Below, one piece after another: positions 1 through 64,000 of a stretch of DNA of 64,000 bases. Numbering within the stretch: the first letter of the stretch is position 1; every line of letters begins with the position of its first letter. Under the pieces are notes generated by a model. That model was not told the origin of the DNA, ran no database searches, and saw only the letters and a list, made by a program, of their open reading frames with translations. Origin of the DNA: Candidatus Latescibacterota bacterium (GTDB taxonomy: Bacteria; Krumholzibacteriota; Krumholzibacteriia; WVZY01); contig CAWBQK010000011.1 in assembly GCA_963791045.1 (NCBI GenBank), positions 192,001 through 256,000 of the forward strand, written 5' to 3'. A program made the position numbers and the translations under genes.

Positions 1-269
1 ATCTGATCCTCGATATCCTGGGGTGAACGTCCTTTCCACTCGGTGAAAACAATCTGCTGGTTCTCGCCGATGTCGGGAATCGCGTCGACCGGCACGGGAT
101 CGCGCGGGAGACCGCCGAGGTTCCAGTCGAACGGGGCCACCATCAGCCCCCAACCGATGAAAAGCAAGACGACCACCGCGACGACAAACTTGTTGTCGAG
201 GCAGTAACCGATGACATGGTCGACCGGTGTGCGCCGATGGGGTTCGTTTGAGTTGTTCTGCTTTTTCAT
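1..269 (-). CDS. cusA: CusA/CzcA-family heavy-metal RND efflux permease, N-terminal part (runs off the window edge)
   Basis: Manual translation MKKQNNSNEP...DNKFVVAVVVLLFIGWG...PVDAIPDIGENQQIVFTEWKGRSPQDIEDQ matches the CusA N-terminal DAIPD...QIVFTEW.GRSP..IEDQ motif; lies downstream of MFP and TolC genes. Confidence 0.85.
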   Translation of the reverse strand, partial: MKKQNNSNEPHRRTPVDHVIGYCLDNKFVVAVVVLLFIGWGLMVAPFDWNLGGLPRDPVPVDAIPDIGENQQIVFTEWKGRSPQDIEDQ

Positions 270-324
270 CTGTTGTCGCGTCACTTTGTGCCACGCGGGC
301 TTGTTTGAATTTTCGTTCTTGTCA

Positions 325-2345
325 TTATTTTGTGTCGCGGGATCGCGGCGGCAGTTCTTCTTTTATTGTTCCGCAGCGGAGCATTTCCGCCCCGTAAAAT
401 GAATTCCACACGATGTCGACCGTCTGGAGCCAGAACGCTCCGCCGCCTTCGCGGGCCATCGGGCAGAACGTGATAAAGAAACTTTCGCCACCGGAATGGC
501 CGAAACTCTCGTGGAGTTCGATTACGCTCTCCGACAGGTGGAAAAACGCGTCGCGCGCGATGGCGATGTCTTCCGCTTTGGCGATCCGTCTCGCGTTGGC
601 GAGAAGCGGGTCGTGGAGAGACTGCCAGCTGTCGCGGCCTTTTTGCGACAGGCCCGCGCCTTTTTGTTTTGCGATCTCCGCGGCGAGGCCTGTGCCTGCT
701 TTGCGTGTAGTAGAGAGATCGTCCTTTGCGAGTGCCATCTGAACGGCGAAGTATGTACCATAGATCGGTGTGAAAGCCCTGGCGGCGTGGCTGCTTTCAT
801 CAAATCGTTCTTCGTCGGCACCGGCGGCGCTAGTGTCGGCGGGTTGCTTCTGGCCGTCTTGCTGCGCGGCGGCATGCGTCGATCCCGCGCCGGCGCCCGA
901 TGCCGACATCATGCTCGGCTTCGCCTGGATTTGAAGCTCGCTGTCGATTTTGAACGCGCCGTTCGTGACGACACGTTCGCCCTCTTCGATACCCGATTTG
1001 ACGATGTAGAAATCACCCGCGCGCGGCCCAAGCTCGATCTCGCGGCCCTCGAAAACGGGGGAGTCCGCGTCGGGGAGCTCGACATAAACGACGGCTCGGG
1101 CCCCCGTGATGAGCGGCGCGGTCGCGGGAATCAGAACGGGCGCGTCGTCAACGTTGGCCGCCAGGCCCGTGAAACCGAGAGACGCTGCCGGTACCAGATC
1201 CATCCCGCACACGTCGCATTTTCCGGGACCGTCCTTGACGACCTCCGGATGCATCGGCGAAATCCATTTGCCGGCGAGGTATTCGTCGATCACGTTGCCT
1301 TCGCCGTCGAGTCTTGATCGCACCGCGCCGCGGACAAACATGTCGGGTTTCAGGTTCCTGTTTTCGTTGTCGACAATCGCGCGGACGCGGACAGTGCGCG
1401 TGCCGGGATCAACTACCGGATCGATAAAGCTGATCGTCGCCTCGAACTTCTTGCCGGGAAAGCGACGGTGACTCGAACTCCAGCCGCTGGCCGAAACGGA
1501 GCCAGGGCAGATCGGATTCGTATGCTTCGAACATCACCCATAATTTTGACAGATCGGCGATTGTATAGATGCGTGTTCCCGTCGACACGTACATGCCCTC
1601 TTTTGCATCTTTGTGAATGACCACTCCGCCGATCGGGGCATACACGGTCAATGGTCGCTGGTCTTGCCCGTCGCCTCGATCGTTTCGATTTGCTCGGGGG
1701 TGAGTCCGAAAAACGGAGCTTTTCACGGGTGGCGTCGACGGTGGCGTCTGCGGTCGAGCGCAGGATGTTGCTTGTTGTTTTGTTGAGCGCTTCGACGGCC
1801 GCCTTTGCCTGTATCAGCTCTTCCTGAGTGGCGAGAAGTTCCGGCGAATACAAGAGGACCATGTGATCGCCCTTGCCGACCGTCATCCCGGTGTAGTCGG
1901 CGTAGAGGCGGTCGATGCGGCCGGGAACCCACGCCGTTATGTACGCGAGCCTCGACTCGTCGTGCGTCGATCTTGCCGACCATCCGAACTTCGGCTTCGG
2001 CGAAAGCGCGTGTCGCCGGTGTCGTTTCGATCCGTGCCAGCTGTTTTGCCGTGTCCGACATCCTGATCTGGCGCGGACCGAGTTCGTCACCGGAGTCCGG
2101 TCTCGAGCGGGATCAGATCCATGTAACAGATCGGGCATTTGCCGTTTTTGGGGCAGTTTGATTTGCGGGTGCATCGAGCATGTCCACACAGCCGCCTCTT
2201 CGGATGCGGCGGTATGTTCGTGACCTTGTTGGACGTCGGCATCGCTGCCCCGACCGCCGTTGCCTCCGAAGAGGAGAGCGCCGAGAACGAACGCGGCGAC
2301 AGCGACACCAATCAGACTGAACGTTATGGTCTTATTGAATTTCAT
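325..2345 (-). CDS. cusB: CusB-like efflux RND periplasmic adaptor with heavy-metal-binding motifs and DUF3347-like C-terminus; split by several frameshifts
   Basis: Fragments in ORFs 1413..2438, 2087..2311, 1723..2061, 1409..1726 and 325..1341: WTCSMHPQI / CPICYMDL, GRIDRLYAD..G..V.KG, YSPELLATQEE, WISPMHPEV..CDVCGMDL, FCPMA..GAFWLQ. ATG at 2345 overlaps the TolC stop. Confidence 0.85.
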
Positions 2346-3728
2346 TGAAGATCCTCGCCGGTGAGCATTTCGATTTCGGCGCGTGTGATTGCCAGATCGG
2401 TCAGCGCGCGTTCGTAGCCAAGTTGAAATTCGAGCCACTGCCGCTGGGCGTCGAGCAAATTGAGAAAGTCGGTTTCGCCGGACTGGAATGCCGTGTAGCT
2501 TGCGTTGAGCGCCTGTTCGGCCTTGGGGACGAGGCCGTCGCGGTAGAGACGAGTTTTCCTTAGCGCGTCGGTGTGACGGAATACTATATCATCGACGAGG
2601 GCTTCGAGTTGATCCGCCGCCGCCGCGCGGGCGTACCGCGCTCGTCTGTAGTCCGCCTCAGCGGCCCTTTTCCGCGACTTGTTTTTGCCAAACCAGATCG
2701 GGACGTTGAGCACCGACGCTCGCCATCCATGCATCCTTGCCGCTGTCCTTTATCGTCGGGTCGATGGCGTCGCCGATTCCGAAATACTCGACACCCACGG
2801 TTAGGTCCGGCCACGATGTCTTGCCCGCATGCCGTTTGTTCGCGGATTGTTCGCGAACTATAAAATCGAGCGATCTCAAGTCGGGGTTATTGGCCATTAC
2901 TCGGACCGATACGTCTTCTTTGTTGAAATCAGTTTCGTCGACGGTAATCGCTTCGGGGATCATCAATGCCCCGTCGCCGACGAGACCAACAGCAGCGCGA
3001 AGGCGCGCCTCGGCGGGTTCGATCCGATCCTCGAGAGAGAGGAGGCGGTCCTCGAGCCGGCCCAGTTCGACCTGGGCCTTGATAACATCGGGATGCTGAG
3101 TAAGCGCGACCCGGTACCTGGCGCGAATCACTGATTCCCAGAATTTCAACAGCTCGAGATTGTCGCGTGTGATCGCGATGTCGCGGCCGAGAAAGTAGTA
3201 TTCATAGTACGCGGACTTCACACGGTAGAAAATCGCGAGCTTTTCGGATTGAAAGCGTTCGTAGGCGGCGCTCGCCGCTTCGAGCGACACGTCTTTTTGT
3301 GCGCCACGTTTGCCGAACCAGGGAAGAGTCTGGCGCAGAGCCGCCCGTGATTTTTGCGGACCGACACGGGTCTCGATACTTTCGACAAAGTAACCGAATG
3401 TAAAGTTGGGATCGGGAAGCGCACCCGTGTAACCGGACTTTTCCAACGCCGACTTCCACCCGTAGAAAGCCGACTTGAGCGCGGGGCTCTGGTTCGCCGC
3501 GAGCGCGAGTAACGCGTCGAGGTCGCAGCCGGTTCGTTGCTCGAAGGTTCCGGCGTGCTCGGCCGAATCGAATGCAGTGGCGAGCGAATCGCGAGAGCTC
3601 GTGGTCGGTGCCCCGGTGAGCCCGGACTTCCAGATCGGTCGATGTCGCCGTTGTGAGTCCTGCCCAAGCGGGGCCGGACGTCATGGCGCGGACACACAAA
3701 GCATTGCTTTAAATATATTTATCTTCAT
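2342..3728 (-). CDS. TolC/CusC-family outer membrane efflux protein (frameshifted)
   Basis: ORFs 2658..3446 and 2342..2734: LPDP, QTLPWFGKR, VKSAYYEY, DVIKAQVE, YTAFQSGETDFLNLLDAQR; probable start MKINIFKAML at 3728. Confidence 0.85.
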
Positions 3729-3802
3729 ATGGTATCGATTCATTTCTTATGTTGACGAGATCACAAACTGGCGCCGCTCCGAGGCAGGCGATTATCTATA
3801 GT

Positions 3803-3817
3803 ACAAGTAATGTGCCA
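3803..3817 (-). promoter_or_regulatory. sigma54 (-24/-12) promoter of the efflux operon
   Basis: Minus strand TGGCACA-TTAC-TTGT, about 75 nt upstream of the TolC start (TTGT instead of TTGC at -12). Confidence 0.6.
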
Positions 3818-3879
3818 TACACTTATTCTGTTGTATACAAAAAGATAATTCGAGATGGGTTGGGCGGGCGACTCAAAAG

Positions 3880-3916
3880 TGTAGAATAGTCTACAGCTAG
3901 TGTAGGAAATTCTACA
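3880..3916. promoter_or_regulatory. Tandem enhancer (UAS) palindromes for a sigma54 activator
   Basis: TGTAGAATAGTCTACA (3880-3895) and TGTAGGAAATTCTACA (3901-3916), both TGT-N10-ACA, 21 bp apart. Confidence 0.7.
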
Positions 3917-4023
3917 GTTCTGGTGGCAGGGCGGCGCGCGAAACGACGTCCTTATTCGTCATTATAGGTTTATCTCGTGACGTGCCAAACAGGTACAGGG
4001 CGACGGGTCCCAAGGCGATTTGC

Positions 4024-4038
4024 TGGTCTGTGCATTGC
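4024..4038 (+). promoter_or_regulatory. sigma54 promoter of the YHS/TRASH lipoprotein gene
   Basis: TGGTCTG-TGCA-TTGC with GG-N10-GC spacing. Confidence 0.55.
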
Positions 4039-4119
4039 CCTATCATTCCCCGAGACTTTCAATTATTCTTCCCACGAGTTTTGTTCGACATCTATATGGC
4101 AGTGACAAGGAGGATCTCG

Positions 4120-4482
4120 ATGAAAAGCTTTGTAACCTTATCGCTGATGGTCGCGCTGGTGATCGCCGTTGGTGTGTTTGTTGGATGCAGTAGTTCCGAG
4201 ACCGAAGAAGCGGCAACCGCGGCCCAGGGAACCGTGGACAAGGCGAAGGAAGTGGCGGCGACGGCGGAAGAGAAAGTCGTCGATCTGGCCTCTTTCGACA
4301 ATCCCAAGGTGGGAGTGTGTCCCGTGTGCAAGATGAATGTTGAAGCGGCCTACGTTGAAATCGCCAAGGTGGATGAAAAAGAGTACGCGTGTTGTTCGGA
4401 GCGTTGTGTTGCGATGCTCCAGGAAACTCCGGACAAGTATCTCATGGCTGAGGCCACCGGCCACGAAGGTCACAATCACTAG
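4120..4482 (+). CDS. YHS/TRASH-domain lipoprotein, putative metal chaperone
   Basis: RBS AAGGAGG before ATG 4120; lipobox FVGC; CPVCKM...YACCSERC; His-rich tail GHEGHNH. Confidence 0.75.
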   Translation: MKSFVTLSLMVALVIAVGVFVGCSSSETEEAATAAQGTVDKAKEVAATAEEKVVDLASFDNPKVGVCPVCKMNVEAAYVEIAKVDEKEYACCSERCVAMLQETPDKYLMAEATGHEGHNH

Positions 4483-4509
4483 ACGGATTACGCATCTTTG
4501 ATACACAAT

Positions 4510-4550
4510 GACCCTGCCGTTCTTTTCATGAGCGGCAGGGTCTTTTATTT
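4510..4550 (+). terminator. Intrinsic terminator (possibly bidirectional)
   Basis: GACCCTGCCGTTC / GAGCGGCAGGGTC stem followed by TTTTATTT. Confidence 0.7.
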
Positions 4551-4573
4551 GACCCGTCGAGATTTTGCCTCAA

Positions 4574-4987
4574 CTATTCTTCAATGATGATTTCGAAATC
4601 AATAGGCGCTGTCTTCATGAGCATTGCGCTCACTCCGCAGTATTGATCCTGGCTCAACTCCACGGCCCGTTCGACTTTTTCCCTGGGGATGTCCTTGCCC
4701 TTCAGGCGGTAGGTGATTTTCACGCTCTTGAACACCTTCGGATGTTCATCGGTGAGTTCCGCCTCGGTTTCGACACTGAACGCCTCGGGCTCAATCCGCA
4801 TTTTTCGCAGGATGCTGATGACATCCATCGCCGTGCATCCGGCAAGCGACGTCAGCATGAGCCCCTTTGGTTTCGGCCCCTTGTCCGTTCCACCGAAATT
4901 CGCGTCAGCGTCGATCGGGATTTCGAACCCGTCCAGTTCCCCCATAAAGTGCATGCCTTCTTTGAGGACGACTTTTGATTTGACCAT
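4574..4987 (-). CDS. OsmC/YhfA-family protein
   Basis: GPKPKGLMLTSLAGCTAMDVISILRK ... VELSQDQYCGVSAML with two conserved Cys; sigma70-like TTGAAT-17-TACACT at 5049-5077. Confidence 0.9.
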   Translation of the reverse strand: MVKSKVVLKEGMHFMGELDGFEIPIDADANFGGTDKGPKPKGLMLTSLAGCTAMDVISILRKMRIEPEAFSVETEAELTDEHPKVFKSVKITYRLKGKDIPREKVERAVELSQDQYCGVSAMLMKTAPIDFEIIIEE

Positions 4988-5098
4988 TTAAGCTCCTTTA
5001 CCTCGTCACACTCGCGTCCGGCCGACAATCCGCACAATCGTTGATGACAGTGTAACCGTCTCGTCGAATGGATTCAACTGTTGCCTTGGGATGGGTTC

Positions 5099-6774
5099 TC
5101 ACTCAAGCAGGACGATCTTGCGGGTCGAAACGCCTCGGGGTGATTTCAAACGGAGAAAATAAACACCCGTTCCGACTCGCTGTCCTCGTGAGTCGCGGGC
5201 GTCCCAGGTGATGGTGTGGTCAACGCGTGTTTGCGGCTTGTTGACGAGGGTCTTTACCAGGCGGCCCTGGACATCGTACACCGCGAGCACGACGGGTCCC
5301 GGGGCGGGAGTGGTGTAAGAAATCGTGGTCGAGGGGTTAAACGGATTCGGGTGCGCGCGGAGGTCGTTCGCCGCGTGCGCCGGGGCGTCGTGGATACCCA
5401 CGGCGGTGTTCCCAAGTTTGACGAGGTAGACGTCTTCCTCCCCTGTGCATGTCATCACACCGCCGCCGAAATCGATGTCGCCCTTGAATCCTCCGGCGGC
5501 GATGATGTTGTTTGACGGGTCGATCGCCATCTCCTTGCCGAGTTGATATTCTGCGTCACCGTAGTGTTCGCTCCACAAGTGGTTGCCCGCGGTATCGAAC
5601 CTGGCCAGAAATGCGTCGAAGACACCGGTGCAAACGTGGGGGCCGCCGCCGAAGTCGGCGCTTTTCCAGAAATGCCCCGTCAAAATCGTGTTCCCCGAAT
5701 CGTCGAAAGCGACACTCGTTCCTTCGTCGAAGCCCGAGTCGCCGTAGACGGCACTCCACATATGCGCCCCCGTGGAGTCGAACTTCGCGAGAAAAATATC
5801 GCCGTGTTCGACGTTGCTCAACGGGCCGCCGCCAAAATCGACGGTCCCTCTGATATATCCGGTCAATGCGATATTGTCGCTCGCGTCGCAAGCGACATCG
5901 GTGGCGCCATGCGACCCGGGGTCGCCGAACACCTGGCTCCAGATGTGATCTCCATCTTGGGAGAATTTTGCAAAAAAATGTCACAACCACTGTGGTCACC
6001 AAGGAGCGGGCCGCCACCCAAGTTGATTTCGTCGTGAAAAACCCCCACGACAATTATGTCGCCGGCGCCATCAACCGTGACCGCGGTGCCGCGCTGGTGA
6101 TCGGTCGAGCCGAACGACTGGCTCCAAACGTGGTTGCCGTCAGGGTCGAACTTCGCGGCGAACGCGTCGGTGTCGTCGACGCAGGTCAAGATGCCGCCGC
6201 CAAAGTCAACCTCGCCGACGAACCAACCCGTAATGATGATATTGTCTGAACCGTCTATGGCGAGGTGTTCAACGTTTTCGTCGTCGAGTAGGCTGCCGTC
6301 GAATCGTTTGCTCCAAAGGTGATTGCCCGCCGGATCAAATTTTGCGACGTAGATGTCGAGCCCGCCGCTTGTTGTCAGTTCTCCGCCCCCAAAATCGGCT
6401 TTGTAGTGCATGTGGCCGATGAGGATCACATTGCCCGCCGAGTCGAATGCGACGCCCGTTCCGTATTGATAGTCATAGTCACCGAACTTTTTGCTCCAGA
6501 GATGATTGCCATCGGAGTCAAACTTTGCGAGAAAGATATCAAATTGGTCTTCCCACAGCGAACTCGTCAGGTTGCCTCCGCCGAAATTCACCTTTCCCCA
6601 GAAGTCACCGGCGATAATGATATTCCCGTTGGCATCGGTGTCGACGCCCTTGACGGTCTGGAGGTTTGTGTCTCCGTAGCTGTAGCTCCACATGTGCGGG
6701 GGGAAATCGGCGTGGGCCGTATAAGGCAATATAATGACAAGAGTTAACGAGATAAGGATTGTGAGGCACCGCAT
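5099..6774 (-). CDS. Secreted beta-propeller repeat protein with C-terminal FlgD-Ig/T9SS-like sorting domain (frameshift near 5970)
   Basis: Signal peptide; repeats 'DFGGG.L...DIFLAKFD.DGNHLWS..FG' in ORFs 5863..6774 and 5099..5932; tail PNPFNPSTTISY...GVYFLRL. Confidence 0.85.
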
Positions 6775-6835
6775 AGGAATCAGCGTCCGGTCAGAGGAAT
6801 AGCGAACTGCGGTTCATCAATCTAATTATAGCACT

Positions 6836-9800
6836 TTATTTCAGCATCACCATTTTCTTTGTTTTCGTGGTGGTTGGTGATTCAAGCCTGTAGAAGTAAA
6901 CACCCGAAGCTACATGGTGCCCCGCCTGGTTGTCTCCATGCCAGCTGATGACATATCGTCCCGGCATCCTGTGCCCGCTGTAGAGATCTCGCACCAGGGC
7001 CCCGCTGGCGTCAAAAACGCGCACCGACACCTTTCCAGCACTCGCGATGTCGTACTTGATGAGTGTCGTCGGGTTGAACGGATTGGGATAGTTTTGATGT
7101 AGCGCCGTCGATGTGGGCAGCGGCGGCAATGGGGTATCGCCAACAAACGTCTCACTTCCGATGACGAGCGTAAACCGCGTATCGATCTCTTCTGCGACCA
7201 CGTCGCTCTCGGCGAGATAGAACGCGTAACGGTTGTTGTCGCGCAAGTTGACGACTTGTCGCATCTCGTGGTCGATGAGATGCGCTCCGGCCTCGGCTGG
7301 CACGCCCGAAAGTCCGTCGAACTCGAGTTCGACCTCGTCACCGACGGGATTGTCGGTGAAGGTTTTGCCTACATCAAAACGCCAGGCCTGACCCCATGCG
7401 ATCTCGTTGGATGCGAGAGCCTCTACCTGGTTCGCGTCGAGAGCTATGTAGCCCGATCGGATGTCGGTAGTGTATGCGCCCGGGTGAGTTTTCCACGAGG
7501 AATGTGGGAAGTAGAGGGAGAGCATCCGCCCAGGCCCCATCGGCGCTTCTGCCCGGTCACGGGGGTCCCACGAGGCATCGGCGTCTTTGTTGATTCCAAC
7601 AAGGTTGAAGGCGTCATGCGCGCCAACCGAAGACGCGATGATGCGGATAGTCCACTCTTCGGTATCTTCGCCGTCAGGCACCTGGTCGGGCGGTGGTTGG
7701 GTCGCCTCTTCGATAGCTTCGACCGGCGGCATGGCAAGAACCACAGGCGACGACGAGAGGTTCTTGATCCAGTACGCATAGAACGGGTACATGTTGTCAA
7801 TCTCATAGTCGTACATCCCGTCTTCTGACCAGCCCACCGGCGTCTGGATGATGCCGGAGTCAACCGCCTGGGGTGCGGTGAGGGAGTCGACTGCCATCGA
7901 GTCCCAGTCGACCGCAAAAACGAATGGATGCCCGATCTGGTTCCACCCGGGTTCGAGGGTTATCTCGTAAGGGCCCTCGGTCGAGACCGACGTTCCCGTA
8001 ATCGGTGCCGTGGAGATGCGGTGCGTATCCCGGGAAATGAGCCAGAAGCCTCTTTCGGGAGCGAGATAGAACAACTCATCGTCTCCTTCACTCGAGAGCT
8101 CTCTATAGGCGCCGTCCTCACGCGAATACCGGAAACACCTCCACTGCATCGGATCGTAAGGGCCGAACTCGTGCTGGTCGGAAAGAATTGACAAAAGGGA
8201 TCCCGTGAAATCTCCGCCGAAGTCCATCGGCACGGATACCATCCGAAAGCGTTCGCCTGGATATGATAAGCGTTCTTCAAGGTCGTCAACGATCACCTGC
8301 AGAGCGTAGGGGTTCTGCTCCGGGTCGTTCGGTGGGTCGGTGAGCGTCGTGGTCGCCGTTTGAATCTCAGCCCAGTACTCGACACCACGTTCGGCGACGA
8401 GCGAGTCGGGGATGGTGGCGAACGGGAGATCCTCTTCGAGAGCGAAAGGAACCTCCACGAAGAGGTGCGCGGCTCCCTCTCGGCAGTGAAGCATCCCCGA
8501 CACGAACTCCGTTCCCTGTGGGAGCCCGACGGCGACGCGGATGCTTCGGCCCTCCAGAAAACCTTGTTCGCCGGTCGGAACCGGAGTGGTGGTTAAAGAG
8601 ACCGGCGGCTCGACCCAACGGTGGTGACAGGCTTCCGGCGCCCCCGGGGGATCGGTGGTCTCTACGCAATCGTTGACCACCCTCACATAGTAATCGATCC
8701 CCGTTTCAGTCACGTGTTCACCGGGTATAATGCCCGCGAATCCGAGTGAATTTGCCGAAAGCGCGACGCTGTCGGCAAACGCCGCTCGCCCACTGGACCG
8801 ATAGTACAGAAATCCATATTCCACCTGAACGTCGGGCGCCGGCGCCACCATTACCGACACCGCGTCACCAAGCGGCAAGATCTCGGTCTCGCTCAGGAGC
8901 GTCGACTTGAACTCGAGCGCCCGGACATCGGACGCGACATTAACCGTGGTCGTCGGTTTGAGGGGATCCGAACTCGTGATCGTCAACGGTCCAGCTATCT
9001 CCAAGTCTTGACACGGCTGAATACAAACGCTGACCGTATCACTGTCTCCCGCAGGAACAACAAACGGGAAAGAACGCCCAATTGCCATCTCGATGGACGG
9101 CAGTGATATCGACTCGATCGAAAGCGGCCCCGTGCCGGTGTTCATGATAACGAGATCGAGGCACGTTGTGTCACCCACAGTGACGGTCGGGAAGACCAGT
9201 TCGTATGAGGGCACGGTGATCTCGGGTCTTGACGGGGTGAGCCGTCCGACGTTCGAAAGATGTGTCGCCACGCTTTGTATCTCACTCACACGTGACGGAG
9301 CTGAAACCGTGCGGATACGAAGCACAATGTCCCGATGGTCAAACGGTATTTGGAGAATGTTCCAATCGAAACTGTGCGGTGTTCCCTCGGGAGATGATGC
9401 GAGAGGTCCGATCGCACCGGTTTCACCAGGGACGTCCACCTCAAACCACGTCGGATTGCCTTCAAACTGATAGTTAAGCAGGATCCAAACGGGATCGGAT
9501 TCGACGTCTACCGCTTCGAGTTGAATCTGAGCGAAGTTATCGCCGCTGGGGTCGAGCGTGACCCACCTGACCCAAGCTCCATTGTTCGGGAGCGAGTGGG
9601 TGGGATTCTCAGGATCGCCCTTGTACGGTGGTTGCTTTTTGCCGCGTAGGAGCCCGTTCGATTCGAAATCCAGTTGGTAGCCCGTGGCTAATGCCAGATC
9701 GAAATCTCCGTCTCCGTCTACATCCCCGACGGCGATGCCACGGAGTGCCCTTAGCCCTGGTGTGGTATTGTCGATGTCGATCGTGTATCCCGGCTCTATT

Positions 9801-11956
9801 TCGATCCCTCCTCCATCGTTGAAATACCAGTTGACCACACCATAGGCTTGAAGACACATCAGATCGAGATCGCCATCACCATCCCAGTCTTTCAGGTAGA
9901 CCTTGGCAGAAGAAGAAACAGGGCCGGAGGACCATGCGGGATCGATCTCGAATGAAGTGCCGTTTCCGAGATAAACATGGTCCTTTTCCACGTTGCCGCA
10001 GGCGAGATCCAAATACCCATCGCCGTTAACATCGCCGATAGCGACGCTGATGTTAGATTCAGCGGGACGGGATATCCATTCCGGTGTTGAGGAGAATACG
10101 ATCCCGTTACCGAGATACGCATGGTTCGAGTAGCCGGGATCCTCTTGTTCGGGTGAGTCAGACATACCGCAGATCATGTCCAAATTTCCATCGAGGTTGA
10201 TATCCGCAAGAACGAGTGCCGAGACGGCCTCTTTGGTGAACCCCGCGAACCGGATAAACCAGTTGGGTGACACAGGGAAGAACGGTTCACTCTCATTGTT
10301 GTTCAGGAAAAGATCAATTCCTCCGGGCGGGTCGATCGAGTTGGGTTGGGGAATGGCGCTAACCAGGTCGGGCCGGCCGTTGCGATCCACGTCTCCCATC
10401 GCGAATTTGGCCAAATACCACGTGTTTTCCGCCCACAATGTCGATGTCGTCTGAAACGTCCCGCCGACATTGAGGTAATAACGGTATCCGCCACCAAAGA
10501 TGCCAACAAAATCAACAAACCCATCGCGATTGAGATCTTCGAGCTCGAGATGTCCGGCCCCAAACGTGTCGTCGGACTCCCAACCAGGCGCGGTACTCAA
10601 ACGTCCTCGATCATTCAGGTATACACAATCCCTGTTTGGTTCGGGGGCGTAGCCGACACCGTTTGAACATACGAGATCGAGGTCTCCATCGTTGTCGATA
10701 TCACCGAAAGCAATGCCCACGGTGGTTCGCTCATCATCGGACGTCCAGTCCGGCACATTTGTGTAGACCGGCGTGATATTGTTGAGGAGTATATTGAACG
10801 GATTAGAGGAGGCGGGCCCGCCGATCGCAAACAACAGATCGAGGTCCCCATCCGCGTCCATGTCTCCAAGGGAGACCCTCTGCTTCTGGCCGGGTGTCGT
10901 GATTTGCCAGTCCGCCGTTGTGTGAAGCACACCTCCGTCATTCACGTACAGTCTTGTGATTAGAGTTGCGTCCGCGAAGAGCACGTCGAGATCCCCATCA
11001 CCTTCCACATCACCGATCGTCATCGAGTGCGTCGTCACCGTCTCGTCGGTCTGCCACGACGGCGTTGTTTCCAGCATTCCGCCGGCGTTGACGTAAAGGA
11101 CATTCTTCTGACCTGCATACTCCCCATTTCCGCACAATAGATCCAGGTAGCCGTCCCCGTTCATGTCCCCGAGGGCGATTGCCTGTGTGGCCAGCTCATC
11201 GGAAGAGCGCCAGGAAGGCGTCGCTTCAAACATGCCGTCGTAGTTCAGGTACACCGTGTTCGCGGAACCGCTGCCATCGGAGTTGCCAAAAGCCACATCT
11301 AGATATCCGTTCCCATCGATATCTCCGAGGGCGAGAGCACGCGTGTCGAGCGAGTCGGCGCTCTCCCACGCTGGAGTGCTCTCGAACGTTTCACCGTTAT
11401 TGAGATAGAGGCGGTTGACTTTGTACCGGGGCAGGCCGGTTAAGGCGCCGTTCGCGCAAACGAGATCGAGATCACCGTCGTTGTCGACATCGCCAAGGAC
11501 GATTTCCTGAGTCAGCATGGTTATTCCGGATGTCCACGCGGGATACACTTCGAAGACGGCCGGGCCGCCGACATTGCGGTAGAGGTTTATTGCTCCGCTA
11601 TAGTTCCCGCAGACCAGGTCAAGATCCCCGTCTCCATCAACATCTCCAAGAGCGACCGAGTATGTCCCGTTGGATTGAAAAGACTGCCATGCAGGGGTTG
11701 TCGCCAGAGTGCCGCCGTTGTTCAAGTAGAGTGTATTCTTTTGGCTCTTGTTGCCGAAGACGACATCAAGATAGCCATCGAGATTCACGTCACCGACAGC
11801 TATACAGTAGGAGTCATTAGCCTGATCCGAAATCCAGATGGATTCCGTCGAAAAGTAGTCGTCCTGGGCGGACACATTTGCCCCTGAAATCCCCATGGTA
11901 ATGGCGACAAAGAGGAGCAGTCGTTTGATTGGGATAATGTCGCAACGCATAGTCAT
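6836..11956 (-). CDS. Large secreted FG-GAP/VCBS repeat protein with Ig-like domains and FlgD-Ig/T9SS-like C-terminus
   Basis: 1706-aa ORF; many GD(V/I)DGDGDLDL repeats; Ig-like NTGTGPL.I segment; tail QNYPNPFNPTT...SGVYFYRL. Confidence 0.9.
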   Translation of the reverse strand: MTMRCDIIPIKRLLLFVAITMGISGANVSAQDDYFSTESIWISDQANDSYCIAVGDVNLDGYLDVVFGNKSQKNTLYLNNGGTLATTPAWQSFQSNGTYSVALGDVDGDGDLDLVCGNYSGAINLYRNVGGPAVFEVYPAWTSGITMLTQEIVLGDVDNDGDLDLVCANGALTGLPRYKVNRLYLNNGETFESTPAWESADSLDTRALALGDIDGNGYLDVAFGNSDGSGSANTVYLNYDGMFEATPSWRSSDELATQAIALGDMNGDGYLDLLCGNGEYAGQKNVLYVNAGGMLETTPSWQTDETVTTHSMTIGDVEGDGDLDVLFADATLITRLYVNDGGVLHTTADWQITTPGQKQRVSLGDMDADGDLDLLFAIGGPASSNPFNILLNNITPVYTNVPDWTSDDERTTVGIAFGDIDNDGDLDLVCSNGVGYAPEPNRDCVYLNDRGRLSTAPGWESDDTFGAGHLELEDLNRDGFVDFVGIFGGGYRYYLNVGGTFQTTSTLWAENTWYLAKFAMGDVDRNGRPDLVSAIPQPNSIDPPGGIDLFLNNNESEPFFPVSPNWFIRFAGFTKEAVSALVLADINLDGNLDMICGMSDSPEQEDPGYSNHAYLGNGIVFSSTPEWISRPAESNISVAIGDVNGDGYLDLACGNVEKDHVYLGNGTSFEIDPAWSSGPVSSSAKVYLKDWDGDGDLDLMCLQAYGVVNWYFNDGGGIEIEPGYTIDIDNTTPGLRALRGIAVGDVDGDGDFDLALATGYQLDFESNGLLRGKKQPPYKGDPENPTHSLPNNGAWVRWVTLDPSGDNFAQIQLEAVDVESDPVWILLNYQFEGNPTWFEVDVPGETGAIGPLASSPEGTPHSFDWNILQIPFDHRDIVLRIRTVSAPSRVSEIQSVATHLSNVGRLTPSRPEITVPSYELVFPTVTVGDTTCLDLVIMNTGTGPLSIESISLPSIEMAIGRSFPFVVPAGDSDTVSVCIQPCQDLEIAGPLTITSSDPLKPTTTVNVASDVRALEFKSTLLSETEILPLGDAVSVMVAPAPDVQVEYGFLYYRSSGRAAFADSVALSANSLGFAGIIPGEHVTETGIDYYVRVVNDCVETTDPPGAPEACHHRWVEPPVSLTTTPVPTGEQGFLEGRSIRVAVGLPQGTEFVSGMLHCREGAAHLFVEVPFALEEDLPFATIPDSLVAERGVEYWAEIQTATTTLTDPPNDPEQNPYALQVIVDDLEERLSYPGERFRMVSVPMDFGGDFTGSLLSILSDQHEFGPYDPMQWRCFRYSREDGAYRELSSEGDDELFYLAPERGFWLISRDTHRISTAPITGTSVSTEGPYEITLEPGWNQIGHPFVFAVDWDSMAVDSLTAPQAVDSGIIQTPVGWSEDGMYDYEIDNMYPFYAYWIKNLSSSPVVLAMPPVEAIEEATQPPPDQVPDGEDTEEWTIRIIASSVGAHDAFNLVGINKDADASWDPRDRAEAPMGPGRMLSLYFPHSSWKTHPGAYTTDIRSGYIALDANQVEALASNEIAWGQAWRFDVGKTFTDNPVGDEVELEFDGLSGVPAEAGAHLIDHEMRQVVNLRDNNRYAFYLAESDVVAEEIDTRFTLVIGSETFVGDTPLPPLPTSTALHQNYPNPFNPTTLIKYDIASAGKVSVRVFDASGALVRDLYSGHRMPGRYVISWHGDNQAGHHVASGVYFYRLESPTTTKTKKMVMLK

Positions 11957-12032
11957 CAGTTTCCTCGCAATTGTTAGTTATCCCCTTGGGAGCAAACGCT
12001 GTTAGCCGGCGCTCTCCTGGTTCGCTATGGAG

Positions 12033-13988
12033 TCAGTTTTTTCTCTTCCAAAATGACGCGAAAATAGACTGTTTTTGCCCGCTCTGTTCTTTTTGACGCC
12101 GGACAAAGTTTCTGAAAGAAGAGGAGCATATGGTGAGCACGCCCTCCTTCTCCAATAGATATCCCTGGCGGATGAGTTCCTCGTTTACGAATCTGAATTT
12201 TGCGTTGATGGTTTTTTCGAGCGCCACACGGGATAGGTTTTCTTGTGAGAGTTCATCCATGTGATCCCACACGAACTGATAGTGAGGAAACGCCTCCTCG
12301 TTGAAATCGCGCGAAATCTGATCCCAATCCGGTTCGGAATCCGGATGGTCGATCAGATTCTCGAAGATGTTCGAGCTCGCGATCTGGAGGTAGAAAGGGA
12401 ATAAGCCCGCGAGATCGATGATTTTGTCGGCGAACGACTCGAGCGGAATGCCCTCGGAGTTTGAAGGCACGGTTATCAATTCCAGCGCCTCGTCCCGGTT
12501 GAATGGACGCAGAGGAAGATTTGAAAAGATATTGAAAAACGGCGAGTCGGAGATGTCTTTGTTATGGCACATGAGCTGGAGTTCCTGGTACGACGACGTA
12601 ACGTATGCCATACGGTAGCTGTTGGCGAGGGATCTCAGGTAAGAAAAGAACTGCTCTTCAAACCTCTCGTTCCCGGTAATCGAATCGAACTCATCCATCA
12701 GGATGATCAGTCGCTTGCCGTCGGTGTTGATCTTGTTGACGACATCTTTGAGTTGTTCGAGTGTCCTGTCGCGGTCGGCTACCTCCACGGCGCCCTTTGC
12801 CTCGTATTCGAGTAGGTTGAACAACAGATCTATGAATCCTTCGACACCAAAATCGTAGTGCCGCTGAAAGTCCATATAAACAAAGATGGCGGATTCGTTG
12901 TTCTGCATGTGACGGCGGCGGTTGTCGGCGTTGTACACGTGGTTCAAAAGCGACGACTTGCCGATCCGCCGATCGCCTACAATCGATATCGACTGGGGGT
13001 GCGGTGCGTCGAGGCGTGAGTAGATTCTGCGAACTTCTCGTCGGCGTCCGAAAAAGTCGGACGGATTCTGAATCATCACCCGGTTGACGTATGGGTTGCG
13101 CTCGGCAACGCGCCGGCTGGACAGATCTCGCATGATCCCGCTTTCGAGACCCGCCTTGCTTGACCCGCCGCTCAATTCGGGTATCGCGGTCTTCAATTCT
13201 TCGAGGATCTCCGTGAAGTCACGCGGACGGTTTTGGGGATCCTTCTCCAGACACCGCTTCAATAAGCTGTTTATCTCGTCCGGAACTTCGTCGGGGTATT
13301 CGACATCGATTTCATTGAGGATCAAATACATGAGGGCGGTAGGATGTTCCGCTACGAACGGGAAGCGACCGCTTACGAGCCGAAAAAGATCCACGCCGAA
13401 AGCGAAGATGTCGGTTCGCTCGTCTACACGTTCCCCCCGAATCTGTTCGGGAGCCATAAACTGCGGTGTGCCCGCCGTTCCATGGCTTGTGGTGGTCATC
13501 TGCCGGTGTACGAATTTTGCCAAACCAAAATCGAGAATTCGAACCTGCTTTCCCTCCGCGGGAGACTGACTGACCATAATGTTTTTGAGCGTGAGATCGC
13601 GATGGATGATTCCGAGACCGTGCGCGTACGCCATCCCCTTGCAGATTCCCTCCGCGAACTTGCATGCCTGGAGAGCGCCGAGCGAAGAGTTGTCCGCGAG
13701 ATCCATCAGCGACGGACCATCGATGAATTCCATGACAAAATACGGCCGATTTTTATGTTCGCCCGCGTCGTAGATTGTCACGATGTTGGGATGGTTGAGC
13801 TTTGCGAGGGACTCCATCTCGCGATGAAATTTTCGTTCGAAAGACGAGCCCGGATCGATCTCATTCATCACCTTGATGGCCACAGGTCTGTTCAGTTTCA
13901 GGTCGAGTCCCTGGTAGACTGTGCCAAAGCCACCTTTACCGACACGTCGTTCGATCTTGTACTTATCGTCTAAAAGGGCTCCAATCAT
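12033..13988 (-). CDS. Ser/Thr protein kinase fused to a STAND-like P-loop ATPase
   Basis: GKGGFG, VAIK, HRDL, DFG and APE kinase motifs; then NPY...FFGR, Walker A GDRRIGKS, Walker B ILMDEFD. Confidence 0.9.
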   Translation of the reverse strand: MIGALLDDKYKIERRVGKGGFGTVYQGLDLKLNRPVAIKVMNEIDPGSSFERKFHREMESLAKLNHPNIVTIYDAGEHKNRPYFVMEFIDGPSLMDLADNSSLGALQACKFAEGICKGMAYAHGLGIIHRDLTLKNIMVSQSPAEGKQVRILDFGLAKFVHRQMTTTSHGTAGTPQFMAPEQIRGERVDERTDIFAFGVDLFRLVSGRFPFVAEHPTALMYLILNEIDVEYPDEVPDEINSLLKRCLEKDPQNRPRDFTEILEELKTAIPELSGGSSKAGLESGIMRDLSSRRVAERNPYVNRVMIQNPSDFFGRRREVRRIYSRLDAPHPQSISIVGDRRIGKSSLLNHVYNADNRRRHMQNNESAIFVYMDFQRHYDFGVEGFIDLLFNLLEYEAKGAVEVADRDRTLEQLKDVVNKINTDGKRLIILMDEFDSITGNERFEEQFFSYLRSLANSYRMAYVTSSYQELQLMCHNKDISDSPFFNIFSNLPLRPFNRDEALELITVPSNSEGIPLESFADKIIDLAGLFPFYLQIASSNIFENLIDHPDSEPDWDQISRDFNEEAFPHYQFVWDHMDELSQENLSRVALEKTINAKFRFVNEELIRQGYLLEKEGVLTICSSSFRNFVRRQKEQSGQKQSIFASFWKRKN

Positions 13989-16201
13989 GGGGTTTTCGCT
14001 CCAAACCGGTGCTGGAATCGCACCGTGTCCCGTGAAGTGATGGTCAGTGTTTTAAGAATGTTTTCGTATTGAGGGTGCCGAAGTTCGATCTCATGAGCGC
14101 CTTCATCCAGGGACATCGAAAAATAGACGGCGTTTTCCTCTCTCATCTCACCATCGATCCACAGTTCGGCATACGGCTGGACCTGAATGATCAACATTCC
14201 GGGCGGAAGCTTCTCAAGTGACGCTTCGAAGAGATGATCGGGCGCGGGTACGCTGAGGTCAGTTAAGCGGTTGATATACCCGGCCTTGCGGAGTTCGACC
14301 GAGTGATTACCGTGTGAGATCGAAGAGAAGCTCTTCGGCGTCGATCCCATCAATTTGCCGTCCATGTATATCTCGGCCCCGACGGGATTGGAGACGATCG
14401 TGAGCGGCGACATCAGCAGCGAAAACGAGTGGCTGATAGTCCGCACTGAGTCCTCGATGACTTCGGCGTCGGTTATGTTTCCCGCATTGAAACCGGACAG
14501 GCGAAGCTGGATTCTATGTTTTTTGATTACCGAGAGATTGTCGAGTGTTGCCGGTGTAGACAAGCCGGTGCTTTTGCCATCGAGATAGATGGTTGCCCCC
14601 GGAGGTGTCGATATTATGCGAAGATCACCGGTCTTTTCGGTGAGTGACACGGCTTTGTCGAACGCTTCGTCTCTATTGAGCCGCAGCGTGTCGGTGTAAT
14701 CCCTGTAGCCGACAAGCTCGATTCTTAAGGGGGTGTCCTTGACAGGCAACGGCCGGTTTTCGATGGGGGACCGTCCCGCCCAGTTCCCATCAATTATCAC
14801 GGTTGCGTTTGAAGGAGTTGTGCGGATCGTCACCTCCGTCGAATCCATGATAACGGCTTCAGGTTGCGTCACGGCTACTGGTTGACTTTGATTCCGGTTC
14901 AAAAAGGAGATAACGACGATTGCCGAGACAATCAATGCCGCCGCGGCGCCGACGAGCCACAATCTCGATTTGGACTTCGATCGATCGACGGCAACAACAC
15001 CCGTCGCGGGATTGATCGCTGTGTTGCCGATCTCCTCGACGGCTTGCCAGATGGAGTGCATACGGGAAATCCACAAACGCCACAGGTCCATCTTGAACCG
15101 ATAGGCGGTTTTTGGTCCGCCATCCTTATCGAGTAAATCGTGATAAAAAAGTTTCTCCAGGGATTCATTTAGTTTCGCTTCATCGATTCGGTATCCAATA
15201 CGGTGGTTTTCCGCAAAAGAAATAATTTCTTTGGGAGTAACGGCTTTTTGATCTTCCTTTGCCAACTCGCCGATGATCGACAGGGCGAGTTTTTCCATCA
15301 CGGACAGTGAACTCCAACTGAAGATCATCTGGGGAAGAGGATTCTCAATGATTTCATCGGTCGTACGAAGAAGATCCTCGGCCGTGACCGTATACGAATG
15401 GCGTTCGTTCAGATGATCGACGAGAGTCTGGCAAAAGACCTGAGTGTAAAACGGCTGTCCGGACGTGAGTTCGTAAACACGTTCTGGAACGCCGTCCTCG
15501 TACGTGATTACTCCGTCGAGGGGGTGTTTGATCAAACCCAGAGTGTCGGAGTGGCTGAGGTAACTAATACGGCGATGGAGCGACTTGCCGAGGAATCGTT
15601 CCCAATATTCGGCGGAACGTTCCTCGAGCTTGTCAGATCCCGTGAATATGATAAACAGGCCTTCTTTGTGTTCGATCCAGTTGGCGAACAGGTTGAGGAT
15701 TTCCGTGCTTATCAGTTGTTTCGAAATGTGAGACTCGAAAATCTCGTATTCATCGAACAGCAAGACGAGCTTCTTGCCCGCCAGGTGCTCGTTAATCTTA
15801 AAAATGAGTTTGTGAAAGACTTCAAGTGGATTGTCAGCGTCGACAATGGTCTCGCTGTGGCGTGTGATATCTGGGTCGCCGATCGCTTCGACAATGCCCG
15901 CCGCCAGTTTGACAAGAAAATCCCGGTCGTTCTCAACCGTCATCGATTGCATATCGATAAGCACGGGGACGAACTCGTCGCCCAACCGGCCGTCTTTTAC
16001 CTGGAACAAGATGGACGTCTTGCCGCTTCGTCGGCTCCCGCAAAGGACGAGCATTCCACCCTTTTTCCCGCCGGTGACATTTCGCTTTATGTAGGCGAAA
16101 TCCTCCTCGCGGCCGAAAAACATTTTCCGGCCTTTGATGGGATTGCCAACGATATAGGGGTTGTCTATCCGACGGAAATTATCACTCGAGGAAGTGACCA
16201 T
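13985..16201 (-). CDS. STAND-like ATPase with transmembrane helix and C-terminal PEGA repeats
   Basis: NPYIVGNP..FFGRE, GSRRSGKTS, LLFDEYE; TM LWLVGAAAALIVSAIVVISFL; about four PEGA units (TTPSNATVIIDG, STPPGATIYLDG, SNPVGAEIYMDG, VQPYAELWIDG). Confidence 0.85.
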   Translation of the reverse strand: MVTSSSDNFRRIDNPYIVGNPIKGRKMFFGREEDFAYIKRNVTGGKKGGMLVLCGSRRSGKTSILFQVKDGRLGDEFVPVLIDMQSMTVENDRDFLVKLAAGIVEAIGDPDITRHSETIVDADNPLEVFHKLIFKINEHLAGKKLVLLFDEYEIFESHISKQLISTEILNLFANWIEHKEGLFIIFTGSDKLEERSAEYWERFLGKSLHRRISYLSHSDTLGLIKHPLDGVITYEDGVPERVYELTSGQPFYTQVFCQTLVDHLNERHSYTVTAEDLLRTTDEIIENPLPQMIFSWSSLSVMEKLALSIIGELAKEDQKAVTPKEIISFAENHRIGYRIDEAKLNESLEKLFYHDLLDKDGGPKTAYRFKMDLWRLWISRMHSIWQAVEEIGNTAINPATGVVAVDRSKSKSRLWLVGAAAALIVSAIVVISFLNRNQSQPVAVTQPEAVIMDSTEVTIRTTPSNATVIIDGNWAGRSPIENRPLPVKDTPLRIELVGYRDYTDTLRLNRDEAFDKAVSLTEKTGDLRIISTPPGATIYLDGKSTGLSTPATLDNLSVIKKHRIQLRLSGFNAGNITDAEVIEDSVRTISHSFSLLMSPLTIVSNPVGAEIYMDGKLMGSTPKSFSSISHGNHSVELRKAGYINRLTDLSVPAPDHLFEASLEKLPPGMLIIQVQPYAELWIDGEMREENAVYFSMSLDEGAHEIELRHPQYENILKTLTITSRDTVRFQHRFGAKTP

Positions 16202-16256
16202 TTAGACTCTTTCTGCAAAGTGCCCGGGCTCGCCTGCTTTGTACGACTCTATCAGG

Positions 16257-17024
16257 TCAGTTTGTCGGCGGTTCCGGTGGCTCGCTCAGTGCCGTCGGTT
16301 CGGGCGGGGCGTCGTCTTCGCCACCGCTAAGCCCAACAGCGAGCAGCACGCCGGCCACGGCTACCGCGCCAACCCGCCAGAGCCACCACTTCTTGTCCCG
16401 GTCGCGGCTCATTGACAGCGAGAGATTCAGCTTGTCGTCGGGTTGCACCTGAATCGTTTCTGTGTAGTCTTTGTAGCCGGAGCGTGTCAAAACAAGGGTA
16501 TGCTGACCGACGGGGACGTACGCGAGAACCAATGGCGTGTCACCCTTGTGTACTGTATCCAGGAACACGCGGGCTTCTTCCGGTTTGCGAATCGTCAACG
16601 AACCGAACATCTCTTTTCGAAGCCGGTCGTAAGTGACATTTACCTGCGGAGTAAACGTCAATTCATCCGCCGTCAGGTCGGGAAAGCGTTCGAGCGCCTG
16701 CCGGGCACTCGACTCGGCATTTGGCTCGTCTCGCTTGGTGATGTGGGTGAAAACCAGGTTGTTGTAGGCCTGTCGGAGAACATCCTCGGAGTCCGAGTAT
16801 TCGCTTATGATGTCGTTCAACAGGGCAATTGCCCTATCAAACTCACCGTTAAATCGGAGGGAGCTTATCTCCTCCCACTTCTGATAAATTGAATCGTCCT
16901 CTTGTTGTTGAGCTAGGGCTGGAGGTGGAAAGCAAGGGATGAGAGAGCCGAATATGAAGGCAGAAAGCATGCAAACGCATATCCAACGGCTGGGCAACCG
17001 TTTGGGTCGGGTCCGCCAAAGCAA
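16257..17024 (-). CDS. Exported TPR-like plus PEGA domain protein with C-terminal hydrophobic helix
   Basis: RBS AAAGGAGG before TTG 17024; signal peptide; helical repeat segment; PEGA (EEARVFLD...GDTPL...GY); KKWWLW plus hydrophobic tail; promoter TTGACG-17-TACAAT at 17097-17125. Confidence 0.8.
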   Translation of the reverse strand: MLWRTRPKRLPSRWICVCMLSAFIFGSLIPCFPPPALAQQQEDDSIYQKWEEISSLRFNGEFDRAIALLNDIISEYSDSEDVLRQAYNNLVFTHITKRDEPNAESSARQALERFPDLTADELTFTPQVNVTYDRLRKEMFGSLTIRKPEEARVFLDTVHKGDTPLVLAYVPVGQHTLVLTRSGYKDYTETIQVQPDDKLNLSLSMSRDRDKKWWLWRVGAVAVAGVLLAVGLSGGEDDAPPEPTALSEPPEPPTN

Positions 17025-17567
17025 TGGCTTACCTCCTTTTTGAAACGTCATGCGAAGCGAGATGTGCTGAGCTGGAGTTTTTTCAACGCTCCCGGGATTG
17101 TACCTTATGTCAGGCGGTTCGTCAATCGGTCAACTTGGTATTTACTAGTCACTTAAGAATCAGGATCATGCGGTTTTGGCCTGGAGGGACAGTTGTGCCG
17201 CTCCCGACCGAGTTGGAACAATCGGGAACGTGAGAAAAGCCATCCGATTAACTCCCGGACGGCTTTCCTCTCGCGGTGCCTCTGACGGCACGAATATAAA
17301 TACGTTTTCTAAGGGCCGGGCGCACTTCGCCGCACAGACAAATACGACGCCCGGGATATCGAAGGCCATGTTCAATAAGTATGGATGCAGTTTGGAAGAT
17401 GGAACACGAGTATTATACCGCAAAACTCGCCCCGAGTCTATTTGACTTTTGTCAGGTTTTGTAACGACAAAAGTCGTGTTGCGGTCGTCATTGAAAGTCA
17501 CGAAAGAGCGCAGTGGTGTGCGACGAACCCGATTGCATTGTGGACAAGTTTTGCAAGAAAATAAGTA

Positions 17568-18234
17568 TTATGCAAGTACACGAATCGTAACAATGCCGAG
17601 GCACATAAGTACGAGACCAAACACGATTACGATGATCGACTTCCGGTTGCGCGATACAACGTCGGGACCTTTGTCCGGTTGATAAAAATTGAAGCTTCGC
17701 TCGACAAGCAGTTCCCCCGGCGGATGCTCGACGACGAGTGTGTACTTTCCCGGGGGCATGTCCCTGAATTCGAGATCGTCGACAATCGGGTAGAGCGTCC
17801 AGTGGCCCGCGGGCGAGATATGACGATCTGTCCGGCCGGGTGAACTCGGATTCGTCGATGACCCGGCCCTCGGGGTCATACCATCTGAAGATGAATGTTA
17901 CGGGTTCCTCTCGGATATTCTTGACGGTGAGCCGTGCGGATATTTTGTGAGACGAGAGGCCGTCGCGCATCGCAACCATCCGGACGACAGATTCGTACAT
18001 ATATCCGTCATAGCTTCTTTTCTGTGTCTGGCTCTGGAGATCGAGTTTTGCGGTCATATCGCACCGCTGAATGTTTCGGCGGGTCGGAACCCGGCGGGCG
18101 CTCGGATCGATCGTGGGCGGCGTGTAATTTTGCACGACGAGGACCCGGCCATTCGGCGGTTCCGCATTCACCGATTCGAAAAGAATGGGGACGATAAGTA
18201 CGAAGATTACAAGCCACAACCAGTGCCCGCGCAT
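17568..18234 (-). CDS. Exported protein with C-terminal membrane anchor (frameshift near 17820)
   Basis: Signal peptide MRGHWLWLVIFVL...; Ig-like FRWYDPEG segment continues in ORF 17568..17879 (PPGKYTLVV...; TM IIVIVFGLVLMCLGIV). Confidence 0.6.
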
Positions 18235-18306
18235 ACGATCCTCCAGGGGAAAAACCGCGCGACGTCCGTGCCGGGATCGCCTATATACGATTCGTGGACA
18301 GGCGTT

Positions 18307-18321
18307 GCATCTTCCATGCCA
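18307..18321 (-). promoter_or_regulatory. sigma54 promoter
   Basis: Minus strand TGGCATG-GAAG-ATGC, about 70 nt upstream of ATG 18234. Confidence 0.6.
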
Positions 18322-18425
18322 TCTTGCGCCCCGCCAATGGGATGACGTTTCTGGTTTTCAATGCGAAATCCGTGGGGTACAATCGCTTCAAAACTACCCA
18401 AACAAGCACTCAAGGAGGCGCTTCA

Positions 18426-20959
18426 ATGAGACTCCCCCGGCAAAATCTGCCCCCCGTCATCGGCGGATGTTCGCTCTGCTCGCGGCACTCATTATCGTCG
18501 CCGGTACGGCGGTCGTCAGCACGGCAAGCAACTACGGGCCAATTCCGTCCTACTACGATCAACTCCAGTACAACCTGACCGGGCCGGGCACCCGGGCCAC
18601 ATCCATCAGCGGATATGCGAACCCGGCTTTTTACAGCATGATGCCGGGAAGCGAACTCAACTATTCGTGGACGGGTGAAGACGAGTTAAAAAACTGGGGA
18701 CTCTTTCTCGGCGGAACGAACGCCGGGTTCGGAATGGTTCGAAGCGATCTGCCGGTTGGCGACGGTGTCTATGCCGGTGTTTACGACTATCGGGTCGCGC
18801 TCTCCGGGGGGACCAGGAACGCTACGGTGGGGGTGAGTTTTGGCTGGTCGGGAGGCGACAAGGATCTCGTCGGGCGCAGCCAGGTCATCCAGGTCGGCGC
18901 CGCCCAGCGATTCGGCCGTTATGTCTCGCTGGGGCTCGTGGGTAATTTTGCCACGCAGGCGAGCTACCAGTCGGGCTTCTTCGATATCGCCGTACGTCCG
19001 ACTGGAAAGCAACTTCTAACACTTTTTGCCGATTACGAACTACCAAAGGGACTTGCGGCGTCGGACGCGCCGTGGAGTGTCGGCGCCATGGTGGATGTCG
19101 GGCCCGGGCTTCAGCTCACCGGACGTTACTTCGAGAGCGAGGAGTGGTCGCTCGGCATCGGGTACGCCTTCGACGTATTTGGATTCACCGGTGCGCCGCG
19201 TTTCAACAAGGACAACAAGAGCGACCGCACCATCTACCAGATCCGCACCGGGTTTGCCCAGCGTGATGTCTTGACCGAGACTCTCCAGGAAGACAAAACC
19301 TACGTGTCGATGAATCTCAAGGGGCCGGTCAGCTACCGCGCGTACCAGTATTTCGACAAGCGCAAGCCGCTCTCCGTTATCCTTGCCGATCTTGAACACG
19401 CCAAGAACGATCCCAAGGTGAAGGGAGTTGCGATCAACCTGTCCGGCACGGTGATCTCGCGCGGCAAGGCCTGGGAGATTCGTGAGAAGTGCGCGGACCT
19501 TCAGGCGGCGGGCAAGCACGTGGTCATTTATGTCGACAACATGGGGATGACGGAATATCACCTCGCCAGCGTGGCCGACAAGATCGTTATGGATCCCGAG
19601 GGCATGGTCATGCTTCCCGGATATGTTATGGGCCGGACGTTCGTCACCAACCTTCTCAAAAAGCTCGGTGTCGGCGTTGATGAATGGCGTTTCTTCAAGT
19701 ACAAGTCCGCGGCGGAAGCTTTCACGAGGGAAGACATGTCGGAAGCCGACCGCGAACAACGCCTCGCGATCATCGAAGATACATATGAGACGGTCCGCGC
19801 CGAAATCACCGCCGCGCGGAATAAGAGCGATGCGGATTTCGACAACTGGATAAATAATGAAATTATGTTCAGCGGCAAAAAAGCCAAAGAAATGGGGCTC
19901 GTCGACGAATTGGGTCGTTGGGACAAGGTCAAGGAAGTGATCGCCGTACTCGAGGGCGAACAGAAGCGTTTTGTCGGCAGGGACGAACTCGCCGGCAACC
20001 GTTATAAGGATGACCTCTGGGGCGAGGATCCCAGGATCGCCGTCGTATATGGTCTCGGCGCGTGCGCGATGGATACGGGAATCAAAGCGCGCCAGCTCGA
20101 GAAGGTGTTCAACGGGCTCGCCAAAAGCCGAAATGTCAAAGCGGTCGTATTCCGTGTCGACTCGCCCGGCGGCGACGGGATGGCGTCGGATGTCGTTGCA
20201 GAGGCGCTGCGAAAGTGTGCCGAGAGAAAACCCGTTATAGTGAGCCAGGGTGATGTTGCCGGTTCCGGCGGGTATTGGATTTCGATGTACGGGACCAAGA
20301 TCTACGCGCTGCCGACATCGATCACCGGATCGATTGGCGTCATCGGCGCGTGGGTGTGGGATGAAGGCCTGGGCGAAAAGATCGGCCACACATCCGACCA
20401 CGTCAAGGTGGGTGACCACGCCGATTTCGGTTATGGGATCAGACTCCTTCTCGGTGGACCGATGCTTCCCGAGAGAAACCTCACGACCGAAGAACGTGAC
20501 CGGGTCAAGGGGCAGATCCTCGATTTCTACGACGTGTTTGTCGAGAAGGTGGCGACCGGACGCAAGATGCCCGCCGACGATGTCAGAGAGATCGCGCAGG
20601 GTCATGTGTACAGCGGCACGCGCGGCAAGGAAATCGGACTCGTCGATGAAATCGGCGGCTTGGATGCCGCGATCAAGGCGGCATGGAAAATGGCGGGAAT
20701 CCCCGATGATGACCGTGTCAAGATCGTCGAGTATCCGAAGCTCCCGCCATTCCACATTAGCCTTGGCGGCTCGCCGATTCCGATACGGATGCTGGCCGGA
20801 TTGTTCGGCGGCGATACCGACATGGCCGAAGATGAAGAAGCGCTTCTCAATCCCGAGTGGTCGTATCTTCGCGCCGTGGCAAACAGCCCCGGCCGGCCCT
20901 TGTTTATGCTTCCGCCAGAGCACTATATTTACGAAGCGCAGTTCGGCGGAATGAGGTAA
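18426..20959 (+). CDS. sppA: Signal peptide peptidase SppA (S49, two protease domains) with N-terminal beta-rich extension
   Basis: YHLASVADKI, KYKSAAE, RVDSPGG, AGSGGYWIS, ITGSIGV, AQGHVYSG..GLVDEIGG. RBS AAGGAGG with ATG 18426 is out of frame with the main ORF (likely C-run indel; alternative ATG 18467); promoter TTTTCA-17-TACAAT at 18355-18383. Confidence 0.9.
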
Positions 20960-20976
20960 ATACCGGAGTAAATATT

Positions 20977-21807
20977 ATGACCGATAAAAACGACAAGAAG
21001 AAAACAGACGAAGAGCTTTCCGCGTATGAAAAAGCCGCGCTCTCCGGCGACGATCCTCGGTGCGTTCCGATAAAGCTCGATGGGGACGCTCCGGAAGGGA
21101 ACAAAATCGTCTATCCGGACTACAGCGCCGCGGAAAACGAAACGTGGAAAACGCTGTTCGCGAGACAGTTGGAGCTTCTTCCTGGCCGTGGGTGTCAGGA
21201 GTATCTCGACGGGCTCGAGATGATGGATTTTCCCGAAGACAAGATCCCGTATCTGGGTGATGTCGGTGAAGTGCTCGAGAAAGCGACGAACTGGCAGGTG
21301 GCCCGTGTGCCGGGACTCTTGCACGAAGCGGATTTCTTCTCGAGGTTGGCGCGGCGGGTGTTTCCGTCAACCGATTACATCCGGCCACCCGAGGAATTGG
21401 ATTACACCCCGGCGCCGGATCTCTTTCACGATATATTCGGGCACACGCCGATGATCGCCAACCGGCAGTTTGCTGATTTCTACCAGAAATTCGGCGAGGC
21501 GGCGATGAATGCCGAGGGCGCGAACCGCCGCCGGTTGGAGAGGATCTACTGGTTCACCGTCGAGTTCGGTTTGATTGACACGTCCGAGGGGACGCGGATC
21601 TACGGCAACGGGGTTCTGTCGTCGTATGCCGAGACGCAGTACAGCCTCACCGATAAGGTCGAGAAGAGGCCCTTTGATTTGGCGGTGATGTCCGAGCAGG
21701 ATTATGACGTCTGGCACATGCAGGAGCTCCTCTTCGTGATCGAGTCGTTCGATCAGCTCGAACAGGGGTTCTACGAGTGGGCCAGGACGAACGGACTTCT
21801 CGGATAG
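20977..21807 (+). CDS. phhA: Phenylalanine 4-hydroxylase
   Basis: YTPAPDLFHDIFGHTPM and RIYWFTVEFGL motifs of biopterin-dependent aromatic amino acid hydroxylases. Confidence 0.92.
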   Translation: MTDKNDKKKTDEELSAYEKAALSGDDPRCVPIKLDGDAPEGNKIVYPDYSAAENETWKTLFARQLELLPGRGCQEYLDGLEMMDFPEDKIPYLGDVGEVLEKATNWQVARVPGLLHEADFFSRLARRVFPSTDYIRPPEELDYTPAPDLFHDIFGHTPMIANRQFADFYQKFGEAAMNAEGANRRRLERIYWFTVEFGLIDTSEGTRIYGNGVLSSYAETQYSLTDKVEKRPFDLAVMSEQDYDVWHMQELLFVIESFDQLEQGFYEWARTNGLLG

Positions 21808-21838
21808 ACCCTCCTGGGAGAGCGTTTATTAGTGGTTT

Positions 21839-21872
21839 GACGGGCGATGGCGGCATCGCCCGTCTTTTTTGT
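21839..21872 (+). terminator. Intrinsic terminator after phhA
   Basis: GACGGGCGATG-GCGG-CATCGCCCGTC followed by TTTTTT. Confidence 0.85.
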
Positions 21873-21953
21873 TAGCCGGTTGGGTGACGCTGCGGGTGGG
21901 GTTTTTGTCAAACAACGCTTTACGAATCCTCGTTTGTATGATACCATTGCGTT

Positions 21954-22121
21954 GATTCTCAGTTTGAAGGCACTCGTTTCTTAAGCACTTTGTTTGGTGA
22001 AGAAAGTCATTTTCAGGGTGAAGGTGACCCGTGCCGTACCTCTTATATGCCTTTCCCCTAGGCGAGGTACATTACGGGTAGACCAAAGAGGGACGCTCAA
22101 AGCGTCCCTCTTTGCTTTTTT
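21954..22121 (+). ncRNA. Candidate small structured RNA
   Basis: Own promoter TTTACG-17-TACCAT with extended TG (21919-21947); long hairpin 22027-22079; terminator 22084-22121; no ORF with an RBS. Confidence 0.5.
22084..22121. terminator. Intrinsic terminator, likely bidirectional
   Basis: CAAAGAGGGACGC-TCAAA-GCGTCCCTCTTTG followed by a T run. Confidence 0.8.
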
Positions 22122-22135
22122 GGCGGGGAATCCCA

Positions 22136-22348
22136 CTATTTCCGCGCCGCCGTTCGTTTGAGATACGGCCTCAGAACGAACGGGAACCACACCCCCATCG
22201 CTAGTCCAAGATACAGAATCCAAATGATCAACCCCGAGTGATTCCAGTTGCCGATTTGATTCGATAGAATGCCCAGGACGACGGCCAGGATCAGGGGAAA
22301 CGCCACAACTGCTCGCAGGAATTCGGTCGCATCGCTTGCTCGACTCAT
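22136..22348 (-). CDS. Small two-TM membrane protein, putative immunity factor
   Basis: 70 aa with two hydrophobic segments and a basic tail; RBS AGGAGG overlaps the upstream TAA. Confidence 0.7.
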   Translation of the reverse strand: MSRASDATEFLRAVVAFPLILAVVLGILSNQIGNWNHSGLIIWILYLGLAMGVWFPFVLRPYLKRTAARK

Positions 22349-22357
22349 GTCGCCTCC

Positions 22358-23059
22358 TTAAAGTTGAGCGATCGAACACTGTATAAATGCATAGACAGCG
22401 TGTCCGGCCGCGCAAACCGCTATGCATTGGAGATATCCGCCGGGCGCGTACAGACAGAGATAAGCACAGCTGATTCCGCCCGCGACCATGCGTTCGCTGA
22501 TGCACCGAAGCCACTGTCGCCATGAGATTCTCGCTGCCGCCGGATCGATGTCAGCGGTGCACGCGGTTGAAGGCGGCCCGCTCAAGCCGATCCATACGTC
22601 ATCGCCGATCTGTTCGAAATCATTCCCAGGCGCCTCTTTTGAAAAGGTCAGCGTGACGGGAACGACGACTTTTCTATCGATGCCGTGGAGACAGAAGAGA
22701 TATACCGCGTCGTGGCTGGGATCTGTCGTGTTCTCCATGACGAGTGTCGTAATCTTTACTTCTCCACCGCCATCTCTTTCGCCTTCGACATAGAAGGAGT
22801 ACTCGGGCGTCAGTGTATACCCCGCTTTTTCGAAGCTTTCGATTTCGGCGGTGACCGCGGGGTCGGTCAGAGCGTCTTCGAGCGATTGAATTGTGTGCGG
22901 GTTCTTCGAGTCGAAGAACGCTGCGGTTATCCCATCCTCCTCGGTTACAATGTCCGGTGTTTTTGTGACGGCAGGTCTCACCGTCGACGTGTCCCGCTCG
23001 TTGCAAGCGAAACACAAAAACATCACTGGTAGAAACATCCACACGAACCGTTTCATCAC
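22358..23059 (-). CDS. Lipoprotein with C-terminal six-Cys hydrophobic peptide domain (halocin C8 / bacteriocin-precursor-like)
   Basis: RBS GAGGAGG; lipobox CFAC; acidic body; C-terminal C-x11-C-x3-C-x9-C-x3-C-x11-C. Confidence 0.75.
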   Translation of the reverse strand: MMKRFVWMFLPVMFLCFACNERDTSTVRPAVTKTPDIVTEEDGITAAFFDSKNPHTIQSLEDALTDPAVTAEIESFEKAGYTLTPEYSFYVEGERDGGGEVKITTLVMENTTDPSHDAVYLFCLHGIDRKVVVPVTLTFSKEAPGNDFEQIGDDVWIGLSGPPSTACTADIDPAAARISWRQWLRCISERMVAGGISCAYLCLYAPGGYLQCIAVCAAGHAVYAFIQCSIAQL

Positions 23060-23255
23060 ATCCTCCTCACGTCATCGTGTTGGTTCGTCCCGTGCGTCCA
23101 GGTTTTTGGCGCCCGTATGGTCATCGCCGCGGGTCCTGGGCCGCGAAAGGTGTGCCCGGGCGAGCGCAGCAACACGCTTCGTGCAGTCAGGGGGACTTGC
23201 ACAGGGAAGGTTCAGTCGCCCGGGCAGTCTCGTCATTACGACGACATGTGTATAC

Positions 23256-23270
23256 GCATGATGAGTGCCA
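23256..23270 (-). promoter_or_regulatory. sigma54 promoter of the lipoprotein / small membrane protein pair
   Basis: Minus strand TGGCACT-CATC-ATGC. Confidence 0.65.
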
Positions 23271-23477
23271 CTCGGAGGGATGTTGTATTCTGTTGGTAGA
23301 TAGGTGGTTGCGCGGATGGCGTTGATTTCAATGGAAATAGTGCGCGATGGAGCCAGCGGCGGGGAGCGTGTATACTCGTAGAGTAATCGCGATTGAAGCC
23401 TGTTGTCTGATTTCACCGAGTGTCGACTTATTGACACCTTTTGGAGCAGCGCCGACAAACCGAAAGGATGGGCTCTT

Positions 23478-24899
23478 TTGAACCGCTTTTTACTCCTACT
23501 CGTTGTTATTGTGTGTTTGCGCGCGGGGGCGGCAGCCGCGGCGACCGTTCCGCAGCCGCCCGAAGAGGACAACCAGGAATACGTGCTCGATATCGTAACC
23601 AACCAATACAACCGGTTGTGGCGCGAGACGTGGGATGCCGGGGACAACAGGTTTCGTTTTCGACTTGGGAGCAACAATGTTGCCCAGTGGTTTCTCGAGG
23701 AGGAGTTGAAGGTCGCCGTTCAGCTCCACCAGCGGCTTCGGTTTCGCTTCTATCACGCACGGCTGGATCGTTTCTCGACCGAGAGGATTCCGTGGGATGT
23801 CCTCGAATTCGAGGGGCAGGTGTACGGCAGAAACTATCTTTCCTTTTATGCGCGGCCCACTTTTGACAAGCGCGATGGCTCGCTCGGGTTCATGTATCAA
23901 CACCGGCGCGCGGTCAACCAGTACATCAAAGTGTCCGTCGAGTGGCCGGGTTTTATGCGAAATTATTCCGAGCATCATCGCAACACCTCGGACAGTCTTT
24001 TGAATGTGTACACCGATAAACCCATCCGGTTCGCGTTCGACCTGCGTGAGAAGATCATTCCCAATGTGTGGGTGCGTGCGCGCGGCGAGCTGGTGCCGTC
24101 GTTCGAAATGGGCGAAGAAGTGACGGCCACCGGTGTCACGTATCCCAAAGAGCGGGCGGAAGCGAAGGCGATCGAGGGGTGGGTGGAATATATTGTCGAT
24201 CCGTCGCGTGAAGTGCGAGATCAGACGGCGGTCGGTATCAGCGGATTGTACAGAAGAACGCGAAAATCAAAAGACCCCCAGAGCGATACGTCATGGTTCG
24301 ACAATGGTGTTGTGTGGAATGAATCGTCGCCCGGGTCGCAAGGGACGCCTGGCGCTTCCGGATCTGAGCGGGGGGCTCTGCGGCCATTTGCCGTACCGGA
24401 GACCGAGTTCGATCCCGATCTATTCGAGCGGACCGATGACGATACAGTTCAGGCGTGGAGGGAAACATGGTGGTTCGTGTCGGCGTACGCGTGGGTTCCC
24501 GTGACCGATCGGATCACCCTTCGCGGGACGCTCCGGTTCGAGGACCGCAACATTAGTGTCGGCAATGACATGGCACAGACTTTTTCGACGACGAGCGAAT
24601 ACGTCGTGCCGCTGTTGGCCGCACGGTATGGGCTGGGTGAGCGGAGGCAGTATCAGATCGAGGCGGGGTATGCGTCCGAGTTTCGGACGCGGACGGATGA
24701 GTGGATCGAATCCCCAGACACGCAGGAGACCATTGCCAAGGACGACTTCGACGACCACCGGATCTTCGTCGGTTTCGAGTACGTTTTCGGGGAGACCAAC
24801 ATGATCCGGTTTATCGAGGCGTTCGAACTCGATGCCGAGGATCGTGGGGATTTCAAAATCCACGACCACGGTTTTTTTCAGTTAATTGTCGGGTTCTAA
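23478..24899 (+). CDS. Putative outer membrane beta-barrel protein, unknown function
   Basis: Signal peptide after TTG 23478; amphipathic strands; ends FFQLIVGF (terminal Phe). Confidence 0.65.
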   Translation: MNRFLLLLVVIVCLRAGAAAAATVPQPPEEDNQEYVLDIVTNQYNRLWRETWDAGDNRFRFRLGSNNVAQWFLEEELKVAVQLHQRLRFRFYHARLDRFSTERIPWDVLEFEGQVYGRNYLSFYARPTFDKRDGSLGFMYQHRRAVNQYIKVSVEWPGFMRNYSEHHRNTSDSLLNVYTDKPIRFAFDLREKIIPNVWVRARGELVPSFEMGEEVTATGVTYPKERAEAKAIEGWVEYIVDPSREVRDQTAVGISGLYRRTRKSKDPQSDTSWFDNGVVWNESSPGSQGTPGASGSERGALRPFAVPETEFDPDLFERTDDDTVQAWRETWWFVSAYAWVPVTDRITLRGTLRFEDRNISVGNDMAQTFSTTSEYVVPLLAARYGLGERRQYQIEAGYASEFRTRTDEWIESPDTQETIAKDDFDDHRIFVGFEYVFGETNMIRFIEAFELDAEDRGDFKIHDHGFFQLIVGF

Positions 24900-24928
24900 C
24901 GATTTGTTGAATCGGCAGGGGGATTGAT

Positions 24929-27124
24929 ATGCGCTCCGACAAGAAGTGGCTTGTTCTGATCACAGCCGTCGCTTTGACGATGGTGTCCCTGTCGTGTGGC
25001 GACTCGCCGACGGATTCGAAACTCCCACCGGAAAACCCGTCGGGAGGCTCGGGAAATTTTCACGCGAGACGCGACTTCACCGTGGGGATGGATCCGGCGT
25101 CGGTCTTTATGTGCGATTTGAACGGCGACGGCAGGAATGATATCGTGACGGCGAACTCCACATCCGAGGATGTTTCGGTCCTCCTCAACAACGGCGCCGG
25201 AGTATTCGAACCGGCAATTGAATACGAAGCCGGAAACGCCCCCGGTTCAGTGTATGCGTGCGATCTCGATGGCGACGGCGACAATGACCTTGCCGTGGGA
25301 AATCCCGCGTCCGGCACCGTGTCGATTCTTCTTAACGACGGCGGCGGTTCGTTCTCCGCCTCGGTTCAATATCCGAGCGGCGGCGAGACCGTGTCGATTT
25401 GTGTGGCGGACCTGGACGGCGACGGGGATGCCGACCTTGCGGTGGTGAACCACGATATCAATAGTGTGTCGGTTTTGAAAAACAATGGGGACGGCTCGTT
25501 TGGTGCGGCATCGCCCCATGGGGTCGGAGACAGGCCGAGATCGATTCACTTTTGTGATTTCGATGGGGATGGCGACAATGACCTTGCGGTGGCGAACGGC
25601 ACTTCTAACACCGTGTCGATTTTAAAAAACAACGGGGACGGCGTCTTCGACGCCCGCGCGGATTTTATGGTGGGAACGTCGCCGCGATCTGTGCACGCGG
25701 ATGATTTCGATGGGGACGGCGATTGCGATCTGGTCGTGGCCAATGACAGCTCGAACGATGTGTCGGTGCTACTGAATCGCGGCGATGGTCACTTCGGTTC
25801 TGCGGTGAACTACGCGGCTGGATTCCTGCCTTTTGCCGTCACATCCGGAGATATTGACGGCGATGGATACAGCGACCTGGCCGTCGCGAATGGGGGTTCC
25901 GGTACCGTCTCGATCCTGTTCAACGACGGGCAGGGCGCATTCGGCGGCGTAGTGAAGTATGGGGCAGGCTACGGTCCTGTGTCGCTCAGCGCCGGTGATG
26001 TCAACGGGGACGACGCGGCGGATGTCGTGATCGCAAATTATTTATCAAATCATGTCTCGGTGCTCTTGAACCTCGGTGATGGGACATTTCTCACCGAAGC
26101 GGCTTACCGAACGGGTGACGGTCCCCATGCGGTTTATTCGTGTGACCTGGACGGGGACGGGGATTTAGACGTGGCTACGGCAAACTATCAAACGAGCGAC
26201 GTGTCCGTCATGTTTAATAACGGCGATGGAACTCTTGGAGCGGCCTCGGCATATGCGACTGGCAACGGCCCGTATTCGATTTTCAGCGCCGATCTCGATG
26301 GCGATGGCGACAACGATCTGGCGACCGCGAATTTTGATTTCCACAACGCATCCGTTCTGCTCAACCAGGGCGATGGCGCATTCGGCGCGGCCGTTCACTA
26401 TGCCACAGGTCCGTCGGCACACGATGTGTATGCTTGTGATCTCGATGGTGACGGCGATAACGATCTTGCCGTGGCGAATTTCGGCGACGGAAACGTGTCG
26501 ATTTTGATCAACCGCGGTGACGGAACCTTTGTGGATGCGGTGAACTACACAACAGGAAATTCATCGATATCGGTTTGTGCAGGCGATTTCGACAAAGATG
26601 GGGATTATGATCTCGCCGTAGCGAACACCGCATCCGGTGACGTTTCCGTTCTCTTCAATAACGGTGACGCCACTTTTGCCGCGGCGGTTAGCTACCAGGC
26701 GGGCGGAGATCCTTATGGCGTGTATTGCGCCGATCTTGACGGTGATGGGAATGTGGACCTGGCGGTTGCGAACGCGGCGTCGGCCGACGTCTCCGTTTTT
26801 TTGAACGATGGCGGCGGTGTGTTTTCCTCCGCGGTCAATTATCCTGCCGGTGGAGTGCCTCTCACATCGATCTTCGCATCCGATGTGGATGGTGACGGCC
26901 GATCCGACCTGATTTTAGGAAATTATTTTGCGTTCGACGTGTCCGTTCTGTTGAACGAGGGTCAGGGGACGTTCGGCGCCGCGACTTATTTCGGTGCGCG
27001 CGACCGGCCCAGGTCGGTCTTCGCCTGCGATCTCGATGGTGACGGCGACAACGACGTGCTGACGACGAACTATGGTTCGGGCAGTGTCTCGGTCTTAATG
27101 AACACGTCGGATGCGGCACGATAA
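24929..27124 (+). CDS. FG-GAP/VCBS repeat lipoprotein
   Basis: Lipobox SLSC; about 14 repeats DLDGDGD.DLAVAN....VSVL.N.GDG.F. Confidence 0.9.
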   Translation: MRSDKKWLVLITAVALTMVSLSCGDSPTDSKLPPENPSGGSGNFHARRDFTVGMDPASVFMCDLNGDGRNDIVTANSTSEDVSVLLNNGAGVFEPAIEYEAGNAPGSVYACDLDGDGDNDLAVGNPASGTVSILLNDGGGSFSASVQYPSGGETVSICVADLDGDGDADLAVVNHDINSVSVLKNNGDGSFGAASPHGVGDRPRSIHFCDFDGDGDNDLAVANGTSNTVSILKNNGDGVFDARADFMVGTSPRSVHADDFDGDGDCDLVVANDSSNDVSVLLNRGDGHFGSAVNYAAGFLPFAVTSGDIDGDGYSDLAVANGGSGTVSILFNDGQGAFGGVVKYGAGYGPVSLSAGDVNGDDAADVVIANYLSNHVSVLLNLGDGTFLTEAAYRTGDGPHAVYSCDLDGDGDLDVATANYQTSDVSVMFNNGDGTLGAASAYATGNGPYSIFSADLDGDGDNDLATANFDFHNASVLLNQGDGAFGAAVHYATGPSAHDVYACDLDGDGDNDLAVANFGDGNVSILINRGDGTFVDAVNYTTGNSSISVCAGDFDKDGDYDLAVANTASGDVSVLFNNGDATFAAAVSYQAGGDPYGVYCADLDGDGNVDLAVANAASADVSVFLNDGGGVFSSAVNYPAGGVPLTSIFASDVDGDGRSDLILGNYFAFDVSVLLNEGQGTFGAATYFGARDRPRSVFACDLDGDGDNDVLTTNYGSGSVSVLMNTSDAAR

Positions 27125-27229
27125 GGGGATTTGACATCGAATTAGTTTCGTTTCGGTTGTATAGTGAAAGTGGCCGACGAATCATTGAGACAGTCCTTCC
27201 GGATTTTGATTAGATTTGATGGATCGTAA

Positions 27230-30200
27230 GTGATGGCGTCTCCAACCCCTGATTTTCCCCGATACGAAGTGCTCACGCCCCTGGGCGAGGGCGCGGTAGC
27301 GACCGTATTCAAGGTGCGTTCGTCGAAAGACGGCTCCATCCGGGCGCTCAAGGCGCTCAAGCCGGAGCAGGCCGAGACGGAACGGGCCATCGCGCGCTTC
27401 GAAGACGAGTACAGGATTCTGAGCAATCTCCATCATCCCAGCCTCCCAGATGTTAACGATTATGGTGTGGCGCCGGACGGCACGCGGTTCATCGTCATGG
27501 AATATCTCGAGGGCGAGCCGCTCGACGAGTATCTCGCCGCGCATCCCGAGGATTTCTGGACGCTTCTTTTTCAGATGAATGAGGCGCTCGCATTCATCCA
27601 CGAACACGATCTTCTTCATCTCGATCTCAAGCCGGGGAATATCCTCGTCCGTAGAAGCCGCGCGTTTGGCGAGCGCGAGATGCCGCTCGTCATGCTCATC
27701 GACTTTGGGCTCAGCTACCGCCGTGAGTCCGGCGGCAAGGTCAAGCTCGTCGGAACGCCGGGGTACATGTCGCCCGAAGTTATTCGTGGAGAGGAGAACA
27801 TTACCCGCGCCGCCGATTATTACTCGCTCGGTGTCATTCTCTACGAACTTACCGAAGGCCGGCTGCCTTTTGCCGGAAGCATGCATGACATCCTCCGCGC
27901 GCATCTCACTCGCAAGGTGACCTTCGAGGCGAGGAAGGTCGAGTTTGCGGAGCTTGTTCCCTGGATCGAGAATCTCATGGCCAAAGAGCCGCAGGCGCGG
28001 CTGGCGGCATTTCAAGATTATCAGCGGACGATGGCGGCACGGATGGGGGATGACGCGGCCGAGATGGAGCGGGTGTTTGCGCTTGGTTACATCGATTCGC
28101 TCGGACTTGTGGGAAAGGAAGAGGCGTGGGACGAGCTCCGAACCTGGGCGGAAAAGCTCGCCGCCGCTGTTGAGTCGCGATCGACGGGTGTGCCGGCGGG
28201 TTCCGGTGAGGCCGCCGTGGCGGTACCGGATCTTGATGTCCCGGATCCCGACAGTGTTTTGAAGGGAAGCGTCACCGATCTCGAAAAACGGATCCAGGAG
28301 GATCTGCTCGCGAGTGCTGCCGTTCGCGAGAAAACCGAGGGCCCTATTGCGGAAATCCCCCGTGTGTTGGCCGTGTCCGGGCCGCCCGAGAGTGGGAAGA
28401 CCCACGTGCTCGACACGCTTGCGACGGAGATTCGGGTTCGAGGGATGCAGGTATTGCGGCTCGGTGAAGATAGTGACTACCCCACCATCGTTGGGGACGC
28501 GGGGAAGAAATCACAGAAGCCTTCCAGTGCCGTCGATCCGGCGGCACTTACCACAGACCGGTTTGTCGCGGGGTGGGAGAAACTCGTGTCGCTTGCCGAG
28601 GGGGCCGGTGCTGTTCTCGTTGCTGACGACCTCACGCGGCTTAGCGGCGAGGAACGGGACTTTTTGGAGTACGTGGGCAAACGGCTTGGCCATGTCGTGT
28701 CCGAGGGGACCGAGCCCAATCTATTTATTATTTGCGTAGGGAAATCAAAACCCGTCCGAGAGGTTCTTCGACCAGCGTTGATAGGTGATGGCGCGTTTGC
28801 GTCGATCGAGGTCCCGCCGCCCGGGACCGATGATGTCGAGGCAATCTCCGAGAGGTTCCGCGGGCATCTCTCCGGCCGCGCCGAGCAGCAGTCGCTCGAA
28901 GTGTTCCTGCGGAAACACCTCCAGTCGAGTACCGCACTATATGCGTCTTTGAAACAGGGAATATCCGAGGATGCGCTCGTACATCGGATTGGCAAGTGGG
29001 CATTTCACGAGAGCCGGGCGAGTGCGATCGAGCTCACCAAATCTTCCGTTGAATATTACGAGAGTCTTTTTGAAGAGCTTGCTGATAACGCCAAAGATCT
29101 TGTCGGTTGGCTTGCCTGTCATCCGCAGGCTCTGACTGTCGATGAGTTAGCCCAGGTGTCTGACCTGTCCGTGAGTCAAATCGTGGTCGCGAGCGAGGCA
29201 CTTCTGCCGTACCGGATCATCGATGTCGCGGATACCGACAAGGGTCGACGGATCGAGATGATCAGCGATCACGTCCGCGGTGGGATGTACAAAGCCCTTC
29301 GGAAAAAAGACCGGAATCGTATTCACAACCGGTACATCAGCTACTTTGGCGATCACGGAGATGACTCGATTGCCTACTTTGAAATGATGGCGCATCACTT
29401 CGCGAAGGTCCGCCGGGTTCGAGAATCACTCATCATGCAGGTACGTGCGGTGACGCGCGCGCGGCGGGATCGGGACGTATTCGCGCTCCGGCGGTTGTGT
29501 AAGGCCGGGATCGAGTATGTTCGCCGCCTCAGAAGCGCCGAGTGGAAAGACCACAAAGAGTCCATCGAAAGATACTTCATCAAGCAATGGATCAATGCCG
29601 AATGGATGGTGTCGAATTACAAAAATTTGATTGAAATTATTCAGCGAAACCGTGAAACAACTGGTGGGAACATCCCGATCGGTCATCGATATCGCTATGC
29701 AGTTGCGCTCGAACGAACTAATAAGCCACAATTGAGCGTAGAAATAGTTGAGGAGGGGCTCAAAGAACTTCGTGATTGGCCTTGTGAGACTTATCATCGA
29801 TTGTTGATTCAAAGAGCGAATATTCTAACAACTTTTGAACAGACAGATGATTCTTTGGGGATACTGGAGAAGGTCGATCTCACTTGTATTTCAACCGAAG
29901 ATCTCGCCCGTTACTACATCATAAAAATGATCAACTATGATAGAAGCGGAGAGCAAGAATCGTACGCAAAATATTTGGAGAAAGCTCGGGTTACATCCGA
30001 TCAACATGGGCATATTGAGCATCTTGTGAGGGCTCACTACAGCGAGGGACAGTCCTTGCTGAACCAATCTCGTTTTCAAGAAGCCAAGAGCATAATTGCT
30101 TCGTCTGTGAGGCTTGCGCACAAGACCCGCTATTATCGTGGGTTGTGCATTATGTACTTTTTGGGGAGTGCCGTGTTCTTTGAAGAGGGCAAATTCCAAC

Positions 30201-31090
30201 GAGCACTTTACTATTTAGATAAATCAATGAAGATAGCCGTAGACAACGGCTTGCTGACGGACGCGGATGAATTCGGTATCAGATATGCAATGATTTATCA
30301 GAACGTGGGTCTCTGGGGTGACGCTGTTAGTAGTTTAGAATCGATCAGAAAGCGTACGGATACAAGGGATGCCCTTGAACATCACTTTTATGCAACAGTC
30401 CTGTTGTTCAACATCTTGTCGTCTCTTAACTCTCGATTAATATCATCAGTCGCCGACCGACTTGAAACCATGATAGAGAGAATTAAAGCGCGCTACAGGG
30501 CTGCGGTATATTACCAAGTTCTTGGCGAGTTCTTGAAAACAAAGGATCGTCTTGACGAAGCGATCGGTGCCCTGGAGAAAGCCAAAGAGCTTTACGCGGC
30601 CATCGGATATAGTGACGATCTTGCCAGGACTGATATTGTCGTAGCAATGATCCGAATTGAACAACGCGAGTTCGATGAAGCCCGGAACATTATCGACCAT
30701 GTGGGGTCTCAAATTGGCGACATGGAGTCCAATAATGTGAGAGGGCAGTACTTATTAGTTGAGTTGCTGTATCATCAAGCTGCGAATACAAGTAAAACTG
30801 ATTTGTTCAGGTGGATAGGCCGCTGTGAAGATATCATGAATCAAGTGACCGAGATGGACCTGTTGATGAAACTCAATGCGAGCCTTTTTAGAGTTTTAGT
30901 AAAAGTGGGAGAGGTAGGGCGAGGACTAGAATATTTCCATCGTTACTATAGCCAAATGAGAAAAATTGTGTCTGGACTCCAGAGGAGTGAGTTAGTTGAC
31001 GATTTTAGCAATAGTCCAGAATTCTTAGGCTTGGTCGAAGAATATAGGGGGGTCACAAAAAACGGCCCAGGTCATTCATCTGGTGACTGA
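27230..31090 (+). CDS. Ser/Thr kinase - P-loop ATPase - TPR multidomain protein
   Basis: GEGAVA, ALK, HLDLKPGN, DFG, GTPGYMSPE; Walker A GPPESGKT; Walker B VLVADD; long helical-repeat C-terminus. Confidence 0.88.
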   Translation: MMASPTPDFPRYEVLTPLGEGAVATVFKVRSSKDGSIRALKALKPEQAETERAIARFEDEYRILSNLHHPSLPDVNDYGVAPDGTRFIVMEYLEGEPLDEYLAAHPEDFWTLLFQMNEALAFIHEHDLLHLDLKPGNILVRRSRAFGEREMPLVMLIDFGLSYRRESGGKVKLVGTPGYMSPEVIRGEENITRAADYYSLGVILYELTEGRLPFAGSMHDILRAHLTRKVTFEARKVEFAELVPWIENLMAKEPQARLAAFQDYQRTMAARMGDDAAEMERVFALGYIDSLGLVGKEEAWDELRTWAEKLAAAVESRSTGVPAGSGEAAVAVPDLDVPDPDSVLKGSVTDLEKRIQEDLLASAAVREKTEGPIAEIPRVLAVSGPPESGKTHVLDTLATEIRVRGMQVLRLGEDSDYPTIVGDAGKKSQKPSSAVDPAALTTDRFVAGWEKLVSLAEGAGAVLVADDLTRLSGEERDFLEYVGKRLGHVVSEGTEPNLFIICVGKSKPVREVLRPALIGDGAFASIEVPPPGTDDVEAISERFRGHLSGRAEQQSLEVFLRKHLQSSTALYASLKQGISEDALVHRIGKWAFHESRASAIELTKSSVEYYESLFEELADNAKDLVGWLACHPQALTVDELAQVSDLSVSQIVVASEALLPYRIIDVADTDKGRRIEMISDHVRGGMYKALRKKDRNRIHNRYISYFGDHGDDSIAYFEMMAHHFAKVRRVRESLIMQVRAVTRARRDRDVFALRRLCKAGIEYVRRLRSAEWKDHKESIERYFIKQWINAEWMVSNYKNLIEIIQRNRETTGGNIPIGHRYRYAVALERTNKPQLSVEIVEEGLKELRDWPCETYHRLLIQRANILTTFEQTDDSLGILEKVDLTCISTEDLARYYIIKMINYDRSGEQESYAKYLEKARVTSDQHGHIEHLVRAHYSEGQSLLNQSRFQEAKSIIASSVRLAHKTRYYRGLCIMYFLGSAVFFEEGKFQRALYYLDKSMKIAVDNGLLTDADEFGIRYAMIYQNVGLWGDAVSSLESIRKRTDTRDALEHHFYATVLLFNILSSLNSRLISSVADRLETMIERIKARYRAAVYYQVLGEFLKTKDRLDEAIGALEKAKELYAAIGYSDDLARTDIVVAMIRIEQREFDEARNIIDHVGSQIGDMESNNVRGQYLLVELLYHQAANTSKTDLFRWIGRCEDIMNQVTEMDLLMKLNASLFRVLVKVGEVGRGLEYFHRYYSQMRKIVSGLQRSELVDDFSNSPEFLGLVEEYRGVTKNGPGHSSGD

Positions 31091-31100
31091 CCTGGGCGTT
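31058..31100 (-). terminator. Terminator hairpin between convergent genes, overlapping the kinase 3' end
   Basis: GCCCAGGTCA (31065-31074) / TGACCTGGGC (31088-31097); A run on the left gives a U tract on the minus strand. Confidence 0.6.
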
Positions 31101-31134
31101 AGGTTAAGTTCATATGTTTATCTGGTTGAGCTAT

Positions 31135-31684
31135 CTAGCCGGCGATGTTGCCTCCGTACTTCGAAAAGTGGTGCAGCAAAGCTTTTGCCCGGTTTGGATG
31201 ATCGAAGGGAGATTCTCGATTCGTTCCCATCGTTCTGTCGAAGGGTTGTACCATTTGATCACGGTGACCACCCCTTTTTTTCGGCGGCTGTATTCTCCAA
31301 CTTCATTGTCATTATTACAGGCTCGTTGAAGTGAATGCCTTCGGGGCCGAACTCCACGACGAGATTCGATTTGTCGACCATGGCCATTGTGATGTAGGTG
31401 TCTTCATCCAACGCGCCAGGAGAAAAATCGAGTGTCACTCGTTCGTTGGAGATCGTCCCGCCTGACTCGGCGGAGATCAGAGATCCCTGCACTTTCACTT
31501 GGGAAAAAAGGGCCGGGTCACTGGGGGCAGATGCGATGCCGATGAAGTCCGGTTCAAACATGGCGCCTCCCGGACCGTCAACAGGCGCCAGCACTGAACC
31601 ATCCTCACAACCTATTGTGGCAAGAAGAAGGGTTAGGCAAGCAAGCAAGGCAAAGGATTTGAGTGTGTGACGGAAGCGGGACAT
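31135..31684 (-). CDS. ZU5-like lipoprotein (frameshifted near 31275 and probably near 31205)
   Basis: Lipobox TIGC; ISAESGGTI, LDFSPGAL, EFGPEGIHFNEPV; other frames continue IKWYNPSTERWE ... LLHHFSKYGGNIAG* with stop at 31135. Confidence 0.7.
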
Positions 31685-31736
31685 CTCTTCTACCCCCTAA
31701 GTTGACTTCCCAAAACGTCAGGCGATGAACAGTAAG

Positions 31737-31751
31737 GCAAGCGGGGGACCA
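31737..31751 (-). promoter_or_regulatory. sigma54 promoter of the ZU5-like gene
   Basis: Minus strand TGGTCCC-CCGC-TTGC. Confidence 0.6.
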
Positions 31752-32489
31752 TGCTCACGCGTGGGCCAGCAGCCCAGTTGTTTTTTTGAAAAGTTGAATT
31801 GTCCAATGCCTAAGAGGGCGAGGTCTATGTGCTTGTGGTGAAACAGGTTAGGGCGCGGGTCGTCCCGTCTGTATGTCAGAGTTGGAATTGTCCAGCGGTG
31901 AAATACGAAGCCCGGGTTTAAAGCGAATTCTTTTGAGTTGGGGCTTGGAACGATTCCACGGATGTAGATGACCTGGAGTTTGATTTGTAACCCGTTAAAT
32001 CACAGGCGTTTTTCGGGTTTGTGGCGGCCTTGCGCCACTGTGGTGTTTTTTTAGCTGTGAACAGAACCTAATTACCCATTGTTTCCAACTATCCCAAAGG
32101 GTAACCGATTGCCTCCGATCGAATCGAAAGGAGAATTCGTATTGTTTCCAATGATTCCTCCATTGCGAGCTTCAGAGGTCTGTCGACGTGAGACGAGCGA
32201 AGATAAATCGCAGATATTGATTCGAAGAGATTTGGCTTATTTCAGCAAACGAGAGTACTCAGCAATTTTCTTTGCGCGGAACACAGAGAACTTTGGTCCC
32301 CCCTGGGGGTCGACGTGCTGCACATTCAATCCGCATCGCTGCCTCCGCATAGTCAGACCAAGTGAATCCCAGCAGATGTTGTGTGAGGCAACGAGCCCAA
32401 ATCGTTCCCTCACACAACACGTTCAGCAAGTTGACGCCGAAAAACAAGCCGTTGTTTCGACGTCAATGTGTTAGTCGGATCTCCAATGG

Positions 32490-32504
32490 GCAAGCTGCGT
32501 ACCA
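32490..32504 (-). promoter_or_regulatory. sigma54 promoter driving an orphan transcript
   Basis: Minus strand TGGTACG-CAGC-TTGC; AT-rich IHF-like tract upstream; palindrome TGTCAATATATTGACA at 32654-32669. Confidence 0.7.
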
Positions 32505-32653
32505 CGCTTAAGACTTCGTTAACTTGTGTGTTTTCAATGAGGTCATGGTTTTAAGGTACGGATTCGAGAATTTTTTATGTGACAAATTTTCTTTACACTA
32601 TCGTATGTTAAGGGATTGTAATTGATTCGCTGAATCTATTGGCACTGACCGGT

Positions 32654-32669
32654 TGTCAATATATTGACA
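32654..32669. promoter_or_regulatory. Perfect palindrome, candidate sigma54-activator binding site
   Basis: TGTCAATATATTGACA (TGT-N10-ACA), about 150 bp upstream of the 32490 promoter. Confidence 0.6.
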
Positions 32670-32794
32670 CCGTTTCTCCAATCTTGGCAAAAATCAATTT
32701 AACGGTTCATGTTATAGGCGTTGATGAGCGCACCCAAACTGATCGGCCAATATTGGGGCGTTAACTAGGCAGTTGCTCATTGTGCAAAATATTG

Positions 32795-32823
32795 TTGAGT
32801 AGAAGGTTACAGTCTGATATAAT
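32795..32823 (+). promoter_or_regulatory. sigma70-type promoter of the peptide / activator operon
   Basis: TTGAGT-17-TATAAT with extended TG. Confidence 0.65.
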
Positions 32824-33061
32824 TCAATCCTCAGGGTGTCCTTCGATAGAGCTTTGACTTGACGGATATAAACGGATTACCAGAAATAAGCTGGGTTATT
32901 CGCATGTTGAAGCGACCACCACAATTGACGAGACTTATGAGTACGGTGCCCAACCGGCTGAAGCTCATCTCGTTTCCGCAAACCTGCGGTTCACAATCAG
33001 AGTCTGTCCGATCCTGTCCTTCCCCCGGTTATCTCGTGTTAGTCAAAAGAGGTGTTACACG

Positions 33062-33379
33062 ATGATTTCGAAATTTGTACGGATATCGACAGGTGCCTTT
33101 GTGTGCGCTTTTATGACGATGTTCCTAATAACGATCTCAGGTCTAATCCCAGTCGATGACGCCTTGGCTAGGGACACAGAAACCAAGCCCTACGTTGTTC
33201 CGGGTGACGCAGATGGAATTGGGGGATACAAGGGCTATGAATTCGTTGAGGAGCCCTCAGGCGTTACAGGGAGTGCGCATGGAAAGGTGATGCCAGACCT
33301 AAGAGAGAAAAACATCTTGATTTACTGGACATGCTCCTCGCCCTGGCTGGCAAACCTTTGCATTTTTGTGACACCATAG
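33062..33379 (+). CDS. Small secreted protein, candidate signalling-peptide precursor
   Basis: RBS AGAGGTG; signal peptide ending ALA; central GDADGIGGY motif; hydrophobic Trp-containing C-terminus; stops 10 nt before the TPR gene ATG. Confidence 0.7.
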   Translation: MISKFVRISTGAFVCAFMTMFLITISGLIPVDDALARDTETKPYVVPGDADGIGGYKGYEFVEEPSGVTGSAHGKVMPDLREKNILIYWTCSSPWLANLCIFVTP

Positions 33380-33389
33380 GTTGCGGTTA

Positions 33390-36300
33390 ATGACAAGACC
33401 AATAACACACCAAGAGCGCCTTCAGACTGAGTCCATTATTAATGCGGATGATAAGTTCCGCGCTATTTTGGAGTGTCCAGACTTTTTTCAAGATGTACCG
33501 GCATACAGTAGGGCAAGAAACTTAGTGGAGCGGCTTGTCGAATTGAATCAACTGCACTACCTTGATATCGCGAGCATGAATCTGGCGTTACTGCGCGTAC
33601 AACGGATGCGGTCTAATCTTGATCAAGAACAAGCCAAAAAAACTCTCGATAGAATCACCAAAAAGGTCGGTGCTTCAACTCCGCAGCGTTATCAATGCGC
33701 ACTTCTGAGGGCGGAAATTGGCTTGTTCGGCCAGGGTGACTTTGTTTATGCGATGAGAGAGTATGAAAGATTGGAAAAAGAAATACGATCTACGAATCAG
33801 CACTTTTTGTATGGTCTTGTTGTAAACGGTATGGGGCTTGCGCTTTCGGCGTTGGGAGACGAGGCGTCAGCAGAGGATCGGTTTCATGATGCGATGAGTG
33901 TATTCAGACGTATGGATAATCACATGCAATACGCATACAGTCTGAACAATTACGGTGTTTTGAAGAAAAAGTGTTGTCGATATGCAGAAGGGGAACGAGC
34001 TCTAAAGAGAGCATTGAAAATATTCCGATCGTTGGGAATGCTGGAAGGGCAAACGCTCTGTTACAACAATTTGGGGGTTGTTGGGCTGAAGACTGGCGAG
34101 TGGCAAAGTGCTCGATACTGTTTTGACAAGGCAATTCAATGTAAACGGGATCTGTCCAAAGGTGCTGTTGAAGACGACAATAGTTTTATTCGAAATTCGA
34201 GTATGATTGGCGAGATTAATCGTCTCCATCTGGATTTATTGAAGAGACAGTTTGAGGGGATAGAAGGACGATTTGTTGATCTAGTAGCAGCCGCCAGGAC
34301 GCTTGATAACTCAAGGTATGTGGCTTTGCTGCAGGAATTCTTGGCCGACTATAAGATGGAAGTACAAGAGCATTCTGAGGCCAAAGAATGTCTCCAGAAG
34401 GCATTGTCGACGACCCAAAAAATAGCACCCACAAGCGACGTTATGACGGAGGTCAAACGTCGACAGGCCCAACTCCATCTCCTGCAAGACGAACCAGAAG
34501 ATGCCAAACGAGAAGCGCTCGAGTGTATCCGACTGTGTATCAAGATTCGAGACAAACATGAGATGGGAGCTGCGCTCCGGATTCTTGCGGAAACGAATTT
34601 TAAACTCGGCCTAACCCAAAAAGCTGTCAATGCTTTCGAAGCCAGCATCAACACACTTAAAAGCATCCACGAGTGCTACGAGTTGATGCGAAGCTGTATT
34701 TCCTACAGCAAGTATCTGATCGAAACCAAAAGCGATGATGCTGACATCTATCTTCTCGAAGCAAGACAGCTCTGCAAGAAGCTCAAAATCGACTTTTTCA
34801 CCGCTCAGGTTCTGATCCTCTATAGCAAATATGATTTCAACAATGGAGACTATGGTATCGGCGAGGAGCAATCTGAAGCTGGCAAATGAGTATGCAGACA
34901 GACTGGACCCGAATGACAAAAAGGCGATTGCCCCATTGATCCGCGATTGGTACAAGACGCTGGAAAAGGAAATCCTCCAAACAAGCCAGGAGTCTGCAAA
35001 GAGACTCAAATCCCTGGGAAGAATCTACGAAGAGGCGAGATTTCCTCTGGAAGAACTGAAGCCCGAGCTCGCGACAGAAGTTGCTCGAAACGTCGGGGCC
35101 GAGTGCCTGTTCCTCGCAAAGCAACAAAACAGCGGCTATCGAATCCCCCTCAAATACAATCTGTCGATCAACGATGCGAAGCAGATCCTCCGTCGACAGC
35201 TAAGATGTGACGCGAAGACCCTGTTCAAGGGAAGCGATCCCAGATTCTGTCCGATGATGAACGGCAAAACGCTTGTATCGGTGCCGGGACAGACCGGCCA
35301 GGGTTTCATTCTGTGCGCGGTGGTCCCGGACAAAAAGTCATTTACACCAAAGGAATTGGAGTTCTTGTTCGCAAGTGTGGAGGCAATGGAGCGGGTTGCG
35401 ACGGAGATAGGCGACGTTCCTTACCAACTGGACACGACAGATTTTCTGGACAGCGATGAGGAGACGCTCGCGCACCCGGGAGGCTCTTTTGAAGAGATCA
35501 TCACGATCGACCCAGAGTTGATCAAGGTCATCCGACTGGCCGAACGTGCGAGCCAGAGTTCCGTCCCGATACTTCTGGAGGGCGAAACAGGTGTCGGCAA
35601 AGAACTGTTCGCCCACGCAATCCACGAGAATAGCCGCCGGAAAGAAGGCCCCTTCATTGCAATCAATGCGGGGGGCGTGCCGCTGAATCTGCTCGAGAGC
35701 CAACTCTTCGGACACGTGAAAGGCGCATTCACGGACGCGGTGTCGGACCGCGTCGGACTGGTAGAGGAAGCAAAGGGTGGCACGCTATTCTTCGATGAGG
35801 TGGGCGATATGTCGGAGGAACTCCAGGTCAAATTGCTCCGCCTGCTGGAGAACGGGGAGTTTCGCCGTCTCGGCGAAAACGATGTTCGCCACACAAACGT
35901 CAGAGTGGTATCGGCGACCAACAAGAATCTGGAAGATCGAATCGCAAACGGCCTGTTCCGGGAAGACCTGTACTACAGGCTCGCAACGGTGAGTTTCAAG
36001 ATCCCGCCGCTGCGCGAGCGCCGGCGCGATATCGAGTTCTTGCTGAGACATTTTCTGACAAGAGGCATCGAGAAGCTGGGATTCTCCCGCCGCCGCCTTA
36101 ACGTCGATATGAAAGCACTGGAAGCCTTCGAACTTCACTCATGGCCTGGCAACGTTCGCGAACTCAGGAACGAGATCATGCGAATATTCTCACTCATCGG
36201 TGATGGCGAAGTGATACGGTTTGGAATGCTTTCAGAGAGGATAAAAGACGCCTTCAGATCAGGGAATGAAAGCGGCATTCTCACGCAGCGCGTGGAACGT

Positions 36301-36426
36301 TTCGAACGCCGGCTCATTCTAAAGGCGCTGGAAGACAACTCCTGGAACCGCTCCAAGACCGCCGAGCAAATCGGCATTCCACGGACGACCCTCTTATTCA
36401 AAATGAAAACCCTTAATATAATGTAG
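33390..36426 (+). CDS. TPR-domain sigma54-dependent transcriptional activator (TPR - linker/GAF-like - AAA+ - Fis HTH); single frameshift near 34856
   Basis: TPR motifs (YSLNNYGV, CYNNLGVV); removing one G in GACTATGGTATCG joins NNGDY to VSARSNLK; GETGVGKE, ESQLFGH.KGAFTDA, FREDLYYRL, WPGNVREL, C-terminal HTH. Confidence 0.88.
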
Positions 36427-36457
36427 CCTCTGAGACCCAACACCCCACCTCAAGACT

Positions 36458-36490
36458 AGTGAAGGCCTGGTAATTCGCCAGGCCTTCACT
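36458..36490. terminator. Strong hairpin after the activator gene
   Basis: AGTGAAGGCCTGG-TAATTCG-CCAGGCCTTCACT. Confidence 0.7.
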
Positions 36491-36552
36491 TGCATAAATC
36501 TTTATTTATAAATCATATAGGGTTTTTCTGTTGAGGAGAATTCCGCCACATC

Positions 36553-36756
36553 TCAAAGTTTGATTTTTTGCTTTGGCTGAGCCTCACGCTCGAGGACGGA
36601 TTTGAGGCGGCGGCGGACATGCGGGCGATCCGAGAGGTCGATGACATTGAGCGCGATCATACGGCCGCACCCGGGGCACTTCTGCGCTCTCCCCATATCA
36701 AACAGTTGGAGAATGTGTTCTCCGCAACCTTCGCACTTGATGGTACACCCCGTCAT
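36553..36756 (-). CDS. Small zinc-ribbon protein
   Basis: CEGC...CPGC; RBS AGAGGA; basic tail. Confidence 0.6.
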   Translation of the reverse strand: MTGCTIKCEGCGEHILQLFDMGRAQKCPGCGRMIALNVIDLSDRPHVRRRLKSVLEREAQPKQKIKL

Positions 36757-36977
36757 CCCGTTCCTCTTTCACGCCCGATCGAAACCTGGCTGGAAAACAT
36801 CACCACAGCGAAGCAGACTGGATTGAGTGCCTGAGAACCTATTATATCGTATAAATTGTGATAATTCCAGAAACGTTTGAGCAAATGTTGTCGAGCTCCA
36901 CGTGGTATAATTATAGATTGAGGCAGATGGGTCGCGCATCGATGGATCGCAAAACGGCTCTCTCGATTGGAAAGACC

Positions 36978-39491
36978 ATGACCGGCAGACACCTGCAAGC
37001 CCTCATCTTTTTCAGTATCACCCTTCTCTTGCTTACGTCCGCTCTCGCCGCGGCGGGCGAATACACCGAAACATTCACGAACACGACCCACTTGAACCCC
37101 GGGCAGACGACCGCCGTCTGGGACACAGCGTCGGGACAACTCACGATGCCCGTCCCCCCGATCCTCATCGGGAGCGCCGCGACCGGCGGGCACGCGTACG
37201 CCGTCAAGATCTGGGGTGACCGCGCCTATGTCGCCGCCGGGACGGCGGGGCTCGAGGTCTTCGACATCACGGATCCCTCGGCGCCTTTCATTATAGGAAG
37301 CTACGACACGCCCGGCGAGGCGCTCGATGTCGCGATAAACGGCGGTATCGCCTGCGTCGCCGACGGCGACTCGGGACTCGTGATACTCGATGTGACCGAT
37401 CCCACGGCGCCGGCGCTCTCGGGGCGGTTTCAGACGGGCGGGCGCGCGCAGGGCGTAGTCTGCGAGTCGGTCTTTCAGGCCTGGGTGGCGAGCGGAACGG
37501 CGGGTTAGAGATCGTCAGAATCATTGACCCGGCGAACCCGATCCTTGAAGCGAGCCACGACACGTCCGGTGATGCCGCGGCGGTCTTTTACGCGGGGAGC
37601 CGGGTGACGGTGGCCGACGGCGCCGGCGGGCTCGTGCTCGTCGATGTCACCGACCCCTCGAGTCCTTCTCAAATCGGTTCGACGATGACCGCCGAGGCGG
37701 GCGACGTCTTCACCGATGGCAATTACGCGTATGTCGCCGACACGGCGTACGGACTGCGTGTGTTCAATGTCTGGGCGTACGGACTCAATATGCGAGGGAC
37801 GTGCCCGACACCGGGGACGGCGAAAGGTGTTTTTGTCGCGGGCACGCGGGCGTATGTTGCCGACGGCGACGCGGGACTTCGTGTGATCGATGTGTCGGAC
37901 CCGTGGACCCCGGTTCCCGTGACGGACCGCGACACCCCGGGCGACGCCTGCGATGTCGTCGTCGACGGCGAAACGGCCTATGTCGCCGACGGCCCGGCGG
38001 GGCTCCAGGTGTTCAGTCTTCGCTCGCCGGTTGCGCCCACGCTCCTTGGCACATACAACACGCCCGGCGAATCCCAGGCGGTCACTGTAGTGGGTGAAAC
38101 CGCCTATGTGTCCGATCATGACTTTGGGCTGCGTGTGATCGATGTCGCCAGCCCCTCGGGCCCGTTCGAGATCGGAAGCTACGTGCCGTCGTGGTACACC
38201 AATGCCGCTGCGGTTTCCGGCGGCTACGCGTATCTCGCGAATTCGTACAACGGGCTCACGGTCGTCGATGTGAGCATGCCCCCGAGCTTTCCGTTCGTTG
38301 GGGGCCGCGGTACGGTGGGACGGGCGACCGATATCGTGGTGGGAGGGATCGTCTCGCACACAGCCTGCGGGGACGGCGGCTACGCGCTGAACGTCATCGT
38401 GGACCCCACCAACCCAGGACAAGCCGCATACTGCAGTACGCCGGGATGGGCGGAGGGTGTCGACTACGCGGGGAAATACGTTTACATCGCCGACTATGAC
38501 GAGGGACTCCAGGTAATCGATCTCACACCGCTTGCCGGTCCCGAGATCGTGGGGAATTACGACTCATCGGGGCGGTCGATGGACGTCGCCGTCGCCGGTG
38601 ATCACGCGTACGTCGCCGATCTCGACGACGGGCTAAAGGTGATCGACGTGTCCGACGCGACGGCTCCGATACTTGTGGGAAGCTACACGGAAAGTCGCGC
38701 GTTTGAGATTTGCGTTTCGGGAGATTACGCATTCGTCGCGGCGGGTCAATCACTAGAGATGTTTGACGTGAGCGATCCCACGTCGCCCGTTTTTCTCGGG
38801 AACCACACGACACCCGATGTCGGCGCCGGGGTATTCGCACTCGGGGATTATGCGTATTTCGCAGCGGGGTACACGGGGCTCGAGATCTACCGTGCTTTTC
38901 AAAGTGATGCCGTGGGCGGTGTTCTCGTCGGGCAATCGCTCCCGATAGACGACACCGAAGAGTCAATCGGGTACGCTCGCCTCACGGCGACGCAGACCGA
39001 TTCGGTTGCCTGGGAGCTTAGCGCCGACGGCGGCGCGCACTGGCATGCCGCCACACCCGGCGGCGGCTGGGCCACGCTCACCCCCGGGAGCGATCTTCTC
39101 TGGCGGGCGGCGCTCACGTGGTCGACACCCGGCGTTTGCCCAACCGTGTCGGAGGTGACAATCGAGTGGCTACCCGAGGATGCGTCGGGTGTTGGAGACC
39201 CCGCGCCCAGCGGTTGAATTCAAACTGCATCAAAACGTTCCCAACCCGTTCAACCCATCGACGTTGATTCGTTACGAGCTCGCCGCGCCGTCGTGGGTCG
39301 ACCTTCGCGTGTACGACGCGACGGGCGCCCTGGTGCGCGTCCTCGTCGCCGATGACCGGCCGGCGGGCCCGAATGAAGCCCACTGGGACGGTAGAAATCA
39401 ATACGGCGCGCGCACCGCATCGGGCGTTTACTTCTATCGATTGAAAGCGGCGGGGTTCGAGATGACGCGGAAGATGGTGCTGATCGAATAG
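36978..39491 (+). CDS. Secreted LVIVD-repeat beta-propeller protein with FlgD-Ig/T9SS-like C-terminus (frameshifted)
   Basis: AYVADG..GL.VIDVSDP repeats across ORFs 36858..37508 and 37604..39217; sorting domain in 39180..39491 (QNVPNPFNPST...SGVYFYRL). Confidence 0.85.
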
Positions 39492-39635
39492 AACGTGGAG
39501 CCAGTCGTTCTCCTCTACGGTTGACTTGTCACCCCCTATTCGACATTGCAGGGTGTTCCCCAAAATTGCTAGGATGACCCGCAAGCGTAGACCCGGGACG
39601 CCTCCGCGGCAAAATCCCAGAAATTAATCAAACCC

Positions 39636-40457
39636 ATGCAAACCTGCCCAAATTGTCCAACGAGCACGCCGACACGGTTGATGTTCGAACTCGAATCCGG
39701 TATCCGCGTGCTCAAGTGCCGCGGGTGCGGGATCCAGTTTGCCGAGGACTACCCGGAAATGGAAGCGGCCGATTCGGAGATCTACGGACACCGTTACTTC
39801 GCCGAGGCGATCGAACAGCGGCAGGCGCGCGAGGCTACTTTCAAAGAATTGATGGCGGAGATCGAATCGGTGGCCGGCGGCAAAGGCCGTCTGCTCGACG
39901 TCGGCGCCGGCGACGGGATGCTTCTCGAAGCGGCGATCGCGAATGGGTGGCGGGCCGAAGGAATGGACGTCGCGACGGCCGCCGTCAAATACGCGCGCGA
40001 GGAGAGGGGCCTCACCGTACACCACGGTCTGATTGAAGACGTCCCGCTCGAACCCGGATCGTTCGATGTCATCGTCCTCAACCACGTACTCGAACACGTG
40101 CGAAACCCCCGGGAGACCCTGGCGCACCTGCGGACCCTTTTGACGCCCACGGGGATCATTCGGATCGAGGTGCCCAATGTGGGAAGTCTCTCCGCAAGAA
40201 CACAAAACCTGCAAAGCCGCCTCAAGGTCAAAAAGAACCTGTGGCGGCACTACGAGACCGGTCATCATTTCTGGTTTTTCACACGGTCGACCCTCACACG
40301 GACAATGCGCGGCGCCGGGCTCACGCCCGTGCGCGTCACGGCCGGCACGGAACAGTGGGGGGAGAAGAGCCTCTACATCCGCACCTTGAACGCCATCTAC
40401 AAACTCACCTTCTGGGGCGGCCACCTCGTTGCCTACGCCCGTTCGGCCGATTCTTGA
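39636..40457 (+). CDS. Class I SAM-dependent methyltransferase with N-terminal Cys pairs
   Basis: CPNC / CRGC; LLDVGAGDG; FDVIVLNHVLEHV; IEVPN. Confidence 0.88.
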   Translation: MQTCPNCPTSTPTRLMFELESGIRVLKCRGCGIQFAEDYPEMEAADSEIYGHRYFAEAIEQRQAREATFKELMAEIESVAGGKGRLLDVGAGDGMLLEAAIANGWRAEGMDVATAAVKYAREERGLTVHHGLIEDVPLEPGSFDVIVLNHVLEHVRNPRETLAHLRTLLTPTGIIRIEVPNVGSLSARTQNLQSRLKVKKNLWRHYETGHHFWFFTRSTLTRTMRGAGLTPVRVTAGTEQWGEKSLYIRTLNAIYKLTFWGGHLVAYARSADS

Positions 40458-40534
40458 TTTCACAATAATGAATCCCAAAAGAAAACGGCCCCATAACGGA
40501 GCCGCTTTCTTGCCAGCTTGCGGATCTACAACGG

Positions 40535-41178
40535 TTATTCGTAGAGCGCTTTGATCTTGCCCCATGTCGCGGCGCCGGTGGGCACCTCGCGATCGGCATT
40601 GAGCGCGCTGGGGTAATTCGGTTGATCCCAGTAGATGTGCGTGTCACCGGACATCCCCGTATAGATGATCTTCACGATGAGCGACTCGTTGTTGAGAACA
40701 AGCGTGGGGATGACACCGAAGTTGAAAGTGTAGAGAGCGCCGGGCATCACGTTGGTCACGGTCCCCGTGGCCGACGCGATGAGGGTCCCCTGGTTCATCC
40801 ACGCGCCTCTTCGCAGTTCGACTGTGATGGTGTTCGCTCCGGCGTAGTTGTTGGCGAACCAGATGTCCGCCCAGAAATGGAAGCCGGAGTAATCCCCGAC
40901 ATCATGGCCGTGCACCCGTAGTACGGGTTCTGCGGATCGAGATCGTAGTAGGGGAGTGACCCGGCCAGCGGGCCCGCATCCATCCATTCCCACTGGGGTG
41001 GGCTTGCCCAACCGTTCTGTCCCCATCCAACAACACCGGAGTCATCGAAATACCATGTCGTCACTGCCGGCAGGGCACTCGCCGTCCCGGGACCGATTAT
41101 GGCGATGACGGCAAAGATCACGGCGATCGCCACGAAAACGCGACAACGCTCAACACCTGGTTTGCAGTTATGTGTCAC
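40535..41178 (-). CDS. Secreted protein with C-terminal TWGKIKALY motif (frameshift near 40895)
   Basis: RBS AAGGAGG with GTG 41178; signal peptide in ORF 40795..41178; C-terminal half in 40535..41026 ending VPTGAATWGKIKALYE. Confidence 0.7.
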
Positions 41179-41766
41179 AACACAACCTCCTTTTAAGGGA
41201 TGCCATTTCGCGGGACGATGTGATTCGTCAAAATGTGTGGCTCAAATAGCGGAGCCGTTCATAGAGACCGGGTGTGTCAACAAGGTGCAAAGTCAAAGAG
41301 AGCGAGGGCGCGTTGTGTGGCGGCTGGTCAGTCTGTCCGCAATCGAAATGGCGGTGAGATATTTTGCGGCGGGCAGCAATCCGATTCCACCCGTCAAAAA
41401 GAGTATACACCACCTGGGAGCGGTTTTCCACATCACCCGCGCCGGCGAAGGGTCTACGGGCCCGCACCCTAAGTCCTTGCCAATCAACAAAAAATTGGAC
41501 TATAATATGAGAGGTACGCCGATGGGGGTGTGACTCATTCTGGCAGCACGACTTCGGAGCTTCCGAATCCATCGCGCGTCCTCGTCCCAGGAGACGCGGT
41601 GCGGTCTCTTGTCCGGACATCTTTGAAAAACATCTCTGACCGCCTCATTATATAGACGAATCGATGCATCGGTCATCGTCTCCCGTGGGACCGCTCCGCC
41701 TTGGCGTCGCCAGGACGTGAGGCGGCAACACAGCACATAATGTGTGATCTCACAGGAGGTTGTGCG

Positions 41767-43230
41767 ATGCGGAGATACGTGACCCTCGCGATTCTGCTGG
41801 TCGTCTTCACTCTGGCCTTCTCAAGAGCACGGCCGCCCCAACAGGTTGCCCCCACAGCAGTTAAAGCCAAGCGCACCCTCAGGATTCCCCGGTCGGATTC
41901 CCTGACGTTGGATGACCTCAAGCCCAGGGTCGCCCGGCTGGCAATGCTCAGGACGGAGCTCAAAAACCGGCGGTTTCTCGCGAGTGTGGCCCGCAACCGT
42001 CCCGGAATCGATCTTCAAGCAGTTGCCCGGCAATTCAACATAAGACTCGCGCCGGACCTTCGCGAATTCAGTATCCGCGACATCGAGATCGAAGTGTATG
42101 AGATCGAGAGGGTGTTTATTACGGCGGGCCTGACATACGGATCCGAAGACATCGAGGATGTTTACGATGAGCCGCCCCTGGATCCCACCACCGCGGCGCC
42201 GTTTGTGGACAACGAGAAGGTTCTCTACGTCGCGCGCTCGGTCGTGGCGATCGTCAAACGAACGGCGATGACGAAGGTGGGCAGCGAATGGCACATGCAG
42301 CTCAAACCGTTCAACACTATTCTCGGCGGTTACGGGGATTACTGCGAATTCGAAACATCGTACAACGCGCCGGCGACCCGCGCCGCTGGCACCGGTTTTC
42401 TGGTAGCGCCGGACATTATTGCCACGGCGGGACACGTCATCGACAGGCTCAGCATAAATCCGGCGGCCGCGCTCGACTCGGTCTATTTTGTTTTTGATTT
42501 CGTATTGAAATCAGATGGCGAGACCAAAGCCGTGTTCACCGAAGATGAAGTGTACGAGGGCACGGAAGTCATCGAAAAAAGAACGGGGATGCAGGCGGAC
42601 TGGGCGCTCGTTCGGCTCAACCGTGCCGCCGTCGATCGCGACCCGCTGGAGTATCGGCAGTCGGGCAAGATAGACGACGAGTCGTCCATATACATGATCG
42701 GTCATCCGAATGGGTTGCCGCAGAAGTATTCCGGGCCCGCCAGCGTCACCGAAAACACGCCGTGCGCGTATTTCCTCGGCAACCTCGACACCGGCCCGTA
42801 CAACTCGGGCTCTCCAGTCTTCAACGTAGATAACCATACCGTCGAAGGGATACTCGTCCGCGACATCGGCAATTTCGAGGAGATCTGCGACTGTTTCAAG
42901 GCGGCGCAGTACTCGCCGCGCATGGGCATCCCCGGCGTCGATGTGGTCAGAACCACCGAGTTCGCCGGATACCTGTCGAACCCCGATTCGTACCTGGTCC
43001 GATGCGAAGTGGATGACGGCGACCTGGCGGCGATCATCTCGTTTCCCGCCGACACGGTTTATATGGAAAAAGGCGAGTTTGTGCGGCTGGACTACGATAA
43101 CTGGGGAATCGAGCTCCTGGTATCATCGACGTGCAGGATTCTCTATTACCCCGAGAGGGGAACCGTGTGGGACATCACAAGCGTCCCCGGAACCGATCTC
43201 ACTAAAATGGAACAGGCGTGCTATCCATGA
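41767..43230 (+). CDS. Exported trypsin-like (S1) serine protease
   Basis: RBS GGAGG; signal peptide; GTGFLV, TAGHV, DWALV, IGHP.G.P.K, NSGSPV. Confidence 0.85.
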   Translation: MRRYVTLAILLVVFTLAFSRARPPQQVAPTAVKAKRTLRIPRSDSLTLDDLKPRVARLAMLRTELKNRRFLASVARNRPGIDLQAVARQFNIRLAPDLREFSIRDIEIEVYEIERVFITAGLTYGSEDIEDVYDEPPLDPTTAAPFVDNEKVLYVARSVVAIVKRTAMTKVGSEWHMQLKPFNTILGGYGDYCEFETSYNAPATRAAGTGFLVAPDIIATAGHVIDRLSINPAAALDSVYFVFDFVLKSDGETKAVFTEDEVYEGTEVIEKRTGMQADWALVRLNRAAVDRDPLEYRQSGKIDDESSIYMIGHPNGLPQKYSGPASVTENTPCAYFLGNLDTGPYNSGSPVFNVDNHTVEGILVRDIGNFEEICDCFKAAQYSPRMGIPGVDVVRTTEFAGYLSNPDSYLVRCEVDDGDLAAIISFPADTVYMEKGEFVRLDYDNWGIELLVSSTCRILYYPERGTVWDITSVPGTDLTKMEQACYP

Positions 43231-45806
43231 TCGGTAAGACGATTTCGAAATACAAAGTCATCGAACGCATCGGCGCCGGTGCGATGGGCGAGGTGTACAA
43301 AGCGGAGGACACCGAACTGCGGCGCCCCGTCGCGCTCAAGTTTCTCTCGCGCGAAATGACCCTCGACGAAACCTACGCGAAACGGTTCATGCGCGAAGCC
43401 CAGGCCGCATCTGCACTCGATCACCCCAACGTCTGCACGATTTACGAAATCAACCACACGCGCGACAAGCGCATGTACATCGCGATGGCCTACTGCGACG
43501 GTTTGTCGCTCCGTGAGCAGCTTGCCAAGGGGTTGATGGATGTCGGTTCGGCTGTGGGGTACGCGCTCGGAGTCGCCGACTGTCTTGCTCAGGCGCACCG
43601 AAAGGGCATCATCCATCGGGATATTAAACCGGCGAACCTGGTGGTGACGGGCGAGAGTGTCGTCAAGGTTCTTGATTTCGGGCTGGCCAAACTCGCAGGC
43701 CGCTCGCAGGTGACGTCGAGCGGCACGACGCTGGGGACGCTTTCATACATGTCACCCGAACAGGCGAAGGCGATGGAAGTCGACAACCGGTCGGATATTT
43801 TTTCGCTCGGAGTGACGCTCTATGAAATGCTCACCGGAGAGAGCCCATTCTACGCGGACAACGAAGCGGCCGTCGTCTACAAAATATTGAACGTCGACCC
43901 TACGCCGGTTTGTGAGCTTCGTTCCGAGGTGTCGGAAGATCTTGAACGCGTCGTGACGAAAGCGATGGAGAAGAATCCGGAGGATCGGTACCAGAGCATG
44001 GAGGAGTTCAGAGACGAACTCTTCGACGTGCTCCACGCCATCGAGCCGAGCCGGGCCATGCGCTTCGAGTCGTTCCGGCGGACGGGGAAGCGCCAGGTTA
44101 AGAAGCGTTCGCGGCTTATGTGGCCCTCGGTTCTGGCGGCCATCGTCCTCGTCGCCGTCGTTCTCAATTGGAGTTCGATCAAGAGAATCCTCGGGTTCGG
44201 CGGTGTCGGCGATTCGAAAGGCATCGCCGTTCTCCAGCTCGATGCGTCCTCGGTCGGCGCCGGAGGGAACGCGTTTGCGAAGGGGCTTGCCGTCGATCTC
44301 ACAAGCCGCATCCAGCGTCTCTCCGAGTTCGATCCCGATCTCTGGGTTGTCCCCGATGGCCGCGTTCGAAATGCCGGGATTGACGATCCAGCGCGGGCGC
44401 TAAAGACGTTTGGTGTCGACGCGGTCATCGTGGGCTCGGTTTCGGAAACCGAAGACGCCTACGGATTCGAGCTCCGGCTTGTGGATCCGTACGCGGTGCG
44501 TCCGCTGGCCGTGTTCGAATCATCCACCGACGATTATTCCTGGCAGAAGGAAATGTACGAATGGATAGCCGGCGTGCTCGAAGTCGAAATGGACAGCACG
44601 CAGGTGGGGATGTTGACGGCGGGCGACCCCGGTGACTGGGAAGCGTCGGGATTGGTGGTGGTTGGGCTTGGATACCTCACCGAGACGGACCCCGTGTATG
44701 CCGATTCCGCGCTCATGACCTTTGGCGACGCCTTGCTCATCGAGCCTGAATATGCGAGCGCGCATGTCGGGCACGCGCGTGCGTTGTATAGGAAGAATCG
44801 GCAATCGGAAGGTTCGGGGTGGGTAGACGACGCGGTGTCTTCGTGCCGCGCGGCCCTCGAGATCGATAGCCTCAGGGGCGACGCTTACCGCACGCTCTCA
44901 AACATCCACGCGAATGTCGGCGAAAACGACCAGGCGGTGGAGGATCTACTTCGCGCGATCCGGGTAAACCCGAGGGATTCGCGGGCCAGACACGATCTTG
45001 CTTTCACATATCTTCGCAATGGACGATACGACAAGACCGAGCAAATGTGCCGTGCCGCCATCGTTGCCAACCCTTCGTACTGGGGCGGCTACGAGGACCT
45101 GGGTTATGTCTGCTATGTACTTGGAAAGTACGATGAAGCGATCGCGCAGTTCGAAAAGGCCGCCGAACTTACTCCCGACTTCGGCCCGAATTATAACTAT
45201 CTCGGCGCTCTCTATTATATAAAGGAGAGATGGCCCGAAGCGATCGCCAACTTCGAGAAATCGTTCGCGCTCAAAAAGAACTACGAAGCGTGCGCGAACC
45301 TCGGGACGTTGTACTACATGGAGGGCCGGTTCGCCGACGCGGCGCGGATGTACGAGTGGGCGCTCGAGTACCACCCCTCCGATCATCTTGTTGTCGGCAA
45401 TCTCGCCGTGGCGTACTACTACATACCCGCGGAGAGGGAACGCGCTGCGCCGCTCTTCGAGAAAGCGATCACGTTGGCGCGCGCGAAGCTCGCCGAAACC
45501 CCGGGAGATGCGGGGCTGATGGCCGTCCTTGCCGGTTACTACTCGATCGATCACCCAGACTCGGCGGTTTACTTTGCCGAACAAGCATTGGCCATCGCGC
45601 CGGACGACTCGGAAGTTCTCTTTCGGGCCGCCGGAGTTTATGAACAGATCGACGAGCGGCCGAGGGCCCTGGTGCTTCTCGGCGACGCGCTCGCAAATGG
45701 GTATTCGTTGAAAGTTGTCGAGAACGAAGAGCAGTTCGTCGAGTTGAGAAAGGATCCACGGTACGCGCTGCTCGTGGCGGAAGCAAAAGAGTCGAAGGAC
45801 GATTAG
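43227..45806 (+). CDS. Transmembrane Ser/Thr kinase with C-terminal TPR domain
   Basis: GAGAMG, VALK, HRDIKPAN, DFG, GTLSYMSPE; TM segment; TPR repeats; ATGA overlap with the protease stop. Confidence 0.92.
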   Translation: MIGKTISKYKVIERIGAGAMGEVYKAEDTELRRPVALKFLSREMTLDETYAKRFMREAQAASALDHPNVCTIYEINHTRDKRMYIAMAYCDGLSLREQLAKGLMDVGSAVGYALGVADCLAQAHRKGIIHRDIKPANLVVTGESVVKVLDFGLAKLAGRSQVTSSGTTLGTLSYMSPEQAKAMEVDNRSDIFSLGVTLYEMLTGESPFYADNEAAVVYKILNVDPTPVCELRSEVSEDLERVVTKAMEKNPEDRYQSMEEFRDELFDVLHAIEPSRAMRFESFRRTGKRQVKKRSRLMWPSVLAAIVLVAVVLNWSSIKRILGFGGVGDSKGIAVLQLDASSVGAGGNAFAKGLAVDLTSRIQRLSEFDPDLWVVPDGRVRNAGIDDPARALKTFGVDAVIVGSVSETEDAYGFELRLVDPYAVRPLAVFESSTDDYSWQKEMYEWIAGVLEVEMDSTQVGMLTAGDPGDWEASGLVVVGLGYLTETDPVYADSALMTFGDALLIEPEYASAHVGHARALYRKNRQSEGSGWVDDAVSSCRAALEIDSLRGDAYRTLSNIHANVGENDQAVEDLLRAIRVNPRDSRARHDLAFTYLRNGRYDKTEQMCRAAIVANPSYWGGYEDLGYVCYVLGKYDEAIAQFEKAAELTPDFGPNYNYLGALYYIKERWPEAIANFEKSFALKKNYEACANLGTLYYMEGRFADAARMYEWALEYHPSDHLVVGNLAVAYYYIPAERERAAPLFEKAITLARAKLAETPGDAGLMAVLAGYYSIDHPDSAVYFAEQALAIAPDDSEVLFRAAGVYEQIDERPRALVLLGDALANGYSLKVVENEEQFVELRKDPRYALLVAEAKESKDD

Positions 45807-45885
45807 CCGCGCCGGTTGTGTCGTCGAGTCGTGGACTGATTCGGCGCCCGCCGCGCGGTTCGAACCCGTTGAAAAGGAGGTCCCT

Positions 45886-46314
45886 GTGCTAAAACTCGTC
45901 AAACCAATGCGGACGTTGACCGCGGTGTCGCTCGGTCTCGTTGTGTTGATTGCGATTGGCATGAGCGGTATTGTGGGATGTTTTGGCGACGATGAGATTG
46001 AGCTGTTTATCGTGTCGGATGGCGGGCGGTGCACGATCGCCGATGCCGACGGCAACAACAGGATAGAGGTTAAACAGGGCCAGTGGATCATTTTCAATAA
46101 CGAGACGAGCACCGACGTCGAACTGGATTTGTCGCCCAATTTGAGACTGTTTGGCGTGGTCAAGTTGATCTCGTACCGTGGCGGCAGCAAACTCAAGCTC
46201 ATGGTTTTCCCGGATGCGGCGACCGGAGAACATCCGATCCGCACCAACTGCGGAACGACCGATCCTCCACCGGTTATTATCGTTAACCCGCCTGGTGGTG
46301 GTGGGGGTGGTTGA
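45886..46314 (+). CDS. Small beta-rich lipoprotein (cupredoxin-like pattern, no clear Cu ligand set)
   Basis: RBS AAGGAGG with GTG; lipobox IVGC; IEVKQGQWIIFNN; tail DPPPVIIVNPPGGGGGG. Confidence 0.65.
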   Translation: MLKLVKPMRTLTAVSLGLVVLIAIGMSGIVGCFGDDEIELFIVSDGGRCTIADADGNNRIEVKQGQWIIFNNETSTDVELDLSPNLRLFGVVKLISYRGGSKLKLMVFPDAATGEHPIRTNCGTTDPPPVIIVNPPGGGGGG

Positions 46315-46348
46315 TCGGAGCAAGTAGTCAACCAAGTTAAGTCTTTTC

Positions 46349-46383
46349 AAGAACGGCCCGGAGACTCCGGGCCGTTTTGTTTT
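46349..46383 (+). terminator. Intrinsic terminator
   Basis: AACGGCCCGGAG / CTCCGGGCCGTT followed by a T-rich tract. Confidence 0.75.
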
Positions 46384-46568
46384 GACGATCGAGCCGACCG
46401 CACAGTCAATATTTTATCGGCAGAAATCCGTCCGATGCTTTCACCCCTAATTTGATATTTGATTCTCGTTTGTGTATACTTGACTGGTAGGCTTCCTACG
46501 GATAACCAGCAACTATGCCGCGCTTGTGCCTCATAACTACGTCGCCATGTGGCGACGGGGAGAAAATC

Positions 46569-49500
46569 GTGAAGACTTTCATCTGTGCCGTATTGACGCT
46601 TCTCGTAATGACATCGATTCTGCCGTCCATAGCGGACGCGCAGATGGACACCAACCAGATTGCGCTCAGGCAAATGGCGACGAGGCTTGACAAGAAATGG
46701 GAGGATGGGCGGACACAATTATACTTCGATCTTTTGAACAACCCGAGTGCGGCTCAGCAGGTGCTCAATGAGAGCCCGAACATCGAGTTGATGTTTATCC
46801 GCGAGTCGGGCGTACCCGCATTCTACGTGACGGAAAACCTCGCCGCTGCGATAACGATCAGCACCAACCAGGTGTGGCCCGGCGGAGACACCGGCCTGGG
46901 CCTGTCGGGCGCCGGCACGCCGGGGTATCGACTGGGCATTTGGGACGGCGGTGGTGTTCGTCTCACGCACCAGGAGTTTGGCGGACGCGTCACACAAATG
47001 GACAGCCCATCGAGTTACAGCGATCACGCCACACATGTCGCCGGCACCATGGTTGCTGGTGGTTTCGTCGCAGGCGCCAAGGGAATGTCATACGCGGCCA
47101 ACCTGAACGCATGGGACTGGACGAACGACGAGTCCGAGATGGCCACCGCAGCCGCGGCGGGGATGCTCGCGTCGAACCACTCGTATGGATTTAGCACCGG
47201 ATGGCGATATGACGGCGCCAACTGGTACTGGTATGGCGACATCGGAGTCAGCCAAACCGAAGACTGGGGATTCGGGTTTTACAGCTCCGATACGCAGGAC
47301 ATGGATCAGATGACATACCTCGCACCATATTACTTGATGTGCCGGTCGGCCGGAAACGATCGGAACGAAAACGGTCCCGGCGTTGGTGGTGGTCATTACG
47401 TGTGGAACGGAGGATGGGTGTGGAGTACGACCACCCGCGATCCTGATGGCGGCGCCGATGGGTATGATTCGATCGGTTGGAAAAAGAACGCAAAAAATAT
47501 TTTGACGGTTGGTGCGGTGCTGGATATTCCGGGTGGCTACACGCAGCCCAGCGACGTCGTGCAGACGGCGTTCAGCAGCTGGGGCCCGACCGACGACGGC
47601 CGTATCAAACCGGATATCGTTGCCAACGGTTACGGACTTCTATCATCGATCGCCACCGGCGACGCGAGTTATTCGTCGTACAACGGAACATCGATGTCGA
47701 GTCCCAACGTGACCGGATCGGTAAACCTCCTCAACGGCCATTACATCGCGACAAAGGGTGCCAATCCATTGTCATCGACGATGAAGGCGATTCTCCTCCA
47801 CACGGCGGATGAAGCGGGCGCCGCGGACGGACCCGATTATCAGAATGGTTGGGGCCTCATGAACACGGCCAAGGCGGCCCTTGCGATTTCAGGCTCGGCA
47901 AATATCACCGAGGCCACTTTGGCAAACTCGACAACGCACACATATCTCTGCACGCTCGCCACGGCGTCGGATCTGCGGACCACCATGGTGTGGACCGACC
48001 TTGCGGGAACCCCTCCAGGGACGTCATTGAATCCGACCACGAAAATGCTCCGCAACGATCTCGACGTCCGCGTGGAACACCTCGTGTCGGCGACGGTGTA
48101 CGAGCCGTGGATTCTCGACGGCGCCAACCCGGCGAATCCGGCGACCACCGGCGACAACTCAGTGGACAATGTCGAACAGGTGATGATCGCGAACGCACCG
48201 GCGGGGATCTATGAAATTACAGTATCGCACAAAGGCAATATCGGCAGCGGTCAGACTTACTCGATCATTTGGGATAAGACGGCCGGCCCGGTTGTCAATG
48301 TCGTCATTCCGTCCTCCGGTTATGCGGATACCGGTATTCTGGTGACGATCGGCGGCGAGAACTTTGCCTACGGCGCCACGGTTGATATGGGCGCAGGAAT
48401 CACGGTCAACAGTGTCGTGACGGAAAGCCCCGACACGCTTCGCGTCGACATTTCGATCGACGCCGCGGCCGCGCTGGGAACCAGGGACGTTATCGTCACC
48501 AACGGCGGAACAATTGCGGACACGCTCTTTGCGGGCTTCATCGTCAAGACAACGACCCTTCACTATGTATCTCCCAGCGGCGGCAATGTGTATCCGTACG
48601 TCACGCCGGCCACGGCCGCGCTTGCCATCGCCGATGCGATCGGCGCCGCGGTTGAAGGGGATTCAGTCCTGGTAGAGACGGCCACCTACAGCGGTGTGTC
48701 ACTCTCGATCACAAAAGGCGTTGAACTCTACGGCGCCTGGGATGGAACGTTCACAAGTCGTGACCTCGCCACGGGTAAGTCCGTGATTTCTCTCAGCGGG
48801 GCGATCGCTATCGGTCCCGTTCCTTCCGGGACATGCATTGTGGACGGTTTCGAAATTCGGGATGGCACCGGAGTCACGTTGATCTCCCCGATTAGTGGAA
48901 AATATGGCGGCGCCATTTGGGTGTCGACTTCGAGCGTCGAAATCGCCAACTGTTATCTCCACGACAACAGCGCCGATAACGGTGCCTACGGTGCGGGCGG
49001 TGGGATTTACGCCACCGGCGCGACAATCGATATTATCGATACGGAAATCACTTCGTGCTCCGCCGTCCAGGGCGGCGCGATATTCCTCGAGAATTGCGAT
49101 GGCTCGATCTCAGGGTCGAACATTCACAATAACTCGCTCCTCTACAGTGGAAACCCGTCGAATGGCGGCGGTCTGTATATCGTCAACTCGTCGACGGTCG
49201 CGATGAGCGGCAATACCATCGATCAGAACACCGCCGATCCGGCATCTGGGAGCGGATTGAGCGGTGGTGGCCTCTACATCAAGAACACGACGTCCGTAAC
49301 GATGGACGGCGATGTTATTAGCTACAACGACGCGGGGATTTCAGGATCAAGCGGATCCGGCGGCGGGATACTCGTCGAGGCGTCAGGTCTGACGATGACC
49401 GGAGTGACACTCGAGGGGAACGAGGCCAAGACGTTTGGCGGCGGACTCAGTGTGGATGCCGCCTCAACCCTGTCGATGACGGATGGAATCGTCAACGGGA

Positions 49501-50576
49501 ACTCCGCTCTTATCGCCGGTGGCGGCTACATCGCGAGTACGGAGACCACGATCAACTACAATCTCGTGGTCGGCAATACGGGCACGGCCCTGTATTTGCT
49601 TTCACCGACGAGCGGCAGCTTTATCGGCAACACGATGGACCAGAACAGTGGGTCGTTCGGCGCCGCGTACTTCTCGAACACGGCAATCCCCGTTATCAAC
49701 AACATCGTCACCAATACGACGGGAAGCGGAATCAAGGCTGCGGGCGCGACGGTACCGTCGGTGACCTATTGCAACGTGTGGAACAACTCCGGCGTGGACT
49801 ACGATGGTGTCACGGCGGGTACGGGTTGTATTTCTCTCGATCCGATCTATGTGAATCCGGCTACGCCAGACTATCACCTTGCGCTCCACTCGCCGTCGAT
49901 CGACGCCGGTGATCCCGATCCGGGTTACTACGATCCGGATGGGTCGCGCGGTGACATGGGGGTCTACGGCTCGCACGCGTTCACGATGGACCAGCCCGAG
50001 TATCCCAAAGATCTCGCCGCGGGTATCGTGTCGGGCGACGCCGTCCTGGTCTGGAACACAAATCCCGAACCCGATGTGACGCACTACGCGGTTTATAAGA
50101 ATGCCGATCCGGCCTTCATTCCGTCGTCGGCTAACTTTGTCACGCTGGTTGCAGCACCGGACACCACGTACAACGACGGTACGGCGGTCAGCGGCATGTA
50201 TTACAAGGTGAACGCCGTCGACGCGACCGACTATGCAGGCGGCTACGCCGGCCCGGTTGAGGCGGAAGCAACGGGTATCGGTGATGATGTTGTGTCGTTC
50301 ACCAACAACCTGTCGCAAAACCATCCCAACCCGTTCAACCCGACGACAAGGATCTCGTACGAGATCCGGTCGCGTGTCCACGTCTCGCTCTCCGTGTACG
50401 ACGTGCAGGGCCGGACGATTAAGACTCTCGTGAACGAGGTCAAGAGTCCCGGGCAGTTCACCGCCCAGTGGGATGGAACCAACAACAACGGTTCGCGCGT
50501 ATCGACAGGCGTGTACTTCTACCGGTTGAACGCCGGGTCGTTCGTGCAGACCAAGAAAATGGTAATGCTGAAATAA
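46569..50576 (+). CDS. Secreted S8 subtilisin-family peptidase with Ig-like, parallel beta-helix and FlgD-Ig/T9SS-like domains
   Basis: IWDGG, HATHVAGT, SAGN, GTSMSSP; GGGLY beta-helix repeats; tail QNHPNPFNPTT...GVYFYRL; promoter TTGATA-17-TATACT at 46452-46480. Confidence 0.92.
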   Translation: MKTFICAVLTLLVMTSILPSIADAQMDTNQIALRQMATRLDKKWEDGRTQLYFDLLNNPSAAQQVLNESPNIELMFIRESGVPAFYVTENLAAAITISTNQVWPGGDTGLGLSGAGTPGYRLGIWDGGGVRLTHQEFGGRVTQMDSPSSYSDHATHVAGTMVAGGFVAGAKGMSYAANLNAWDWTNDESEMATAAAAGMLASNHSYGFSTGWRYDGANWYWYGDIGVSQTEDWGFGFYSSDTQDMDQMTYLAPYYLMCRSAGNDRNENGPGVGGGHYVWNGGWVWSTTTRDPDGGADGYDSIGWKKNAKNILTVGAVLDIPGGYTQPSDVVQTAFSSWGPTDDGRIKPDIVANGYGLLSSIATGDASYSSYNGTSMSSPNVTGSVNLLNGHYIATKGANPLSSTMKAILLHTADEAGAADGPDYQNGWGLMNTAKAALAISGSANITEATLANSTTHTYLCTLATASDLRTTMVWTDLAGTPPGTSLNPTTKMLRNDLDVRVEHLVSATVYEPWILDGANPANPATTGDNSVDNVEQVMIANAPAGIYEITVSHKGNIGSGQTYSIIWDKTAGPVVNVVIPSSGYADTGILVTIGGENFAYGATVDMGAGITVNSVVTESPDTLRVDISIDAAAALGTRDVIVTNGGTIADTLFAGFIVKTTTLHYVSPSGGNVYPYVTPATAALAIADAIGAAVEGDSVLVETATYSGVSLSITKGVELYGAWDGTFTSRDLATGKSVISLSGAIAIGPVPSGTCIVDGFEIRDGTGVTLISPISGKYGGAIWVSTSSVEIANCYLHDNSADNGAYGAGGGIYATGATIDIIDTEITSCSAVQGGAIFLENCDGSISGSNIHNNSLLYSGNPSNGGGLYIVNSSTVAMSGNTIDQNTADPASGSGLSGGGLYIKNTTSVTMDGDVISYNDAGISGSSGSGGGILVEASGLTMTGVTLEGNEAKTFGGGLSVDAASTLSMTDGIVNGNSALIAGGGYIASTETTINYNLVVGNTGTALYLLSPTSGSFIGNTMDQNSGSFGAAYFSNTAIPVINNIVTNTTGSGIKAAGATVPSVTYCNVWNNSGVDYDGVTAGTGCISLDPIYVNPATPDYHLALHSPSIDAGDPDPGYYDPDGSRGDMGVYGSHAFTMDQPEYPKDLAAGIVSGDAVLVWNTNPEPDVTHYAVYKNADPAFIPSSANFVTLVAAPDTTYNDGTAVSGMYYKVNAVDATDYAGGYAGPVEAEATGIGDDVVSFTNNLSQNHPNPFNPTTRISYEIRSRVHVSLSVYDVQGRTIKTLVNEVKSPGQFTAQWDGTNNNGSRVSTGVYFYRLNAGSFVQTKKMVMLK

Positions 50577-50595
50577 TTCGTGCTTTGGTTAGTTC

Positions 50596-50644
50596 AAAAA
50601 CCCGGTCACCGATGACGAAGTCGGCGGCCGGGTTTTTTTATTTT
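50596..50644 (+). terminator. Intrinsic terminator
   Basis: AAAAACCCGGTCACCGA ... TCGGCGGCCGGGTTTTTT. Confidence 0.75.
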
Positions 50645-50819
50645 CTTGTTCGTTCGCGCCGCGTAACCAGGAACCAATTCGATTCACCACCGCAATACGC
50701 ATTTCTTATCAACCAATTTGACAGTCGAATGTGAATCGTGTTGCCAAAATACGGGGTGGCGGTATGTGGCCATCTCTATAACTCGTTATATAACCACATA
50801 TACCGTCTGTCCTCCGAAG

Positions 50820-50834
50820 TGGCACGCCGGTTGC
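50820..50834 (+). promoter_or_regulatory. Consensus sigma54 promoter with no annotated gene downstream
   Basis: TGGCACG-CCGG-TTGC; AT-rich tract at 50776-50802. Confidence 0.75.
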
Positions 50835-50845
50835 CATAGGACATT

Positions 50846-51117
50846 ACAACAATCAACTCGAGACCCCGCTAAGCCTACTGCTCAACGCGAACACGACACC
50901 TCGCGTCGCGGATGGCTAGCTCGAATCGTCCAGGGGTGGAGGGTTACAGGCATCCGAGAGGAGGTACTCACGACATTGTGCGGCATTGATTCCCCCAAGG
51001 CCACCCAAGGCCGCCAACTTGCACCAGCAGGCTTTGTTCGCGCAATATTGATGAGAAGGAAAGTGCAATCCAACGGATGACCTTAAAGCCCCGCGATGAC
51101 CGCGGGGCTTTTTATTT
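50846..51117 (+). ncRNA. Candidate sigma54-dependent sRNA or small-ORF transcript
   Basis: Bounded by the sigma54 promoter and the terminator AAAGCCCCGCG-ATGAC-CGCGGGGCTTTTTATTT. Confidence 0.5.
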
Positions 51118-51148
51118 GTGAAGACGAAGAGGACGCACTCGACATGAC

Positions 51149-51673
51149 TTACCTCTTTAACATTGAGAAACACGTGGGACAGAACTCGGGGTTCTTGACA
51201 TCAATGTCTTCGACAAACGTCGACGAGTGCATGACGCAGGAGTAGTTGTCGCAGTGCTTGAGATTGAAGGTGTGGCCGAGTTCGTGGAACACTTCTTTCT
51301 CGAGCCTGTGGAGTTCGGTGTCGGGATCGTCGGGAAGTCCATAAAAAGAATTTCGCAGACGATGACACGATGCCACGGCGACGGAGCCGTCGAGCTGAGC
51401 TTCGCCAAAAACATGGGTGAGAACGGGGATAAATAAATCCTGATCGGTGATCCCGATGAGTTTTGAGTCGGAGGGCACGACCTTGAGGAGTTCGAGGAGC
51501 AGAGACGTAGAATTATACTGCATCCGTCTATCGTCGAACGAGCCGCGAAGGTCGATGGCGGGTGCGAAAGAAGCGGACGGAACTCCGAAAACTTCGGGTA
51601 TCCGACGCAAGATATGACTCATGGAGCCTTCTTTTGGTGTTACAAGAGGCGCCACGTAGATTGTCGAGATCAT
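51149..51673 (-). CDS. Archaemetzincin-family (M54) zinc metalloprotease
   Basis: RMQYNS, DLFIPVLTHVFGEA, KEVFHELGHTFNLKHC...CVM..S...D.K...CPTC. Confidence 0.9.
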   Translation of the reverse strand: MISTIYVAPLVTPKEGSMSHILRRIPEVFGVPSASFAPAIDLRGSFDDRRMQYNSTSLLLELLKVVPSDSKLIGITDQDLFIPVLTHVFGEAQLDGSVAVASCHRLRNSFYGLPDDPDTELHRLEKEVFHELGHTFNLKHCDNYSCVMHSSTFVEDIDVKNPEFCPTCFSMLKR

Positions 51674-53022
51674 TCGCCTTGTTTGGTGAGTCCGAACTTC
51701 TTGATTTTGTTGTATAAGGTCACCCGGTCGATACCGAGTTTCTTGGCTGCCTGGGTAATGTTCCAGCCGGTCTGTTCGAGAACGGTAACTATATGATTCT
51801 TCTCAACAGATTCCAACGAGTCGTTCGGCGCGGGTTTCTCCACCTCTGGGCCGTGAAGCGCCAGGCATTCCGGACGAATCTCGGTGAACCGGCATGCGAC
51901 GACGGCGCGTTCTATGGCATTCTTGAGTTCGCGGACGTTGCCCGGCCAGTCGTGATGAACGAGCTCGTCCATCGCCTCATCCGTAATGGAGTCTATCGGT
52001 TTGTTGATCTGTCGCGCGTATTTCTGTACGAAATGTTCGACGAGCACTGGAATATCCGAACGCCGCTCGCGAAGCGGCGGAATCGTGATAGGGAACACAT
52101 TGATCCGGTAGTAGAAGTCTTCCCTGAAATCTCCACGCTTGATGGCCTCTTCGAGATCCTGGTTGGTCGCGCAGATCACGCGGAAATCAACCGAGATGAG
52201 CTGATTGCCTCCGAGCCTCGTGAACTGCCGGGTCTCGAGTGCGCGGAGAAGATCGATCTGTGTTTTCGCGCTTATCGTTCCGATCTCGTCCAGAAAGAGC
52301 GTTCCGCCGTCGGCAACCTCGAGCTTGCCTTTGTGCCTGTATTGAGCGCCGGTAAAAGAACCCTTTTCGTGTCCAAAAAGCTCGCTCTCGAGAAGCGACT
52401 CATTGAGAGCGCCGCAGTTTACCGGCACCAGGGGAAAATAGCGGCGGGGGCTCTTGGCATGGATGAGCCTGGCGACGAGTTCTTTGCCCGTTCCGCTCTC
52501 GCCGCGAATGAGAACCGTTACATCGGATTGGGCAACGGTGTTGCTGAGTTCCTTGAGTTTCTGAACGGCGGGGCTTTCCCCGATCAGGTCGTCCTCGAAG
52601 GCCAGCTCTTCGATCCGCTTTCTCAATTCGATGTTCTCTTTTTTGAGCATCCGCTGTTCGACGGCGCGCGCGACGAGACGGCTGAGATCGTCGGGGTCGA
52701 TCGGTTTGGTGACATAGTCGAATGCCCCCTCCTTCAACGCCTCGACCGCCGTATCGACCGACGCATACGCAGTGATCATAATCACGATGATGCTTGGATC
52801 GATCCGTTTGATTCGTTTTTGAAGCTCCATGCCGTCGATGTTGGGCATCATGATGTCGAGGAGGACGATGTCGAAGGATTTCTCGGAGAACTGTTTTAAC
52901 GCGTCGGCGGCATCTTCGGCCTTGTGCGCGTCATAACCGTCCTTGTTGAACCAGTCACAAAGCGAGTTGCGAACGGCAGATTCGTCGTCGACAACCAGAA
53001 TTGAGATCGCGTCGTTTTTCAT
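51670..53022 (-). CDS. NtrC-family sigma54-dependent response regulator
   Basis: Receiver (VVDDE, LLDIMMP); GESGTGKE; ESELFGHEKGSFTGA; WPGNVREL; Fis HTH. Confidence 0.95.
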   Translation of the reverse strand: MKNDAISILVVDDESAVRNSLCDWFNKDGYDAHKAEDAADALKQFSEKSFDIVLLDIMMPNIDGMELQKRIKRIDPSIIVIMITAYASVDTAVEALKEGAFDYVTKPIDPDDLSRLVARAVEQRMLKKENIELRKRIEELAFEDDLIGESPAVQKLKELSNTVAQSDVTVLIRGESGTGKELVARLIHAKSPRRYFPLVPVNCGALNESLLESELFGHEKGSFTGAQYRHKGKLEVADGGTLFLDEIGTISAKTQIDLLRALETRQFTRLGGNQLISVDFRVICATNQDLEEAIKRGDFREDFYYRINVFPITIPPLRERRSDIPVLVEHFVQKYARQINKPIDSITDEAMDELVHHDWPGNVRELKNAIERAVVACRFTEIRPECLALHGPEVEKPAPNDSLESVEKNHIVTVLEQTGWNITQAAKKLGIDRVTLYNKIKKFGLTKQGE

Positions 53023-53111
53023 CTCGTCCCCTTGTACAAGAACTCAAAAACCGTCCAGATCGGTCTATTGCTTTATGTGAATACCCGGCGGCGTTGAGCC
53101 CGAAATCCGGC

Positions 53112-54746
53112 TCAAGCTCTTCTTATCTCATTCTCTTCTTGAGAATTTTTCTGTTCCGGTTCCCTGGGTAGTGTGACCTTGATGGTCGTACCCTTCCCTA
53201 TCGATGAGTCGACGTCGATTCGTCCCTGGTGCCGCCTGACGATTCCATAAACAACCGACAGCCCCAGGCCGAGCCCCGATTCGCCCTGCTTTCCTTCTTT
53301 TGTCGTAAAGAAGGGTTCGAAAATATGCGGGATCACATCGCTTGGAATTCCGCACCCGGTGTCGATAATATGGATCGACACCGTAGAATCGTCGCCCATG
53401 GTCCTGAGCGTGAGTTTTCCGCTTTCGGGCATGGATTCCACCGCGTTTATGCACGGAGCGATGAGTGCCTGCTGGATCTGTTTGGGATCGCAGTGAACCG
53501 TGTCATCTCCGGTCATAAAATCGGTTATTAATTCGATTTTTGCCATTTGGAAATGGTGGGCGAGAAGCGTTAGCGTCTGATCGACGATGTGGTTGAGGTT
53601 CTGTCTGGTGAATTCACCACCTGTTTGACGGGCAAAATCGAGGAGGTTCTTTACAATATCGCCGCAGCGGCTGGATTCCTCTTTGATGATGGACAGGTAT
53701 TTTTCGAAGTTTGGTACCTGCTCGGGCTTGATCCCCTCGGCGTCGAGCTCGCGGAGCGAAAGCTTGGCATATGTGAGTATTCCGAAGAGCGGGTTGTTGA
53801 TTTCATGAGCGATACTTGCCGAAAGCTTGCCCAGAGACGCCATTTTTTCCATATGGACGACCTGTGCCTGGACCTGCTCGAGCTCTTTTGTTTTCTGGTC
53901 TATTCGATCCTCCAGCGTACGGCCCCACTCGTGAAGCTCGTCCTGGGCGGTCTGCAGGTCGTCCGCCATACTGTTGAACGAGCCGGCGAGTTTGCCGAGT
54001 TCGTCGCCCGTTTGAATGGGAATACGCGTGCCAAGGTCCCCGGCGGCAATGGTGCTCATTCCCTGGCTGAGCTGCATGATCGGTTTTCTTATCGTTCGGT
54101 AGATGAATAATCCCGATAAGATCGAAATTATCAGCGCTGTTCCAAGCGACGAGATAATCAGCGCCCAGCGTCCAGCTGCGACATTCTTGTCAACGGACGC
54201 AAGTGACATCTTGACATCGAGAACACCGAGAACGGTCTGGTCGGGGGGGTGAGCGTGACACGGGTCGTTGATGCACGCCGGTTCGTTCTGGATCGGACTT
54301 ATCAGGCCCAGGACGTGGCCCTGTTCTTCTGATCGGAATACCCTCATTCGGTTGACCGTGGGGACCGATTTGAGCGGTTCATCGGAGTTGTGGCACATGT
54401 AACACGCTTCGGCCCGCATGTCGACCTGGTCGCCGATTTTCAATGTATCGGTTGAAAATATCACCTGGCCGGTCTTGTTATAAATATTGATGCCGACAAA
54501 ACCCAACTCGATGCCCAATGTTCCAATGATTTGCTGAACATCGTCCTTGCGGTTGACGAGCATGCTGTATCGGGTCGAACGCATGATGAGATCGCTGGCA
54601 CGGATGGCGTTTGCGTGGATGTAGTCGGTCATGAAGGCCGAAGTCATCCGGATGTTGATATAGGTGTGGATGCTGAAGATGACAAGCATCACGATAAGGA
54701 GAAGCAGGAAGAGCTTGGCGCTCAAGGTTCTTGCGGGGAATTTCAT
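53112..54746 (-). CDS. HAMP-domain sensor histidine kinase with periplasmic Cys/His motifs
   Basis: Two TM helices; CYMCH and CINDPCH; HAMP; AHEINNPL; DTGCGI, FEPFFTTK, GLGL. Confidence 0.93.
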   Translation of the reverse strand: MKFPARTLSAKLFLLLLIVMLVIFSIHTYINIRMTSAFMTDYIHANAIRASDLIMRSTRYSMLVNRKDDVQQIIGTLGIELGFVGINIYNKTGQVIFSTDTLKIGDQVDMRAEACYMCHNSDEPLKSVPTVNRMRVFRSEEQGHVLGLISPIQNEPACINDPCHAHPPDQTVLGVLDVKMSLASVDKNVAAGRWALIISSLGTALIISILSGLFIYRTIRKPIMQLSQGMSTIAAGDLGTRIPIQTGDELGKLAGSFNSMADDLQTAQDELHEWGRTLEDRIDQKTKELEQVQAQVVHMEKMASLGKLSASIAHEINNPLFGILTYAKLSLRELDAEGIKPEQVPNFEKYLSIIKEESSRCGDIVKNLLDFARQTGGEFTRQNLNHIVDQTLTLLAHHFQMAKIELITDFMTGDDTVHCDPKQIQQALIAPCINAVESMPESGKLTLRTMGDDSTVSIHIIDTGCGIPSDVIPHIFEPFFTTKEGKQGESGLGLGLSVVYGIVRRHQGRIDVDSSIGKGTTIKVTLPREPEQKNSQEENEIRRA

Positions 54747-54903
54747 CGCTCGTTGCTTTGCCTTTTTCGGGGCGCTGGATGTCGAGAAATTGGAACTCGA
54801 ATTGTGGTACCAGTGTACGCCTGAATCGGGCCGCACTCAAGGACGAAAACCAATCGTCTTCAAGTACGGCCCGTTCGCAGGTTGTTATGCCAAATCCGTC
54901 TCT

Positions 54904-56466
54904 TTATTCGGATGAATGGCAGGTTTCACAATCACCGTCGGAGGCAAACGCGTCTTCACCATTGTGACATTTCCCGCACGACTTGCCTTCGTACATCGTC
55001 TCCATAAGATAGGAGGCTGCGTTCCTTGTTTGCTCGGGCACCAGAGCGAAATCACCCGTGTGACATGTCTCGCACGAGGGCGCCTTTGAATCGACATGCG
55101 TCTCGTGACTAAAGACAACCACGCCGGGGCTGTCTTCCCCGAGCGTCATCCGGATGTCTCCGATCTTCAGCGCTTCACGATACGCCAGATTGGGGATGTT
55201 CTCGGTCGAACCAACAACCGCTGCTTCAGAATCGCGGTTCTGGAGCTTCGTGCTGAATCCGAAAATCATGAAACCGATGATGAGAAAACCCCAGAGACCA
55301 AGAATAAGCCGGCCCTGAAACACCGGTTTGGTTCTCGGTGCCTGCGTGGGGAGCGCCATCGGTGAGGGTTTTTCTTCGGGAAACACTTCGAGATATTTGA
55401 CGGCAAGGCCAAACAGGGCAAACCCGGCTGCCACGATCGCCGCTGTAATTGCGAACTCCATCCACGATGGAATGTAGTCGACGCCCGACGCCCTGGCCAT
55501 GCCGGTTATCGCGACATTCAGCCGGTTGATGATAAAGCCCATGATGGTGAGCATCGCACCAAAGAAAAGCCCTCCTTCGGATGCGCGAATCCTTGGCATC
55601 ATGAAGAGAATCATCGGAAGAACGACTCCGAGGCCCATCTCACCCCAGAACATCACGCTTTCCTGGGTGAGCTTGAACATCAGGTGTAATTCGCCGCGGC
55701 CGTTCAAGTCCATGAATTTCCACACAAGAAGCACGGCGAGAATGACGACGATGGTTCGTGCGACGCCCTCGAGGAGATCGTGCTCGAGCCTTCTGCCAAA
55801 TGCCCTCCAACTCATAAACGATTCGAAGATCGTCATCGCGAGCCCCCCCGCGATGGCGGATAAGAAGAAAAACACGGGCAGGAGCGGTGTGTACCACAAC
55901 CCGTATAGCTTATCCGGGACGATCACATAGACTGTTCCCAGAGATGACTGGTGAAGGGTGGAAAGCAAGACGCCAAGGATGACCAGCGGAATATAGACCG
56001 CGTTGATGAACTTGAGCGGCTTCTGAAGATTGAATCTTTTCAGGACGAGTGGACTGAATTCGAGTGCGAGAACCGTTGTGTAGAACATCACGCACATCGC
56101 TACTTCGAACATCACCGAGTGGGGGTTGCCCATAACCATCGGATGCCAGATCCGATACGGCCGACCGATGTCGATAAGAAGCGCGACCACGACCAGGACA
56201 TAGCCGAGAAAAGCGGTCAAGATTGTGGGGCGTGCGATATCCTCGTATTTTTCGAGGTGAAAAATGTGGACGGTTGCCGCGATGACGAACCCGCCGGCGG
56301 CAAGACCGACACCCACAAGGATGTCAAACCCGATCCATAGCCCCCAGGGGAATTGATCGGAGAGGTTGGTTGCCGCGCCGAGTCCCTGTGCGAAGCGGAC
56401 GACGGTTGCGTAAATCCCGAGCGCCATTATTATCGCAAAGATGCCCTTCCATACTTTACCCATCAT
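54904..56466 (-). CDS. NrfD/HybB-family membrane subunit fused to a c7-type triheme cytochrome
   Basis: PWGLWIGFD, DIGRP, SVMFEV, LSTLHQSSLG; C-terminal FSHETH, CETCH, CGKCH, CETCH. Confidence 0.9.
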   Translation of the reverse strand: MMGKVWKGIFAIIMALGIYATVVRFAQGLGAATNLSDQFPWGLWIGFDILVGVGLAAGGFVIAATVHIFHLEKYEDIARPTILTAFLGYVLVVVALLIDIGRPYRIWHPMVMGNPHSVMFEVAMCVMFYTTVLALEFSPLVLKRFNLQKPLKFINAVYIPLVILGVLLSTLHQSSLGTVYVIVPDKLYGLWYTPLLPVFFFLSAIAGGLAMTIFESFMSWRAFGRRLEHDLLEGVARTIVVILAVLLVWKFMDLNGRGELHLMFKLTQESVMFWGEMGLGVVLPMILFMMPRIRASEGGLFFGAMLTIMGFIINRLNVAITGMARASGVDYIPSWMEFAITAAIVAAGFALFGLAVKYLEVFPEEKPSPMALPTQAPRTKPVFQGRLILGLWGFLIIGFMIFGFSTKLQNRDSEAAVVGSTENIPNLAYREALKIGDIRMTLGEDSPGVVVFSHETHVDSKAPSCETCHTGDFALVPEQTRNAASYLMETMYEGKSCGKCHNGEDAFASDGDCETCHSSE

Positions 56467-57242
56467 TCCCCTCCCTTCTCGTCGAGCTTTGTGACCTCGC
56501 GATTGCTTGCCTCATTGCCGAGTTTTTCCAAGGTCATCCGCCGTTTGATGATCCAGTGGATTCCCACAAGCCCGACGCCGCCCACCGCAACTATGCTGGG
56601 GATCTTTGAAAGGATATTCCAGGTGAGATGCGGGTACGAGGTTCCCTGCTGGACTGATTTGAATCCCAGCTCCTCGAACGGCACCGGCGAGAGATAAAGG
56701 ACTCCCGTACCGCCGGCCTCGGTCTCGCCGTAAATGTGATTTACGTACCGGCTGGGACTCCCTGCGATCCGTCCCCGAGCTTCATGGAGGAGTTCATCAC
56801 GGTCGCCGAACTTCGTGGCGCCGGTGGGGCAGACCGATGTACACGCCGGCTCTTTGCCCTCTTTGACTCTTTTGTCGTAGCACATGATGCATTTCTGTAC
56901 CTTCGGCAGGGGGCTTCCCCACTCATAGGTTGGAATCTCGAACGGGCACGCCATCATACAATAACGGCACCCGATACACCGCCACTCATCATAGATGACG
57001 GGTCCTTCGGGTGTTTTCCTGAGTGCTGTGACGGGACAAACAGACACACAGGTCGGTTCGTGGCAGTGCATGCACTGCTGGCGTATGTTGATCCCCTTTT
57101 CCTGCCGGATGGCTGTCCAGGCATTGTCAGACAGTTTTGATGGCTTGTGTTGCGTGGGTAGCTCGTTGATCTCCTGGCATGCAAGCGTACAGGCGCCGCA
57201 GCCGATACACTTTGTGAGATCAGTTAAGATCGCAGCTTCCAT
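56463..57242 (-). CDS. HybA/FdnH-like 4Fe-4S dicluster protein with C-terminal TM helix
   Basis: CIGCGAC, CMHC..P.C..VCP, CIGCRYC..ACP, KCIMC...PAC...CP. Confidence 0.92.
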   Translation of the reverse strand: MEAAILTDLTKCIGCGACTLACQEINELPTQHKPSKLSDNAWTAIRQEKGINIRQQCMHCHEPTCVSVCPVTALRKTPEGPVIYDEWRCIGCRYCMMACPFEIPTYEWGSPLPKVQKCIMCYDKRVKEGKEPACTSVCPTGATKFGDRDELLHEARGRIAGSPSRYVNHIYGETEAGGTGVLYLSPVPFEELGFKSVQQGTSYPHLTWNILSKIPSIVAVGGVGLVGIHWIIKRRMTLEKLGNEASNREVTKLDEKGGE

Positions 57243-57367
57243 GTGTCACATCCTCCTCCCCTGATGGTGACGTTCTGGTTATCGAGAAAAAGCCGTTCGA
57301 GAAAACGGCCATGAAGGGTTAGTTGAGTTTACTGAAAATCCGTCCGGTTGTCACCAGACGTTCAGAA

Positions 57368-57399
57368 CTCGTGCGCGCCCCTTCGAGGGCGCGCACGAG
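57368..57399. terminator. GC-rich hairpin between the gcvH-like and 4Fe-4S genes
   Basis: CTCGTGCGCGCCC / GGGCGCGCACGAG 13-bp stem. Confidence 0.55.
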
Positions 57400-57442
57400 A
57401 TTTTCGCCGGCGTTCGTCACGCCGATTGCTTGACCACGAACC

Positions 57443-64000: not shown

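Follow-up and report, generated by a model that had tools for sequence, protein, structure and literature searches.

A putative lipoprotein with a six-cysteine C-terminal hairpin and a coupled small membrane protein: a candidate envelope module of a Latescibacterota-like bacterium

Introduction

A lipoprotein-type gene whose product ends in an apolar, cysteine-rich tail, followed directly by a gene for a very small membrane protein, raises the question of whether such a pair encodes a toxin and its antidote or a resident part of the cell envelope. We met this pair on the minus strand of a 64,000-nucleotide stretch of DNA (the window; contig CAWBQK010000011.1, positions 192,001 to 256,000) from a member of the Latescibacterota, a group known mostly from metagenome-assembled genomes. 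The initial annotation proposed a sigma-54-driven bacteriocin precursor with its immunity gene, after the example of halocin C8. A precursor-plus-immunity pair would indeed be expected to combine an acidic carrier, a basic tail and a linker that varies with a tiny membrane protein encoded downstream. The answer that we favour, tentatively and as plausible rather than probable, is that the two genes form an envelope module which a Latescibacterota-like bacterium has inherited vertically, and are not a mobile weapon.

Results

The first gene of the pair (P0003, 22358-23056, minus strand) encodes 232 residues plus a stop codon, and the database copy, which starts MKRF, likewise has 232 residues. 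Read from the sequence, the start codon is the ATG at 23056, preceded at a distance of 5 nt by the Shine-Dalgarno sequence GGAGG (23062..23066, minus strand). A GTG at 23059 was rejected as the start because its spacing to GGAGG is too short. The string GGAGGATGTGATG at the Shine-Dalgarno site recurs in L001, the single related locus found with a 4-sequence alignment (A4), which belongs to a Latescibacterota genome.

The second gene (P0002, 22136-22348, minus strand) encodes 70 residues with two hydrophobic segments (19-residue Kyte-Doolittle means 2.6 and 2.2), a conserved WFPF..PYL motif, a basic C-terminus and, in the short loop of the two-TM protein, an invariant His37. Its ATG lies 9 nt from the stop codon of the lipoprotein gene, and its AGGAGG (22353..22358, minus strand) has one base in common with this TAA stop. 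In L001, the gap is also 9 nt, and GAGG overlaps the TGA stop of the lipoprotein gene there. The small gene was linked to the lipoprotein gene in all 4 contexts examined, namely the window, L001, P0005 together with P0088 (both on 3366-bp contigs) and the read-through fusion P0015; these contexts cover relatives down to about 39% identity, with the distant 8-6-9-4-10 subgroup outside this range. Searches with the small protein returned 14 and then 20 clusters, and the named ones came from Latescibacterota or unclassified 'bacterium' metagenome-assembled genomes. Just after the small gene, a 14-bp GC-rich hairpin with a T-run on the plus strand (22084..22114) is likely to mark the end of the two-gene transcript, for which it would serve as minus-strand terminator. 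Neither Rfam nor a tRNA scan gave a match in the window.

Upstream of the pair lies a sigma-54-like -24/-12 word, TGGCACtcatcATGCg (23255..23270, minus strand), with GG and GC spaced as in GG-N10-GC and 2 mismatches to the consensus TGGCAC-N5-TTGCW. At this 2-mismatch stringency, the window contains 25 matches against 22.0 expected, and 25 is reached by 29 of 100 shuffles, so that the site on its own is not above chance. MAFFT aligned TGGCACtcatcATGCg with CGGCACcggtcGTGCa of L001 (GGCAC-N6-TGC type), but the support is weak, with about 190 nt between word and start codon in one locus versus about 430 nt in the other. Two sigma-54 activator genes are present in the window, 12 and 29 kb away. 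The motif named in the initial annotation thus exists, as a possible sigma-54 site of a kind that is no more frequent in the window than in shuffled sequence.

The lipoprotein family comprises 78 clusters at 50% identity (full HMMER search). Body and hairpin occur together in 73 of them, and in none of the 78 was the hairpin found alone or on another carrier. An HMM built on the hairpin only, which gives 68 bits on the window protein, found no further copies in six-frame translations of the window and of L001 beyond the known copy in each. Family statistics were computed on 74 relatives, after removal of P0035 (a 148-aa fragment), P0055 (similarity ends right after Cys1), P0057 (the first ~97 residues are common, followed by a GE-repeat and a different tail) and P0061 (1274 aa, with repeat matches to profile positions 117-148).

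The lipoprotein begins MKRFVWMFLPVMFLCFAC, and residues 1-18 (23003..23056, minus strand) form a signal peptide ending in the lipobox LCFAC, with Cys18 as the putative lipid attachment site. Among the aligned relatives, 64 of 74 have a cysteine in the Cys18 column, and 8 of the remaining 10 show a gap there. In the lipobox of the window copy, a Cys at -3 breaks the PROSITE-style rule. The strict rule is satisfied by 44 of the 64 relatives with Cys18; tolerating Cys at -3/-4 raises this number to 51. The signal peptide with its lipobox cysteine therefore marks the protein as a putative bacterial lipoprotein.

Residues 19-159 (22580..23002, minus strand) are predicted to form an alpha/beta body of two helices and about nine strands (pLDDT 93-98 at 31-160). 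This part is strongly acidic: residues 19-175 contain 29 D+E against 10 K+R (pI 4.16), and the mean net charge of the body across the family is -11.6. A linker of low predicted order follows (residues 160-178, 22523..22579, minus strand, pLDDT about 65). It includes the DPAAA motif, which is not conserved among relatives, and carries a 31-aa insertion in P0005; no conserved cut site was seen in it among the relatives.

The C-terminal residues 179-232 (22361..22522, minus strand, pLDDT 91-95) form the apolar six-Cys part, with cysteines at 185, 197, 201, 211, 215 and 227, spaced C-x11-C-x3-C-x9-C-x3-C-x11-C. The 57 residues after DPAAA (176-232) have a GRAVY of +0.74 and a pI of 8.66. What had first been described at this locus, a lipoprotein signal, an acidic body, a hydrophobic 57-aa tail with mirror-symmetric cysteine spacing (11-3-9-3-11) and a 70-aa, two-TM next gene with its ribosome-binding site on the stop codon, was borne out on each point.

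AlphaFold2 predicted the lipoprotein as a beta-sheet body with a two-helix hairpin (pLDDT 89.7, pTM 0.79). The two predicted helices, 179-203 (25 residues) and 205-231 (27 residues), run antiparallel, so that in the model the tail has the helix-loop-helix form of twin-CX3C hairpins. The CX3C-Xn-CX3C signature itself is C197-x3-C201-x9-C211-x3-C215, and by alignment column this Cys set is found in 49 of the 74 relatives. Both Cys2 and Cys5 (Cys197 and Cys215) are present in 50 of the 74, both are missing in 24, and a single one is present in none. An alternative pair at 194/216 is present in 21 relatives and absent in 53, again with both positions behaving alike. The middle pair has been lost in 3 of the 74 and moved by one turn in 19, with no other change, and one family member has added a fourth mirror-image pair. 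Cys2 and Cys5 thus covary without exception, which fits a nested pairing C1-C6, C2-C5 and C3-C4, in which three Cys pairs (185-227, 197-215 and 201-211), presumably disulfides, would pin the hairpin. The structural part of the initial proposal, a nested-disulfide helical hairpin, thus agrees with both the predicted antiparallel helices and the covariation across 74 relatives. Whichever function holds, the perfect covariation of Cys2 and Cys5 provides a testable disulfide map.

Facing cysteine pairs could also be working thiols, acting as a relay or as a Cu/Hg/Fe-S site in which the His/Trp loop of the small protein participates. The six conserved cysteines in facing pairs, the invariance of His37 in the loop of the small protein and the presence of metal-efflux genes about 20 kb away are all compatible with such a redox or soft-metal function. 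However, a middle pair that is lost in some relatives and displaced in others is easier to reconcile with structural staples than with a fixed active site, no thiol-oxidoreductase or metal-binding family was matched, and no redox partner is adjacent. We regard this function as very improbable.

The hairpin is rich in small residues (A 16%, G 11% and C 11%). Charged residues are almost absent at 190-201 and 211-229, and a Trp plus basic collar is found at 177-184. Small-xxx-small motifs are denser in the hairpin than in the body (0.158 vs 0.064), and at least one GxxxG is present in 58% of family hairpins, with none in that of the window. For helix 1, the mean 19-residue Kyte-Doolittle value is 1.22, and only 11% of members reach at least 1.6. 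A helix of such weak hydrophobicity should not arrest transfer, and the tail is therefore expected to reach the periplasm. The model suggests that it is packed against the body there, since the pTM of 0.79 by our estimate requires a confident placement of the hairpin. A role as C-terminal sorting signal was ruled out, as the hairpin is found only with this body.

These properties bear on the idea that the tail is a true membrane anchor, that is, a glycine-zipper-like two-helix insert as in SlyB/YfgH-type lipoproteins. Placed in the outer or inner membrane and perhaps packing with the helices of the small protein, it would organise or stabilise the envelope under stress. Helices of 25 and 27 residues, the collar at 177-184, the scarcity of charges at 190-201 and 211-229, the small-xxx-small density and the frequency of GxxxG would all suit an anchor, glycine-zipper 2TM lipoproteins are an accepted kind according to 10.64898/2025.12.22.696046, and a sigma-54-type site would suit stress control. 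Yet the glycine-zipper Pfam family matched none of the 74 relatives, the NCBIfam model YiaD_Gzip_OmpA matched 2 of the 74 with a best E of 0.33, and the window hairpin has no GxxxG. The weak hydrophobicity of helix 1 and a predicted placement on the body rather than free also speak against insertion, and a bilayer would be an unusual place for paired cysteines. A membrane anchor is therefore, in our assessment, decidedly unlikely.

An almost charge-free hairpin rich in Ala, Gly and Cys also fits membrane-inserting toxin hairpins. By analogy with halocin C8 and pore-forming colicins, the pair could be a toxin precursor with an immunity partner, in which the acidic lipidated body would cover a stapled, membrane-inserting hairpin and might also neutralise it. 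Either the linker would be cut or the protein displayed on the surface, so that the hairpin attacks the membranes of neighbouring cells and the 70-aa inner-membrane protein protects the producer. Several features point in this direction: the hairpin is apolar and slightly basic against a strongly acidic body, the linker is flexible and variable, and the small membrane gene is conserved and translationally coupled. The halocin C8 precursor ProC8, as described in 10.64898/2026.07.27.741052, offers a parallel with its 283 aa, N-terminal immunity part and cleaved 76-aa C-terminal peptide. In 44% and 41% of members, respectively, positions +3 and +4 behind the lipid-bearing cysteine are acidic, which recalls the Bacteroidetes surface-export signal described in PMC5080379. 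Plant alpha-hairpinins, in the account of PMC11591084, are helix-loop-helix antimicrobials of the CX3C-Xn-CX3C type that are cut from larger precursors.

Searches against known families lent this reading little. Pfam and NCBIfam gave nothing meaningful for either protein at E<=10, and for the 74 relatives only scattered sub-threshold matches, mostly on the signal peptide. The 'invert_tail' match, for instance, covers residues 7-33 of P0034 and is hence irrelevant. Neither of the halocin models TIGR04449 (halocin_C8_dom) and TIGR04450 (Gpos_C8_like) matched the window protein at E<=10. TIGR04449 also matched none of the 74 relatives at E<=1. TIGR04450, an 'immunity/bacteriocin fusion' model, gave weak matches, collinear at the C-terminus, in 2 of the 74 (E 0.017 and 0.15; 14.7 and 11.6 bits versus a cut-off of 27), and Bacteriocin_IIc matched 1 of the 74 at E 0.034. 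The HalI-type N-terminal immunity domain PF22862 was absent from the window protein at E<=10 and from the 74 relatives at E<=0.1. No bacteriocin or halocin model was thus matched significantly, and PADLOC returned no match. By sequence profile, the PDB gave signal-peptide matches only (best E 0.18). Foldseek against the PDB and viral models found no match at E<=1e-3; its top PDB rows, START-domain and scattered helix-grip-like folds at TM 0.2-0.36, are too weak to use. ESM Atlas led to unnamed 'Lipoprotein' clusters at 0.90 and gave no lead. To judge by these searches, the lipoprotein and the small protein make up a family that no library names.

Evolutionary comparison also argued against a toxin. 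Over 2683 pairs, identity was 26.9% in the hairpin (20.2% without the Cys columns) and 21.9% in the body. As hairpin and body evolve at like rates, the hairpin is not a variable toxin tip, and the pattern of a conserved N-terminus with a variable C-terminus was not found. The downstream gene is not variable either: the small protein is 50% identical to its L001 copy, and thus better conserved than the supposed toxin, the lipoprotein, at 41%. A block of kinase, barrel-like gene, lipoprotein and small gene is kept in L001 with 49, 54, 41 and 50% identity, respectively, which makes the synteny deep and apparently vertical. GC and GC3 of the pair are ordinary for the window, and tblastn gave no match to plasmid or phage copies. 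Together with a hairpin that was never free or on another carrier in 78 clusters, the lack of a conserved cleavage motif in the linker and the lack of a nearby transporter or protease, these results make the toxin precursor a possible but doubtful reading. The proposed bacteriocin/immunity pair hence survived in part: hairpin structure and gene linkage agree with it, while halocin models, C-terminal variability and downstream-gene variability do not. If the two genes were nevertheless a toxin and immunity pair, they would represent a new type of bacteriocin, from Latescibacterota.

The neighbourhood of the pair contains genes for SppA, phenylalanine hydroxylase, a barrel-like protein, an FG-GAP protein and kinases. 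A scan of 12 of the larger ORFs nearby, from 5.1 to 31.1 kb, showed no exporter, protease or modification gene. The barrel-like protein is encoded divergently from the pair (23478..24899, plus strand, in an ORF from 23403), is secreted, has 54% identity to its L001 counterpart and ends in FFQLIVGF; it is probably an outer-membrane beta-barrel. ESM Atlas placed it with 'alginate export' clusters at 0.97 and, at rank 11, with a SlipAM-bearing cluster (19% share). An assignment as Slam is only a lead, as Pfam finds nothing even at E<=10. The AlphaFold2 model of this protein, built from a 2-sequence alignment, was unusable (pLDDT 27).

Discussion

We tentatively propose that the pair is a two-gene envelope module. 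The product of the first gene would be exported by the Sec system and lipid-anchored, with an acidic beta-sheet body to which a flexible linker, variable in length, attaches a rigid helical hairpin at the C-terminus. At rest, this hairpin is predicted to lie against the body. The second gene would be translated in step with the first, and its product is expected to sit in the inner membrane with two TM segments, its two ends facing the cytoplasm and a short Trp/His loop the periplasm. We take this small protein as the candidate membrane partner of the hairpin, with which it may form a complex. The hairpin would be the working part, a stapled element that docks or engages a membrane while remaining attached to its carrier, and through which the module presumably plays its role in the cell. 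The divergently encoded barrel-like protein may be a further component of this system. Should the hairpin prove to be a latent element for membrane insertion, the pair would offer a simple two-gene system for studying periplasmic carriage and delivery.

A more elaborate idea, which we consider unlikely, is a new class of membrane-active weapon in Gram-negative bacteria of the FCB group. A lipid-anchored acidic carrier would act as self-chaperone and pro-domain, a triple-disulfide, Gly/Ala-rich hairpin would be displayed at or released from the cell surface, and a two-TM immunity protein and possibly a dedicated, divergently encoded outer-membrane barrel would complete an independent counterpart of halocin C8 and alpha-hairpinins.

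Known toxin systems resemble the pair of the proposed envelope module in outline. Pore-forming colicins hide an Ala/Gly-rich hydrophobic helical hairpin in a soluble fold, class IIa microcins are disulfide-containing, Gly-rich peptides, and in both cases a small TM immunity gene is adjacent. Unlike these toxins, the proteins described here lack receptor-binding and translocation domains, a double-glycine leader and an exporter, and they are not known to resemble either group in sequence. ProC8 of Natrinema is of similar size and is also built from a larger N-terminal part and a short, hydrophobic, Cys-rich C-terminal peptide; its N-terminal part is described as the immunity protein (10.64898/2026.07.27.741052). 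In contrast to the Tat signal of ProC8, the window protein has a lipoprotein signal (K2-R3, no twin-arginine pair). It also differs in the mirror pattern of its six cysteines, in the lack of a significant match to TIGR04449, TIGR04450 or Hac8_like_N, and in having a small membrane gene beside it, for which ProC8 has no need. The neighbours include no genes of the halR (regulator) and halT1-3 (ABC transporter) type, as in the halocin C8 locus.

Twin-CX3C helical hairpins are also found in the mitochondrial small Tim proteins. Plant alpha-hairpinins, as described in PMC11591084, share CX3C-Xn-CX3C on antiparallel helices with the predicted hairpin of the window protein, their nested pairing is the one proposed for it, and 6-Cys versions exist. 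Both groups occur in eukaryotes and consist of polar or charged hairpins that stand alone or are released, whereas the window hairpin is bacterial, nearly devoid of charge, rich in Gly/Ala and joined to a lipoprotein body. With no match in Pfam, NCBIfam, PDB sequences or Foldseek, the resemblance lies in the fold and not in ancestry.

To our knowledge, glycine-zipper 2TM lipoproteins have no dedicated small inner-membrane partner. They resemble the protein described here in combining a lipid anchor with a small-residue-rich two-helix hairpin (SlyB, YfgH, OsmB and YiaD in 10.64898/2025.12.22.696046). They differ from it in that the hairpin of the window protein is C-terminal and Cys-stapled, lacks GxxxG in the window copy and matches none of their families. 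A stapled hairpin of the twin-CX3C type, known from eukaryotic peptides and mitochondrial chaperones, is thus found here on a putative bacterial lipoprotein with a tiny candidate membrane partner.

Layout and transcription of the gene pair

The lipoprotein gene runs from 23056 to 22358 on the minus strand and encodes 232 residues. Its ATG at 23056 is preceded, 5 nt upstream, by GGAGG; a GTG three bases before the ATG is too near this motif for a start codon, and the database copy of the protein likewise begins with MKRF. The N-terminus is MKRFVWMFLPVMFLCFAC. The body (residues 19-175) has 29 acidic versus 10 basic residues (pI 4.16), and residues 176-232, after DPAAA, are apolar (GRAVY +0.74, pI 8.66) and contain six cysteines with 11-3-9-3-11 spacing. 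The second gene (22348 to 22136, minus strand, 70 aa) starts 9 nt past the TAA stop codon of the first, with which its AGGAGG shares one base. In the small protein, two segments are clearly hydrophobic (Kyte-Doolittle means over 19 residues, 2.6 and 2.2). Since its ends are basic, we infer that both termini lie in the cytoplasm, with the short loop facing outward. All that the initial annotation had stated at the protein level (open reading frames, signal, acidic body, six-Cys tail, ribosome binding site on the stop codon) was correct. The GC content (0.546) and GC3 (0.62-0.65) of the pair are ordinary for the window.

The lipoprotein gene had also been described as driven by sigma-54. The word TGGCACtcatcATGCg at 23255-23270 does have the correct GG-N10-GC spacing, but it carries 2 mismatches, and at this stringency the window contains 25 such words versus 22.0 expected, a number reached by 29 of 100 shuffles. 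MAFFT aligned it to a similar word on the same strand, CGGCACcggtcGTGCa, in L001, a related locus from a Candidatus Latescibacterota MAG (CP070677.1); the alignment around the two words was no better than expectation for GC-rich DNA, and the implied leader would be ~190 nt in the window versus ~430 nt in L001. Two sigma-54 activator genes lie in the window, 12 and 29 kb from the pair. On this evidence, a sigma-54 promoter is no more than possible. The divergent intergenic region of L001 (5440-5620) is dense in CGTGAC/GTCACG words, possibly regulator binding sites, and the shorter region of the window has only a few. On the 3' side of the small gene, a 14-bp GC-rich hairpin at 22084-22114 could terminate transcription in both directions or mark where a small plus-strand transcript ends. 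Its T-run is on the plus strand, the nearest plus-strand gene (phenylalanine hydroxylase) has its own terminator at 21839-21864, and Rfam gave no match for 21870-22120 (+).

Body and hairpin are conserved together

A word-indexed search with the lipoprotein found two close relatives only. With a profile of these, full HMMER returned 78 clusters at 50% identity (E≤1e-3), 48 of them at E≤1e-10 and 12 at E≤1e-30, nearly all 220-265 aa long and matching end to end. For the alignment, 74 were used: P0035 (a fragment), P0055 (which diverges directly after the first hairpin cysteine), P0061 (a long repeat protein) and P0057 (only the first ~97 N-terminal residues in common with the family) were dropped, and the read-through fusion P0015 was kept. 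P0057 continues with a GE-repeat and closes with hydrophobic residues and RRRSR, resembling a C-terminal sorting tail; this is the sole different C-terminus in the 78 matches. The lipid-attachment column holds a cysteine in 64 of the 74 relatives and a gap in 8. A strict lipobox rule fits 44 of those 64, and the window copy has an odd cysteine at -3.

Body and hairpin occurred together in 73 of the 78 matches, and the hairpin alone or on another carrier in none of them. An HMM of the hairpin alone gives the window lipoprotein 68 bits, and we therefore estimate that free-standing family-level copies should have been detectable. The initial annotation had proposed a bacteriocin/immunity pair, in which the lipoprotein would be a toxin precursor. 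The acidic carrier with its basic apolar tail, the flexible and variable linker and the tiny coupled membrane protein all suit this alternative, which is serious, if rather unlikely. The conserved N-terminus and variable C-terminus of polymorphic toxins were, however, not found: over 2683 pairs, identity was 26.9% in the hairpin (20.2% without the Cys columns) versus 21.9% in the body, leaving no variable toxin end.

The expected linkage of the downstream gene was borne out in all four contexts examined: the window, L001, P0005/P0088 and P0015. In L001, the one genomic relative compared, the lipoprotein is 41% identical, and the small protein (64 aa, 50% identity) starts 9 nt past the lipoprotein stop codon, which is again overlapped by GAGG. 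P0005, which shares 65% identity with the lipoprotein, and P0088, with 70% identity to the small protein, are each on a 3366-bp contig, probably the same one. P0015 is a predicted 299-aa read-through product, due either to a frameshift in sequencing or to decay of the gene copy. Its residues 1-193 align with the lipoprotein at 39% identity, the reading frame is lost over the hairpin, and the small protein is matched over its full length by residues 234-299 (32% identity, E 1e-13). The small gene is conserved at least as well as the lipoprotein gene. Its family is narrow (14, then 20 clusters by word-indexed search), and clusters with an organism name come from Latescibacterota or unclassified "bacterium" MAGs. 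His37 in the loop is invariant, and the end, WFPF..PYL(R/K)R, is conserved.

Predicted fold and cysteine pairing

AlphaFold2 on the 74-sequence alignment (mean pLDDT 89.7, pTM 0.79) predicted a body with two short helices, at 53-63 and 66-77, and some nine strands spread over 36-158. The linker at 160-178 is of low confidence (pLDDT about 65) and is followed by two long helices at 179-203 and 205-231 (pLDDT 91-95). We infer that the 54-residue hairpin is packed on the body, because we estimate a pTM of 0.79 for 232 residues, allowing for ~50 poorly placed ones in signal peptide region and linker, to be out of reach otherwise. Both faces of the central strands are hydrophobic (e.g. VYLFCL, VVVPVTL), consistent with a sheet that is covered on each side.

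Family members have hardly any charged residues at 190-201 and 211-229. The hairpin is rich in A (16%), G (11%), C (11%) and V (9%), with a Trp-rich basic collar at 177-184 and the aromatic Tyr208 at the turn. Transmembrane-like hydrophobicity was found for helix 2 in 59% of members (mean 1.67) and for helix 1 in 11% (mean 1.22); the tail would therefore be expected to be exported via Sec to the periplasm instead of lodging in the inner membrane as a hairpin. Of the family hairpins, 58% contain GxxxG, and the window copy has none. A true glycine-zipper-type membrane anchor, a known kind (preprint 10.64898/2025.12.22.696046), appears improbable.

The turn is at 204-207, and residues 201/211, 197/215 and 185/227 are mirror-placed about residue 206, so that an antiparallel hairpin would bring the cysteines of each pair face to face. 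By alignment column, 49 of the 74 relatives have the window set (185, 197, 201, 211, 215, 227); the middle pair is shifted to 194 and 216 in 19 and missing in 3, both middle pairs are present in one (P0042), and the set is broken or truncated in two (P0015, P0077). Fifty relatives have both Cys197 and Cys215 and 24 have neither; for Cys194 and Cys216, 21 have both and 53 neither. Neither pair is ever represented by a single partner, although Fisher values for this co-occurrence are overstated because the sequences are related and not independent. P0032 has a fourth, mirror-placed pair (3-7-3-9-3-7-3). Because partners change together across several distinct kinds of change, the alignment supports a putative bond between C2 and C5 (Cys197 and Cys215) and, by the hairpin geometry, putative C1-C6 and C3-C4 bonds. 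A redox or metal role for these paired cysteines seems least probable.

Genomic neighbourhood

In the window and in L001, the pair is divergent from the gene of a secreted, roughly 470-residue protein (54% identity between the loci) with strand-like alternating sequence, ending in ...IVGF and ...IFEF, respectively. A large kinase/STAND/TPR protein (49% identical) follows beyond it in both loci. In the Atlas, this secreted protein fell close to barrel clusters labelled "alginate export" (0.97), and a cluster at rank 11 has a Slam domain in 19% of its members; Pfam gave no match. The 12 larger neighbouring ORFs (5.1-31.1 kb) included no exporter, protease, radical-SAM enzyme or mobile-element gene. 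Divergence is even across the four-gene block, and the block looks vertically inherited.

Since the hairpin is not more variable than the body, the small gene is conserved and the block has diverged evenly, we tentatively prefer to see the pair as an envelope module with a housekeeping or stress-related role, whose stapled hairpin would remain on its lipoprotein carrier and act together with the small membrane protein.

Type IX secretion tails on three window proteins fit an FCB-group organism. Residues after the lipid cysteine are acidic in 44% (+3) and 41% (+4) of the family, which recalls, without matching, the Bacteroidetes lipoprotein surface-export signal K-(D/E)2 (PMC5080379).

Elsewhere in the window, Ser/Thr kinases fused to STAND/AAA and TPR modules are unusually dense (12033-17051 (-), 27230-31090 and 43218-45806 (+)) and adjoin PEGA-domain proteins; one is syntenic with the pair in L001. 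A low-GC stretch of ~1.4 kb (31685-33060; 0.46-0.48 versus 0.556 for the window), flanked by a small lipoprotein-like ORF and a TPR gene, gave no convincing ORF, tandem repeat or Rfam match. A DPP-IV/S9 peptidase appears split over two ORFs (58610-60694 (-)) and a DUF5118/DUF5117/DUF4953 Met-zincin over three overlapping ORFs (61249-64000 (+)), both through frameshifts or assembly errors.

Comparison with known families

Pfam and NCBIfam at E≤10 gave no match for the lipoprotein or the small protein, and only scattered sub-threshold matches over all 74 aligned relatives. The suggested halocin C8-like match did not materialize: TIGR04449 (halocin C8 domain) matched none of the 74, and TIGR04450 ("putative immunity/bacteriocin fusion"; 240-position model, cut-off 27 bits) matched two weakly (E 0.017, 14.7 bits; E 0.15, 11.6 bits). 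Both matches are on the hairpin region and collinear with the last ~50 model positions. They point towards a precursor with its immunity protein and are worth noting, but are not significant for a Cys/Gly/Ala-rich segment. PADLOC, PDB by sequence, Foldseek against PDB and viral models, and plasmid and phage searches gave no match, and Pfam, NCBIfam and the Atlas offered no name for the lipoprotein family.

Literature searches aimed at known analogues yielded no stapled twin-CX3C hairpin in any bacterial lipoprotein. The halocin C8 precursor ProC8 (preprint 10.64898/2026.07.27.741052) and the plant alpha-hairpinins, CX3C-Xn-CX3C antimicrobials (PMC11591084), are precedents that fit a toxin precursor. 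Lipoprotein, Cys-stapled helical hairpin and precursor-like layout are each of a kind already known.

Follow-up and report, generated by a model that had tools for sequence, protein, structure and literature searches.

Does a small exported protein supply the signal for the sigma54 activator encoded directly downstream of it? Phosphorylation or a small ligand is the usual switch of a sigma54 activator, and Gram-positive bacteria and their phages are known to sense peptides through TPR proteins. The question was raised by a locus in a Krumholzibacteriota metagenome-assembled genome (MAG), from which a stretch of 64,000 nucleotides was analysed (the whole of it referred to as the window). A preliminary description of this DNA had read the locus as an RRNPP-like signalling system, in which a secreted peptide precursor is paired with a TPR-containing sigma54 activator.

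The small gene and its fixed position

The small ORF (33062–33379, + strand) is predicted to encode an exported, acidic mini-protein of 105 aa, and a Shine-Dalgarno (SD)-like AAGAGGTG precedes its ATG by 7 nt. Its signal-like N-terminus (residues 1–36; 33062–33169, + strand) carries K4, R7, a hydrophobic stretch and ALA before R37, and cleavage would be expected at ...DDALA|RD. Further downstream lie a conserved acidic-Gly-aromatic motif, G48-D-A-D-G-I-G-G-Y-K57 (33203–33232, + strand), and, as read from the translation, an aromatic/hydrophobic C-terminal tail (I85–P105; 33314–33376, + strand). The stop codon is separated from the activator ATG at 33390 by a gap of 10 nt. The 105-aa ORF with its signal-like N-terminus, ALA site, motif core, hydrophobic tail and 10-nt gap was thus confirmed in the sequence as the preliminary description had it.

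Pfam and NCBIfam searches gave no family matching the small ORF, and a literature search found no paper on the two-gene module. A small-ORF profile compared with 1.84 billion (1.84e9) proteins yielded 97 clusters, all of 65–136 aa, and the ORF of the window is here the founding member of this unnamed family of ~100-aa proteins. A simple test recognised a signal-like N-terminus in 87 of the 97 cluster representatives, the remainder appearing N-truncated. The pattern GDx[DEG][DGASN] was present in 97/97, with K/R at +8 to +10 of the motif in 69, and the motif reads G-D-A-D-(D/G)-(L/I/V)-x-G-(aromatic/aliphatic)-(K/R). In alignments A2 and A4, G48 is invariant and D49 and G55 are nearly so. Some relatives read ...DDDDYWDG..., and in four orthologues the motif starts directly after the A-x-A site. 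The last 20 residues contain at least three aromatics in 91/97 representatives, with a mean tail charge of +2, and WW occurs within the last 15 residues in 72/97, at a variable distance from the stop and with WW absent from the orthologue family. The spacing from motif to tail is rather constant (38–65 residues, median 45, over the 97 representatives).

Between relatives, dN/dS of the small ORF ranged from 0.15 to 0.48 (11 measurable pairs), and variants found in contigs from other runs, which are probably other strains, all kept the frame, the motif and the tail. Because the ORF is conserved and its dN/dS is below 1, it is more than a chance reading frame and, on these comparisons of sequence, is a real protein-coding gene.

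The preliminary description had proposed checking whether homologous activators are immediately preceded by a small ORF that has a signal peptide and a GD(A/P)D-like motif. Such an ORF was indeed found in 8/9 orthologues and in 22/22 examined members of a second, old paralogue family (L002, L019 and L032–L051); no upstream small ORF was recognised in orthologue G006. More distant activator relatives likewise had the small ORF (7/7). Over 201 Krumholzibacteriota genomes, the small-ORF profile gave 49 matches, of which 47 abut a TPR activator and two lie at contig ends. These 47 comprise 39 directly upstream of TPR-activator matches already found and eight that were fetched separately, all eight preceding an ORF of 853–1041 aa with Walker A and a GAFTGA-type loop. 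Across the phylum, the pair occurs in seven or more GTDB families, its relatives being Krumholzibacteriia/Latescibacterota MAGs.

Both paralogue families, and the class as a whole, keep the two genes adjacent and in this order, and the other neighbours change. In the orthologue family the gap between small ORF and activator is only 3–33 nt, suggesting that the two are translationally coupled there; in the second paralogue family it is 35–90 nt, often with a hairpin in between. Within one genome, the two paralogue families have almost identical motifs (GDADGIGGYK vs GDADDLAGVK), and the motif hardly changes across the class either. Judging from these genomes, a conserved and undescribed two-gene module exists. 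Since homologous activators keep the small ORF upstream, the pairing logic of an exported small ORF with a cytoplasmic TPR regulator is real and conserved, and the small protein and the activator are very probably functionally coupled.

The activator and its candidate targets

The activator had been described as one protein of ~1000 aa. A single ORF of that length is ruled out in the window, where the gene occupies two ORFs in different frames. The TPR sensor part is in frame 1 (33390–34889, + strand; ORF 33381/33390–34889, 502 aa), with Pfam matches to TPR_12, TPR_2 and others, and the remainder is in frame 2 (34855–36426, + strand; ORF 34831–36426, 531 aa), with a linker helix, a GAF-like domain, AAA+ with GAFTDA, a lid and HTH_8. 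One extra G at a GG (34854–34855, + strand) splits the two, as placed by alignments A1 and A5 with intact relatives, whose activators are single open frames of 1004–1075 aa. Removing one G at 34854/34855 yields ...NNGDY-VSARSNL..., in register with these relatives, and it is the shift that gives the frame-1 ORF its stop codon. The same assembly has three further EBP matches in frames of 236–359 aa, a second TPR activator that is also split, and other split genes; because it is so rich in split genes, the frameshift is likely an assembly error.

Pfam identified TPR_12 (4e-18), Sigma54_activat (9.5e-64; residues 224–388 of the 34831 ORF), AAA_lid_14 (395–476) and HTH_8 (3.4e-11; 488–526) in the activator. 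The Pfam scan found no receiver domain in it, no signal or transmembrane segment was seen in its translation, and the scan of ORFs between ~18 and 50 kb of the window turned up no histidine kinase. Pfam and sequence therefore bear out the described combination of TPR, AAA+ (GAFTDA) and HTH without a receiver, and the absence of a histidine kinase holds for the scanned ORFs of that span. The TPR part is 28–38% identical to nine orthologues. Across the whole frame-2 part, identity to six orthologues is 48–57%, and Walker A and B are conserved. Alignment A5 preserves GETGVGKE, GAFTDA and DE, loop position 5 being D, G or N among relatives. The genome also encodes rpoN (DNA-binding domain 2.5e-65, contig C15).

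In full, the activator would be a cytoplasmic protein of about 1010 aa. From N- to C-terminus, it consists of a 13-repeat TPR solenoid (~490 residues), a long helix, a GAF-like domain (an alpha/beta domain between TPR and AAA+ in a structure model of an orthologue), AAA+ and HTH. It shares the AAA+ sigma54-interaction domain, lid and HTH_8 with bEBPs such as NtrC1, ZraR, FlrC, FleQ, NifA and DmpR; the best Foldseek matches of the AAA+-containing part were NtrX, FlrC, ZraR and NtrC1, with 42–46% identity to solved cores and a TM-score of ~0.9. It differs from other bEBPs in its sensor, a 490-residue TPR solenoid with a GAF-like domain and no receiver. Proteins combining TPR and sigma54 activator are only generically named in databases, and our literature search found no described bEBP system with a dedicated small exported partner gene.

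An AF2 model of the TPR part was an all-helical solenoid (pLDDT 92, pTM 0.88). By sequence, its profile matched kinesin light chain best among PDB entries (KLC1, 1e-21), followed by LGN (4e-12) and Rap (2.6e-7). By VIA structure comparison, the model was closest to MalT domain III (1hz4; Z 27.1, rmsd 3.6, 358 residues aligned), APC5 (26.8) and LGN (26.0), and RRNPP receptors ranged from 24.8 to 19.7 (peptide-bound NprR 24.8, phage phi105 Rap with peptide 24.6, AimR 22.0, PlcR-PapR 19.7), RapI being among the better structural neighbours. Foldseek placed LGN/Pins best and no RRNPP receptor within its top 50. As modelled, the TPR fold would thus resemble MalT, LGN and RRNPP receptors about equally. 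The likeness to MalT extends to Pfam TPR_MalT matches in activator orthologues; unlike MalT and other STAND regulators, however, the activator has no NOD/STAND ATPase but a sigma54-type AAA+. The ligand of the MalT sensor is a sugar inducer and not a peptide.

The preliminary description had also named two neighbouring sigma54 promoters as targets. Both sites exist, both on the minus strand, but the window holds no excess of sites of such quality over shuffles (53 found vs 51.5 expected). The first, TGGTACGCAGCTTGC (32490–32504, – strand), is a putative promoter with one mismatch to TGGCAC-N5-TTGC that diverges from the small ORF, and no convincing ORF was found directly downstream of it. As a target it gains support from a perfect dyad 150 nt upstream, TGTCAATATATTGACA (32654–32669, no strand assigned), which is a candidate activator-binding site (UAS). 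Beside the activators of relatives, dyads of this TGTC-N8-GACA type recur at positions of roughly –150 to –170 relative to sigma54 promoters (exact in G009 and G000:C10, one mismatch in G001); in the window, two were found vs 1.2 expected. The second site, TGGTCCCCCGCTTGC (31737–31751, – strand), has two mismatches and lies 53 nt (31685–31737) before the ATG of a predicted 141-aa lipoprotein with a LATIGC lipobox (31259–31684, – strand) and a weak Pfam match to ZU5. This gene is a candidate sigma54-dependent target, its promoter being conserved in G010, G012 and G002 (–24/–12 elements and 5′UTR), but the site is also kept in two genomes without a detected orthologous activator. The products of the candidate target genes are envelope and secreted proteins. 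No sigma54 site was found upstream of the small ORFs, and there is therefore no obvious auto-induction loop.

How the small protein might act on the activator

Gene pairing, motif conservation, domain architecture, sigma54 and promoters with dyads are directly seen; that the small protein is exported and processed, that a fragment of it is re-imported and bound, and which sign the regulation has are inferred. The likeliest mechanism, with a probability of roughly one in three (0.35), is an RRNPP-like one in which an exported and processed peptide returns to the cytoplasm and is bound by the TPR solenoid. The small protein would be a tethered pro-protein, exported through its Sec-type N-terminal signal, from which a protease acting after export would release a fragment with the conserved motif, which has K/R at one end and, at the other, either the signal-peptidase site or a variable spacer. 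This fragment would re-enter via an oligopeptide permease and bind the TPR solenoid, altering the assembly of the AAA+ part into an active ring, and the ring, bound at TGTC-N8-GACA dyads, would open the sigma54 promoters that drive envelope genes (for lipoproteins and type IX secretion cargo). The genome encodes at least four family-5 solute-binding proteins, a possible peptide-import route; they permit re-import and are no evidence for it.

As in Rap-Phr, NprR-NprX, PlcR-PapR and AimR-AimP, a small ORF with an export signal adjoins a cytoplasmic TPR-solenoid regulator, and this part of the RRNPP-like logic stands. The effector, however, is a C-terminal GAF-like, Sigma54_activat and Fis-type HTH_8 arrangement and not the N-terminal HTH or Rap bundle of RRNPP receptors; the solenoid has 13 repeats; and the small gene lies upstream and encodes ~100 aa with a conserved Trp-rich tail and an undiversified motif. 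To our knowledge, RRNPP pro-peptides have no conserved Trp-rich C-terminal tail. Such a tail at a rather fixed distance from the motif is superfluous to a simple pro-peptide model. Pheromone peptides usually diversify, and the conservation of the motif across paralogues and the class speaks against a simple pheromone reading; near identity in both paralogue families of one genome would invite cross-talk. The TPR part is also only weakly similar to Rap by sequence (2.6e-7 vs 1e-21 for KLC), being nearest to KLC/LGN, and the fold scores of the model do not single out RRNPP receptors. Further points against a returning peptide are the two barriers of a diderm envelope, the frameshifted activator of the window and the G006 orthologue with no recognised small ORF. 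The host, finally, is a Krumholzibacteriota MAG, whereas the RRNPP_detector paper (PMC10075063), in its accessible part, describes RRNPP systems from Gram-positive Firmicutes and from the mobile elements that these carry. In its fullest form, the model would be a diderm, non-Firmicutes counterpart of RRNPP, with a membrane-tethered pro-protein cleaved outside the cytoplasm, an acidic-aromatic peptide re-imported to a TPR-sigma54 AAA+ protein, and two insulated paralogous circuits per cell; we regard this as doubtful.

A serious, if questionable, alternative is that the two proteins make no direct contact, the small one being an envelope component merely co-transcribed with a regulator whose TPR senses something else. 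It might be an acidic protein anchored to the membrane surface, a protein that binds cations, or a precursor whose anionic part restrains a membrane-active Trp-rich peptide. Its composition of signal peptide, anionic spacer and cationic amphipathic tail would suit this, the middle part being rich in G (18%) and D (12%) with a net charge of about –5 and the tail being Trp-rich with a net charge of +2. The real input could then be a small ligand of the GAF-like domain or a Ser/Thr kinase with AAA_16 and TPR that is encoded near several modules, and a hairpin after the small gene would suit a strongly expressed structural gene with a weakly expressed regulator behind it. Conservation of adjacency and order in two paralogue families across the class, however, exceeds usual co-regulation, and 47/47 assessable profile matches have the activator immediately downstream.

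It is unlikely, but would suit several observations, that the TPR captures the unexported precursor in the cytoplasm through its aromatic tail and/or acidic motif, as a chaperone does with a substrate of secretion, and that export frees the activator, or the reverse. Such partner switching would monitor the status of the envelope or of secretion and not an outside signal, in keeping with the envelope and secreted proteins among the candidate targets. The near-contiguity of the genes in the orthologue family (3–33 nt) is expected of co-made partners, although the second paralogue family has them 35–90 nt apart, often with the hairpin between. A motif that is conserved rather than diversified and a motif-to-tail unit of rather constant length (~45 aa) also favour it, as do the best sequence and Foldseek neighbours of the TPR part, KLC and LGN/Pins, which bind long acidic-aromatic peptides; the small-protein motif, an acidic run followed by aromatic/aliphatic residues, seems to be of the kind that they bind. 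These are eukaryotic cargo and polarity adaptors, however, and the likeness is in repeat type only. The accessible parts of PMC10701871 and bioRxiv 10.1101/2022.04.20.488988 offer a precedent in the Shigella TPR chaperone IpgC, a co-regulator of MxiE: here too, a TPR module could hold a hydrophobic secreted partner and couple secretion to transcription, but it is fused to the activator, the partner has a Sec-type signal and there is no injectisome. Sec export, moreover, is normally constitutive and fast, which would leave only a small cytoplasmic pool.

Less probable still is a leader acting in cis, in which translation of the small ORF, perhaps with export-sensitive pausing at its Trp-rich end, sets the level of activator through translational coupling or melting of the spacer hairpin. 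The layout of N-terminal export signal, conserved aromatic C-terminal stretch and regulated gene directly downstream is akin to that of SecM, MifM and VemP, monitoring substrates of a class described in the accessible parts of PMC7897499 and PMC10987492, or to TnaC-type attenuation. Stem-loops begin just past the stop codon or include it, spacers of the paralogue family have z ≤ –1.5 in 8/16 and negative z in 13/16, and the window activator has a weak SD before its start in a gap of 10 nt. Of the spacers, however, 3/16 fold no better than shuffles, and the activator SD lies outside the hairpins, which do not hide it. Unlike that of the known monitoring substrates, the tail appears to be conserved in character and not in register (the distance from WW to stop varies and the orthologue family has no WW), and the downstream gene encodes a sigma54 activator and not a Sec/YidC component. 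A leader also leaves the conserved acidic motif and the TPR sensor unexplained.

Most improbable is that the small ORF is no gene at all and that a non-coding leader accounts for the conservation: the ORF has no family name and a protein-atlas search recognised it poorly, but frame, start and three-part design are kept at 17–33% identity, dN/dS is below 0.5 and 97 independently predicted clusters have matching length.

Significance for Krumholzibacteriota

Here a TPR solenoid is fused to a sigma54 motor and paired with a small exported protein that bears a strongly conserved short motif, and two ancient copies of the pair persist across an uncultured sediment phylum. With the returning peptide as the preferred reading, the module may be a peptide-sensing circuit; should the diderm counterpart of RRNPP be true, a peptide cue would gate ATP-driven promoter opening at genes for the envelope and type IX secretion. 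Whether the mechanism is a returning peptide, a precursor caught before its export or a translational leader, it would be a new route by which envelope or outside information feeds into sigma54 transcription. We know of no genetics for Krumholzibacteriota, and the pair is small enough to be rebuilt in E. coli with a reporter, a candidate operator (TGTC-N8-GACA) and promoters being in hand. The module also offers an entry point to how Krumholzibacteriota control their surface and type IX secretion genes.

The small ORF and the activator behind it

The small ORF of the window (33062-33379, + strand) encodes a predicted exported mini-protein of 105 aa, with AAGAGGTG located 7 nt 5′ of its ATG. 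Its translation opens with basic residues (K4, R7) and a hydrophobic stretch up to ...DDALA|RD, followed by the motif G48-DADGIGGY-K57, a Gly/Ser/acidic spacer and an aromatic or hydrophobic tail (I85-P105), and its stop lies 10 nt upstream of the ATG at 33390. In the 11 pairs close enough to measure, dN/dS of the small ORF ranged from 0.15 to 0.48, while 3 orthologue pairs were saturated. Near-identical contigs from other sequencing runs, probably derived from other strains, differed at 7 positions within the small ORF, without indels and with motif and tail untouched, and the three-part design of the protein is maintained at 17-33% identity. Together, these patterns of sequence change provide indirect support for translation of the small ORF. 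DNA nearly identical to parts of the stretch occurs in 5 marine-sediment DNA runs from 2 studies; no RNA runs are listed among the sequencing runs that contain it.

Pfam and NCBIfam yielded chance-level matches only for 11 small proteins, and neither holds a family model that we could find for them. Searching a protein atlas returned nothing usable for the window's small protein, and with a paralogue returned 3 unnamed clusters of ~110 aa labelled Eiseniibacteriota (0.84-0.85, below the tool's trusted level). Three known categories were considered and rejected: a PEP-CTERM-type sorting signal (the PEP motif is absent and the distance from motif to tail too long), a lipoprotein (there is no Cys) and a RiPP precursor (no conserved modifying enzyme adjoins).

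The preliminary description had placed a ~1000-aa activator directly behind this ORF. All of its domains are present, but they are distributed over two ORFs in different frames: a 502-aa ORF (33381/33390-34889, +) carrying TPR_12, TPR_2 and related repeats, and a 531-aa ORF (34831-36426, +) carrying Sigma54_activat (9.5e-64), AAA_lid_14 and HTH_8, with the loop GAFTDA. Pfam detected no receiver domain, as had been claimed, and likewise the ORFs scanned, located between ~18 and 50 kb of the window, included no histidine kinase. In relatives, the TPR part belongs to a single open frame of 1004-1075 aa. When aligned with these, the window's TPR part matches up to ...NNGDY and diverges thereafter, and the second frame resumes in register at VSARSNLKLANEY, so that a single surplus G within the GG at 34854-34855 accounts for the split. 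Because everything downstream still aligns full-length (48-57% identity) with Walker A, Walker B and arginine residues kept, the frameshift would be either recent or an assembly error; a programmed frameshift was rejected, as the relatives are unshifted.

The host genome is a 3.66-Mb MAG of 21 contigs (81% complete), with relatives labelled Candidatus Krumholzibacteriia or Latescibacterota/Latescibacteria, and it encodes rpoN and 17 strong sigma54-activator matches. Its second TPR activator, on contig C10, is also split, 3 further activator matches have frames of only 236-359 aa, and a solute-binding-protein gene on contig C13 is in three pieces. Just downstream in the window, an LVIVD-repeat protein with a FlgD_ig-type C-terminal domain is apparently broken into three ORFs (36858-37508, 37604-39217 and 39180-39491, +). 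The split LVIVD, activator and binding-protein genes point to an assembly rich in indel errors. Positions 34715-35077, which include the frameshift, are in no contig of 4 sediment runs.

An intact orthologue of 993 aa, modelled with AF2 from an alignment of 26 sequences (mean pLDDT 84), showed five parts: a TPR solenoid of 26 helices (residues 1-490), a single long helix (496-537), a small alpha/beta domain resembling GAF (541-657), a disordered link, and the AAA+ core with the HTH. In Foldseek, this core matched NtrX, FlrC, ZraR, NtrC1, FleQ and LuxO (42-46% identity). For the window's own TPR part, the model reached a pLDDT of 92 and a pTM of 0.88.

Conservation of the pairing in two activator families

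The preliminary description had proposed testing whether homologous activators keep a small signal-peptide ORF with a GD-type motif directly upstream, and this arrangement is indeed conserved in two families. The first is represented by 9 orthologous activators (TPR E-values 1e-96 to 4e-50, 31-41% identity), 8 of which are preceded by a small ORF that has a signal-like start, continues with a GDxDGxGGY-type motif and a spacer of Gly and acidic residues, and ends in a tail that is basic at first and then aromatic. These ORFs end 3-33 nt 5′ of the activator, or overlap its assumed start (2 loci), and one is cut by a contig start; no small ORF was recognised 5′ of the orthologue in genome G006. 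In 4 sister-family orthologues the motif directly follows an A-x-A site (...AFA|GDQEG..., ...ATA|GDRDN...), so that it would form the N-terminus of the mature protein.

TPR activators also form a second family, with ~25% identity in the TPR part, which is present in nearly all relatives, usually behind an NtrC-type response-regulator activator. All 22 loci examined have their own small ORF 35-90 nt upstream, which starts with MKRA... and a hydrophobic stretch, continues with ...AKSP... and a Pro/Gly part, and carries GDADDLAGIK or GDADGLSGLKG... as its motif, with tails like ...WWKFMLWIR. As the pairing is found in both families, it predates their split. The window's genome itself holds a second module (contig C10, locus L059, ~6400-12200) with an NtrC-type response-regulator activator, a 99-aa small ORF and a frameshifted TPR activator. 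Moreover, 7 of 7 more distant relatives retrieved via the activator N-terminus (alignment A7) have a small ORF, with motifs like ...SGDDDDYWDG... and Trp-rich tails. A related-locus search with the window's TPR protein alone gave no matches, and weak matches in Ignavibacteria and Bacteroidales were discarded as unrelated TPR proteins without a small ORF.

A profile of 28 small ORFs, searched against 1.84 billion representatives, matched 97 clusters at E <= 1e-3 and 58 at E <= 1e-10, all of them 65-136 aa long. GDx[DEG][DGASN] is present in 97/97 representatives and a signal-like start in 87/97, the rest looking truncated. With GD as the anchor, the logo is G-D-A(55%)-D(86%)-D/G-L/I/V-A/S-G(88%)-I/L/Y/F-K/R(62%)-G. 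The start of the motif varies between residues 19 and 92, but its distance to the C-terminus is rather constant (38-65 residues, median 45). The middle part is rich in G (18%), D (12%) and S (10%) with a net charge of ~-5, and the tail has a net charge of ~+2, at least 3 aromatics in the last 20 residues (91/97), WW in the last 15 (72/97) and a C-terminal Arg (63/97). Among 201 genomes of the phylum, 42 were matched, including 11/12 and 20/23 in the two nearest families, 4/12 in a third and a few elsewhere; because the second activator family dominates the profile, it under-detects the window's own. Most of the 49 matches (39) lie just 5′ of a TPR-activator match on the same strand, and 2 are at contig ends. 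The other 8 all have, within ~40-100 nt downstream, an ORF of 853-1041 aa that encodes Walker A and a GAFTGA-type loop. From this conserved pairing, we consider it highly probable (roughly 0.85) that small protein and TPR activator form a functional pair.

Promoters and presumed targets

Within 300 nt upstream of the small ORFs in 29 loci, and 400 nt in the window, no consistent –24/–12 match was detected, and Rfam gave no match at E <= 1 between 31000 and 33500. Instead, in the window and 3 sister-family loci, a sigma54 site lies 560-860 nt upstream of the small ORF, pointing away from it. The preliminary description had named this divergent site (32490-32504, –) and another at 31737-31751 as possible activator targets. 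Both sites exist. The 31737-31751 site is probably the true promoter of the lipoprotein gene 31259-31684, and site and leader are conserved in 3 other genomes; compared with 40 relatives, the intergenic region 31690-33061 is conserved only over this first ~65 nt, in 3 genomes. In 2 of these 3, the search for relatives of the TPR part detected no orthologue of the window's activator, so the 31737-31751 site need not be its target. By eye, a direct repeat GTTG(G)AATTGTCCA is visible at 31793-31805 and 31881-31894, ~45 and 130 nt upstream of that site, and may be the site of another activator. The ~700 nt 3′ of the 32490-32504 promoter (32478-31760, –) contain neither a convincing ORF nor an Rfam match, and relatives do not conserve them; they may constitute a long leader into the lipoprotein gene, or an unknown RNA.

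A perfect dyad, TGTCAATATATTGACA (32654-32669), is located exactly 150 nt upstream of the 32490-32504 site. Similar TGTC-N8-GACA dyads occur ~150-170 nt upstream of sigma54 sites by activators in genomes G009 (exact) and G001 (one mismatch), and at the same spacing in the genome's second module (exact, plus an N10 variant). The 64-kb window contains 2 such dyads versus 1.2 expected. The second, TGTCGACTTATTGACA (23421-23436), lies 151 nt upstream of a sigma54-like site with one mismatch, TGGCACTCATCATGC (23256-23270, –), which precedes a predicted lipoprotein gene of 233 aa (22358-23059, –); with the same spacing, this set may be a second member of the regulon. Combined with a perfect promoter at that distance, the dyad is present at a single place in the genome, the second module. 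Because the dyad was defined after being seen, its role as candidate activator site is suggestive only.

The genes behind these promoters differ. In the second family, perfect TGGCAC-N5-TTGC sites just 3′ of the activator precede unnamed proteins, a type IX secretion cargo protein and a UPF0164 (PorV-like) barrel; at locus L059, two perfect sigma54 promoters ~570 nt apart are followed by two unnamed proteins, a 1161-aa type IX secretion-tail protein and a UPF0164 (PorV-like) protein. At 2 orthologue loci, a sigma54 site ~230 nt downstream of the activator precedes a molybdenum-hydroxylase operon, whose products in G009 and G001 (L053 11991-16001, L054 11262-15618) are a FAD subunit resembling CoxM and, from the xanthine dehydrogenase family, a fused 2Fe-2S/molybdopterin subunit. 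The presumed targets of the module thus vary by genome.

Two neighbouring genes recur near related modules. Upstream in the window lies the gene of a STAND-like Ser/Thr kinase of 1286 aa that carries AAA_16 and TPR (27230-31090, +). The orthologous modules of G023 and G030 have similar kinases next to them, and near the module of G001 there is a TPR_MalT fragment; the kinase may feed into the same circuit as a second input. A 924-aa Peptidase_S49 (SppA-like; 18185-20959, +) has a 903-aa homologue directly 5′ of the small ORF in G030 and a fragment ~8 kb upstream of that in G009, making it a candidate processing enzyme or mere local synteny.

Possible routes between the two partners

Since the activator lacks an export signal and the small protein is predicted to be exported, direct contact would need either return of a fragment or a meeting before export. 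The first route, in which part of the exported small protein would return to the cytoplasm and meet the TPR activator directly, is the RRNPP-like logic proposed earlier, and we hold it tentatively. It would fit the short conserved motif between a signal-peptidase site or variable spacer and K/R, the TPR sensor, the gene adjacency and the oligopeptide-binding proteins of the genome. Against it, the motif barely differs between both families in one cell, the tail is left unexplained, an auto-induction promoter is lacking and the cell is diderm. A complex prediction of TPR and small protein scored 0.00, but was run without controls and is evidence neither way.

The TPR fold itself is compatible with such a receptor. 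Profile searches against the PDB placed designed consensus TPRs, kinesin light chains (1e-21) and LGN nearest, with Rap proteins at 2.6e-7 and 3.4e-6, and Foldseek placed LGN/Pins and APC5 nearest. An all-against-representatives structural search gave Z values of 27.1 for MalT domain III, 26.8 for APC5, 26.0 for LGN and 25.4 for APPBP2, followed by NprR-NprX (24.8), phi105 Rap with peptide (24.6), AimR (22.0), RapI (21.2) and PlcR-PapR (19.7). The modelled fold is thus of a ligand- or peptide-binding solenoid type that is compatible with RRNPP receptors, not specific to them.

Rather unlikely, though the closest competitor to a returning fragment, is that the partners never touch: the small protein would belong to the envelope or be a membrane-active peptide in its pro-form, and what the TPR or GAF-like domain senses would be something else, perhaps via the nearby Ser/Thr kinase. 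We give somewhat less credence to capture of the small protein by the TPR before export, for which the tight gene spacing, the envelope-type targets, the constant ~45-aa motif-to-tail unit and the binding of long acidic-aromatic peptides by KLC/LGN-like repeats would speak. The spacers of six loci (L035, L039, L040, L043, L046 and L048) contain GC-rich stem-loops that start at or just past the small-ORF stop, vary in sequence between genomes and have no clear U-run. A cis-acting leader, to which the layout and these hairpins (z <= -1.5 in 8/16 spacers) might point, is improbable, as the tail keeps no register with the stop codon and the SD is not covered by the hairpins.

The module departs from the definition of RRNPP systems in effector part and host range and is not a member of that group, although it may still work in an RRNPP-like way, and its TPR may share ancestry with theirs. 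Database names for these TPR activators are generic only, and literature searches on bEBPs with TPRs, RRNPP-like systems and Krumholzibacteria, together with a term search in PMC10075063, turned up no such pair. The module is best filed as a new variant, in which a predicted sigma54 activator senses through a TPR domain and has an exported partner protein of its own.
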